This document shows positions 1-64,000 of a DNA stretch of 64,000 bases, piece after piece. Source of the stretch: Lama guanicoe (Eukaryota). The notes under the pieces were generated by a model. The model was not told where the DNA came from. It searched no databases and saw only the letters and a list, made by a program, of their open reading frames with translations. The stretch is taken from contig MU053881.1 of the NCBI GenBank assembly GCA_013239625.1, positions 3,102,001 through 3,166,000 of the forward strand, given 5' to 3'. Position numbers and translations under genes: made by a program. Position 1 is the first letter of the stretch. The number at the start of each line of letters is the position of its first letter.

Positions 1-1100
1 CCTTTGGGGGCCGAGGCTTTTAAGGAACAGCCTCCTTTTCTCTCCTTCCTCAAGCTGGAAAGACATGGGGACGAGGTCCTTGTTTTTAAGGGGATGTGGC
101 TGCAAGTGAAACCTGCTCCCTGATCAGAGGAAACTCCTACTGGCCAGGAATACAGGCGCAGGACTGCCCTGCAGAAAGGGAAACTGCATTCTGATGTGCT
201 GAGCCCTTTTTTATTTGGATCTATGTTTCAGCAGCTTGAATTGCTCTAATTAATACACAAATTGGTACCCTGAAGTGAGGGCGTTGCCATAACAACAAAG
301 CGAAAATCTGTGGTGCGGCCCGGGGTTGGACAGTGGGTGGAGAGGACGCAGAGGTCACGGGCAGGAAGGCTGGGGACTCGTGTCCTGCAATTGAAGACAA
401 CTGATGAACCATTGTCTAAAACGGGCCATGGACGGGGTGTTCGAGGGGAAGGGGCAAAGAGCCTGACAGCTAGCGAGCATTCGTTTCTTCCTGCTGCGCA
501 TCACAAGGTATCACAAGGGAGACGTGAGCTCAGGCAAGAATTGTCCAGCCTGTAAACCAAAATGAAAGGATGTAGTGTTCAGAAATACAGGGCTTCTCTG
601 AGATGGTTGGATTTTTCTGAGTTGGACGTTGCGAATGAGAAATAAACTTCTACTGTGTCTGAGTCTTCCTGTGCCTCTGGTTCTATTTTTGCTGCTAGCA
701 TGACCCTGACTACACACGTGGCGTTGGGGAGTACCCGCTTCGGGTCTAAATGGGACTCCTGGCCTACATACACTGGCTGAGTCTCCGGTGGTAAGGACGG
801 GACACGCCGAGCCCGCCTTCTCCCTGGGTGGCTCGCCCAGGAATCTGCGGCATGGGTCTGCAAGCACGAGGCCGGACTCATGACTGCATGAATCCCAGTG
901 AGCCAGTCGCAAAAGTCAGAGAGAGACCAAAAAGGCTCTGTTAACCCCCAAACAAAAGGCCCTGGGCTTTTCCCACTGAAAACAAGAACCACTTCCCATG
1001 TCACCAAAGGCAGAGGCATAAAAAACAACAACGTGGACATGAACACCTTGGAGAATGTCCTGTATTTGCTTAGCTCTACGATTTACGAAGTTCTCCCACA
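1..1100 (+). mobile_element. MaLR (MLT1-type) LTR 3' end plus degraded internal sequence
   Basis: LTR-end taataca (~258) followed by aaattggtacc.tgaagtgagggcgttgccataacaa, typical of the start of MLT internal regions. Right boundary uncertain. Confidence 0.55.
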
Positions 1101-1262
1101 TCTGAGTAAGGTGTTGGTCACATTTTTCAGTTGAAGAAACTGAAGCTTAAAGATTAGTGGCAGCTAGTGAGCAAGGGGGCTAATTCCAGGCCAGCTTCCT
1201 GTCTCTAGAAATTTGCTGCTTAATGACTGAGATGCGGAGGGACCTCTTTCTCACTGGGGCCT

Positions 1263-1281
1263 GGTGAGTGTGCCTGTGTGA

Positions 1282-1312
<31 letters not shown>
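1263..1312. repeat. (TG)n microsatellite
   Basis: Direct observation. Confidence 0.95.
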
Positions 1313-1429
1313 AGCGATGCTGGCAGATGGTAACCAAGTCCTTGCACCTCTGTAGACCTCAGTGACCGCATGTCACTGCTGGACAGAGGGACCATGGCGA
1401 GCAGTATGCTTGCCTGGAAAGATGTTTTT

Positions 1430-2059
1430 CTTAAATTGAAGTATAGTCAATTTACAATGTTGTGTTAATTTCTGGTGTACCGCATAGAGATTCATTTAGA
1501 CATACATTTATATATATTCCTTTTCATAATCTTTTTCATTATAGGCTATTATAAGATATTGAATATAGTTCCCTGTGCTGTACAGTAGGAACTTACTATT
1601 TATCTATTTTATATATAGTGGTTAATATCTGCAAATCCCAAACTCCCAATTTGTCCCTCCACAGCCCCTTTTCCCCTGGTAACTAGAAGTTTGTTTTCTA
1701 TGTCTGTGAATCTATTTCTGTATTGTAAATAAGTTCATTTGTGTCTTTTTTTTTTAGATTACACATATGAATGATATCATATGATATTTGTCTTGCTCTT
1801 CCTGGCTTACTTCACTTGGTATGACAATCTCCAGGTCCATCCATGTTGCTGCAAATGGCAGTATTTCATTCTTTTCTGTGGCTGAGTAGTATTCCGTTGT
1901 ATAAATAAACCACAACTTATTTATCCAGTCATCTGTTGATGGACATTTAGGCTGTTTCCATGTCTTGGCTATTGTAAACAGTGCTGCTATGAACACTGGG
2001 GTGCATGTATCTTTTCAAATTAGAGTTTCCTCTAGATATATGCCCAGGAGTGTTACCCA
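1430..2059 (-). mobile_element. 5'-truncated, relatively young LINE-1 (ORF2 C-terminus plus 3' UTR)
   Basis: Peptide MFIAALFTIAKTWKQPKCPSTDDWINKLW...PFAATWMDLE is the L1 ORF2 end. TSD-like gaaagat(g)ttttt at 1417-1429 and 2060-2070. Confidence 0.95.
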
Positions 2060-3514
2060 GAAAGATTTTTACTGATGATACAACTGAGGCCCAGAGAAGC
2101 CAGAGGCTTGCCTGATTTTGCACCACAAATGGCAGGAAAGCTGCAATGAACACCTCAGATTGTCTGCACCAAGGTCCTCTCTCTCTCTGCCCTGTCATCT
2201 CTGAGCCTTGCCTCCTCAGCCGGCTCCCAGACATTCTGAAGGAGGAATCTTGCCTGCTCCCCTCGACACCCCAGCTTCCCAGGCTCCGCACTGCAGGACT
2301 GGGCCCAGGGACAGGAGGGGGAGTTCCGGGGACCCAGACTTGCTGTATCAGATTGGTCGTGGACTTTGGCTGGTCTGTAGCAGCCCTGCCCCCTTCACTG
2401 GAGGGCTTGCCTCTCCCGGGCTCTGTGTGGGGTGGTCCTGGGGACTCCTATCAAGATGTGTGTGTTCTCCAGACGGGGGCGGGGGTGGCCCTACTCCAGG
2501 GGTTTTGAATCATAAGGAGAAACTCCCAGGGGTCATTCACCACAGTGGGGGAAGCCTGGCAGAGAGAAGAGTTCCCTCCCTCTGGGTCTCCCAGAGCCAC
2601 TCCAGCGTTTGCTGAGTTCGATCCCCCAGCGTTCCCTTCGTTTTTGTGAGCTACCTGACACCCTTCCAATAGACTCAGTTCCCTCAAGGCAGGGGTTGGG
2701 GCTTGCAGCCAAGCACGCCTGCTGCTGCAGACTGAAACCCTAGCGGGTCACGGGAGAGAAGCTACTTCCCAAAGCCTCCCTCAGAGCAGGCAATACAGGG
2801 CACGTTTATTGAGCACCGACTGTGTGCTAGCTCCCGTGCTGGGTCCTGGGGCTCCAGAGAGATGTCAGTCCCCTTTGCAGCCTGGAGAGCCCACAGTTCG
2901 TGGGCAGGGGAAGGAGACAGAGGAGGGACAGGGACCAGGGTCGTTGCTCTGCTGTCCCTGCCTGTCTCTTGTGTAATCCACTCTCAACTGCTAATTCAAT
3001 TGGCACCCAGAAGGGTTTTCTTCTGTTTCCATTTGTTTCCCTTAAAAAAGAATCAATAAACTGTTCGCAGTGTCTTTAATAGAGACTAAATCAGAGCTTT
3101 TTATAACCTTGTTATGGGGTTGGCATTTTCAACATTTTTCCTGTAAAGCTAAATTTGGGTTAATGTGGCATCATTTGAGAATCAGACAGTGGACTGAGAC
3201 TATTGGTTGATGATCAATTCACCAAGAATCAATCTGCGTTTGGCAGTTTACCATTTCCAGAGACTCCCTAGGGCAGAGCAACCGGTCTGCATGTTAGAAG
3301 CTCAGAGAAGGGAAGGAATTTGCCTAAATTCACACAGCCTGGATCCGTCCCCCAATTCTGCAGCCCTGGCTTTCTTGTTAAACAGTGCAGACCAGTAGCA
3401 GGAACTCAGAGCTGCAGGATGGGATGGCGCGGCACAGAGATGGTTTCTGCAGGGAGAAGGCTGAGGGAAGGACAGCTACTCACAGGGGCTGCTGGATGGG
3501 CTTCTGTGTTCCCG

Positions 3515-3532
3515 CACTGCCCCCTGGTGGCC
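3515..3532 (-). promoter_or_regulatory. CTCF motif
   Basis: GGCCACCAGGGGGCAGTG, near-consensus core. Confidence 0.6.
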
Positions 3533-5529
3533 GCCCCGTGCCTGGCCTCCGGGATCTGGGAGCCCTGAGCTTGGAAATTTCAGCCTGGTTGTAGCTGTGG
3601 GTGGGTTCCAGATCTTCCTGGTGGAGCAGCCCCTGCTTTTGGACAGCTGAATGCTTAGTCCTTCTAGAACAGATCACAGATGTTCAGGTATTTATTTGTG
3701 GGAGAAGTGTTCATTCATTAGGTTCTTTAACCGGTCTCCAGAGACACTTGGATGCCTCAGGCCGAAATGGTGATGACTCGACATAGTCCTTGCCCTCAGG
3801 GAGCCTCCAGACTCCTGGGAGAGGAGGCCCCCCAGAGAGACACCCACGATGCAGGGAGAGGTGGGCACCATGAAGCCACACCCAGAGCATCCTGGGAGCT
3901 GCAAACTGGGCAGGAATGGGGAGTGGAGGGAGGGGCCAGAGGGAGGCTGGTTAAGGAAGGTAGCAGGAGGGGTGAGCATCGTAGGAGAGCTGGGGTCAGA
4001 GGGGTCCAGAAGGAAGAGGCAAGTCAACTGCAAAGCAATGGCCCAAAACTTCGGGAGGGGGTGGGAGCGGGGCGGCTTGCTTTCCAGGGCTCTGGAATTT
4101 ATGCTACATTCATCATTTTGTGTTCTCTTCCTTCTCCTGCTCCAAATTGAGTGAGATCAGGGGCTCCTCCATACCTGGAGGAGTCAAGATGGGGAGGGAG
4201 CGGCAGGGGATAAAGTGATAGAGGCTGAGAGCTGCAGGTTGGCTTAGCTGACAAGTGCACACTCTGTCCTGAGAGTGAAGGGGTCCCATTAAAATATTTG
4301 AACAGGAGAACGGCCAGGCCACTCCCGAGTTGGAAAAGTTTCTGAGTTGGGAAATTTTCTGCAGAAGCAGAAGCTCTCCCTGTGCAAACCCCAGACCCAG
4401 GCAAAGGGATGCTGGCCATGGTTCTTATGCTTTAGAAGACCCTGTCCTGGCCCTCCAGCTGGACCGCTCCCCGCAGGTGAGGAGTCCCTGGGCTCAGAAG
4501 GATGTGGCCACCTGGGGCTCACAGCCAACCCATCTTCCAGATCACAAACCCTGGGGAGCTGGTCCTGAGTCTGGGATCTGCGCAGGCCTTGCCCCAACTC
4601 CAGCCTCCAAAAGGTGGGCCATGCTGATAGTGTGTGCAAGACTGGGTTCAAGGATGGCTATTTTGGGGTGTGGAGAGGGAGCCAGTAGGGGCCAAATGGA
4701 GGGTGGCAGGCGGCTGGAGCTGCTGTCAGGTAGGGGAGGACACCACCTCTGTTGACCTTCATCCTCTCTACAGTGATTTATGAGCATCTACACTGTGCTC
4801 TGTGCTGGGCTCACCCAGGGCCAGGCCAGGCTGGGCTTCCTGGGTCCGAGGAACCCAGGGAAGTGCTGGTGGGAGGTGCCAAGAATAGGCCCTGCAGGTG
4901 GACTGTGGAAGCCAGAGGCTGGGGGCTGCACACCACTGGGAGGACCAGCTCCAAGCCATCAGGGAAGACGGAGCTGCAGGGCTGAGGGTGCCCGGTGTAG
5001 ACACCCATGGGGGAGGGAAGGCCAAGACCCAGACGCCAGCACAAAGAGCCCTCTGCTCAGAGCTGGTGCTTGTGTGCAGCCCAGGAGTAGGTCAAGAGGC
5101 TGAAGTATCCAGGGCTGGGGCAGAAACCCATGGGAAGAGGCTCCTCTCAGGGCTGGGGAGCCTTATCCGGGAGACAGCCAGTCTCTGGAGATCTGGTCTC
5201 TGGGACACAGGCCAGACCTGCTGTTTCCTCAAGAATGGGATTCCCACCATGTCTGCAGCCCCCCAGGAGGCAGCAGGAGTCTCCCCAAAGGCGGGCAGGA
5301 GGCGCTTCTCTGGCCCAGCCTGATAATTAGATCCTTCAATTGCAATTACTTTTGCAATTAGCTCAGCTGGTAATTGGAACTGGAGGTGGTAATTTCCGTC
5401 CTTCACGGAAGCTCCCTCTGAATTGGGCTCTGCTCATCTGTCCAGGGTGCAGGTGGCGCTCTGGGAGCGCTGGGCTCGGTGGTGGGAGCTCTGCACACTC
5501 AGCCCAGGGCTTGGCTCAAAGTGAAGCAT

Positions 5530-5981
5530 TTGGGTCCTGCTGGAGCCTCCAGGTGGACATTTGGGGCTTTGTGTTCCCCCCTTGAGTGTGGGCTGGCCTA
5601 GTGACTTTTTCTAACCCGTAGAATATGACAAAGGTGGTGGCTGCCACTTCTGTACTATTTATAAAAGATTGTGACTTCTGGCTTGCTGGCAGACTCTTGC
5701 CTCTGGTCTGCATGTTTGAGGAAGTCAGCTGCCACGTTGGGGGGTGGCAAGGAGCAGAACGCTGTTCACAGCCACCGAGTGAGCCCAGTCGGGCCTTCAG
5801 ATGAGACCGTAGACCCTGGGCTGACCCACCTTGATTGAAGCCTCCTGAGACTGTGAAACAGGAAACAACCTAGCAGGTCCCAGTTTCCTTCCCCTAGACG
5901 CTAGGAGGTAATGCACGTGTGCTGTTTTCAGCTGCTGCGTTTGAGTGCAATTCACTGTACAGCAGTAGGTAACCAGGACAC
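5530..5981 (+). mobile_element. MLT1 (ERVL-MaLR) solo LTR
   Basis: Hallmarks gagtgtgggctggcctagtgact, caccttgattgaagcctcctgagac, and end tgctgttttcagctgctgcgtttg...cagtaggtaaccaggaca. Confidence 0.8.
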
Positions 5982-6184
5982 AGGGAAACTATTACAATCA
6001 AATACCTTCTGTCCTTTGACCTTGACGAAGTCTGCGTTAACAACTACCTGGAAGGTCAGGTTCAGACCTGGAATCTTTGGACTCCTTGAACCAGAACACA
6101 GTGGGAGAGGGAGAGCTGGACCTTAGCTGGAGGCCACCCGCCTTCTCTTCCCACCCAGGCTCCCTCCCTCATGCCCCAGGTCCT

Positions 6185-6702
6185 GTGTTGTGGGATTCGG
6201 TGAGCCGCCGGCGCATGGTGGTGAAAGAATTTACCAAAGACAAAGGATGAAAATAGGAAAGAAGTTGATGAGGTATGCTGTCATAGGCACAGCGGGCCAC
6301 ACAGACGAGAGGTGACTGAGTGCCCCAGGAGCTGCTGTTGAGGTCTTTTATGAGGGAGGGTGACCTTTAACTCCTTGTGCTGACGTGACTTCAGGCGCCG
6401 AGGGGTCACAGGGTACGTGGTCCGCTAGTGCACAGTTCTCTGATTGGCTGATGCTGAGGTGACAGGGAAGGGAGGGGATGGTGGAAGGCTAGGGCGAGGG
6501 ACTCTGGTAGGGGGTTGTGACCAGTCCTGGTGGCCGGGCTTCTGGGCACGGTAAGGCTGATCTTTGTCTAGAGCAGCTAGCTCAGCTGAGGCAGGTAGAT
6601 CTTAAGAAAGGAATGTTCTTTGTTATCTTTAAAAGGCAGCAACTGGCCACTTGAGAGGCCTCGGAGCAGGAATCTGCCAGATGTTCGTGCTCAGGGGCTA
6701 CA
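6185..6702 (-). mobile_element. Probable ERV solo LTR
   Basis: TG...CA termini (tgttgtggg...ggggctaca), ~520 bp, CCAAT on the minus strand. No clean TSD. Confidence 0.5.
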
Positions 6703-9504
6703 ACTCCATACAACTGCCCCTGCAAACAGCCCCCCGGGGCCCCGCCGCGCGCATACCCTCCACACGTGGTGCGTGGTCTGCTCTCCCGAGGCTGGACCTG
6801 GGGAGAGGCCTGGGCTTTAGCGCCGTCTGGCTGAGGAAATCCAGGGATCTGATTCCTCCAAGTGTGCGGCACAAGGGAGGAGGGGGCTCCTGTGGGCACC
6901 TCCTCTTGGCCTCACAGACTCCTGACCCCAGGAGGTGCAGCTGGAGGGCCCAGGAAGGATTTTCCAGAGCACAGGAATCAGGGCGGGGGCGCTCTTGCTT
7001 GGGGTCTGAGGGTGGTCCTGGGAGAGCCCCTTGTTCCAAACTTGTCAGGGGGGTGAAAGGCCCCCAGTGATATGCCTGAGCAGGAGCCACCCCCGAGAGG
7101 CAGGAAAGGAGGGAGGGCGTGGAAAAAAATCCCAGTCCAGGGTCAGCGCTGGTTCCCCATATCTGCCCCCTCCCCCCTGATTCAATATTTACCGAGGCCC
7201 ACTCTGTGCCAAGCTCTTGCCAGGCCCTGGCAACCTGGATTTGAAGGACACAGCCTCTGCTTTTCCAGTTAACCAGGGAAGACATACCTTGAAGCAAACC
7301 TAGACCTTCTCCCCAAGCATGCAGATGGGTTCCTGAAAAGCCGTGCCCAGCAGCGGTTTTGGTTCAACAGTCCCTCATTCAATTAGAAGTCACTGGGTGC
7401 CTATTCATGCCAGGAACCGGGTATTAAGCAGGAAGGGACTGATCAGCACAGGGGTTATTAGAAAGCTCACAGATTCGTGGCTGACTGGCTGGCAGGAGCC
7501 GTGACTGCCTCCCACCCGCCAGCCTGACAGAGCTCACCGCTTTGTGCACAGAGCTTCTTTTTAAATCAGAGGTGCTTACTGCCTTTGATCAGGAAATTGG
7601 GAGTCACATGTCTGCACCCGAGGGGAGGAGGCTGGCAAAGGCAGCTGCTTGACTTCTACGTGGGGCAGGAGGGATTCGCAATAGAGGAAACTACGAAGAA
7701 GTGAGAGGGTGCCCGCCATCGTGACTGACAGCGGCCCGCCCAGGCGAGAAACAGACTAAATAGACGGAAGAAGAAACTGAGCAGGCATAACCCCCGCAGC
7801 GTCGCTCAGCAATGCCCCGCAGAGCGGCATCTGCATTCCCTTCTAATCGGTGTGTCACTTCTGGTTTTGCAGACCACTGGTTAGAAGAAGAAGGATGGAT
7901 CTGATCTTGCCAAATAAAGGATTTCAGTCCTTTCCAATTCTTTGCCAGTCACATTCTATTTAAATGTTGGGCAAATATTTAAACAACCCTGTGAGCCCTC
8001 CTTTGGTCGCTGCTGCTGCTCATGACCTCAGCTCAGGACTCCCTGCCCTTCTCACTGGGTTGTCTCCCTCCCTCTATGTAGCTTCTGTCTGCGGATTATT
8101 CCAGAATATAAAAATAAGATGCAAAATCAAAACCAATCAATGTTTATATTTAAACATATTCTGCGAGCAGTCATATTATGCCAGCTGGTGAGCTGTAACT
8201 GAATTCAACACTGATAGAGTCATTGAAGGTGGAATCTGAAAACCTCTTAACATGCTGGTAAGATGTAGAATAAATCCTCGCTCCCCTTTACAGACATTTA
8301 AACTATTCTATTTTGCAGATATTTAACTAAACATTTATTGATTCTTTAATTTACATTTTTCTTTTCATATTTTGGAGGCTCTGAAGTTCTTTTTTTTTTC
8401 CCCCCCAAATATCTTTGTACGTCTTGGAAAAGCTTGTGCTCGTGGTGTCCAGGGATACAATGATCCTGCCAGCAAGAGGCATTGTTGCTCACTGGCTGTG
8501 GTTAGGAACTCAACATTCTGTCCAAGTGTAATTTTCAAAAGATTAAAAACATGACTCATGCAGATGCATACTCTAACACATGACTGACTAATTTAACCCA
8601 CTAAGGAGGGAAGGGAGAGCTGGCTCAGAGAAGTATCTGAGAGACAGCTATAGATCTGCAAGGGAAGAACCTTGAAATCCGATTGTCAAGTTAGATACAA
8701 AACTGTTTGGTGTCCTTCAGAACAATAAACCATACCCTTTGGCTTTATCTTTCCTACTGGACAGAAATCCTTTGCATTTCTCCTGAGCCAAAAAAAAAAT
8801 TATTTGTCACTTATCACTCATATACAAGTTACCATGTAACTTTGCAGAGTTTGGTCCCTTATCAGTAGTAAATAGTAAATCAAAGAAAGGGACACTCACC
8901 TCGAAAATAAGATGATCTTGGTCAAGCCTGCTGGGGTGTCCCCAGCATGACTCTCAGAGGTCATGCCATCACCCTTTAGCTTTATTCTCAAGCTCTGAAT
9001 TAATTTTCTTAACAACAGAAAAAGGCTGCTCTGAGCAAGTCTTTGCCAGGGTCAGGGCTGGACTTAGGGGTATGGGTACCCAGGCAAGCAAATATTTTGG
9101 CTCCCCTTCAGATCTGTGTCTTTCACCCTCTGTTCCACATTTTTGCAGCTGGATCAGGGCAAAGAGGATTTTTCTGTTAGTAAAAACTGTATATAGACAG
9201 AAAGTCTCTTACTCCTTCATGGTCATGGTCCCAGCGGAGTCAGTCCTGAAATTATTCAGCAAAACGCTTCCCCATTTTTGCTTTTGTGGTCACATTTCCT
9301 TCCTTAGATTGCCTTTGGGGAGAGAGTGTCCAAATCAAATCACTTAGGGAGAGGTATAGGAAAGAGTTTAAATTTTAGGTAATACATTTTTTATTGGTGA
9401 GCAGTGTGATTTTTATTAGTAAGCAGCAGACATGACTTGGTTTCTGAGTTTCAGTAGCTATCACTGTGAACTCCAAGAGTTCTCTGACTGCACGAGTGAC
9501 TGGC

Positions 9505-9730
9505 ACAATGTCCAGAGTAGGCAGATCCATGGAGGACAGAAAAGAGATTGGTGGTTGTCAGAGGTGGAGGAATGTCTGCCGGTGGGCCTGGGATTTCTTC
9601 TGGGATGATGACAATGTTCTGGAATTAGACAGTGGCAATGAAAACCTTCTGAATATACTAAAAAATACTGGATTGTGTACTTTTAAAGGGTGGAGTTTAT
9701 GGTATGTGAATTATATATCAGTTAAAAAAG
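9505..9730 (+). mobile_element. Old L1M 3' end fragment
   Basis: tccagagtaggcagatccat...gatgacaatgttctggaattagacagtgg...gtatgtgaattatatatca. Confidence 0.85.
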
Positions 9731-12015
9731 CTCAGAGAAGGGTCAGCACTGCAAGAACTTTTTGAAAAATTCCCAAAGAGTGCACCATTTACTTTGTTGC
9801 AAGCATAGGGATCAATGCATATCACACCAGCTAAGAGAAAAGAATGGTCTGGAAATCTGAGTGAACATATTTGTGACTTAATTCCATGGTGTTACAGAGC
9901 TCCCTTCCCTGCCTGACTGGCTCAAACCATCATTCATTTTGAGCTGAGCTTGTCCTTAATGATCTGTTTCAGGGGAGATGGGCTCCAAGAATTGAGAAGA
10001 TCCTCCTTCCTCCTCTTCTTACATGAGCCTAAACTGTTTTGAATCATTTGTAATACTTGCTTATGTCCATCTGGTGCTTTATAATTTTATGCTATGGGAG
10101 ACCTGATCTTCAAACTGGAAATTCCCATCATGTTGTGTCTGGCACTGTGAGGCAGGCATTTTCTAGAGGATATGACCATGAGGAAAATCCACCTCAAATA
10201 ACTGTTTCTTTGTGTATCCATCAGATGCTTTTATTCATCATATCTCTCAATTCTCACTGCAACCTACAAGATAGACTTTATAAACTCTGTAACCGAAATG
10301 ACACCTGAGGCTTCCTGATGCTTTGAGAGCTGGACAAGTTTGGTTTGATCCCACACACTCCTTACCCTCTAGGAAGTCCAACAAGCCTTTCCCAAGAATC
10401 TGGTGACTTCCCAAGGGGCTCAGAGTCTCATAATCTCCTCTGCCTCTGAGTATCTACCTCCTCTAGGGTCCCTTCTGTTATGTCCTACATGAACCCAGAT
10501 GTGAAACTCCACCCCTTTCCTAGACTCTCCGCCAAAACCACTCATACAAAATATGCACAAGGACAGTGGATTCTCCTGGAGATCTTTTTATAGGAGAAAA
10601 GGTGGAGAAGGATTTATATCACATCAATGCTTACAAAAATAAAATGAACACTAGGCATTCCCTTTTCCTCAAAATGTCATTTTGGGAACATGCATGGTCC
10701 CCATCTTGGTGGCTCTTGTCTCTTTCCTCTTTTCCCACCCCTCCTCCTCACCGTCTGCCACCCCAAACTGTGCCTGAGGAACTCCAAGTTCTTTTCCTTC
10801 CATTATGGAGATAGATAAATACATTTTCAGATTCATCCAGGTGCTCCATGGAACAAAGGAGACCCAGCTAACAATAAAGTGATTGTCTCTTGAAAAAGCC
10901 ATTTAAGTTAGAAATAGCATAAAGGGAAATGTGTGCAGCACCACCAGTTCATGGATGAGAAAATGAGGATCAGAGAGGACTGCGTCCATCACTCCCGTTA
11001 TCCTGTCTGGCAAAGCTCACAAGATCAGATGCACGCTGGGTCCCTGGGAGAAGAGATTGGAGTAAACTCAAGATAATCTCCACCCCTAAATCTCTATGAG
11101 ATGTTGGACGCCCAGGGTAACCCTGACTTGGTCTCACATCCTGGACTGAGCTCTAAGGGTGGTGGGGGTTTCTCCAGCTTTGGGGAAGTGTTAACTGGTC
11201 ACAGCATCTGGGAGGCTCAGAACTGACAAAGTAAGAATGCACAGCCATTCAGAGTAGGGAGTGTGCATCTCATGGCTGGAAACTACGTCCACATGGAAGC
11301 ACCAAGGGACAACATGGTCCCCATCAAGCAGGGCTGTGAGTGCTGAGCCAAGGAGCCTGGTCTGTATCCACATGTGGTGGGAACCACACCGGCGTTTAAG
11401 CACAAGAGTGCTTAGAATGCCCTGCATTTTAGCAGTAACAAAAGTAACTTGTTCTCACAGCTGGATTTCAAAGCCAGACAGAGACCATGATCTACTCACT
11501 CTGGCTGCTTTAAGGATGTAAGAGGTGGATGGACATATTAGAGGAGGAGAGAATGAAGACTGGAAAGCTAGTTAGGAGCCCAGGGAAGACTGACTCAGGG
11601 TGCTGGCCCTGGAGATGGGAGGAACGGGCACATGTAAGACCCTTTTTGAGAACCAGGAGGCTTTCTAGACCTGTCTCGGGTACTGCAGAGAAACCTTGGT
11701 CAAGACAGAAGCAATTTACACTTTCTCCGTGACTCTTCTCCTCTGCTCTCTCCTCACTGTCTCCACCTCAGTCAGAGTGGGAAGGGAAGCAGGGAGGGCT
11801 GGGTGTGTGAGTGGCAAGGGACATTTTCAGTGGTGTCTGCTCTGGATGGGAGGCCACATGCCACATCCCCACTCTCTTCTCCAAGGGCTCCTGCAGAGAA
11901 AGGGGGCATTTGTAGCTGAGGCCAAAAACTGGGCTTTCTGGTCAAATGTGGCCAGTGACAAGGCTTGGTTTTGTCGGTGCAGTGTTTTTAAAATTTTTTG
12001 CCATCTTTTCAAAGA

Positions 12016-12122
12016 TCTATCTGTTTATCCATCTATCTATCTATCTATCCATCTATCTATCTATCTATCTATCCATCCATCCATCCATCTATCTACCATC
12101 ATCTACACATCCACCCATTCAT
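12016..12122. repeat. Compound (TCTA)n(TCCA)n microsatellite
   Basis: Direct observation. Confidence 0.95.
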
Positions 12123-12419
12123 ACATTTATTTTAATGCTTCTACAGCATTTATTATGTGCCTAGCACTTTTCTGAGATCTTTACAAATATTAATTCATTG
12201 AAAAAGGCTAATAGAAATCCAGATTTATGGTTTCTCCTAAAAAACAGAATCTGGCCCCACATCCCCATAAAGGAACTTCACTATGTACAGAGTTGCTAAG
12301 TTGATACTCAGACTATTTTATAATGAGTGTGGCAGGGGCATAGACCAACTGCAGGGATGTTGGCCATAAACCACCAGTGTGTCATTTTCTGTTGTCTTAC
12401 ACTAGTGAGCTTCACTGGT

Positions 12420-12910
12420 CCCTGTAGGCATTTGAGTCTGGGAACCCCTGGGAGGAGTGAGATGCGTTCTTTGACAGGGAATGTACCCAGGAGGAAGTGA
12501 TGAGCTATTCTAGGAAGGGGCAGGGATGGTTTTGAAGTGGAGGTGACGCCCAACTTGAGATTTGAAGGATGGCTAAGGGAAACTCTGTAGGTTGAGAAGG
12601 AAATTCTACATGGGGTATAGCTGTAGAGTGAAATTGTGTGAGAGTCCAGGCCCTTGGGCTGGATGGGGAAAATGGAGCAAAGGAAGAGAGGGATGTGAGA
12701 TGAGGCTGGACCATTAGGCAGAGCCAGACCATGGTGCAGCCTTGAATTCCCTGCTCGATTGATGATAAATGGAGGGGACAGTGAAAATTGTGGTGGGGGC
12801 CACCAAAAGGACATCAGCCAGGGAGTGCCAAGGCCCAGAGTTTGAGTCTCAAAGATTTTGTTGTAAGCCAGGGTAGGGAATGAGCATAGGGTATGCAGGA
12901 GGCTGGAAGC
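12420..12910 (-). mobile_element. L2 fragment
   Basis: Purine-rich L2-like motifs (ggaggaggtgac...ttgagatttgaaggatg; gagatgaggctgga). Confidence 0.6.
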
Positions 12911-13134
12911 AACTATAATATTGAGGAGTGGGGAGGTTTAGAGAGTGCCAGGGAATTTCCAGTCACTTGGGAAACCCAGGTCCCCTCCATCCTGAGGATG
13001 CAGAGCTCTGGAGTCAGGCAGCCTTCAGTTCCTATCCAGGCTCTGCCTCTGTGGTGGGTGAGATGGTCATCCAGTAATATTCATCTCTCACTCCGTCTCA
13101 GCCCCATGGGAGGGGTAGATATGCTTGCTCTAGC

Positions 13135-13792
13135 ATGGCTTGGCCATGGGACTTACTTTGGCTAATGATGTATTTGCAGGCAAGATGCTCAGGAACCTGA
13201 AATATGCTTTTACTGCTGGGATTGCTCTCTTGTATGCCGATCATTTCTGCAAGAAGACCATGCCTGGGTGGGTCTGCTGGTGCCAAGAGAGGGTGAGAGA
13301 CTTGTGGAGCCATGATGAGCCATCTCAGCAGAGCCCATCCTCAATTAGCCAGCCTATAGATTCATGAACTACATAAATGTTTTTCTTTTCTGTCTTTTAA
13401 AAAATTATTATTAAGGTATAGTCAGTTATAATGTGTCAATTTCTGGTATTCAGCATAATGTCCCAGTCGTGCATAAATATATACATATATTTATTTTCAT
13501 ATTCTTTTTCATTAAAGGTTACTGCACAGTATTGAATATAGTTCCCTGTGCTATGCAGAAGAAATTTATTTTTTAATCTATTTTTTATATATAGCAGTTA
13601 ACATTTGCAAATCTCAAACTCCCAAATTTGTCCCTTCCCACCCTTTTCCCCTGGCAGCCATAAGATTGTTTACTATGTCTGCGAATCTGTTTCTGTTTTG
13701 TAGATGAGTTCATTAGTGGCCTCTTTTTTCCATAAATGTTTAATAATTGTCATACACTGAGAGTGTTTGTGAACATTTGTTACGCAGCATGC
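13135..13792 (+). mobile_element. MLT1 LTR interrupted by an L1
   Basis: ggccatgggacttactttggctaatga...; end ataaatgttt/aataattgtcatacactgag...tttgttacgcagca. Confidence 0.7.
13383..13730 (-). mobile_element. Young L1 3' UTR fragment nested in MLT1
   Basis: Similar to the 3' UTR at 1430-1755. Perfect 11-bp TSD cataaatgttt at 13372-13382 and 13731-13741. Confidence 0.92.
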
Positions 13793-14279
13793 CCGTGGCT
13801 GTCGTGAAGTGATACAGCTTCTCTCCAGTGGTACGAATTGGGCAAGGTGGCCCTCCTCTACAGACACCCCAGGGAGGAAGGTCAGGCTTTGTAGAGCTTG
13901 CAGGAAACCTGGGGTGAGCCTAAGGGAGTTTCTGGGTATTTCTTCTACCTACGTGACCTGCCTGCGCTGACTAGAGGTAAGACATCTCTAGGAGGAATAT
14001 TCTAACCTCTCAGGGACGAAGGGAGCTGCGGGGCATGGCAGAAGAGGCACAAGGGGGTGGTGGGGACCCCTTAGTGTTGTTGGTGGGAGCTTGAATGAGC
14101 TGTGCCTCTCTGGAGGGCTGTTCAGCAACACATGGGCTCCACATCCAGAGTTACACTATTAGGTATGCTAAACACATGTGCGCACAAGCAGACACACACA
14201 CACAGACACAATGGCAACAAAACCCACCTGCAGATGTGCACAAGGAAACACTGTTTCAGATGATCAGCGTACTATTATT

Positions 14280-14523
14280 AATGTTTTTATTGACGTATAG
14301 CTGATTCACAATGTTGTGTTAGTTTCAGGTGTACAGCAGAGAGATTCAAATGAACTCATTTATAAATCAGAAACAGACTCACTGACCTAGGAAACAAATT
14401 TATCATTAGAGGGGAGGGATAAATAAGATACACACTACTAAACATAAAACAGATAAACAACAAGAATCTACTGTACAGCACAGGGAACTATACTCAATAT
14501 CTTGTAATAACCTATAATGGAAA
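14280..14523 (-). mobile_element. Short L1 insertion with 5' inversion
   Basis: Minus-strand L1 3' end (14280-14348) joined to plus-strand upstream L1 3' UTR. TSD agcgta(c/t)tattatt at 14266-14279 and 14524-14537. Confidence 0.85.
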
Positions 14524-15785
14524 AGCGTATTATTATTTCAACAGCTAGAAATTTTAGAAAGATTCAGATGTCCATGGCTAGGGGGACAGCTAAATGAGCT
14601 GTAGGGTGTCCATTCCTTTTGGACACAATAAGAAAGGAGCTCTTTATGTACCAATGATGTAGTTGAACCTTGACGACAAATGAGTGAGTTCAGTTCCTGA
14701 GGAGCACTTATGTTGAAAACCAAACAAAACTGAACCAAACACCATGTAGCAAACTTTGTAGTGGAGGTTGCCTTGGAAATCTTTAGAGGAAAAAGATGGG
14801 GTGGGGATGTCCAAGGATCTCTGGCTTTCTCTGTCACGTCACAATTTTCAAAAGAGGTTTTATCTGTCACTTAATCCTTAAAAGTGAGTTTCACAATAAG
14901 AATGATTTAAAAAAAAAAAAAGACCCAGACTTTGGGGGCAAGCAGGTCTGGGTTGGAACCCCAGTTATGTTGCTTCAATTTTTGACTTTGGGTGCGTCCT
15001 GTACCTTTTCAGGTCCCGGGTGGTGGGGATGCCAACCTCTAGCTGTGGCCAGTGGGAACATTGGACCAGTGCCTGTCGAGGGGCTGACATAATGACTGGG
15101 TGCATGAAGGGGCTTGTACATGTCAGTTGAAAGTGAAGGACAGGTTTACCTGGGAGTCACACAGCCCAGAGGGCGTGTCCCACTGGACCCTTCCTTCCTT
15201 GGGAGTCCAGCCAGGCCCGCTGTGCACGTGAGAGCCTTGGCAAAGTCCCAGAGAGCAAGGGCTGACGTCCAGCCGGGCCAGTGCTCTGGCTCACGCAGTG
15301 GCAACTCAGGGCGTGAGAAACATGTTCTGTGTGACCCTGGATGGAGACGTTGGGGACATGGTGCTCACATCTGCAATGACCTCCAAAATAGCAAAATTAT
15401 GTGCCCTGTAGGGCTGCTGGTGGGGTGAAGGGGGCCTTTTCCTAGTCACCCCAGGGGATGTTAGTGACCTTTGAGGGCTCCCAAATGATCACTGGAATGC
15501 TTGGAATTCTGGTGGGATTTGGGAATTATGGTGAGAGAAGTCTGTCCTAGGCTGTCACTCCCTGCTTGAGTGACCTGGAATGAGCCCCCTAGCGTGGACA
15601 CTGAAGATGATAAACTCTCCCCCAAAGCTCCAGATGGCGCCAAGTGTGACCTGCCAGCCGCTCAGCTGGGATGGGAAGCACCGCCTTCCACCTCCTACGC
15701 ATCTAACCTGAGTTGAAATACAGCCCGATGTGCACCAGGAACACATCCCCTTAGAAGTTCATGGTTGTCTTGACCTGCATCCTTA

Positions 15786-15790
15786 CACAT

Positions 15791-15822
<32 letters not shown>
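15786..15822. repeat. (CA)n microsatellite
   Basis: Direct observation. Confidence 0.95.
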
Positions 15823-17274
15823 TTTCCTCCCTGGGTGTCCCTGGCACTGCCCCCCAAGTCCCATTCCTTCTCGGATTCCCTGGTAATGTCTCGCTATCAG
15901 CCCGTCTCTCTGGAGGGCGGGGAGGGTCTGATGCCTTTGGGTTCCCAGCACGGAGCCTGAGTCAGCCTGCCTGGGGTCTGGAATAGATCCTAATAGGACA
16001 CAACGGTCTACCCTCCCTGGCAGTGGGGCTGCCCTGCTCACCCAGCCTCCGCCCCCTCGCTCCCTCAGTGTATTTCCCCATACTGGACTCCGAATGAGCT
16101 TGCCAGAGCCCAGCCCTCATCAGGTTAGTCCCCTCTTGTTAGAGGCCTTTCAAAGCCATTCCTCCCAGGATGAGATAGTGTTCCCTGATGCAGCCCCCTC
16201 CTGGCCTGATCCGCTCCAGGATGCCCGCAGCAGCCTCTCCTAGCCTCTCTGGCCCCCTTCCCCTCCTCCCACCCCCTCCCCTTGGCCTACTTAGCGACAA
16301 TGGCTTTGCTTCTCCCCCGCCTCTCACTGGTGGAATCTAAACCTATTGGGACGGGATTCTCAGAAATTGTGGTCCCCGGGCTTCCAGCCCTAGCTGGCTG
16401 CCTATAAAGTGGCCCAGTATTCACTGCATGCACAGTAGTCATTCGGGGGGCAGTTCCCTGTGCTTTTAAAACCATCTGCATAGAACTGCTTGACATCACC
16501 TAGTGACTCCATCCAAATGCTGCTTTCATCTTCCCTAAGTATCCCTGAACATGCTTCGCCTTCTTGGCCCCGAAACAGGGACCTTCCATCTCGGGCAGGT
16601 CAGTTCCGGTAAGCTTTGCTCCTGACGACTCACGTCTCCTCCCTGCCTCCTGTGGAAACACCCAAGTGTGTCTCTGTGCATCCTCCGGGCAGGCTCCGAG
16701 TTCAGGACTCCACAGCCTCCCCCAGCCCCTCCTCCCACCCCAGGGGACACGGCTCACTGCCGACACTGCAGTTGTCACACAGCGACCTCGACTCTGGTCA
16801 GCTCCCTCCCTCCATCTTCCAGACCCTTTCCGGGTGCCTCTGGGATTCCTTCCTTGCACAGAATCTGCGAATATTTTCTTTGACCCGGTCTTTTCGCTTA
16901 CACCTCACCCACCTCCTCTTCGACTGGACTTTCCTTGATGGACAAGTTTTCCGTTTTAAAGATGTCTTTTCCTCCCACCTAACAAAGGCATCTCCAGATC
17001 TGACAATTTCAGAAATATTCCATTCCACAAACGCTTGCTGAGGGTCGATCGGGTACCTGGCTCACCAGGTGAGCAGGACGAAGGCCTGATCCTTCCCATC
17101 AGTCTGTCCCTCATTTCCCATCAGATGTTTCAAGGTGAGACCTAGTTTCCTGAGAACTCTTTCACTTTTTAAGGCAGTTTCCAAGTTGGCCTTTACTGCA
17201 ACATTTTATCATAATTCTTTTTCTAAACCGAGACACGCCGGATGATGAAGTTCGGGGAGCATTTCCTCACCAGG

Positions 17275-17323
17275 AAGTGGAAAACGAAACCCTCAAGACA
17301 GCATCTGTTTTGATAGCTTTATT
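17275..17323 (-). terminator. HRH2: Polyadenylation signal with downstream GU/U-rich element
   Basis: Minus strand reads AATAAAgctatcaaaacagatgctgtcttgagggtttcgtttt. Confidence 0.7.
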
Positions 17324-19957
17324 GGAACACGCCGGTGACACGCAACACGGATTTGGGGGCCCACCGCAGACGCTCCTCTTCTAGCAGCATGCGCCCCACT
17401 TCTGCAGCCAGTCGGGGCTTCAGGAGGCCTCCAGGAAGGCGGGGCAGGGCTCAGAGACAGACCTGAAGGAGGTCCCTGCCGTGGCAGGTGGCACGCAGGA
17501 ATCCTGACCTCTGCCCTGACCTGCTGAGCGTGATCAGCCAGACCAGTCTTGTGCTCTAACTACTTGGCCATGACTTGGAGAGCTACCTAAGAGTCTCAGA
17601 CTCTTAGGAAAACTTCCAAGGAGGGGATTCTGGAGTTTCGGGAAGGAATTAAGCCAAGAGACTGAGCATCTCTGGGGAGGTTATGGGGGCAAATCGTGCC
17701 TTCAGGTGTATGCTGGCAGATAAGCTGCTTAAAGCTCCTACTCTGTAGACTGAACAGTCTTCCAGGGGCTAGACAAAGGTCAACAGATACAGGCAGGACT
17801 CACAACCTCCTGAGCTGGGGAGACAGACAGGGCAGGAATCACACAGATGACTATAAATGACAGCCATGCCCATGGCTCTGAAGACGGCTCTGGGGATGTG
17901 TGTGGGGAGGCCTGACCCAACAGGGAGGGTCAAGGACGGCTCCCTCAAGAAGTGATGGTTCAGCTGAGATCCCATGGCAGAAAGGGCAGGATGAGCATTC
18001 CAAGGCATGGAAAGAGCTCTACGTGTGGCCTGGCTGCTGGAGGGAGCGGGGAAGTAAACAAACCAAAGGAGAAGGCCAGCAGGGTGGGGTGAAGAGACGG
18101 AGGGGGTGCGGGGCCGGCGGAGGCTGGAGGGACACGTCGGGCCGACCACGCGGGACCTGTGGGCCACGTGGAAGATGGGTTTCTCCCTGGGTTTGCACCG
18201 CACAGCCCACTGCGGCTGCTGGGTGGAGACCGGACGGGAAAGAGGCCAGTGAGGAGCACAGGGAGGTGTCACAAAGCTGTTTGAATTGTCCTGACGGAGG
18301 GGATGGCAGTGGGACCGAGTGATGACAGAGCAGCCGGAAAGAACCAGGTAAACGGTGGGTACTCGTGAGAGCTTGGACTCGAGAGGATGGATCATGAGGA
18401 GCCAGGAGAAGGGCGATGACCCAGTGGCAGGGCTTCGGTCTGAGGAGTGGGACCTCAGGAGAGGAGCAGGTGCAGGGAGATGGTCAAGCTGCAGCTGTGG
18501 ACCTGCTAACAGTGAGGTCGAGAGTGGGTCGAACGCGTCCCAAAGGAGCCTGGGCTCCAGGTACAGATCTGAGTCACCTCCGGAGAGGTGTCTCCTGTAA
18601 CTTCAGATGCTGGAGTGTAGACGAGGCCACAGAGGGCAAGAAGTGGCAGTGAGAGGACCAGGCTCAGGACCGAGCCTCGGAACGGCCGCATCGATGGCTG
18701 GGGAGAGGAGGTGGGCGGCAAGAGCCACTGAAGAGGTACAGGTGGGCGGGGAGGGGGCCACCACGAGGGGGTCTTGGAACCAAGGGAAGAGTGGACTCAG
18801 CGAGGGGCAGTGGTCGACAAGGGGAGCCCATGGACACCCTCATGTCTCCGGGGCTGTCATCTCCTCCACCTCCTTGGGTCTCTCCACCACCCCTGTAGAT
18901 AGGAAAAGGGAGCGCACACGCTCCCACAGAGGAATAAAGAGCTGCTCAGGGGCGCTCCCTGCCGCGCCCAATGTCACGCATCCAGCAGAGGGCGCTGGGG
19001 GGCCAACCTCCCCACCCACATCTGTCGTGCCCCCTTCCCGCTGCCACCTGTCCCTCCCTGCTGCCCGCACACTTTCCCCAGCAGGCCTGCCCCACGCCAC
19101 TCCTTGTGGATGGAAAGCACCAGAGAGGATCTGTACTGCAGCATGAAGGGACCCTCCCAGCCCCAGGCTCCGGGTCTGGGCGGTGAGAGCGAGAGGGTCA
19201 CCTGAGTCAAGGAAATATCGTGGCCTCTCTTGAGAGGCAATTTTAATGTCGTGTCAAGAGCATGGGCTTGAAGCCTGGTTTTCCACCCATCATCCTGTTT
19301 GTCCATTTCTTCGTTCGTTCGTTCCTTCCTTCAACAACAGTTTCTCAAGTGCCTCCCTCGTGCCAGGCACACTTCTAGCTGAGTGGCCTTAGGGACGGCC
19401 CCGTATTTCTCTGAGCCTCAGTTTCCCTATAAAGTGATCCCTGCCTCACATGGTAAGGACTATGTGTGCTCATGCAGAGGGCGTACCTGGCACACGGCAG
19501 GTGTTCATTAAAGGCTAATGCCTTCCTTTGCCTCCCCCTCCCATCCTCCCCTTCATCATCCCACAGAACTCGGGAGGGAGTGAGAGGCTAACGCTTTATG
19601 GCAACACCCTCGGCTGTGCTCAGAGGGCACGTGTGCTCCTGCGCATGCACGTCCGAGCACACGCCCGTGCACACAACCCCGAAAGCCCCGCGTCTCTGTT
19701 CATGACCCAGGGCCAGCACCAATGTGAGCTCTGAACCCGCGGGATTCAGCAGACCTGGGGAGGGGAGGCTGAGCGCAGAACAGGCGGCTGCTCCACCCCG
19801 GGCCGGAGGACCCCGTAGCCGGTCGTGTGCTCTGGGAGTCCCCGGACTCAGGCCAGGGTGTGTCCTCCATGGTTTTGGGGGCTGTTGGGTCCTTGGTGGC
19901 TCCAGGAGTCAAATGTTGGTGACCAGGAGCAGTAAGTTCAGTGTCCTGGGGCCGAGG
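17298..19957 (-). other. HRH2: 3' UTR of the long HRH2 isoform (~2.7 kb; end approximate)
   Basis: Runs from the stop to the first canonical minus-strand AATAAA I found (17323-17318). A weaker ATTAAA lies at ~19242-19247. Confidence 0.65.
17770..18840 (-). mobile_element. Degraded L2 within the HRH2 3' UTR
   Basis: L2-like motifs (ggagggtcaaggacggctccctcaagaagtgatg; gagcattccaaggc; ggctccaggtacagatctgagtca). Confidence 0.6.
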
Positions 19958-20126
19958 CTAGACAGCCTCGGAAGGCAGCGTTCTCGGGGGCTCCTTGGAC
20001 AGCGGCTCCCCCAGCTGCTCTTCCGAGGGGCCTCCCACATGTCTCTGGAGGAACCTAATCCCCCACAGGCTCTTGCAGCAGCTCAGAAGGTTGCTTGAGC
20101 ACGTGGTGCAGGACAGCGCCAGCCTC
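19958..20126 (-). CDS. HRH2: HRH2 terminal coding exon of the long isoform; adds RLALSCTTCSSNLLSCCKSLWGIRFLQRHVGGPSEEQLGEPLSKEPPRTLPSEAV (55 aa, total 414 aa)
   Basis: Acceptor tgtttgtgtctccgcAG|G (AG at 20128-20127). Phase matches the donor GAC AG|GTAACT at 38861/38860. The peptide closely resembles the recalled C-terminus of the long human HRH2 isoform (ALSCTTCSSNLLSCCKSLWG...RTLPSEAV). Confidence 0.88.
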
Positions 20127-21979
20127 CTGCGGAGACACAAACACAGGTCAGGGCTGGGGTGACCACTGAGCAAGGCCCTGGGAAAGGTGCGGTGGGATGG
20201 GACAGGGGACCATCCACGTGCATTAAGGACTTCTTCCCTCACCCCACAAGGGGAGTATTTGGGAGATGCTTTTAAATCCCTAGTCAACTTCTAACATGCT
20301 GTGTGCCCTTGGTCAAGTTACTTAACCTCTCTGATCCTTAAATAGAGGTAAAAATAACCACCCTTCCAATTCTTAAGAGGATTAAGTTTATAAGATATGT
20401 GTAAAAGTATCCCACACATTGCCTGGCTCATAGTAGGAGCCCAATTAACATTTGCTATTTCTGAGTCTTAATGAAACGATTCCTGAACATCTACATCGTG
20501 TTTCGCATCAGCTGGGGGAAGGCTGGGAGAAGACGATACAAAGATTTATTCAGCCCCGCATTAATACCAGTTGTGAACACGCCTGTCTCGCCCTGAGAAG
20601 GTGTGGTCCCTGAAGACATGGCACTTGCCTTTCAAACCCCTACCATGTGGCCGGCACATAGTAGGTCCTCAAGTTAATGGCTGTTGAGTCAATCTGCTTG
20701 AAGGTCACTAAAGGTAAGTTAGCCAAACGCCCAGTGTTTGACATATATTTTCAGAGAGATGAAGTTCCCTCCCACTTCTAAGTATACAAAATTCTCTGCC
20801 CTGTTGCCTCTGCTTAAGATGTGGATGGTTGACCTGCCTTCCTGTTCTACTACTTTCAGTGAGTGAGGGTTCTTTTATTGTTTTTTTTTTTTCTCAAGCC
20901 TTTCTGAGGTCAGAGGGAAAGGCAGCGTGGCGCGCCTGTGTTTTCAGCATCCAGCACGCAGTTCTGCCTTAATATCTGGGAGTGGGAGCAGGCTCAGAGC
21001 TCTAATCAGGCAATGGGATCTGACCAGACTTGGGTGGCATTGCTTTGTGTCAGTGTATCTGTGTTCAGAAGTGTTTTCCATTTGCCATGAGTGATACTGC
21101 ATTTCCATTTATGGGGATGATACAAAGTTTTCTTATAAATGTATTTCAGTGAAAACAGCCAGGTGGTGTAGAGATTTAAGCGCACAGAATGCAAATGGAT
21201 TGCATGGGGAACGGGGTTTGCAAGCAGCTGTAGCTTGGGAAGTGTTTGTGGTGAGCCCCGCCCATTCCCGCTCACCGTTGCCGCAAAGCGGGAAAAGCTG
21301 AGCACCGCCTGCTGTCCCTGGGCACTCTGCCCCAGGTCACCTCCAAGACAGGACAAAATCTGGCTTCAGTTCTAAGACCACAGACGCTACCTAGTCTCGA
21401 CTGGAGTGGTAGCTTTCCTCTTCCAGCTTCAAGAGAGGAGCCACCCCTCACGTGGTCCTGAGACCCATCGCGGGTCCTCTGGGTGTCGCATGAAGCTCGT
21501 GCTTGGCCTCTGCTCATCTGCTAAGGTCATCTGGCCACCAGAAGACTCAAGCTTGTTTCTCCATGGAGAGAGGAAAGAGCCTGTGCTTCCCCTGAAGAGT
21601 CCATCAGATGGGAGATGCAGATTTGGGTGCCTGACTTTGTCGGCCTTTGTGAACAAGGACACAGCCAGCAGCCACAGCCAATGCTGAAGCGTGGGACGTT
21701 CTGGCTGAGCCAATGCTCCCCCTGTGGGTTTGGCCAGCGCCTCCCTCCCCAGAACCCCCACCCTCACCTGGACCTCAAGGTCGCAGCCCGGGCACGTCAG
21801 AGGCTCCGGTCCTTCTCCGTGCCAGCAGTGTACATATTTGACTGAGCAGGCAGGTAGCTACCCTTGGATTGTCACTCCAGATTGAAGTCTGATAAAATGA
21901 CTTGCGCTGAAATTAGTGAAATTAGTGAAGAAAAGCTAGCCCTAGGCTAGGAAATAACGACTTCCCTTCTTCTAAAAAT

Positions 21980-23500
21980 CACTTGAAATAATATTATGGA
22001 AGTATCACATGTGCATAGTACAAAATTCAGAACATACAGACCAACGAAACAAAGAAAATAAACATCTCAGGTACACCCCCTTCTCAGACATCTCTCTGCT
22101 ACATGTCGATGCTGTCATTAAATATTTTTAAATGAAAGACATCAGAGAGACTACATCAAAAACCACATATGCGTGGCTTAAAATACTAAAGAATATGAAT
22201 GGTCACCAGTGTAACCACCTCTAGGTTAAGAAACAGAATTTACCAGGATCGGACTTGTTTCAGCAAATATGTATGTGTCCCTAAACAATTTATTGTATTA
22301 TTCTGCCTGGGTTTTATTTTTATATAAATGGGCTCATGTTTTAAGATTTTTTCCCCCTGTAGCTTCCTTGTTTTAGTTGCTGATTCACATTATGTTTTTG
22401 AGATTAAACTGTGTTGATGCATGTATCTGCAGCTCACGTTCGTTGACATAAAGTGCTCTACCACGGAAGGTACTCCAATTTATTTATCCGTTCACCGGTT
22501 GATGGACACTGAGTTGTTTCTCATTTTTATCATCTCCCTTCTCATGTTTATATTTGAATCTACACTATTCTGGTCTCATCATATAAATAGGAGTGTTTTC
22601 CCTTTTTCTCTCCTTTGAAGGATTTTGTGGAGGACTGGAGGGATCTGTTCCTTGAGCGTTTGGTAGAACTCGTTGGCAGAACCCAGCAGCACTGGTGCTT
22701 CATCCATTTTATTTATTTTGAATGGTTGTAGGACCCTTTAGGTTTTCTGTTTCTTCCCAAGTCAGTTTTGGCAAGTTCCACTTTGCTAGGCATTTGTTGA
22801 CTGCATCTGAGTTTTCCCTTGTTTTTGGCATAAAACTGATCACAATGTTCTTATATCTTTCTTAATTGCTGCAAAATCTGTATTAATATTCCCTTTCATT
22901 CTTAATACTGTTTGTTTATGATGTTAATGATTAATTACTCTTTGTAGTTCTGTCAATTATACTTCATCAGTTTTACTTTTTGAAGCAAGTTTATTTGGTA
23001 CATACAAGTTTAGAATTTTTCCGGTGAATTGAGTCTTTTTTTGAAAATATGGTGGCCAGCTTTATTTTCAGCAATACTTTTTGCTTACAGTTCACTTTGT
23101 CTGCTATTAATATAGCTACTTAGATTTCTTTTGGTTGGCATTTGTCCAGAATGTTTTATTTTTCTTTCCTTATACTTTCAACATTTTTGTTTCCTTAAGT
23201 CTGGCTCTTGTAAAAATACTTCTTTGGATTTAAAACATCAAATCTAACCATCTGCATTAAAAAAATTGATCAGCTTATCCGACCTACAGGTACAGTGATT
23301 ACCAATATATGTTGACTAATTTCTTCAGCGTGATCCTGTGTTTTATATTTGACCCATCTTTTATAAAATTCCCCTCTGTCTTTTCTTGCTCTGTTTTAAA
23401 CTGCCTTTTCTCTCATTTTCTTTCCTTCTTACCATATGGAATGTCAATCCCTTTATAAAAATTTTTTACCATGCATATTTAACTTAATAACGTCCACAGG
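21980..23500 (-). mobile_element. Cluster of ancient L1M/L1ME fragments
   Basis: Very T-rich, with L1 antisense motifs (ttccttgagcgtttggtagaactc; ttggtacatacaagtttagaatt; ctgctattaatatagctac). Confidence 0.7.
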
Positions 23501-23779
23501 CATGAAGCCCTTCCTCCTTTTCTTAGCTTGCCATCCATGCCAAGTGTACGTTGGGTTGAGACACTAAGCTGGATTCCCACACTCAGTAGAATCTATTACA
23601 TTACACACATTTAGGGATACTAGTAGGTTCAATATTCCTTGACTCCCTTCATGGCCCTATGGCTCATCTTGTCCCTGAGCCCTGACACTTAAGGCTAGGA
23701 GGTGTTAATGGGGCTCCAAGAGAGCACGTAATAGTGTCTGTCACTCAGTAAGTGCTTATGGTAAACATCTCATTTCCAC

Positions 23780-24257
23780 CCTCCCATCATCAACCCCCCT
23801 TCTCTGAGTAATAGCACCTTGACTTTTCTTGGGGATCCAAAGTTCCCCACTCTTTGTCTGTGTGGGTGAAGTGGGGTTGACCTCTTATTCACTGGCCTGC
23901 CTCTGGGTCTGGGTACAGAGGCAGACACATGACCCAATCCAGCCAATCAAACTTAAGCCTGGAATTTTCTGTTGGAACAGGAAGAGAGGGATGTATTTTC
24001 CATGAGGGCTGCTAAGACGGTAAGATGTGCTGCTGGTGGCACCACGGCAAGACTAACTGAAAATGAAGGCAACACAGGGTGAAACTGAGTTGAAAACTGG
24101 AGAAAGACAAATTTATGATGGCATCTGAGCACTTGAATCCAGCTTAAAGCTACACTTAGTTTCTTCAATTCTATAAGCCAATTCTGTACCTCCACCAAGC
24201 CCAGACTCTTTTAACTGGGTTTTTACTACTGACCGTTAACACTGTCCTGACTAACAA
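23780..24257 (+). mobile_element. Old MLT1 (J/K-like) LTR
   Basis: cacatgacccaatccagccaatca; end actgggtttttactact...gtcctgactaaca. Confidence 0.7.
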
Positions 24258-24310
24258 CATTCCTAAATAAATGTTCTTTGAATCTGAATCTCAGTCTTTC
24301 CACAGGGGGA

Positions 24311-24342
24311 TGCTATTATATGATCAGCCACCAGGGGTCAGG
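24311..24342 (+). promoter_or_regulatory. CTCF motif with possible upstream module
   Basis: TGCTATTA-tatgatc-AGCCACCAGGGGTCAG. Confidence 0.5.
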
Positions 24343-24479
24343 ACCCAGTTTCAGCGCTACTCTGTAAGAGAAGCCCTGCTCAGGTCCTCTCTGAACCCTG
24401 GTTTTCTCATCCGTGAAATATATGAATAACAGCTACCTCACGGGACTACACAGTGACTGCCAGTGCCCTTTTCCATCAC

Positions 24480-24866
24480 CCTCTATGGCTTATGGTACAA
24501 ATGATCACACAGAATCACCACAGCACATTACTCGGCTGTTTCTTGTATCTGCACCTTTCCACGTGTCATTCCCATTGTTTGAATTCCTTTATTTTCTTCT
24601 TTGCTGTGCAACATTACTTCCATCTCAAGGTTCCGTTCAGGCATCCCCTCCTCTGGGCAGCTATCTCTGAGGTCTCCCAGGGTTACTGATTCTCTCCCGG
24701 CTCCCACAGCCCCTCTGCTGAGGCACTTACTTCCTTGGATTAACCATCAATTTACCTGTCTGTCTGTCTCCCAGACTAAAGGCAGGAGTTGGATCTTTCC
24801 TCACCCACCCCACCATCCAACTTTATAGCAGGTGTTCAATAGTGTGTATGAGCTAATGAATGAACA
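24480..24866 (+). mobile_element. L2 3' end
   Basis: Pyrimidine-rich body ending atagcaggtgttcaatag...aatgaatgaa. Confidence 0.65.
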
Positions 24867-25138
24867 ACCCAGTACGTCTCAATGTAGATCGTGATTCTCC
24901 CATCTTCCAACTTCCCAAGCTCACAGATCATCGGAAGCAGAAGCACTTTCCTGGGCTGCTGAGCAGCCCTTACCCCATGTGTGGTGTCTCATTCTGGCTT
25001 TATTTCTATATTTACCTTCCCACTGCTACTAGCCCCAAAGAGCCTCGTGGGCAGTAACTGCAGAACAGTGAGGGATGTTTACCACTTCAGCCAATACCTC
25101 CTGAGCACCAGCCCTGTGCTAGGATGATTGGGACAAAG

Positions 25139-25637
25139 TCTAACAGGGAAGAACAAATATGACTTCATATTGGAGCTGTTCCTTTTAATTTAACCTTTGT
25201 ATCCTATTGCTTCTGTTACAAGTTAAGAATGTTGCCTATGTCCTGAAATACACAGGATGTCCCATTCTCAAAGCTCTGACCTTTAAAGGTACAACTCTTT
25301 TCCATAAATATAGAGATAAAGAGTTGCAGAACAGAAAATAATGTTTGTCTTATTGGAAATTTACAGGAACATCATGACCTGACCTATCTGAGCAGCTGCA
25401 AGAACAAAGGATTCTGACACCAAGAAGTTTGCAACAACCAACCACATCCCCTCCCCTTTTAGTATAAAAGAAGCCTGAATTTTTAATTCGGGGAAGATGG
25501 TTCTTTGGGACACCAGTCCACCATCTTCTTGGTCTGCTGGCTTTCTGAATAAAGTCACTATTCCTTGCCCCAATAACTTGTCTCTCTATTTATTGGCCTG
25601 TCCTGTGGAGAGCAGTGCAAGCTTGGACTCAGTAACA
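25139..25637 (+). mobile_element. ERV1 solo LTR (MER41-like)
   Basis: t(c)taacagggaa...cagtaaca termini, TATAAAA at 25463, AATAAA at ~25548, flanks aaag/aaaa. Confidence 0.8.
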
Positions 25638-26250
25638 AAAAATGTGGGATTTGGAACCAGGAGTCCTGTGCTCAGCTTGAGGCTCCCTCGCTCCCCTGCT
25701 GTTGGGTCTCAGACAACTCCGCCTCCCTACAGAATCCCACTTCCTCATCTGACAAATGGTCATGAGCCAGGTTCAAAGTTGTGGAAGCCGTGAAAAGAGA
25801 CAGGAGGAAGTGAAATGTTTAGAGATTCCAGAAGATTCTCCTCCGCTCCCTCCCCCTCTGTTTCCCACAATGGGTACAGCCATTAACTTGAGGAACTCTG
25901 TATTGAAGTCGTGGCTTATCGCTGAACCCGGGCCCTCGCGAATCCCACAGCCAACCACCTGGGAGGACCGCCACCCCCCAGATGGGCAGTTTCTCTGACA
26001 TCCTGGAAACTGGGTCACTGTTCTGCTCTCCTTTTTGAGGAAAGGGAAGTGGAGACGCTTAGAAAGGGGAAGTGGCTCTCTAGTGCCCTGGGAGCCAGAC
26101 AGAAGCCACCACGTGTTATCACCTTCCCTTCAGCTTTTGCCAAAATCAGGGTTGAGTGTCTTCTAATTTCCAGCTGTCGTAAAATAAGCTACGAGGTGGA
26201 AATTTCAGGATGCCAAGTTACCTATAGCCCACTCTTGGGAGCGCTATCTT

Positions 26251-26689
26251 TGTAACTAAACAGGACCCTAGGGACAGACCCCTCCCCCATACCCTCTGCT
26301 GGAGCTCCTATCTGACGTACCCAGATGCCAGTATCTGATGCCTATTTCCTGAGCTTTTCAGCTGCTGAAACCACCAGGGAATGAAAGGAAGAAATGAACT
26401 ACTCGATGATCATGAGCACGTGGCCCCCAGACTTTCTGGCGCCTAAGGATTGATCACCATCAACCAATCAGAGAACTGTGCACTAGCCAATCACATACCC
26501 CGGGAGACCCCTCCATCACTTTGCTTTCAAAAATGCTTTGCCGAAACCCTTCAGGAAGTTCGGGTGTTTTGAGCAGGAGCCACCCATTCTCCTTGCTTGG
26601 CCCTGCAATAAACCTTTTTCTGCTCCAAATGCTGTTTCAGTTTGTTTGGCCTCAGGTGCATCAAGCACACACACTTACATTCAGTAACC
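26251..26689 (+). mobile_element. ERV1 solo LTR, copy A
   Basis: Start tgtaactaaacaggaccct, CCAAT boxes, AATAAA at ~26608; homologous to 46071-46492; flanks tctt/tcat. Confidence 0.85.
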
Positions 26690-27624
26690 TCATCACAGAA
26701 GTTTGTTTTCTACCACAAACTAGTATTAACCTAGAACTTGGCTCAAATGACCAAACTTCTGCCCTCTGCTCATGAGAAAAGTGATCTTTTCGTGGCCTTC
26801 TCATAATTTTCTGGAAGTAAACACAGAAGGTTTGCCAGCACCAGCGTCTGCTTTGAAGTGTGGAGGGCCAGGGCAAGATGATGGGCGCCCAATTGTAAGT
26901 CCATAGATGGAGCGCTCCTTCTGTCCTTCAAGCTTCAAGAGCAAGGCAAAGACTTCCTGAAGGAGCTTTGCAAAAACAAAGTTCACTTTCATGCCAAATA
27001 AGGTGAAATGTATCCAAGAAAGGCACCCTCAGAGCCCCCTGGGACTTGGTTAATAGGTGACAGCCACAAACAATTGTCCTGTTTTGTTTTTTCCTCCTGG
27101 CATGGGAAAGAGATGGTGAGGGTCAGGGTTTAGGCTCCTGAAAGGGATCTTTACTAGGAGCCTCCCAGGGCACACACCCCGGAACACTGGTGGGTCACAA
27201 CCTGGGACCACAACCCAGAGCTCGAAGGGAGGCTTGTCTGTGACTCCAGCAGTCCCGTGGGGCCTGGCAAAGAACTGGCATCTGTGAATTGTACTGAATG
27301 AAGAGCAACTGATTGACAAGGGAGAATTTACTGAGCGCTTATGCGTGGGGTTGTTCGGCATCCTTTTTCTAGTTAGTTGCACTCTAAAGCAAGTGCAGGG
27401 GTCCCATTTCACAGACCAGGAAACTGAGGCTCAGGGCGAGTAAGTGATGCCCCTGGGTCACTCAGTAACAAAGCTCAAATGTGAATCCACAGCTGACTCC
27501 GAGGTCTGCTCCCCTCTCATGGCAGCATGCTCCTTCCTGGGAGCCAGGCTAAATGAATACAACAGAGCAGGACTGAGGGCTAATAGTCAGGGCCGGGTAG
27601 CTGGTCTCAAGTAGCTCAGGGTAT

Positions 27625-27659
<35 letters not shown>
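27625..27659. repeat. (TG)n microsatellite
   Basis: Direct observation. Confidence 0.95.
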
Positions 27660-27661
<2 letters not shown>

Positions 27662-30600
27662 CACCCAAGATTGTGTGTGCCAGTGCCTGAGTGTGCATGG
27701 GGTTGTGTGCATCTGAGTGTCAGTGGGTGTGCATGGGGAGGACTGAGTGGTGCAGAAGCCATTGCTCATTTTATCGGTCATACATATTTTAAATGCTTCA
27801 TGACCAAGATGGCAGAATAATAACATGATGAAAGCCATCATGGGTAGGGTGCTTAACACTGAACTTCCACACTATCCATGTGACACGGATGATGGACTTC
27901 TGATACTCTTATTTCCAATGAATGAGGAAGTCTGAGCCCAGAGAACTTGAGTCACTTGCCCAGGAACTCACAGCAAATAAGTGGTGGGGTCTTGAAAGGC
28001 CCGAGCCTGGCCCACCTGCAGAGACGGAGATTCCCTGCCTGCCTTCCCTGTCCAATACACGTGGAATCTGGGTCATGCTCAGATGCCCCCAGTCCCAAGG
28101 AGATCCTGCGCTCGCTGCTCCCACCCTCCAGGAACCTCCACTGGAGACTAGCTGGCTCGCGCAATCCTCTCCCTGAGACTCTGGAATGTCGTTTTAAAAC
28201 CAAAGGCAACCCCATAGCTCCTGCCAACTCACACGAGTTGGTACTCATGGGAAAAGAACCCACATACTGGAGGCAACTCTCAAAGTCACTTCCCATCACT
28301 CATTCCATCCCACACACGGGAGGCAGGCAAAGGGTCATGCCCATTTCATAGATGAGAAATTGAGGGTCAAAGACTGCCATTTGCCCCAGGTCATCCTGGT
28401 CTGGCACTGTATCCTGGGCTCAGGGCCTGGCATCCCCAGACTGGTCCTTTTGATTTGAGACTTAATTTGCTCTGTAGTCTCTGAACAGCTCATGCCCTGG
28501 ATGGGGGCTCGCCTCTCCGAGGGTTAGTCCTCAGCCCCATCAAAGGCTCTTCTCCCCTCTTCCCTGCCCCTCTGTCCATCCTTAAATGCCAGGGACCCTT
28601 TCTCCTTGACTATACCCTCTGCCTTGATCAGCCCCCCTCACGACACTTCCAGGACCCTCCCCCGGTGTGGCTCCCAGGAAGTGGTGCCTTCAGATGTGGC
28701 TGGCGTCCTCAGAGCCCGTCCAGCCAATCTAACAAACAATTAAGCAACTTGTAACAAAAAGTCTAAAATATCCCTCCCCTTTCACCAGTCATTCTCGTTC
28801 TAGAAATTCAGTTTTTACGGACATAATCTGAAAGAAACAAAATGTTCTCCACATGGAGATGTTCATCACAAGGTTGCTGAAAATAGCCAAAATAATGTGG
28901 AGACAAGGGCACAAGACAACAATAGGGGAGCATCGCAGTCAATCTTGAGGCTCCCCATGCACCCCCTCCCCCACCAGTGAACCGCCAGGGGCTGCTATTC
29001 AGACACTCCAAAGTCACCATGCTGACAACTGGAAGTGACTGCGATCCCCTGACGTTTTCCCGCCATCCGTGAAATGGTGGCCTGTGGGCGCCCAGAGCAG
29101 AATGAAACAAAGACCTGACACCCGAGCACCTGAGTGGATTCAGCCCTGTGCCCTGAGCTTCCACCCCAGCACAGGCGTTAATGCCCTTGGCCCTCTCCCC
29201 TGCCCTGGGAGGGAGGGGCTGGAATGATCAATCCTACTTTGCAGATGGTGACAAAGTTTTAGAAAAGGAAGTACCTGCCCACGGTCGGCTGGCCAACAAA
29301 ATGGGGAGGTCAGCCCCCAGGGTTCTCTCAACAGACCACGGCCACCACTGCCTGTGGGTCCCTCCTCTCCCTCCTCGCCTCCCCCACCTCCAGTGTCCAC
29401 ACAGGCTACTCCTCTGCTGAGAATGGTGCCTCCAACCTCTGCCCTTTGGCTTAGAAAATTCCTGCTTGTCCCTCCAGAGTCAGCTGAGACATCACCCCTT
29501 CAATGAGGCTTTGGGTTCATCCCCTCCCTGCTCATCCGACAGCTCCATTAGCGGCCCCCTCCACGCCTGCTCCCACCTCCCGCCGGGAAGTGGCGCTAAG
29601 GGATGAATGAATGAATGAATCAGTAGGACTCAGCAGCTCCTGAAACAGAGACCTGCTGAGGAACTCCACGTGTGGATGCTCTGGTTGCTATGATATTAAG
29701 ACCACATCTGCTCACGAGAGACAGAAAGGGCAGGCAGAGCGTGCCTTCAGGGGTCATGTGAGATGTAACAGGAATGGAGTTTCTCTTTGACATTCAATTT
29801 TAATGCTCCATTTCAATGCTAATAAAATCCTTATAAATTTTCTGCATTTCCCAAGTCAGTGAGGAAAGGACAAGTTCCTGGAACCCTCTGGGCACCCGGC
29901 ACCACCCTGCCGCCCACCCGGAGTATCTGTCCCAGGGTGACAGTGACATGTGCTGGAATGAGGAAGGCCTGTGACTCATCCACAGACCAATGAGTCCTAA
30001 AACCTGCGGTCTTCCCCGAAGGCTGCACCCTCCTGTAAGATCAGATGTGGGCAAGGAGAGCCACCTGCCACTTTTTTGGCAGGTGGGACAAACTCCCCCT
30101 CCTCCCTGCCCATCTCTGGACAGGGAGCAAATGGTCCTCACACCCCAGGAGAGCCTCAGAGGGGCTGTAGACACCCTAAAATGCCCAGCAGGTCTCAGGC
30201 ACACCCCATCCCTGTCCCCTGACAAAGCCACAAAGAGCCACTATAGGTTTAATGAACACACAGCATCACCCCAAAACAGAGAGCCCTGTGACTCACTGAC
30301 GTTTTCCCGGGAGCAGCACCGGCTGCTAGAAGCTTTAGCTCTCTCTGACAGATGAGGAAACGGGGGCTCAGAGAGGGACGTGCTCTTCTCAAGGCCACAC
30401 AGCCAGCCAGGGCAGAGGCAGTGAGAAACCAGGGTCCCCCGTCTCCCAGAAGCCCCGTCCTGCACCCAGCCGGCACCCCCGTCTGCCCGTGGCCCCGGCG
30501 CACAAAGCTCAGGCTGCGACAAGGACCGTTTCACTGAATCTGCCTTCGCCCTCGGAGAGATTTCATTAGTCTGAAAAACACGTTCCTTCTTGCCCTTGGC

Positions 30601-30831
30601 AGAAGATTCTCGACACAAACACAGTGGAGGGTTTGGCCCAGCTGCTCTCTCTTGTTAAGTATTTACGTGTGATTAGTGTTGGAATGGATCCCTGAGACAG
30701 CCCCCATTTTCAGGAGGGACACGAGGCTCAGGGTTAAGGCCTGAGTTGAACAACTCAGTGGCACAACTGATACACACGTCCACAAAGTCTGCCCTGGGCT
30801 TCTCAGCTGCTCCTTTACAGTGGGGCCACAG

Positions 30832-30903
30832 GGGAAAAAAGAGAGAAAGAAAAAAAGAAAGGAAGAGAGGAAAAAAGGAAGAGAGGAAGGAAGGAAGGAA
30901 GGG
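30832..30903. repeat. GA-rich / (GGAA)n low-complexity tract
   Basis: Direct observation. Confidence 0.9.
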
Positions 30904-30934
30904 ACTACCACTTACAAGCATCTACCTTGTATCA

Positions 30935-31092
30935 GGCGCTTTGCAAAAGTCGATGCTAAGCCTCATCCAGTCCTCCCAGGGAGATATTTGTATCCTCATT
31001 TTGCAGACAAGCAAGCTGAGGCTCAGAGAGGGCAAGTCACCTGCCCAAAGTCACAGAGCCAGCAAGTGCCAGGCAGGCCAGGAATTGACACC
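30935..31092 (-). mobile_element. MIR SINE (representative; similar cores near 27410, 30350, 36330, 37500, 45900, 48790, 49550, 50860, 61060)
   Basis: Core atcctcattttgcagacaagcaagctgaggctcagagagggcaagtcacctgcccaaagtcacag. Confidence 0.8.
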
Positions 31093-31110
31093 CTTTTCTT
31101 TCCCCTGCAC

Positions 31111-31421
31111 CAGGAGTTGGCAGACTAGATGGCCTGTGGGCCAAATCCAGCCCACCATCTATTTTGTAGAAATGGTTGGGGGAAAAAGAAAAAAAACGAA
31201 TAGCAGAATAACATTTTGTGACTCGCAAAAATGACATGGAATTCACATTTTGGTGCCCATAAAGAAAGTTTGACTGCAAACCAGCCAGCCCCATCCATTT
31301 CTGTATTGTCTGCGACGACTTCCGGGCTGCACCAGCAGGGTTAAGCAGTGGGGACTGAGAACATAACAGAGACTAATGTATTTGCTCTCTGGCCCTCGGC
31401 CGGAGGCTTGCCGAGCCCTGC
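31111..31421. mobile_element. MER58-like hAT-Charlie MITE
   Basis: TIR-like caggagttggcagact...gcttgccgagccctg; internal ggcctgtgggccaaatccagccc. Confidence 0.8.
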
Positions 31422-32361
31422 CCTACGCCGGGCCGTCTCCTGTGAGCCAGGTAGGTTTGCGGGGCCTCCCCGCGGCTGTGCAGGCTATTCTCTGCACCCA
31501 CGGTCTCAGGGCTGATATCCAAACCTCCTCCTGCTTGCAGGGCTGAGCGCCCCGGGGCTGGGTCCCCTGGAGAAGGGGCTTTCTCCTAATGTGTTCACCC
31601 AGAGTGTTCACCTTTCTCTTATGGGTACAGAGCTACTAGCAGGGGCCCCGAAGGCACGCGACCCCTTCCCTCCCCATCACAGCCCTGGGGAAGCAGCCCC
31701 GCGGCAGACCTGTCAGATGTGCGGCAGAAGGAACCGGAAGGGAAGGAAGGGAAAGGGCAGGGGTCTGTGCAGAGCCAGAGGGACGGAGGGGCATGGCCGG
31801 GCACCAGCGGGGGCCTCCAGCCGGCTTCAAAGGCACAGGCACCAGGGCGGAGGGGAATGAGGGGTTCTCTACCTTTCAAGTGACTCCTGGGGGGGCCACG
31901 ATTTATTCTCCTTGACTTTTGAGGCTGGAAAAGGCTTCCCACCTCCTCTCTCCCTGACTTCCTCTCCTGGGCTGGGAGGGGGTCTCATTCCCCAAACTCT
32001 CTGAAGAGACAGAAGATGAAAAGGATTAATTCCTCGCTGTAGCCCATCTGCTCTGCCCGCGGTGGTGCCGGAGTGCGGGCCCCGCAGGAGCTGCGAACGG
32101 GTGCTCGGAACCCATCGGAGCCGACCAGGCGGGAGGGACGTGGACCGCCTGGGGGTCCGGGATGCAGCCTCCCGCCTGGAACTCCTCACCCAGGGCCTCC
32201 CGACGGCCAAGAGCTGCCAGAAATCCCAAGCACACGGTGAAGGAGCCTGGGGGGAGGGGAAAGGGAAGCGGAGAGGGAGAGACAGCCGGAGGGAAAGAAG
32301 ACACAAGACAGAGGGGGAGAAAGCAAGGAAGGAAGAAGAGGCAGAAAATAAAGAAAGAACT

Positions 32362-32675
32362 GGGAAAACATTACGCTAAGTGGAATAGCCAGCCGCAAAA
32401 GCCCAAGGGTCATCTGAGATGTCCAGAAGAGGCAAGTCTACAGAGATAGAAAGCAGATTAGTGGCTGTCTGGGGAATGCAGGCTTGGGAGGAGACAGCTG
32501 AAAGCTACAGTGGAAGCTACAGCATTTCTCCGGGGGTGATGAAAATGTTCTAAACGGACTGTGGTGGTGGCTGCACGACTCCGTGAGTATTCTAAAAACC
32601 TGTGACTTGTACACTTGAAAAGAATGATGCACAGAGCATGTGAAGGGCATCTCAGTACACCTGTTACATAAAAGA
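32362..32675 (+). mobile_element. Old L1M 3' end fragment
   Basis: aaaacattacgctaagtgga...gaaagcagattagtggctg...gggtgatgaaaatgttctaaa. Confidence 0.85.
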
Positions 32676-33753
32676 AAGAACATGACAGAAAAGAGACAAA
32701 ATGAGAAGAAAGTGAAAGAGAAAGAGAGGGGTGGCTGAGAAGGAAGGGTCACGTCCGTTCCAGTCCCTGCTACGTGCCAGGAGCTGTGCTCAGTGCCCGC
32801 CTCCTTTACTCTGGTGTTATTTTGACCGCTCTGCAAGGGAGGTCTGATAATTATCATAGTTCTCTAGGTAAGGAAACTGCAGCTCAGACTATCCGTGGCC
32901 TGTCTAACATCACCCAACCCCTTACTAGTGGTGGGGCCAGGATTCAAACACCGGGCTCCCCAACTTCCCCACGGGAGCAGGAGAACCCCCCAGGAGCCTT
33001 GAGGTGTGACCTCCAGGTACAGAGGGCAGAGGGGACAAGCAGCAGCCAGCAGGAGGCCAGCGTGCAGGGGGCAGCCAGGGTCCTGGGTGGGAGGTGCGGT
33101 GGGGGCAGCGGCTCCAGGCGCCTCTGCAAAGAGTCCTTGTTAAGTAAGACCCGTTCAGAAATCCCGGAATCCATGAGCCACAAAGTTAGACTATTTTAGA
33201 GCCCAAATGATGCAAGCAAAAAAGTTGGGGCTCTTGAAGGACTAAATTATGCAAAACTTTCTTTCTGAGCAACAGCTCCTTCTTAAGAAGTATGTGTACA
33301 TCGTCGATCATGCAAATTTTTGTCTCCTCAGCCAGAAGAAATTGAACTTAGAGCAAAAGATAAGGCCAGCCCCAACCTCCCCCTGGGGCCTCCCACCGCT
33401 GGCCAACCCAGGGCACGGTGGGCTGGAGCCACAGAGGACCGCATCCCAGCTGCCTGAACTCTGGATTTGCATCCGGGGATCCCTGCCCCTTTCCTGGGGG
33501 CGGGGGTAAGGGCGAGGCTCGCTCCACCTGCAGACGCTGTGATTCGGAGCTGCGGAGGCCGCTGTGAGGCCCGAGGCTGACACTGCGCTTTGGAGGGAGG
33601 CCTGGGGTGATGCCAAAGTTAGAAAAGGGAACCAGGGATTTCTGAGCTCCCAGGAGTTTCCTGGAACTCCTCTCTGGGAGACTCGTTTCTCTGATCTCTA
33701 AAGGGGGGGTGGCGTGAGTCACTTCTTGGGGCTCTTGGGGACCTAGAACAAGA

Positions 33754-34170
33754 CATTCATTCATTCATTCATTCATTCACATATCCACTCAATGGATATT
33801 ACTGGGGCTCCAGGCAGAGTGTTAGGTGTTAAGCAGTGATGGACACAGACGTGGGCCTGCCCGCAGGGAGCTACGGTCTGGGGGAGTAGAACAGATGGGA
33901 GGGGCCGGGAGGGGGAAGAAGACTGTCCAGGCTGAGAGGAGGGTGCATGGGGTGGGACAAGTCATGGCCTGGGGAGAGGACCGAGGGGCCCAGACGGAGG
34001 GAGGGGGGGAGGGGGCAGGGAAGTGAGAAGAGTCGGGCAGGGCAGGACCTTGTGGGGCAGGGCAGAAGCCTGTTCCCATCTGGAGGAAATGGCCCCTCTG
34101 GCAGCAGAAGGAAGGAGGGCAGATGGAAGGGGCCTGGGAGTGCTGGCCAGAGGCCTGTGAGGGGAGAGAG
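33754..34170 (-). mobile_element. L2 3' end with (TCAT)n tail
   Basis: (cattcatt)n followed by L2-like sequence. Confidence 0.65.
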
Positions 34171-34900
34171 CTGACAGGACCTGGCAGGAGCGGGGCAGCT
34201 GTGGCTCCTCGCCTCCCTTTGGGGATCTGCTCCTGAGGGCTTTCCTGAGCTCTGACTCCAGCCTCCAGGCCCAGGGAGAATCACCACCGCGGGTGCCAGG
34301 GCTGCACAGGAGCAAGGAAGTGCCCCGCCCTGAGGGAGGCTGCTGACACTCCAGGTCCCCGGGAATCTTGTCTCCCTGCCTTGGGAGATTAGCAGGGCCA
34401 GCCAGGGTCTGGGAAAAGGACCCGAGAGGCCCAGGCAGGGATCCAGAGAGACGGGGTCTGCTCCTAGCCCCTGCCCAGCTTGCCGAGGGCCTCAGAGAGG
34501 TCACCTGCCTCAGTTTCCCCATCTGCGGGCTATGGGGTTAGCTCTGAGTCTGGGCTAAATTCAAGTCCGGCATGTCAGCATGGAACGAGCCTGGCTTCGG
34601 GGGCAGACGGGCTTGGGCTGCTTCCAGAAGCCCCGGCTGCTGGCCGGGGGCCCACATTTTGAGAACTACGGCCTTGGAATAACCTCCCTCAGGGACAAAG
34701 ACCCCTGCTTTGCTCACTGCTAGCCCCCCAAACAGCGCCGGCTTTGGGCAGGTCCTTGGTGAGTGCCAGTGAATGGAAGAACTCTGAGTGGCTTGTTTGG
34801 GTGGGGCTGGAGGGTGGGCGTGGGCCTGGGGATGGTGTCCGGAGGTGGTCAGGGACCAAATCATGAAGGGCCTCTAATGCCAGTTCAGGGAGCTGGGACC

Positions 34901-35540
34901 TGTGGGGGCTGAACATGGCCCCAGACACCCGCATCCTCATCGCTGGAAACTGGGAGTGTTACTTTATATGACGAAAAGGGCTTTGCAGATGTGGTTCTGT
35001 TAAGGAATCTGGGAGGGGGAGGTTATCCTGGAATATCCCAGAGGGCCCTGAACATAATGACAAGTGCCCTTATTAGATGAGGGAGGCAGAGGGAGGGTGT
35101 AGCTCAGTGGTACAGAATGTGCTTGGCACGCACAAGGTCCTGGGTTCAATCCCCAGTACCTCCATTTAAATAAATAAACCTAATTACCTCTCTCACCAGA
35201 AAAAGAAAACTGCAACTTTTTTTTAAAAAAGGGAAAGAAATTTTTAAAAAATTAAAAAAATAAATGAATAAAGAAGGAGGCAGAGGGAGACTTGGCTACA
35301 AAGGAGGGGATGGAGATGTGACCAAGAGGTGGGGGTGAGGCGAGGACAAGGCCACCAGCCAAGGAGTGAGGGTGGCCCCCGGCAGCCGGAAAAGCCAAGG
35401 AAATGGATTGTCCTCTGAAGCCTCGGGAACCAGCCCTACCAACACCTGGATCTCAGACCCCTGACCCCTTCGACTGTGAGGGTAGGAATCTGTGTTGTTT
35501 TCTGTCACCAAGTTCACGGTCATTGGTTACAGGAGCCCCA
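34901..35540 (+). mobile_element. MLT1 (C/D-like) LTR interrupted by a SINE
   Basis: tgtgggggctgaacatggcccc...ctttgcagatgtg...caacacctggatctcagac...ttggttacaggagcc. Confidence 0.85.
35091..35270 (+). mobile_element. tRNA-Ala-derived SINE (camelid vic-1-like)
   Basis: gggagggtgtagctcagtggta (A box)...gggttcaatccc (B box), aataaacctaattacctc, A-rich tail, TSD ggaggcaga. Confidence 0.9.
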
Positions 35541-37569
35541 CCTGGGAACCTAATGTAGACCTGTGTCTGGTGGAAGCTGTGGGCCTACTGAGCAGGGTCA
35601 GTGGAGCAGAGAGGGTGAGGCTGGCCACCTGGGATCAGAGAGGGGGAGATGTGACGGCCAGTCTGGGTCAGGGCAGGGCAGACAGAGCATCCTGCTGGCG
35701 GGAGGGCGTGGTGGGGCGGTGGCTGCTGACTGGCTTCCGGGAAGGGAGGACCAGCCAGCTCGGCCACTCTTTCCTGGGCTGACTGTCTCCCACCCGCCCC
35801 TCACCTACACCACCAGCAGCCAAGGGCAGGTAGAGTCCGTCCCTTGGAATTCTTGGCACAGGCAGACACCCCCGCCTCCTTGGTTGTGATAAGGGCTCTT
35901 TGTCAGGTCAATGCTGGCTTTTGTCCTCAGATGGGGAGCAGGAAGGACACACTATCGGTCATCAGGGGGGCTGGGAGCCAACCTTGTGGAGGCCACACGA
36001 GTCCCTGGGTGCCCTGGTGGCCTCCGTTGGAAAATCAACCTCTGGCTGTTCTTGGCTTCCTGGACCCCGACACCCACAACCATAGCATGAAGCCCTTCAG
36101 CTGGTTCCCCATGAGTCTCTGCCGAACCTCTCTGCTCTGCAGCTGCTGTGTGTGACCCAGGCAGGCACGGCCTCCCAGCTGGCCTTGCTGGTCAGGGTGG
36201 CCGTGACAGTCAGAGGAGCTGGAGGTCTGGCCCCCAGAGGGCAGTCGGTAGCGGGGGCTGCTATTTCTGTTTTTGCTCAGATCTTGGCTTTGGAAGAGTC
36301 ACTAGCATGTGTCCTTTGACCAATTTACTTAACTTCTCTGAGCCTCAGTCTCCCCATCTGCAAAGTGAAAACTAAGCAAGCAGCTACCTGACAAGGTGGT
36401 GCGGAGAATGAAACGGGGCCACGGGTCTAAGGGGTCCAGCACCACCCTGCAGGAACGAGTCTTTCCCAGCTGTATCTAAGGCTCAGCTCAGAGGTCTGCT
36501 CCCGGGGATGGGCTCTTTGGGGCATGCACGGCCTCCTCTGGGGACCTCAGGAACTGGGTTTCAAGCCTTGGCATATGCTGCACCAAACCATCACCAGTTT
36601 GCTCCTTAACCAGACCATCACCTCCACCTGTGAGCCACTGCAGGTGGTGAGAGTGATGGCGTGGGGCGGGGGGCTCGCTGTCTCTCCCTTTGCACCCAGC
36701 ACAGGGGTGGGTGAAGGATGCCGCCACAGAAAAATTAATACATAGAAACAGTGACAAACGTGAAACTGGCACCTAGTGGGTGCAGGTGAGTGCTTGCTGG
36801 ATGTCTCCCTAAGGATTAGGGGTCAAGGTGGCCTATTAACCTGAGGTCGCACAGGTAAGAGCGGTAGGAAGTGGTTTGACGACTAGACTGAATGTGTAAC
36901 TGCCTTCTGCAGAGCCCACACCCGCCGTGCTCTGCCCTTTGTTTGCTTTGTGAACAAAATTAGCTTTGTACCGGAGGCTGCTTCCTGAGTGAGGGAGCGT
37001 GGAAGGACAAGGTCATCTTAGCGATCAGGGCCAGACGCGGAAGCCTCCAGACAGGCGTTCTGGAGAGGCGCCTTTGGGTGACTTGGAGGGTGGACGTGAG
37101 GGAGACAGCCTAGAGGCTGGAAGGCCAGGAGGAGGCTGGATGCAGGAGCCATGAAGCTTGTTCCACAAGCATAGCAGTGGAGGGGGAGGGTCCGGGACCC
37201 AAGTCTACTGGGGACACTCCACACCTGGCCGATGGAAGGACCAGAGTTACTCGAGGCCTAGGGGACCATTTGGTCAGTTTTAGCCCCAAAGTGCTCCACA
37301 GGGACCGGCACCCAGAGCGGGTGGGTGTGCAGTGCCCATCCAAGCCTTTCTGGAGTCTGACGCTCAGTGCTCGACAGCAGACAAGTACCCCACTGCAGGT
37401 CCTAAAACCTGTTTGCATCCCCTGGCTCATGTGTACTTCAGGCGACTCTGGGAGGTGAGCCGGACAGGCTGCCTGAGGACAGGCCTCACCCTCTACGAGA
37501 TGAGGAAACTGAGGCCCAAGACGGGCAGGGACTCGCTCAAGCCACAGAGCGAGGAGGGCAGAGCTGAGA

Positions 37570-37783
37570 TCAGGGCTGGGCAGTTGCCTTTCCATCCCAG
37601 TGCACCACAGCAGATGCCGAAAACGTCACCTCTACATCCCTGGCACTCAGCACAGTTCCCGGCATGGGATGGGAAGCTGACAAATGAATCAGGGAATGAA
37701 TGAGTGAATAAATGAATGAATGAATGAGTGGGTTTGTCACACGGACCAGCATTCGGGGGGGGGGGAGGAGGCAAAGGCATGGT
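37570..37783 (-). other. Counterpart of an alternative, L2-derived HRH2 last exon; reading frame apparently not conserved
   Basis: Acceptor tttctcttcccacAG|A at 37785-37784. Peptide pieces PCLCL, ECWSV and THSFIHLF lie in three different frames. Confidence 0.55.
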
Positions 37784-38856
37784 CTGTGGGAAGAGAAAGG
37801 AAAGTAATATTGAACACCCGTATGTCTGCTGTCCTGCCAGCATCCTTTCATTTAGTCATCTCAACAGCTGGAGCTCCCTCCCACCTGTAACCCTCCTCCC
37901 CACGGGCGAGCTCCCTCGGGCCACTCAAGTCTTTGTTGAGGTTCCCCTTAATATTTTGCATGGGCTTTGTCACCAGTGAATTGATCTAAATCTCATTCTG
38001 ATCCTGTTTATCTTTTCAGCCTGGGTATCTCTTTGGAGGCTGAATCCTAGGGCATCGTCTCTCTTGCATTTCCTGCATCCTGGAGAGTCAATGGTCTCCA
38101 AGCCTTTTTGCCTGTTTGTTTTTTCAATAGCCTCCTAGATTTTGCTCTGTTCTCTCCTCTCTGCTCTCCTCTGTCATGGACCAGAGCTGCATTCCCCTTC
38201 ACTGACATCCTCATCTTACCCTTGTGGTTCACATCTTATGGGGCAACCAGAGCCCTCTTTCCAAGGCACAGAGCTGCCTGGGTTACCCCCTCCTTGCTTC
38301 TAATCCTCCCATCTTCCCCTAAGACCTAGGCTACAATGTCCAAGCCTGGCTTTCAAGGCTCTGCCTTCCTCCCCGCACTGGAGCACCCCCAAAGTAAGAG
38401 CTGATGCTCAATGAATGTGGGCCGAGTGGGGTCTCTGACTGAACCTGCAGGAGGCAGCATTAGTGCATGGCCATTGGAGGGCTGTCCTGGCCAGTTCAGA
38501 TGAACACTTAGGACCAGTAAGTAAGTGGCAGAGTTGAGTCTCAAAGTTAGGGTTCCTGACTGTAAGGACCAGGTAGCTAGAAAAAAGGGCCCACAAGTTC
38601 TGGAGTCGGGGGAACTCTAGTCACATCCCAGCTGTGCGGCCCTGGCCAAGTTCTCTGAGTCTGGACTTGCTTCTTTTAGAACGGAGCTAAAAAGTTCTGT
38701 TTGGGGGAAGGAACAACACGAGATTTGGAAAGCGCTCATGAGGCATTTCCAACCCATAATGTTCCAGCCAGCACCTCGGGGACAGCTGCCACTTGAGTGG
38801 CTTCCATGAGTGGGACCCCCTCGGGTCCCCAACCCACACACAAACAACCCTAGCAG

Positions 38857-39936
38857 TTACCTGTCTGTGGCTCCCTGGGGGGCCGCGACCTCTGTCCCAC
38901 TCCACACCTGGAGCCTCAGGGGCCTCTCTTCCTGCCACCCGGGTTCTTGGCTTTGATTCCTCTTCAGCCGAGAGCTGCTGTCCCTCAGCGAAGTTCTGTC
39001 GGCGATGTGGCCGGCGGGCCGGCAGCGGAAGAGGCGCTGGTACGCCGTGCGGAAGTCTCTGCTCAGCGTGGCGTACAGGATGGGGTTCAGGGCCGAGTTG
39101 GCATAGCCCAGCCACAGAACAATGGCTTCGAAGGTCTCGTTGATGGCATCATCCCCTCTCAGCCCACGGTAAACAAACACAGTGAAGTAGGGGAACCAGC
39201 AGACAATGAAGGCTCCCATGACGGCGGCCAGAGTCACTGTGGCTTTGTGCTCCCGGAGGGTGGCTGTCCTCCAGGAGTTGATATGATGGACCCTCTTGGC
39301 CTGATCCCGGGCGATCTTGAAGATGCGGTAGTAGGTGATGCACATGACCAGCAGGGGCAGGTAGAAGGTGACCAGCCCGTCCACCAGGCCGTACACCAAG
39401 TTGACCTGGACTTTGCACTTGGAGACGGTGTGATTGTTGTTGTTGGTCTCCGCCCTGCTGTTCCACCCCAGGTGGATAGACAGGAAGGACAGTGTGATGG
39501 AGATGACCCAAATTAAGACCAGGGAGATGGCGACCCGGAAAGGGGTCACCAGCACGGGGTAGCGCAGGGGGTCCGTGACGGCGCAGTACCGGTCCAGGCT
39601 GATCATGAAGAGGTTGAGGATGGAGGCCGTGCAGAGCATGACGTCCAGGCTGGTGTAGATATTGCAGAAGGCCTCGCCGAAGCCCCACTGGCACGACAGC
39701 TCGTGGAAGGCCGAGAAGGGCAGCACCAGCAGGCCGAGGAGCAGGTCAGTGATGGCCAGGGACACGATGAAGCAGTTGGTGAGACTCCGCAGCCGCCGGG
39801 TCAAGCCCACCGCCAGGCAGACGACCACGTTGCCGGCGATGGTGATGAGGATGAGGGCGGTGAGGACCAAGCTGACGGTGACCCTGAACGCGGTATGGTT
39901 CAGACAGGAGGAGGGGTCCGTGCTGTTGGACGCCAT
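38857..39936 (-). CDS. HRH2: Histamine H2 receptor, 359-aa unspliced-ORF isoform (class A aminergic GPCR)
   Basis: Intact 359-aa ORF with 7 hydrophobic segments, TM3 Asp (YTSLDVMLC), DRY, TM5 D..T (GLVDGLVTF), CWFP, NPILY and C-terminus [17 protein letters not shown] as recalled for human HRH2. Strong Kozak context (cccagcATGG). Confidence 0.99.
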
Positions 39937-40444
39937 GCTGGGGCCCTATGGCTCCTCCCCCTGCCCTCGGCCCCGGGGCTGCTCCTTCTGCAGGTCCCCA
40001 ACGTGTCAGTTATGTCACCACTGGGCTCCAGGCTGCCCAAAAGAGCCAAAAGGAGTGTCCAAATGTGGGGAGGCTACAATGACTGACCTGGGTGCTGTTT
40101 TCCTAGAAATTAATAAAGCAGTCTGTGAGGAGGTGGTAGGCATGAGAATGAATGAAGAAGGAAAGCTAGTCTCTGAAGCGAAGTTCCTGGTTCAAACCCC
40201 ATTCCTCACATCGGCCCCTGCAGAGCTGGCTTCCTCCCGGGACTGGAGCTGATTTCCACTGTCCAGGTTTTGCATAGAGACTGAGGCACTGGGGCATGAG
40301 TCTGAAGGTGGCTTTGGCCTTACGCGGGAGGCGTCAGGTGGAGACGGGGCTGCAGCCTTCTCCATCGCAGACAGCTGCTCCCGTCCGCATGACGGGGGTC
40401 GAGCACTCCTGCCTCTCCCTGTGGGATGCGCTGGGGAGCACGCG
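39937..40444 (-). other. HRH2: 5' UTR portion of HRH2 exon 2
   Basis: Candidate acceptor actcaatctttgcatttccAG|c (AG at 40446-40445) with a branch-like CTCAAT, 508 nt upstream of the ATG. Alternative acceptors are possible at 40529 and 40102. Confidence 0.6.
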
Positions 40445-40819
40445 CTGGAAATGCAAAGATTGAGTATTGAGCACCCGGAACTGAGAGTGTGGCCCGATTC
40501 ACAACGAACCCTTCTGGACCTTGACCTCCCTGCAAGACACCAGCAGGCATGGAGCCAGTCCCGCACCTCTCCTTAGAAGGGACCAAGGCCATCAGGGTTC
40601 CTAGCGGGAGGAAGAGAGGGGAAAGGACACAGACTGTAAGCTCCGCCTCTGCTTGTCCCCTGCTGGGTCCCAGTGCCCGGCCCTGCAGGTAGGCACTAAG
40701 CGTCTGATGAATAAACGATAAAATGAATGAAAAATAAGCAAAGGCAATACATTTCCTCTGGCAAAGCGCGGGGAACAGCATCTCACACTGCTGTGTCACA
40801 GAATGTCATCACACGCTAA

Positions 40820-41183
40820 ACCAGGAACTGAAAGACTTTTTCAGGGAGGGGCCAAGTAGAGGATATTTTCTGCTTGGCGTTCCAAGCCCGGTCTCTGTGG
40901 CCACGACTCAGCTCTGTCGTTCAGCGTGAGGACACCTCCACAGGACAACGGGCGGATGAGTGACGGTGGCCGTGTGCCAGGAAGACAGACCACGGCTGCT
41001 GAAACGGGAATTTCACAACGTTTCCACGTGTCATAACATAGTCTCCTTCTTTGGAATTTTCCCCCCAAACTCTTTAAAACCATTTCTGAGCTAAAAATGT
41101 AAAAGCTATTCTTAGCTCGCGGGCTGCAGGAAGCCAGGGAGAGGACACCAGATTTAGCCTGCTATCATAGTTTGCCAACTGCA
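40820..41183. mobile_element. MER58-like hAT MITE, opposite orientation to the 31111 copy
   Basis: gtctctgtggccacgactcagctctg...aaaaatgtaaaagctattcttagctcgcgggc...tagtttgccaac. Confidence 0.75.
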
Positions 41184-41263
41184 GCCCCACCCCACATCTG
41201 CCTCAGACATCTCTGTGAACCTCACTTTTCAGGTCAGCTGGTACAGAACTCACTCTATCTTTC

Positions 41264-41407
41264 TTTTAAAATATTTTTTTGTGGGGGAGGTAATTAAGTT
41301 TTTTTTTTTTTACTAATTTATTTATTTTGATGGAGGTACAGGGAATTGAACCCAGGACCTCATGCATGCTAAGCACGTGCCCTACCTCTTCAGCTACGCC
41401 CTCCCTC
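41264..41407 (-). mobile_element. tRNA-Ala-derived SINE (camelid vic-1-like)
   Basis: Reverse complement of the 35091 element. TSD ctcactc(ta t/ca c)ctttc at 41249-41263 and 41408-41422. Confidence 0.9.
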
Positions 41408-43432
41408 CTCACTCCACCTTTCTAATGGCTGTACACTAGTCCATCATCACCCCATCACAAGTATTTGCGTGGTTTCTAGTTCCTTCTCTCCAACTGCCCT
41501 CTCTTCCTTCCTCCTTCTTGTCCCGCTGTGGACATCACTTCAGCAGAAGGTTTAATCCCCTCCTAGCGGTGATGAGCTACGATTCTAATTGATGCAAAAC
41601 CAGGGAAGAGCCTGCTTGATTCCCGGACCCTTGCTCTCAAGCTGATCCTGGTTTTCCAGAGAGCAGCCAGCAGGCCACCTCCTGGGATCTGGGAGTGTGC
41701 AGAAAATCAAGTCGACAGCGGAAACTCTCTCAGAAACAAGCTCGTTGCCGTGTGACATAATTTAAGCCTCTCCCAGACTCTTGCCTGGAGCGGTTTTGCA
41801 ATCTGAATATGAGAAGCATCATTTAATCATAACCAGTCTGTTGGTGCAGGGATCACGGCTCCTGGTCACCTTCTGCCACTCCAGCTGGCTCAGCCACCTA
41901 GCCTAGCGGACTGGGCCACTGGGGTTTCTTTTCAGACGATCTTTTCATTACATAAATAGCCCAAACAGGATGGCTCTTACCGCCACACTTAATTAACTTT
42001 GGAGGGGGGTAGCAGCCACAGTGTGGTTTTTTGTTTTTCTATTTTTGAGAATCGCTATCTGTTTCTGATCAAAATTTTCTCTGTGTTTCCACAGCCAGGT
42101 TTAGGTATTTTGAAATGACATTTTAGTTAATGCTCGGCGGTTTTCAAATTTGCGCAAACCAGCCTCTCACATAATTAAAAATTAATTTCTTCTCTCCCTC
42201 CCTTCCTCCTGCCTCTTCCTCCTGCCTCCCTCTGTTCTCTTCAGCAGCTATTTCTTGCAGAACCTACAATGTGCCAAACGCGGTTCCATGCGCTGGGGGC
42301 CCCATGATTAACAGAACAGTGGTGGCTTCCTTTTTCAGAGAGTTTCAAAAGAAAGATCACTTCTGTTATGTTTCTATTTTACAGCCTCGGCCCCAGAAGT
42401 TTCTAGTGAACTTTTGGTGAAGGCAGGAGCTTCTGCACGGAGCTCAGTTCATCTTGTCCCTTGTGGGGAGAAGGATGGTCCTAGAGGATCACGGGACCCC
42501 AAGGTCACTGTCACAGCTAATCTAAAAAACACTTTCTGGAACTTTCCTTTGTAACTTCAAAAGCGATGACAAGCTGATTGCAGCAAATCAGGGTATACAG
42601 GACGGGCCAACTGTTTGGGCCATGGCATACCCATGGCCTCATGATGGGGAGTGGACTGTCGCTGGCTGTTTGGTGTGGTGGGGACTTTCCATTCTTTCTC
42701 TGGGCCTCTGTGCGCCAGACATAGGCAGAGGCTATTTAATACATCTGTAGATATTACCCCACTAGTTCCTTTCCTTTTTTCTTTTAAAATTCCCGTTATA
42801 TATTGGACGCCTCTCTAGATCACTTAGATCTGACTCATTCTTTTGGGCGCCTAGTGTTGGCAATACAGCCACCAGGATGAGAGGATCCACGAAGAAGGAG
42901 GTCGGCGTGAGTGGTTTGTCAGGGACAAGCACATAAAAGAAATCACATGAAAGTCCACCAGCCCAGGAAGGGTGCTACGAACAATGGCGCATCGGTACTG
43001 CCGGGGGGACCAGGGCCAGGTGACGTCTTGCACGCGAGTGAGGGGAATCACCGTCTCCATTTAACAGTCGAGGAGAGCGAGGCTCGGGGAGGCCGAGCGA
43101 TGTCACAGCCCTGGTAAGTGGCCGGAGAGCCTGGATTCACACGCAGCTCACACTCCTTCGGCCTGCCTCAACGCCGGTCCTTGGATCAGACGTCAACTTG
43201 TCCTTCTAAGTGGATCTCGCCCAATAGCCCTGCAATTGTCCCCTGACTGCGCTGTTCAGGCAACCGGGCCTTTGCCCAAACGCTGCAGGTCTCCACCTCC
43301 CGGAGTCCCGCTTTCTCAACTACTGCCCTTTCAAGGCTCAGCTCAAACACAGGGTTCCCCCACTACCCGAAAGTCGACATCCCTACGAAACCCTTCAAAA
43401 GCCGAAATAGCAGAAAGCGAAGAAGCGGTTAC

Positions 43433-43760
43433 CTTGGGACACCTCTTGCTAACGGATGCACCCAGGAAATGGAGCTAAAGGATGCGCACGGGGAGTGGGG
43501 CTAAAGGATGCGCACGGGGAGTGGAGCTAAAGCATGATGCTCAGATAGTTCATGGCTCTGGCGGCCTGGAGCCGATGCTGAGTGCACTTCCCGGGGAAAG
43601 AGCCTGGCGGGGTCACCCCACACTCGGGGTGCAGGCTGCCTTTATAACGACTTGGATGCAAAACAACCCTGAACGCTATTGTCGCCTTTTTTCGTAAAAG
43701 TGAAAATCCCCGGACTTCTTCTGGTTAGCAGAAACAGGTACTAATGCAGGTGTTTCATAA
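43433..43760 (-). promoter_or_regulatory. Candidate alternative TATA promoter and first exon within HRH2 intron 1
   Basis: TATAAA (43646-43641, minus), upstream C/EBP-, IRF- and kB-like motifs (43690-43711), donor AAG|GTAACC at 43433/43432, local CpG enrichment. Confidence 0.45.
43470..43536. repeat. 26-bp tandem repeat, ~2.5 copies
   Basis: Unit tggagctaaaggatgcgcacggggag at 43470 and 43496, partial at 43522. Confidence 0.95.
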
Positions 43761-43953
43761 AGCGAACCTTCAAAAAGCAGGGGATGCCTGTAGCTCCAGC
43801 TCCCTGAAGCCCTCCTGAATGCCCGCGGGCAGGGGCACCCTCCCCTGCACTTTGTATGGAGCTATACTGGTGGCACCTGCCGCCTTAGGTTGTTCATATG
43901 GCTCTGGGTCTGTCCCCCAGCAGGGGCTGGATCTGGACCACCTCTTTGGGCCT

Positions 43954-44008
43954 TCCATCCACCCACCCTTCTATCCTTCTATCCATCCATCCATCCATCC
44001 ACCCATCC
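43954..44008. repeat. (TCCA)n degenerate tetranucleotide repeat
   Basis: Direct observation. Confidence 0.85.
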
Positions 44009-46070
44009 AGCAAACGTTTCTGGTTGTCTATCCAAGGCAGAGGTCCAGGCTACATGGAGTGTGTATGAGTGTGTGTGTGTGTGTGTGTTTCTCCACTGTG
44101 AAAACCTAAGGGCACTCGTCTTGGCATTTGATGAGCCCTATTTATACGTCTGAACGGATAGGTGAGAATGGGCCTGTTTCCCCCAACATTTTAGGGTGAA
44201 AATTGTCAAACACACAAAAAGCTGAAGAAACAATACAGTGTACATTAGCTCTTGTCCCCCTGTTCATGCAGATTAAATAATGAAGGGTTCTCTCTCTGTG
44301 TGTGTGAGTGTGTGAAAAGTCACTAAAGCCGCTTCGGCCACTTCCTCCCCCTTTGCCTCAGGCTGGCCCCAGACGCTGCAGCTATGCACCGTCCCACCGC
44401 TTCCTCCTCCCTCGCCTCATCTTTGCCTCAAGAGCCTCTGAAAAGCCACTTTCTGGAGAATTTGCTCATGGGTTGCAGCGCCCCTCACGGCCCCCCCCGG
44501 GGGAGGTGTCTCATCTTTCCCTACAGTCATCACCCAGCAAATGCGAAAGTGACAAAAGGCAGGGCCCAGCTCAGAGTCTGACTCATCACATCAAGTGCCC
44601 CTGTGAGGCCACATTGGCCAGTTAGCCCCTAAGAGCAGCCACCGCCGAGTGTGTTCAATGCACTCAACATGCTCCCAGGTGTGTGTTGAATCCCCTGTGC
44701 TGGGCTCTGGGCTGGGGAGCCAGTTTCCATTACTCCCCATTACTAGCCCTGGTGGTCTCCAAGTATAAACCTTTGGCACGGTGTCCAAGGTTCTTTGTGA
44801 CCTGCTTCTGTCTTCTCTCTTAAGCCTTAGCTCCTGCCTGCTGAGTGCCCTTTCGCTGGACAACACTTTGAGAAACATCTCTGGTGGCATTTAATTCCTC
44901 CTGATTTTGAAAGTCCTGGGCCTGATCTGACTCTGCTTTTACACATGCTGTTCCCCCTGCCTGAATTCCCTTCCTCCCTTCCATGCCTGGTGAGCCCCCA
45001 CTCTTTCTTGAAGACCTGGCTTCCTCTGTCACCTCCTCCAGGGAGTCCTCCAGAGGTACTTGCTCCATCCTCTTTCACTTCTCCCTCCCACTTCTACCTG
45101 CCTCTGGCAGAGGCACAGGAAGGAGGGGTTCTTTTAACCCACCGGGTAGAATTCTGAGTTTTCAGGGCCCCAGGAAAACTCTGAATGTGGCCTTTGGTGA
45201 TTCTCCATCAGAATGCGTCTCCCCCGGAACTGAGTTGTGGTGGGTGGAATCCGGAATACCATTTCCTTCTCAATCACCCTCTGTGGCAGCAAAGAAAACG
45301 GGGGCTTGAAAGGCTGAGGATCGCCCCACCAGCAGAGGTATAGCCCAGAGGTAAACCAGGTCCCCTCTCACTGCTCCTCACCCCCAAAATCCCCAAAAAG
45401 ATGCCACTGGTGGTACATGCTGTTTACCAACAGAGGGGTGAAGCCATCTAGACGCACAACCAGTCTGGGGGCTGGGGTCTTCTCCTATCAAACTTTATCA
45501 AACCAAGTCTAACACTTTTCTCTTCTCATTAGGAAGTCAGATGAAGCTCCCCGTTTGCAGTGTAAGGACCCAGTCCCCAGGCAGAGCCGCAGTCTGGGGG
45601 AGTCAGTTCAGGCGCCTTTGGGTCTCTCACTCGGCCTGGAAGATGAGTCTGATTTCCCCAGCAACCACTGACCAAGGGGAAAGACAACGACACTCAGCCG
45701 GCCACTGTGTGCCGGGCACCTTCTGCCTGAGCCAGTGGACAAGTGGGGCAAGTAGGTAATTTGATCCTTATCCTGCAAAAACTGACACTCAGACAAGTGA
45801 AGGGAGCCCCGGGGGCTGAAAAGCAAGGACTTCAACATTGGGCAGATCTGGGCTCTAATTTCAGGGCTGTCATTTAATAGCTTTGTCACCTTGGGCATGT
45901 GACTGCCACCTCCCCGAGCCTTAGTTTTCTCCTTTGTAAGATGGGGCTAATGAGATGTCCTTCTTCACTTGGTGGATGTGAAAGTGCACAGAGTGAAGGG
46001 CTGTGAAACACTCAGTGCCTGGCACGTGGCAGTTCACGTTATACGTAATAATAGTGTAAGATTATTATTT

Positions 46071-46492
46071 TGTAGCTGAACAGGACCCTGTGGAGCCTTC
46101 CTGGGTCAGAACCCGCCCCCCATATCCTCTGCCGGAGCTCCTCTCTGACGAACCCAGGTCATGGTATCTGATGCCTATTTCCTGAGTTTTTCAGATGCCA
46201 AAACCACCAGGGAAAGGAAGAAATTAGCTACTTGACTATCATGAGCACGTGGCCCCTAGACCTTCTGGTGCCTAAGGACCAATCATCATCAACCAATCTG
46301 CCAGGGACGCCCCTCCATCACTTTGCCTTTAAAAATGCTTTGCTGAAACCCTTCAGGAAGTTCGGGGTTTTCTGAGCACGAGCCACACGTTCTGTTTGCT
46401 CAGCCCTGCAATAAACCTTTCTCTGCTCCGAATGCCGTGGTTTCTGTCTGGCCTCACGGTGCGTGGGGCACGTGAACTTGTTTTTGGGAACA
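46071..46492 (+). mobile_element. ERV1 solo LTR, copy B
   Basis: TG...CA termini, perfect 4-bp TSD attt, AATAAA at ~46410, homologous to copy A. Confidence 0.9.
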
Positions 46493-49400
46493 ATTTCATA
46501 ACCATAAAAAATGTGATTTTTGTATTATTATCTAAAGCTGCACAGCAAGGAAATAGCCTTCACGCACACCCCATATATTTACTGAGTGCCTTCCAGATGC
46601 AGACGCCGTGCGTGGGTTCCGGGGTGAGCATGGCAGACATATCTTGGAGCTTCCACGGCAGCTGCAGGGCAGGGGGGCGGGGGGGAGGAGGGCAACAAAC
46701 AAGAAGTAACTCCCAGCAGAGCGCTCATCTAATTGCAGTGTCTTAACAGTTACATAAAGGGACAGTATAGGAAGCCACAGGACTGTATCACAGGGGCTTC
46801 TGACCAGGTCTGGGGGATATCTGAGTTGACATCTGTACAGACAGGAAAAAAGGTAACGCAGTGAAAACGGGGAACAAACAGATTCCAGACAGAACAGCTC
46901 CTATAACAGCTTGGAGGCTGAGAGATGGTGGATTTTAACTGCAGAGCCGTGGGACGCCTCGGGGGTGGAGGGGGAGTGTGAGCGGAGGGTGACGTGGCTG
47001 GAAGGCGGGAGGTGGCTCCACTGTCCAGCTGTCCTGCTGGGCATCAGGCGTTGGGGGAGGGTGGCAGCTGGTGTGGGACTAGCTGGGCCCCACTGACCAG
47101 GCCGTTATCACCGCAGGTAATGAGATGTGATATCCCAGGGGCCCGGCAGGCAGTTCCTCATTTTCACGAGCTGGAGTTTCTCAGAATGTTGCCCCTGTCA
47201 TTGGCCGTTTCAGGTGTTCTGGGGACCTGGTGCTGGGCTCTGCCGCCGTCAGGAGTCCCAGAGTGGCCCAGAAGCGGCAGTGAGGTCAGCGGGGTAACTT
47301 GCATCCTTTAAGGAGGGAGGAGGAGCGCAAGGCCCGGAGCGGCCACGCCACACGGGATGCTGAGCAACGCGACTGAGGCCCAGAAGGAGGGGACTGAAAT
47401 GGCCTGCGGCCTTCCCAGGGGGCCTTTTCTTCCCACACACGGGCGCTGCCGGACCGAGGTGCAGCGCCGCTCAAGAAAGGCCAATGGCACTTCGCGGCTG
47501 CTTCTTGCCTTCACCCGGGCGCCCGAGGCAAGCTGCGGGACAGGGGCCGGGGGAATAACCAAAGGACAGGGTGGGTCCCAGACCCAGGCCGCTCAGACCC
47601 AGCCCGGCGATGGGCAGCGGGGGCCTTGGAGGGGGGCAGCAAGAGGCTGTGGGAGCTGGAAGAATGAGGCTGGACACTGGGTGGTGGCAGGTGGCGACTG
47701 TGTGCGCGTGCGCGTGCGTGTGTGCAGCAGGCAATGCTTCATCGGGGCTGGAAAACCCCATGAACGTTAAAACACTCAGACTGCTCACTGACCCACAGAT
47801 GTACTTCTAGGAATTGGTCATGGGACCTGGAAATGGTGTGACAGCCCGCACAGCACTCACTGAACGTTTGAGGCAGGCTGCCGGCGGGCGTGGGATGGTC
47901 TCCACACAGGCGCCGAGTGTGACAGGTGAAACGGGGAGTGTGTGTGTGCGCACACCCGTGCACGTGCCCTGGAATCGACACTCGGACTTCCTCCAGGAAG
48001 GGCACGTGTGAAAAGGAACTGACTGCTTCCAAGGGGGAAACTGGGGGCTGGGCCAAGAGTGGGAGGAAGATGTCTTTGACTATACGCTCTTTGGGACATT
48101 TTGAGTCTTTTCACCTTGGGTACGTGTCACCTACTCCAAACCTTACAGCCACACAGTTTGGCCGGTGGAGCAGGGAGCGGGAAGGGTGTGCTGGGCAGGG
48201 GGAACAATAGTAAAGGAAGGGTAGCTGGGAGATCAGGCCACACTTCGGAGTGGGACCTGGGGGGTCAGGGCTCCAGGCCAGGGCTGGCTCTTGGCCGCTC
48301 AACCAGAAGCCCTGTAAGAGTTCAGTCCTCCACTCCAAGCGCATCCCCCTCAGGGCCCTCTCTCCCCGCGGTCACTGCACAGGCTTTGGACTAGGGCCTG
48401 CCCCTCCAGTGCTTCCCCTGTTGCTGGCATCAGGATGCCAATGCCCACCACACTCTGCGTGATCTGGCCCCCATCAGCTTCTCCAGCTGATTCTCAGGGG
48501 TGGGGAGATTGTAGCTGCGGATAAAGTGCTAAGAAGTTTGGCCTTAGTTCTTAAGGTAAACGGGAGCCCTGAAGTTTCAGTCAACAGGCTGGAGATTCTG
48601 GCAGCAGGCCTGGGAGCCCAGCTGTCCTGAACCCAGTCAGCCATCATTCAGTGAGGTTTCTCTGCCTCATTAGCTTACGTCCCATGCTATGTCACAACAC
48701 TCTGGGGCTCTCTGCTCTCTGCACATCGTCTCACTCACGCTTTACCGCAACATCCTGAAGCAAGAGATCTTTTCTTCATTTTATAAATGCAGAAGCCGAG
48801 GCTCAGAGAAGTCAAGTTGCCCAGAGTCCCAACATCACCAAATGGGAAAGCCAGGATTTGAACCCAGGTCTGCCTGACTCCAAAAATCCCTGCTCTCAGC
48901 CGCTACTGTTTAGCTTTTCCTATGGAGAAAGGACCCACCCTCTGCGATTTTCAAAGGGATGGCATAATTGCCTGGGCATTTGCTGCAGAAAACACTTCCT
49001 CATTTGCAGGAGCATTTCAGTGTGCCTTTGATCTTTGTGGCTGCCGATGTCTAAGTCCTTCCCTGCAGTGGGCTGGACATTTAGTAAAAGCCTCTTCAGG
49101 CAATAAAAAGACTCCTGGTTGAGGCTGTTCATTAGCGAGAAAGGTCCCAGCCTCCTGATGGTCTGAGTGTTGGTCCCACCCTTTCATTTCTCCTGAGCCA
49201 CCAGGGGCCCAAAGCCAGGATTGTGCATCTGTCCTCAAGGGCATGTTGTCCTAAGCACTGCGGCCCCCTCTGCCCAGGCTGAGAGGTGAAGGGACACAAA
49301 TATCGTCTGAAATTCGGGGCAGCGAAAGAGCCCCATCCACCCCTTAGACGTGCATCGAGCAGCCCAGAATGGGATGGTGGGATCAAACTGGACATTTTAT

Positions 49401-49877
49401 TATGATGACTGTCATCACTTGGGCATCACAGTGAGGAGGAAGGCGACCAGGACCAGAAACCAGGACCCTGACCACTTCTGTTTGCCGAGCGCCGACAGAT
49501 AACGTTAATATCTCTGGGGGGCGGAGATTATTATTGTTCCCATTTGACAGACAGTGAAACTCAGGTTCAGAGAGGTCAAGTTACTTGTCTGAGGCCACAC
49601 AACCAGCAAAGAGGCAAGCAGGGCTTTGAACCAGGCCTGACTCCAGTCTCTAAGTGCCCGTAACCAACCACCCCATGGACGCGTGAGACCTGCATCCGGT
49701 CCAGGTCATCCCCTGACGACGTGTGTGACAGGCTCTTGCTATGGTGTTTTCTTACCAGCGAGAGACCCCACGCCATTGTCCTGGCCTCTGCCAGCGGTTG
49801 ATGTGGGACCCTGAAGCCACATCTGGTGACAACAAATTCCCTTGGCTTGTCTAAGAAAGTCTTTATTTTTCCTTCAA

Positions 49878-50100
49878 TTTTTTTTTTTTTGGTTCAGTTA
49901 AGGTGAAAAGCACACAGCATACCATCGTTCAGTAGCATCCTGTGCATTCCCCAGGCTGTGCAACCACCATTGCTATCTGGCTTTAAAACGTTTTCATCGC
50001 CCCAAAAGGAAACTCCACACCCATAAGGCAGTCACTCCCTCTCCCTGGTCCCTACAACCGGCAACCTGCCTTCTGACTCCATGGACTTATTCTGGACATT
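49878..50100 (-). mobile_element. Old L1M 3' end fragment
   Basis: Poly-T, then gtgcaaccaccattgctatct...ttttcatcgccccaaaaggaaactccacacccat. Confidence 0.8.
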
Positions 50101-50129
50101 GTGGCCACAAAGCCCATGTAAACTGGGAA

Positions 50130-50702
50130 GGGTGGGACCGAGGGAGGATCCAGCCCCTGCATCCACTTCATCTAACTACAAGCTCAGCCTATGTATTTAG
50201 GAATCACCCTTGACTCTCATCCTTCCTTCATCCCCAACAGTCAAGCCGTCAGCACGCCTGGTGGATTTTGCCTCTGAAATACACGCATCTTGGATGTGGC
50301 CACTTTCCTTGGTTGCTGCCATCCTGGTCCAAGCCAGTCCCGCCTCTTGCCTGGACTTCTGTCACTGCTCTTGCTGGGCCTTCCTGCTACGTCTTCAAGC
50401 CTCACCACCACCCACCTGCTTCTGTCTTCCCCACGCTGGCCAGTTACACCCTCCCCCGGGCTCACAAGGCCCCACGGGACCTGCGCCCACCTCCTAGACC
50501 CTGGAAGCAGCTCCCTTGACTCTCCATCACATCCCCTCTATTTGGCACATTTTTTTTCTCTTGGTATTTTTCTTGTTTCCCTATTTGTTCACTATTTCTT
50601 TCTCCCCACTGGAAGGTAGGCACCTTGGAGGGCCAGATTCCTTCTGCCTTGTTCCCTGACAGGTGCTTAATTGAAGCTCAGGGAACACTTACTGGACTGA
50701 CT
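50130..50702 (+). mobile_element. L2 fragments
   Basis: taggaatcacccttgactc; gccatcctggtccaagcc; cttgcctggact. Confidence 0.65.
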
Positions 50703-51850
50703 AGATGCATATCGAAAACAGCCACCCTAAGAGTACAGCATCTTTTTCACGGGGCACTTTGAAAGCACAGGCAAGGTTCTAAGCATCTTACATACTTTTA
50801 ATCCGCTTAATCTCTCTGCAACAACCCTGTTATGTGGTGGCCATTACTTACTTCCATTTTCTAGACGAGGAAATTGAGGTTCATGGTACTTTGTGACTTG
50901 GCCAAAGCCCACAGCCCTCAGTGGGTTTGTGAGTGTGGGAAAGGCCTGGGGAGGGGCTCTTCAGGGCAGGCGTTAGACTGGGCCAAATGAAAATTCTGCC
51001 TTGTTCTTCTGGGGGACGTGAGACTCCGGATTGCCAGTGTCTGCAAGGGGGCCCCCAAGGAGCAAAACCACCAGCAGGCACCGGGCTGGGGATTTGGACC
51101 CTGAGTTTGAGTCCCTGGCGTGGCTCCGACTTGCTGCGCTACTGCCCACAAGTTTCATACCCCTCGTTTCCTCAGCAGAAAAGTGGGGAGACGGGCTTAG
51201 AGTATCTCAAAGGTTTCTTCCAGTAAGAATCTTTGTACACGTGTGGAGGGGATGGAAGGGAAGAAATCATGAGCCCCCAAAATGATAAAATAGGAGGGCT
51301 CTGGGTACAGACAAAACTCAGTGATCATCTGGTATTTAGGAACCCTTTCTACGGCATCCCGGAGAGACCGTCATCCCTGATTGCCTTGCATACTTCCAGC
51401 GACGGGGGAGCTCACTAGCTTACAAATTGTTTGCCCATCAGTCACGGCTATTTAAAACCCTCATGGAGCCCTACATACCCTTTCTTTTGGAGACAGACCC
51501 CACTGTGTAATAAGTGCATTGTAATATGTGCACCTTCCACAGATGTAGAATTTATACTCAGCTGTTTAGTATAATGAGCTGTCACTGACTAGCTGTCATA
51601 GATTACCAATTAAACAATTATTACTTGCAGTTTTGTGGGGTTTTGTGTATTAGATCCAGTATTTTGTGTGTGTGGGGTGGGGGTGGTCTACGTGAGTCTG
51701 CAGATATTTCTGTAGGCTCCTGATAAGCTCTGAAGCCCCAGAGAACAAATCTAAGTCCCTTTCCCCAGGCAGCCCAACAGAGCCCCTTGTTTTCCTGAGT
51801 TTTTGCTTCTCTGTGATAAAAAGCCCTCCGGCCCTCCAGCTGGACACTTG

Positions 51851-52020
51851 ACCACCATCATCTTCATCACCGCCACTGCCCTCATCATAGTCACTGCCTT
51901 TGTCATCACCGCCGTTGTCACCACTGCTACCACAGCATCAGCACCACCATCAGGACCACTTCCACCACTATCAGCCCCACCATCACCACCACCGCCAGCA
52001 TTAGCGCCACCATCAGCAGC
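51851..52020. repeat. Degenerate (CAC/CAT/CAG)n trinucleotide tract
   Basis: Direct observation. Confidence 0.9.
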
Positions 52021-55000
52021 TGCGGCCACACGAGCTGGGCACCAGAACGCCCCCTCCAGCACTGTCTTCTTCCTCTCTGCCCTTCCCTCCCCACCCCTCA
52101 CTCCAGGAAGGTGTTGCCCTTCCAGCAGGGAACAACTTGCTCCTACAAAGCAAAAGTCCTGCAGCCAGCTGGGTCACCTTAAAGATATCAACAGCAAACA
52201 GCTAAGGCTTGCCAGGAACATGTACACACTCCGGTTATCTTATGCAATCCCCTCCGCCCTCCCCCACTTTCCACAGCCCCTCCACATGCCCATTACCTCA
52301 TCTCGTGTCCTGCAGGAGTGCTCTGTGAAGCCATCAGGCAGTCACTATCACTCCCCTCTGCAAAGGTGTCACAGAGAGGCCGAACGCCCGAGCCGAGGCC
52401 ACACAGCTGGGCAGAGGCCGGAAACAGCCCTCTCAGTGTCTACTTCCCAACAGCGCCCCGTGCCCTCAGCTTCCCGTGGTTCCCAAACCTCATGAGTTCC
52501 TGTACCATCTCCGGGATCTTTGCCAAACCCACAAAATACCACTTCCATTTCGCGTTTTAACATTTTTCTTTAAAGTGATGGAGTTACTCGCCAAAGGAAT
52601 TGTTTTCTCATGACAATAACCGCCAGGATCACTTTCCCTCAAATCGGTTACTCTGAAAATAAATGCAGTGGAAGTGAGAGCGATGTGGTGCAGCTACTGC
52701 TGCCCGAAAAGCCAGCCTAACCCTCTCTTTGTTAGAAAGGCAGACCTGCCTGTGCTACAAAGGTGTTAAAGATAGATTAGCACCTAACTGATACTTCCTT
52801 TGACACAAAGAGGAGAGTTTGAAGGAGAACCGAAAAAGGAATCTGTTCACTGGTAATACTGGATGTTTGCTATCATCTGAACAACTCACCACCCACGTCC
52901 ACCTCAGGACCCCCACACCGTGTGGTGGAAAGGAGTCAGGAGCCTGAGACCCAGTTCTCCCATCTGCAAATGGGCATAAAACGGCAGCGTGCACTGCTGG
53001 GGGGATGAAAGGTGAAGACAGGGGGATGGCGCTAGAGGCGCGATGGCACCCCGGGTAAACGCCCCTCCTCTCCCCACGCCCATCCTCTGCTCTTCTTTGG
53101 GAAGTGCTGGACTTCCAATTCCACCTCGCCGAGGGAAGGCATCCAAGTAAACACATCTTCATCTGGAAAAGTCTGAGCATAGGGCGGCCACACTACGCAG
53201 TCTGCGAGCCACCTGGGAACGTGTTTGGGTCCCAAGGCTTCTCCTCCGAGCCCGCCCCTCACACCACCCGCATCTCAGCCTCCAGACCCCTGATGAAAAT
53301 AAGGTCTTCCCCAGCAGCGGGTTCTAATCCCAGCTCTGCTACTTCCCAGGGAGGCGATGTGAGCCAGAGGGCTTTGCCTTGAGCCCTAATTTCCCTTCCT
53401 GCGAAACAGGGGTACTAATTCCAACCGCAGGAGCGTGTCCAGAGGCTCGTGGGGGTTAGGAGCAAGGGGATTCTGGAATCAGCCTCCCAGGTCACGTTCT
53501 GGCCCCACTGCCTCTCTCTGAACAACTTGGAGCCTTGTTACCTCAGATCCCTCACCTGGCAGGATGGGAGTAACGGTCCTCGCATCGTCTGACTGCTGTG
53601 AGGAATCACGGGGCAAACATATGATGTGCATGAAGCCGCAGCAATTACCAATCGCTCAGCCGGTGTGAACGCCCTACGGGTCGGACACACAAGCACTCGG
53701 TACAATGCTTGACCCAGAACCTGCCTTCCTCCAGCTGCCCACTGGCCTCCCGGTCGCTTCACCTGCCAAGCCCCCACCTGTGTCCTCTCTTTGAACTATG
53801 CTCTCCCAGCACCGCCCCCAGCCCGGGTCCCGGCCCTTGGGGACCAGCTACTCATGGCGACTCAGCTGCTGGTCCAGATGCCAGGCTTTCTGAAGATGCT
53901 CGCTCAACTCAATTCCAAATACATACAAAACGGTAGGTTTAACTGTATTATTTACGGCCGGTGGGTATTGCAAATGACTTTTATATGTTCGAAATTGGAA
54001 GGATGGCTGAGTCGATTACGCCATAAATGGAATTACTCTAGCTGTTACTATCACATTTTGGAAACTATGAAATAAAAAGGGAAAACGCTTATATTTAGGT
54101 AATAAAATAGCAGGGCTCCGATTGTATATAGAGGAAGACTAAGACTGTGAACTCCTACCCTGTCAGCCTCCTGGGGAGAAAAACAGCTACAATTTACACC
54201 CAGAGGGGCAGACTGGAGGGTACCAGTGGTTTTCTTTGGATGGAGAAACAATGATTTATTACTGTCTTCCTCCATATTTTCTTATTCAAAATTTTCTCTA
54301 TGGAGAATTAATTCTCCAGGCACTATACAACAACATAAAATGCAGAAGTGTGTAGCATATGCTCACCTATGCCCAAGGCAAATACGTATTTGCCTAAGTG
54401 TATCTGTTTTTGCATAAAGAAAATCTGAAAGGATATGTCACAACAAAATAAAAAAAACCTGACCCCCTCTTTTGGGCAGGGGACAGGGCAGATGGGGCCA
54501 GCGTGCAGGGGCCTCTCCCCATGTGCTTCTGTATACGGTACTTCTGAACCACATCAGTGTTTTATCTAATCAAAAAGTGGAAAGAAAAGACATAACTATG
54601 TAATCAACGTTTAGAAAAAAAGCGCTATTTCTCCAAATGGGGACATTGGTTAAACGTGCTCTTAAAAAAAAGGAATCTCTGGGAATGAATCAGGGGTGAA
54701 TCAGATCAGCTGGGTCTTAACCGGGGACTTGACTGAGCCTGCCAGTGTGTGCTGTGCCCCAAAGAGGCAGGGCTTCCAACAAGCCAAATAAGGTCCCAGA
54801 ACCTCCACTGACCCGCACCCCCCGCCCTATTTTTCCAATAGAGCTTCCCCTGAGAATGATGCTGCCAGGACCAGTTAAGGGAACACAGCAAGGACCAGGC
54901 ACCAGGACAGAGAACGCTAGGAGGCTGGTGCTGCCTCCCAGGTCTGAGCGCCTCCTGACCCAGGCAGGCTGTGTGTGAACTGTCTCCACCCTCTGTGGGA

Positions 55001-55629
55001 ACTGTAGGGGTGCAGGCATGGTGACCCACAGAGACGATGCATGCCCGGGCCAGAGGGGTGGCCACTGTGGTCACTATGTCCTCAGTGCCACCAGATCACC
55101 ACATTCTTCGAGACAGGCTGGAAATCTGCATTTTAAGTGAATTCTTCTGGCTTTAAAACAAAAAATCCAAAATTTTCAATGAAATCTCGTTCTTAAATGT
55201 TGGCTCTTTCGTTTGTTTGTTTGTTTATTTGTTTTAAATGTCGTATGTGGAAGCCCTCTACCAGCTGCCATCTACGACCTCAGCACGTTCCTGGTGGTCT
55301 CAGAGGGCAAGGTCAGCCCCTGAGATTCACTTGCTTTTCTAACCATCCTCCCACTTTCCATTATGGCTTTGAGAATTTTGCCCCAGTTTGCATCAAACGA
55401 ATTGATCCATGGCTCAGGGGAGTCTGCCTTCCTCCTGGTTGAAAATTAGGCTGACATTTATCCATCTCTGCCCTGGGAGCGTGGAGAGAGTCCAGGAGAA
55501 GACTGACTGGCCCCAGTGATGGGCTTTCCCGTGGGTACCGAGCGCTCCGTGTCTGGCAGCAACGTCAGTGATGCTGTAGCCGGGACTCCTGCTCTGGGCT
55601 CTGACTGTCCTCTGATGTCACAAACTCTG

Positions 55630-56670
55630 CCCGTCTTGCCTTCTCCAGACTCCGTTTCCCCTCCTCTCCACCCATCATGCCCTCTGTGCTCCGGCCACCC
55701 AGAAAGCCTCACCTTCCTCTAACTTTCCACATTCTTGCACCTCCGAGCCTTTGCACATCCCAATCCCTGGGTCTGGATCATCCTCTCCTGCCACCTCTAT
55801 CCTCCGTCTCTCAGCCACCTGGAAGATGTCACACTCAAATGCCAGCTCCCGCAGCTCCTGTGCCTCCTTGTCGCAGCCGGGACCCCGGAAGGCTGGCATC
55901 AGCTCTTCTGGTGTGGTTCATTATTTAGACTCCCCTGTCTCCTTCATGTGCTTTTACTTCCCAGACAGCTTTTGAATCTGTTCCCTTCTCTCCAGCTGCA
56001 GCATTCCAGCCTCCCCTATCCCTGCTTCCCTGGACTGGGCCAGAACATGGACATCCTGACCAGGTGCCTGGTCTCCCGCCCTCTCCTCAGCCCCACCTGC
56101 CTCGGCACCGTCTGGAGAAAGGACATTCTAGAAAGGGCAACCTGATCACCTCCATCCTCAGCCTAAAGTCCTTGCACGGCTCCCACCGCCTACGGGGCAA
56201 AGTCCGAACTCCTCAGCTTGCCCTTGCAGGGTTTTCATGGTCTGGGCCCCCAGGAATCGAATCCTCTCTTACCTCCCTCCCCTGTGCCTGGCCCCTCAGG
56301 CAAAACCCAGTGGGTCTGAACGCCCTGAGCACACCTGGAGGCTTTGCAGTTCTGGGTCTCTGCCCGCCTCCTTCTCCGTCTGAAATACCCAGACACGCTT
56401 TGTCTACCTGCTCCATCTCATCCACCTCCATACCCAGCTCTGTGAATCCTTCCCTGATTCTCCCTGGGGCAACGTGTACTTGACTCTTTGAGATTTGCTC
56501 ATGGCTTCAGGGCTGCACCTGTCCCACTGTTGCAAGTGTCTGCCTTCGCCACTACACCCAAATCTTTTGGCAGGTGTCACATTTATCCATCTCTGTGTCT
56601 TCACTACACTGCCCAGGACTAGGCACAAGTGGGCTCCTGGGAAGTGTTTGTTGAGTGACTGAGTGAGGGA
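55630..56670 (+). mobile_element. L2 fragments
   Basis: Pyrimidine-rich L2 body ending ccaggactaggcacaagtggg...gtgtttgttgagtgactgagtga. Confidence 0.6.
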
Positions 56671-57449
56671 CTGAATGGCTCTATAGTGCTCAGAGAGGGT
56701 TTGAAGCTTAGAAGATTATTCTCACAAGAGAAGTGGGTGATGCCAGAGCCAAAGTGTCCAGTCTTTGCTGAAGCTGTTGACAATTCTTCCTGCTGCTGCT
56801 GGAGGCTGGACGCCAAGTCAAGGCTGCCACGTGCTCCTGGAGACTGTCCCCACAGGGCTGGCACTCATCAGCCATGCCGCCTGCTCCGAGCCATGACCAA
56901 CTTGGCTCCAGCCACATTTCTCTCACTGCTGTGGTGCCAGACCTGAGCCCTCTTGGCAGCGCTGTCACAGGGAAGCCGACATCAAAGAAGGGCAGAGTTG
57001 GAAAGCCCCTACAAAATCAGACTATGCTCCCAGTCTGGTTTTCAGGTGGGGCAGCTGGGGCCCTGAGAGGGGCAGCAGCTTGCCTGAGGCCACACAGAAG
57101 ACCAGTTCTTCTGGATCTTATCAGATCATAAAAAGAATGACCAAAAGAAACCTTGAGATGTGTTAGAAAGGGCCTGGGAATAAGGGGAGGCTCTTGAACT
57201 AAGAGAACAGGGAAGGCCATTCTGAGGCTGTCCCCAGGGCTCCCTGGTGATGCAGGCAGAGGAACCAGCCTGGCAAGGGACTTGCAAGCGGCCCAGCTTG
57301 CTGCTTGGAGGCCAGGGTGGCCAGAGCAGTGAGCGAGGGGAGATGCAGTCAAAAGCTGGGGCATGACCCAGGCATGTGGGGCTTATATACCTCTGCAGGC
57401 TTTGCCCTTCAGTCTCAGTAAGGGAAGGATGCAACCATGTGTTAAAAGA

Positions 57450-58620
57450 TGACTGATCTGCAAACAAGATACACAAGTGGCCAACAAGCACCCGCAAAGA
57501 TGTTCAAATTCATTAGCCATCAGCGAAATGCAAATCAAAACCACTGTGATACCATTTCACACCCACCAGGATGGCTAGAATCCAAAAGTCAGCTCATAAG
57601 CATGGGTGAGGATGTGGAGAAACTGGAATCGGCAGACACTGCTGCTGATGGGAATGTTAAATGATGCGGCTGCTTTGGAAAACACTCTGATGGTTCCTCA
57701 AACGATTAAACGCAGTATTACCATGTGACCTAGTCATTTGACTTTTAGGTATATACCCCAAAGAAGTGAAAGTTTATGTCCTCATAAAATCCTGGACACA
57801 AATGTTCAGAACAATGTCATTCATAAGAGCCAAAAAATACCCAACCCCAACACCCATCAACTGATGAATGGATAAACAAAATGCGCTCTACCAATAACGG
57901 AATATTATTTTGGCCATAAAAAGGAATGAAACACTGACACGCGCTACAACATCGAAGAACCTGGAAGACATGATGCCAAGCAAAATAAGCCAGTCACAAA
58001 AGGCCAGACACTGTGTGATTCCATTGGCATGAGATGGCATGAGTAAGCATGTCTACAGAGACAGAAGACCAACCAGCGGCTGGGTGGGACTGAGGGAGCG
58101 ACAGCCAATATGTACAAAGTTTCTTCTTGGGCAGATAAAAATGTTCTGGACTTAGGTAGCAGCGATGGTTACACAACTCTCTGAATAGACCAAAAGCAAC
58201 TGACCAAATATTTTTTTTTCAGTTCTACTGTTATTTATTTATTTTTTTTAATGTTTTTGGAAAAAATATAATTTTTTAAACAATAGTTTCAACTTAAATA
58301 CTATTCATACTGAACACGTAGAGCAGCTTAGCACACCCAAATATGAAGTTTAGGAAGCCAGGACTATTCCAGCTTTGTTAAAAGAAAAGTTGTGCGGCAG
58401 ACTAATGCAGGTGGTGGTTAACAAAGCAGGGAAAAGCACCGCTCAAATCGTGTTACGGTTTCTTGGTCCATTTGGATCACGGGTTGGTCAAGTGTTAGAC
58501 TTAACACAGGTAGGGTTATGATGTGGTGACTCCTTAGGAGAGGGTGCAATGGGTAAACGGGTGAATTTTATGGCATGAGAGTTGTATGTCTATAAAGCTT
58601 TTATGTTTTTTTTAAAAAAG
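57450..58620 (+). mobile_element. L1MB-like 3' end (ORF2 remnant plus 3' UTR), interrupted by a retrocopy
   Basis: gaaatgcaaatcaaaaccac...ggtgaggatgtggagaaactggaa...catcaactgatgaatggataaacaaaatg; resumes at 58555 with aaacgggtgaattttatgg. Confidence 0.92.
58211..58552 (-). pseudogene. Processed mRNA 3'-UTR retrocopy (resembles the EIF4B 3' end from memory; unverified)
   Basis: Non-L1 insert. Minus strand ends AATAAA-taacagtagaactg-poly(A). Confidence 0.65.
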
Positions 58621-58779
58621 AGACTGTTCTGGTTGGTGGCTGGTGACAAGGGCAGAGCGGCAGCAGGGAGGTCAGAGGGCTAGCAGTGCAATCACAGGCT
58701 GAAAGGAGGTACCTAGCAAATGTCTCTGGATGCCTTGGGCAGACTGATCTTGATTCAGGAATGCCCTTCTCTTCTGACC

Positions 58780-59005
58780 CAGGGTTTCTCAGCTCAGTCC
58801 TGGTGACATTTTGGACGGGTTAATTAATTCTTCATTGCGGATGCCGCCCTGTGCATGGTGGGGTTCTCAGCAGCATCCCTGCCCTGTACCCACGAGACGT
58901 CCGCACGTGCCCTGCCCCCCACCCCAGTTGTGCCAATCAAAAACATCTCCAGACATTGACAAATGTCCCCTGGGGGACCAAGCTGTCTCCAGTTGAGAAC
59001 CACTG
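58780..59005 (+). mobile_element. MER20 hAT-Charlie MITE
   Basis: TIRs cagggtttctca...tgagaaccactg, internal aaaaacatctccagacattgacaaatgtcccctggg, 8-bp TSD-like ttctgacc/ctcagacc. Confidence 0.92.
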
Positions 59006-61549
59006 CTCAGACCTCTCTTGCTCACCTGATGGATTCCTGCTTAACCTTCCAGAACCATTTCAGGTGCCATCTCTTCTGGGGGAACCTTAACGCTTCGTCT
59101 TCTCAAGTTTCTGAAAGAACCCGCCCCGCCCATCGAAGCCCTGCGGACACCGTTTACGGGTCGCTCCCCCTCACACCTGGGCAGGGGAGGCACCTTATAT
59201 ACCTTCGGGTCCCCAACATTCAGCACAAAGCCTGGCACTTTGGAGGTCCCTGCTGAGTCCTTTCCTGCCCTGTGCCGTGCAGAGACGCATCACTCCCCCC
59301 AGGGTTTCTGTGATACGTGCTGCAAAGTCAGCCAGAGGACTCTGTTGACCCTTCCTGACTCTGGTTAGGAGCACAGGCTTTGAGTTTAGACGGCTTGTGC
59401 TTACATCCTGTGCGATGCTGGGCGAGTGGCTGATGGGATCTGACTCCTGGGTTCTTCTCTGTACAGTGGGGTATTGATTGTAGCCGCCTCAAAGGTGCCA
59501 CCAGGAGCACACAGTAAGAACATAAACAATGTCAGACATTCGTGGTATCGATAATTTGGCATTGCTTCTTCCTTCTAAGGTGCCTGCCTGTCCCTATTAC
59601 TGACAAGCATCGATGCACCAGCCCTGTCCTGGCTGCTGGGAGGAGGTGGTGGGAGTGCAAGTGCGAGTGGGAGTGGGAGTGGGTGGGTTCTATTGCCATT
59701 AGAAGCCAGACGGGTCTGTGTCTGCTAATTATTATAGTACATGCCCACTGCATACAATCTGGAAAGTTCAGAAATTATAAAGAGGGAATAAATCTCCCCT
59801 AGGCAAACGTCGTGAACACTCTTTGACTTATTTCCTTCCAGTCTTTTTTCTAAGTGCTTGCCACCAATTTGAGACCGTGCCATATACATGCATATGCATA
59901 AGCGTGTCTGCATTCATTAAAAACTGTCCACTTTTAGTAGCACATGGCCATCCCATGATTTACTTAATCAATCCCCAATTGTTGGACATTTAGGTGCTCT
60001 CTGACTGTGGATGACTATTTCCATTTGAAAGAACCTTGCTCAGACTCCCATCATTTCCTTTGGACGTCCTCCACTTCTTTGAAAACATTTTTGGCAAAGG
60101 AACCTCTCCAGCCTGCCGGGACGCCCATCTTCCCATAGCAGGACGCTCACTTTCCCATCCCCGGAGATTTCCTCCCCAAGCTGAGCTAAATCCTTGGGCT
60201 TGGGACTTAATCCTGTTTCTCCTTCTCCGGGGCATTAGTGGAGATGGACCACAGCTGGCTCTGCTTTCTGCTCAGACACATCAGCCAGGAGGGTCTGTTC
60301 TGTTAGTCATCAGGGGAGGATGCAGAAGGACAAGTGCCCTTGAAGGCCAGGGAAGCAGCCGAGGCTGGGGTTAACGGAGGCGAGGTGAGCTGGGACATGG
60401 TGGCAGAGGTGGGAAGGGAGGTTGGTGGGCTGGAATGAGTCAGCCCGGCATCTGCTTCCTAGGTATTGAGTAGTGACCTTCCTTCCTTCCAGACCCCCTG
60501 CCACGTGGCCAAGGCACCCCGACCCCACTGCCCATCTTCAGACTCGCTTTCTCCAGTGATGGTGTCGCAGCTCCTTCTGTTACGTATTTAACAAGAAACA
60601 GTCATCAAGAAACCAGCTAACTAGACCCCGGGCCTCATGCCGGACACCATCCACAGCCATATTTTGGAGGTGGTTTGGTATCAGTAGAAACACTCCAGAG
60701 TCAGAAGGAACTAGGGCCAATCCCTGGGCAGGCACTTCCCACCAGTGTGACTCTGTGGAAATCATGGAATCCTGTGGGCCTTGGTTTTTGTTTGTAAATT
60801 GGGGTTTAATGGCATTTTCATGATGATTCTGATCACTATGGTTGATGGCTATCACCAATACTGTATACACAACGCACCGAGTACCAGGCCTGCACGGGGC
60901 AGGTGCTGAAGAAATATTCTTTCCTTGTTCTGTTCGATTCTCCTCATGTATCAGGGTCAGAGGTGTCAATAAATGCAATCTATCTAATAGTCTTTCATAA
61001 CCTCAAGCAACAGCAATCTCAAGAATAAGGAGTAGCTCATAACTTGCTATTACAAACTGGGAAACTGAGGCTTGGAGAGGTTCCACCAGGAGTCTTTATG
61101 AGGACATAAGCTGTCATCTTAACAGATTTCGTGTCTAAAAGAGCCATCAGGATGTGTGTCTGGGCTGGGGGGTGGGGATCTTGGGCCCCCCAGGTTCACT
61201 GGGCCCTGATTCATGCCCAGCTGAGCCACTGACCATCTCTGGCAAAAGAGACCAGAGAGGACCTGCCACATACAAACGAGTTTCCAGGAGGTAACCAGCT
61301 CCAGGACTCTGCTCACCCCGAGTGGGGTGTAACAGCCGCCCTTCGGGAATAACACAACCCGCAGTACTTTCGTGTCTAACCTCATTATGCTCACAGCCAC
61401 CGCAAAGGCAGCGTTGGCAGGCCCCCTTTCCTGGGGGAGGAAACTGAGGCTCCCATGCTCAAGGTCAACAGCGCTACTTAAGCGGCAGAACTGGGTTCCC
61501 CAGCCTCCAAGCCTGGACCACTCGCCTGGCTCATCCCAGAGCCTCGCTC

Positions 61550-62460
61550 TCCAGATGCTCAGGGAAAGACTCCCGCCTGGCCGAGGGCTGCCGGGTCCTC
61601 GCTCCCAAGCATCCGGGCAGGCGGAGGCGGCAGCCCAGGAGGACCGAGGCTCCCTGAGGAGCTGGGAGCCCCCTCCCCGCCAGCCCTCGGCCCTTCGCCG
61701 GCTTTCCTTAAGCAGAAAGTCGTTCCATGCTCCCACAGACACACCGCCCTGAGAAAGCGCCAGCGCCCAGACCCAGGGACAAAACAGGGGCTGTTTCGGC
61801 GAAAGTGGATTTTCCAAATCCACCCCCACGGGGGCAGAGGGGACCTCCACCCGACCCCACGCCCCGAGCACCACGGCGGACGGAGCAGGGCTGCCTCCCA
61901 GGGTGCGGGCACCATCCCCGCGGGTCACAGAAGCAGAGTGAGGTTCGCCGGCGGCGGGACTCGCCCAAGGTCAGGCACAGCCAGCGCACAGCGGGGTCAG
62001 GGCTGGATCCCGGGGTCAGGGTCACGACCGCCGCGGGGAACCGGGCGCAGCCGCCCGGGGCGGCCCGGCCGGCGGCCGCCGGTGGACCGCATCCCGAGCC
62101 CGGGCCCCGCGGGGCGGCGGCCGCGTTACCTGGAGCTGCTGCGGCGGCCGAGGTGGCTCCGCTCGGGCTCGCCTCCGTCCTTCGCCCGCGCCGGCTCGGC
62201 CCCGGGCAGGGATGCAGCGGGCGGCGCGCCCCGCCCGCGCCCTGCGCCCTGCGCCTCGCACCCACTTCCTCGTCCCCGCCCCCAACTCGCTCCTCCTGGC
62301 TCCCAACAGCTCCTTCCCTTCCTTCTCTCTCCAAGTCTTTCTCTCCCTCCTCGCCCTCCCTCTCCCTCTCCCCCCCCCCCCCCCCCCCCTGCCCCGCCCC
62401 CCCCCCCCCCCCCCCCGCGCTCCGTGCGCGGCGCGCACACACTCACACTCCCTCTCCGCA
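61550..62460. promoter_or_regulatory. HRH2: CpG island / main HRH2 promoter
   Basis: Very high GC and CpG density, GC boxes (ccccgccc), no TATA seen. Confidence 0.9.
62130..62445 (-). other. HRH2: Non-coding exon 1 of HRH2 (start approximate)
   Basis: Donor CAG|GTAACG at 62130/62129 inside the CpG island; purine-rich leader; TSS not determinable from sequence. Confidence 0.7.
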
Positions 62461-62600
62461 TTCTCTCCCACAGTCTCCCACACTTTCTTTTTCTCTCTCC
62501 CGGACCTTCTTTCCCTCTCTCTCTCTGGCTCTGACACTTCCTCCTTCGTCTCTCTTTCGGTCACACTGCCTTCTCTTTCTCTCGCTTTCCCCGCCTCCCT
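62300..62600. repeat. Polypyrimidine/polypurine tract with two C20 runs
   Basis: C runs at 62370-62389 and 62397-62416. Confidence 0.9.
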
Positions 62601-63559
62601 CTCGCCCACTGCCCCCACTGCCTGGCCTGGGACCCAGCGTCCAGATGTGGGTAACTGGCTGAGTGGAAGGGGACTTCCAGCTGTGGCCCAGCACCGCTCC
62701 CACCCACAACTGGAGGGCCTGCCCCGGGAGGGCTAGACCCACGGGGTCAGGTGGCACTCCTTACCTGGGTGTCCAGCTCCCAGCCACCTGGGATCAAGCT
62801 AGACAAGGAGAAAGAACTGGTTTCAAAGTGACCGTCTGGACAATTCTGGGATCTGTGTCTGGAAACAGAGGGCCGGATGCTCAAGGGTCCAGAAAAATCA
62901 GTGAGTTCAGAGTTATTAATTCTCAAAAAAAGATCAGTGGAGCTTCAGAAAACCCCAGAATGGATTTGTTCTACTTGACAGCAGAAGAGAGAGAGAAGAG
63001 GTAGGGAGGGCAGCTTTGGGAAAAGGGGCTCTTTGAGTAAGAAAAATTATGCCCACCTTCCAGATGAGAAAAAAGAGGCTCAGATGGGAGAACTTACCTC
63101 TTAAATGTCAAGATGTCAAGGCTACTGTGCTAACCATGCATACCTCAGTGTGGGGCGCCTAGGTAGGCAGGATGGCCAAGGGCGTTGTGCCAGGCTGGGG
63201 TTGCTAACCCAGTGTAGGAGAGGTAGGCAGTCAGATGGGCTGCCCCTGATTCCCCGGGGAACCTGATACATGGAGGGCAGTTTCTGCAGAAACTTGACAA
63301 AGGACAGGGAAAAATAGCTGGTTCCACTGAGTGTAAGGTTCAGGCATGTGCTGCTGATGATTGACACACCACCTCGCGTCATTCTGTCTCTGTGGGCTCC
63401 TCTGTGCTATCCATGTTCTGACATGCAGAGACCAAGGTCACAGTCCCCTAGAGCTCTGAGGTTACAGCCTCTGGGGGAGGCTGCTGGAGGCAGTGCATCC
63501 AAGTCACCAGCATCCTGGAAACACAGAGCCTCCAAGCTCATCTCACAGACTGCTCTGGC

Positions 63560-64000
63560 TCTCCAGCAATTCTCAAATCAGCATAGGTCATCTCAAGAAA
63601 GTATAAATCAGATCACACCTGCCTACTCCTCGGCTGAAAACCCTCCTATGACTTCCTGCTGTAGTTAGAATCAAGTCCAAGCCCCCTATCACCATCAACA
63701 TGACCTCTCTGATCTCATGTGTCACCACTCGCTGCCTCCCTCTGTGTGCCTCCGCCACCACAGCAGCTTCCTCCTTGTGCTGGGAACAGGCCTAGCTGGA
63801 CCAGACCACAGGCCATTTGCACTGACTGTTTCCTCTGCCAGGAATGCTCTTCCCCCACATCTTTCCACAGCTGCTCCAGTGTCAGACGCCACGAGGCCTG
63901 ATCATCCTACCTAGCGCAGTCACCTCCTTGCCACAGGGTTTTTCATATACCATCCCTCTTTCATTGTAACAAAAACACCACTATCTAAAATTATTTTGTT
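63560..64000 (+). mobile_element. L2 fragment
   Basis: aaatcagatcacacc...aaaaccctcc...ggccatttgcactgactgtttcctctgccaggaatgctcttccccca. Confidence 0.75.

Follow-up and report, generated by a model that had tools for sequence, protein, structure and literature searches.

The closest described parallels to the layout of the histamine H2 receptor gene (HRH2) come from two other G-protein-coupled receptors (GPCRs). 5-HT4 is likewise a Gs-coupled aminergic GPCR in which one shared donor serves many last exons: its variants are common to Leu358 and then continue with Arg359 or Ser359, as at the HRH2 junction, and their C-terminal tails alter PDZ binding and signalling. For 5-HT4 the variants have been well characterised and several of them kept, whereas in HRH2 one exon dominates the conservation signal. 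MC1R, with its forms MC1R-001 and MC1R-002, is a GPCR long thought intronless; its canonical form retains an intron, and splicing near the stop codon adds a 65-residue tail. The MC1R intron is short; HRH2 differs in having an intron of 18.7 kb and an added tail that is under strong constraint.

The canonical H2 receptor has 359 residues (UniProt P25021). It shares residues 1-359 with the long form considered here, including the ligand pocket, the G-protein face and the helix-8 cysteine, and is without the 55-63 residue tail of that form. The original prediction for this locus took the 359-residue form to be the one in classical use, and the structural record agrees: the sequences of PDB entries 8POK, 9IXJ, 8YUT, 8YN3 and 7UL3 all match within residues 1-360 only, 8POK being described as full-length. 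The form in the solved structures is likely to be the unspliced short version. The Concise Guide 2025/26 equates H2 with P25021 and names significant splice variance for H3 only. A literature search covering few subscription papers found no functional study of the 55-63 residue tail.

In the window (the whole 64,000-nucleotide stretch of Lama guanicoe DNA that was analysed), HRH2 lies on the minus strand as a single-exon ORF of 359 codons (39936-38857) ending GAC AG|G TAA. Its identity is secure: the top matches are named HRH2, and the alpaca HRH2 protein carries the class A seven-helix domain (Pfam 7tm_1, residues 35-288, E 2.5e-68). The main coding exon (38861..39936, minus strand) starts with Met1, stops two bases into the Arg359 codon and encodes the seven helices, helix 8, Cys305 and the proximal tail. 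The exon ends at 38861 in a phase-2 donor, AG|GTAACT (38855..38862, minus strand), with C-T at +5/+6 in place of the consensus G-T. Left unspliced, intron bases +2 to +4 (38859-38857) read TAA and end the 359-residue form. That the stop sits inside a GTAA donor had been predicted and is correct to the base; the suggestion that this makes a special switch is rejected. GTRA is the donor consensus, and since GTAA, GTAG and GTGA in phase 2 all contain a stop by default, any such donor, if left unspliced, is read as a stop and the HRH2 arrangement needs no special account.

The intron (20127..38860, minus strand; GT...AG) spans 18,734 nt. Its acceptor region (20127..20151, minus strand) has the AG at 20127, a pyrimidine tract and, judged by consensus, a candidate CTGAC branch point 25 nt upstream at 20151, with no second AG for ~50 nt upstream. 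All the sequence features of a U2-type terminal exon are present, the donor being off-consensus at +5 and the pyrimidine tract moderate: the acceptor is not among the 36 of 2,097 AG sites that pass a crude filter of at least 13 pyrimidines. The conserved last coding exon (19958..20126, minus strand) supplies the G that completes Arg359 (20126), adds residues 360-414 and ends in TAG (19960-19958), for a spliced coding sequence of 1,245 nt and 414 residues. The 55-residue tail has 8 Ser, 3 Thr and 4 Cys (Cys365, Cys368, Cys375 and Cys376), a highly conserved core at 370-387, an acidic/proline spacer and a single copy of an 8-residue unit that is present twice in most mammals. The 3' UTR that follows (17300..19957, minus strand; ~2.65 kb) has AATAAA at 17323-17318, 2,635 nt beyond the stop, and a GU/U-rich stretch downstream of that signal, with a putative cleavage site. 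A CpG island (62001..62500, minus strand) that contains a donor-like site (62130) is probably the HRH2 promoter with a non-coding exon 1, and the predicted long mRNA is ~4.4 kb plus that exon. The acceptor, the frame, the ~18.7 kb distance, the ~2.7 kb UTR with its AATAAA, the enclosure of the exon in a 109-codon ORF of the ORF track, and a tail ~8 residues shorter than the human one had all been called in the original prediction, and all agree with these measurements: the ORF is TTG-started (20287-19958), and the tail is 8 residues shorter than the 63-residue primate tails. Contrary to that prediction the exon is not hidden, because alpaca RefSeq XP_072803305.1 already is the 414-residue protein.

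An open frame is no proof of such an exon: one of 55 codons follows 262 of the 1,472 AG dinucleotides in the intron (18%), so by itself it counts for nothing. The decisive evidence is homology. The protein search proposed for the 55-residue tail matched mammalian HRH2 tails in 20 of 83 candidates at E = 8.5e-28 to 1.9e-8, the alpaca tail being 98% identical (E 8.5e-28) and joined at Arg359. The distal exon is almost certainly real and spliced. As a sequence finding it is the rediscovery of an exon that annotation already has for many placentals: 414-residue proteins are annotated in alpaca RefSeq and in two camel records, and long forms of the same kind have 422 residues in orangutan, cat and dolphin, 423 in pig and 421 in hamster. 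The alpaca protein has the same gene, junction and exon, and the window product differs from it at 3 of 414 positions; in contrast to the long form of most mammals, that of camelids is without one 8-residue unit and its tail begins with Arg rather than Lys. Tail orthologues span the four placental superorder-level groups minus Xenarthra, from which none was retrieved; protein searches returned no tail records from human, mouse or rat (by name) or from non-placentals. A three-sequence tail profile run against 1.84 billion representatives gave 6 matches: five are fragments of the exon from placentals, and the sixth is a repetitive sequence matched by chance (E 4.5e-4). Since long isoforms are clustered together with the receptor body, this search is uninformative about absence in marsupials and birds.

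Contigs from sequencing runs point to spliced RNA, in that body and tail lie together on 2.0-4.6 kb. In thirteen Logan-only proteins from other mammals the two are joined, on contigs 2,018-4,570 nt long; a Logan protein of pig shows the same on 20 contigs, each at most 4,531 nt. In the 414-residue cluster (7 of 7 members checked), only the two camel proteins of that length have a Logan source. Pig sequences of 423 residues are found on 109 contigs and those of 360 on 67, figures that are contig counts and not abundances, the short form being obtainable from DNA as well. Among the runs listed for the sequence none is recorded as RNA, which counts neither for nor against splicing.

The predicted conservation of exon and frame across orders is borne out by alignment of the tail in 33 mammalian sequences, a set chosen for having the tail and rich in homology-guided gene models, so that conservation is inflated and losses are invisible. 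With that proviso, mean column identity is 0.91 in the tail core (370-387), 0.91 in the transmembrane core, 0.87 in residues 341-359 and 0.75 in the exon-2 tail. Leu373, Cys375, Lys377, Leu379 and Trp380 are invariant (33/33) and Cys376 is kept in 32; two Pfam searches, one for each of two tail fragments, matched no family. An RNA-level cause of this conservation (a splicing or UTR element, the peptide being incidental), or an annotation echo copied between genomes, would suit the fact that most of the named long-form records are computed models. It is scarcely credible against length changes that keep the frame (the shortened tails of camelids, bats and squirrels end in the same one), an invariant Trp/Cys/Leu spacing, and spliced proteins known from Logan only.

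What the tail does is a matter of weighing its cysteines against its other motifs. All four had been put forward for palmitoylation; the pair Cys375/376 now stands as the best supported of three proposed functions, but Cys365 is kept in just 24 of 33 sequences. The pair, conserved beside hydrophobic and basic residues as expected of an S-acylation anchor, is a good candidate and is probably acylated, to judge by sequence. Residues 370-387 would form a short hydrophobic-then-amphipathic helix on the inner leaflet, held there by S-acylation, and the anchored tail would make residues 306-374 a further closed intracellular loop, following the anchor at Cys305. (Palmitoylation of H2R at Cys305, with a role in surface targeting, is the subject of a reference cited by title in PMC10901899.) The hydrophobic moment is 0.57-0.62 in windows starting at 379-382 (only within 379-392), compared with 0.67-0.73 for helix 8, and low (0.14-0.39) around the tail cysteines; AlphaFold places helices at 372-379 and 382-386 with pLDDT ~37-41 (mean 50.3), too low to count. 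A second anchor would alter surface delivery, residence and desensitisation; histamine binding and Gs coupling would be unaffected, since both reside in residues 1-305, which do not change.

The same cysteines might instead bind zinc or form disulfide-linked oligomers, the arrangement C-x-x-C followed by C-C and the four or five cysteines of 25 of the 33 tails being compatible with either. This is very improbable: Cys365 is missing in ruminants, manatee keeps the Cys375/376 pair alone, the tail has no Pfam match, and adjacent cysteines flanked by Leu, Trp and Lys are better suited to acylation. A zinc site made of all four is rejected because its ligands are not invariant, Cys368 being kept in 31 of 33 and Cys365 less often still. 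Nor is it probable that protein binding is the main task of the tail, whether through a class III PDZ ligand at its end or through a Ser/Thr code read by GRK and arrestin, and that the cysteines come second. The possible class III end that had been proposed is there in the window, where the tail ends Glu-Ala-Val (the pattern is E/D-X-hydrophobic at the extreme C-terminus; PMC2644495), and a terminal Val is found in 25 of 33 tails, but the acidic residue at -2, and with it the motif, is kept in just 18. 5-HT4 tails recruit PDZ proteins (PMC2644495), and the PDZ-like end outlasts separate shortenings of the tail, although a tail that loses one of two tandem units retains its end in any case. Cattle, buffalo, caprines, hippo, elephant, pangolin and one seal record have lost or extended the PDZ-like end but retain the Cys core. 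As for GRK/arrestin sites, 21 of 33 tails open with the pattern Ser-x-Thr-x-x-Ser, yet Ser/Thr codes are no commoner in the tail (24/33) than in the exon-2 tail, which already has them in 26/33; the exon boundary is off in 3 of 33 in these counts, and correction by eye adds one tail with a code and leaves the Cys counts unchanged.

Which form is the main product is a separate question. Splicing to the distal exon would make the main HRH2 mRNA, encoding the 414-residue receptor, and the 359-residue form would be an unspliced or intron-polyadenylated product, ended by the stop inherent in a phase-2 GTAA donor. In most tissues that express HRH2 the long form is probably the predominant mRNA. Taking the spliced form as the likely main product reverses the original prediction, whose observation is confirmed and whose interpretation is partly supported. 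Conversely, the long form might be real but minor or tissue-restricted, with the 359-residue receptor as the main product, ended at an intronic poly(A) site of non-canonical type, and with donor and stop acting as a regulated switch, as originally proposed. MC1R works in such a manner; the off-consensus C-T of the donor suits regulated use, residues 341-359 are themselves conserved, and a review of cardiac H2 reports 359- and 397-residue transcripts in human heart, the 359-residue one in ventricle. Read-through forms make up 17 of the 143 HRH2 proteins classified (of 145 full-length), but contigs of DNA or pre-mRNA can yield such proteins, and six of the 17 are Logan/ENA records. Beyond the 359 stop the minus strand has no AATAAA or ATTAAA over 6.95 kb, the first being at 31907; variant hexamers lie 0.85-2.5 kb past the stop (GATAAA 38012, ACTAAA 37856, AATGAA 37852 and AGTAAA 36329). 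Alpaca RefSeq has three 414-residue accessions with no isoform tag in the name, and the legend of Supplementary Fig. 13D in the TOGA2 preprint calls the single-exon HRH2 transcript truncated. A minor long form is unlikely, though by no means negligible. That the 414-residue form is the main one and also carries a palmitoylated Cys375-Cys376 pair as a second membrane tether is, as a whole, slightly favoured. The broader proposition, that the native H2 receptor of most placentals has 414-423 residues and a second lipid-anchored tail, and that the 359-residue receptor is an unspliced by-product, is tentative and falls somewhat short of an even chance.

Acid-suppressing drugs target H2R, which has roles in heart, brain and immune cells. 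The long form is already in genome annotation; the five structures, the Concise Guide and the review of cardiac H2 use 359 residues (or the lineage-specific 397). Should the long form prove to be the main protein and to have a second anchor, then measurements of H2R trafficking, desensitisation and the response to H2 blockers were made on a receptor without a segment conserved like the transmembrane core, published structures and truncation studies rest on a 359-residue by-product, and findings on internalisation, desensitisation and drug tolerance would have to be checked again. Isoform-level RNA-seq read against two-isoform annotations may likewise be misassigned.

The same donor also feeds three further candidate last exons in the intron, all on the minus strand, that the earlier reading missed. 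One (21858..21906) would add 15 residues and matches an annotated 374-residue Bactrian camel form; an alternative last exon (31902..32000) adds four, EFGE, has its own AATAAA at 31907 and matches an annotated 363-residue Bactrian camel form. The third (37570..37783) lies on a CATT-rich repeat: its start is homologous to the tail of human HRH2 isoform 1 (NP_001124527.1; 397 residues), which uses the same donor and whose homologous acceptor is here at 37784, and it would add 70 residues, diverging after a few. That human exon, different from the distal one, is poorly conserved, its length and frame varying by species, and the TOGA2 legend calls the hominine HRH2 exon lineage-specific. The long form discussed in the cardiac H2 review is the 397-residue one, not the form with the distal exon.

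The minus-strand ORF at 39936-38857 encodes the 359-aa histamine H2 receptor (H2R; gene HRH2) and ends GAC AG/G TAA, the slash marking a splice donor. Predicted splicing from 38861 to 20126 would remove 18,734 nt, complete Arg359 and add 55 residues from a distal last coding exon (20126-19958, minus strand), generating a 414-aa product whose tail holds 4 Cys, 8 Ser and 3 Thr. A candidate branch point lies 25 nt upstream of the acceptor, AATAAA follows the long-form stop by 2,635 nt, and the exon is enclosed by a 109-aa ORF with a TTG start. Recomputation reproduced every coordinate of the original prediction (ORF, donor, acceptor, added codons and AATAAA). An open frame is by itself little proof of an exon, since a matching-phase frame stays open for 55 codons after 262 of the 1,472 AG sites in the HRH2 intron. 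At the 5' end of the gene, the CpG island at 62001-62500 contains a donor-like site (62130) and likely marks a non-coding exon 1, while an acceptor-like sequence at 40445, 508 nt before the ATG, likely opens exon 2 ~21.7 kb away; CpG-rich blocks at 43001-43500 and 47501-48000, both within the first intron, are possible alternative promoters.

The distal exon is real, and it and the long protein were already known to annotation. The tail query matched 20 proteins among 83 candidates, the best being the alpaca RefSeq H2R (414 aa, 98%), from which the window product differs at 3 of 414 residues. The alpaca protein's cluster (7 members, all listed) includes 414-aa proteins of alpaca, wild camel, Bactrian camel and dromedary, as well as 359-, 363-, 374- and 421-aa forms. 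Thus, contrary to the original proposal, the exon is not hidden. Homology searches also returned orthologous tails from primates, rodents, a pika, carnivores, pangolin, bats, rhinoceros, pigs, ruminants, whales, elephant and manatee; none of the matches was a named human, mouse, rat, xenarthran or non-placental tail record. The human reference transcript is presumably the 422-aa form. New matches from a profile search of 1.84 billion representatives were placental exon fragments only, which does not settle the age of the exon. Codon 167 is Thr in alpaca and Asn in the window (39438-39436, minus strand), so that extracellular loop 2 of the window product lacks one of its two N-glycosylation sequons. 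An older 421-aa alpaca model (XP_006199027.2) enters another frame of the distal exon after an acidic stretch, its C-terminal end agreeing with frame 2 of the window; the shift is likely an assembly indel.

Indirect evidence that the distal exon is spliced onto the receptor body, as predicted from sequence, is good. A search of sequencing runs listed no source recorded as RNA, which counts neither for nor against splicing. In Logan assemblies of sequencing runs, 13 proteins found only there join body and tail in a single frame on contigs of 2,018-4,570 nt, too short for an intron as long as the 18,734-nt one here and compatible with the mRNA predicted from the window, ~4.4 kb plus exon 1. A pig body-plus-tail protein occurs on 20 contigs, each of at most 4,531 nt; among the camelid cluster members, a Logan source exists for just two, both 414-aa camel proteins. 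Pig 423-aa sequences lie on 109 contigs versus 67 for 360-aa sequences, counts that do not equate to expression levels; plain DNA can yield the short form only.

The mechanism is less exotic than the special switch originally read into a stop codon doubling as donor. The donor consensus is GTRAGT, and GTAA, GTAG and GTGA at the start of a phase-2 intron all read as stops when unspliced; the stop is the default at any unspliced phase-2 donor, and was rejected as the sign of a switch. Which form is the main product is a separate matter. Read-through to the 359-aa form as the main product would be in keeping with a donor off consensus at +5, with 17 read-through forms among 143 classified records (a set biased toward the tail by the queries) and with 359-aa and 397-aa transcripts reported from human ventricle (PMC8720924). 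Against it, the minus strand of the window has no AATAAA or ATTAAA after the 359 stop before 31907, 6.95 kb downstream; the one at 31907 serves a different, small exon, and only variant hexamers lie closer. A supplementary figure legend of the TOGA2 preprint (10.64898/2026.06.30.735536) likewise treats the single-exon HRH2 transcript as truncated and a hominine exon as lineage-specific; we infer that the conserved element left unnamed in this legend is the distal exon. A tentative reading, somewhat short of an even chance, takes the long form as the native receptor and the 359-aa form as an unspliced by-product with different trafficking.

The long form reveals a gap, open to testing, between what genomes are annotated with and what receptor pharmacology works on. 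None of the five PDB H2R sequences matches outside residues 1-360, although one of these entries is described as full-length (PMC10901899). In the parts available, the Concise Guide 2025/26 flags splice variance for H3 only (PMC13242166), an H3 isoform review is silent on H2 isoforms (PMC11274711), and another review states that the functional difference between the human 359-aa and 397-aa forms is unknown (PMC8720924). The function of the tail seems unstudied: no study of it was found in the literature searched, which mostly excluded subscription papers.

Conservation was assessed by aligning the window product with 32 long forms, about one per lineage, from 84 tail-bearing sequences (n = 33); counts are inflated, as records were chosen for having the tail and are often homology-predicted. 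Mean column identity at residues 370-387 equals that of the transmembrane core (both 0.91) and exceeds that of the exon-2 tail preceding the donor (0.75) and of the later spacer (0.72). Leu373, Cys375, Lys377, Leu379 and Trp380 occur in all 33 sequences, Cys376 in 32/33, Cys368 in 31/33 and Cys365 in 24/33, and shortened tails stay in frame to the end. This pattern suggests that selection is focused on a Cys pair with hydrophobic and basic neighbours, followed by an amphipathic stretch. Residues 341-359 (38916-38861, minus strand; a 39879-39778 region is also listed) have an unusually high identity of 0.87 versus 0.68 for 306-340, for which a linear motif or a splicing element within the exon might account.

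A Cys pair in such a setting is the motif type of S-acylated membrane anchors, and the region fits as a candidate of that kind. Of the functions originally proposed for the tail, palmitoylation, put forward for its cysteines generally, is best supported through Cys375/Cys376. The losses of Cys365 make a zinc site unlikely. The hydrophobic moment is 0.57-0.62 in windows starting at 379-382, versus 0.67-0.73 for helix 8, and 0.14-0.39 in cysteine-covering windows; AlphaFold's short helices at 372-379 and 382-386 have pLDDT near 40, too low to count. Cys305, reportedly palmitoylated in H2R to judge from a paper's title, is kept in 33/33, and H2R already has one membrane anchor where helix 8 ends (PMC10901899). 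A second would close residues 306-374 into an extra loop, with an expected effect on trafficking and desensitisation and none on ligand binding. The proposed Ser/Thr sites are present as Ser/Thr codes in 24/33 tails, but exon-2 tails carry as many (26/33). The window's C-terminus does conform to a class III PDZ ligand (defined in PMC2644495), as predicted, but only 18/33 ends do so, and the feature is gone from several lineages that retain the Cys core. The tail end (19984-19958, minus strand) is a tandem pair of 8-residue units in most mammals, with one unit in camelids, Molossus, Myotis and squirrels; in caprines and hippo the frame runs beyond the common stop, and in cattle it ends early.

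The same donor may serve several last exons, located on the minus strand by mapping annotated tails. A homologue of the exon of the human 397-aa form lies at 37783-37570 (acceptor 37784; CATT-rich, with a tandem repeat at 37683-37730); the annotated peccary and takin versions end differently. A four-residue exon (EFGE) with its own AATAAA lies at 32000-31902 (acceptor 32001), and the tail of the camel 374-aa form maps to an acceptor at 21907. The tiny exon looks old, as its tail occurs in 8 of the 143 classified records (EFGE in Bactrian camel, goat, pig, lemur and elephant, EFGK in two ground squirrels); 28 further records carry species-specific tails. Among the last exons of the HRH2 intron, only the distal one encodes a long peptide conserved across orders. 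The 5-HT4 receptor has a similar layout, its variants being common to Leu358 and then continuing with Arg or Ser (PMC12090342), as do MC1R-001/002 (PMC4676704).
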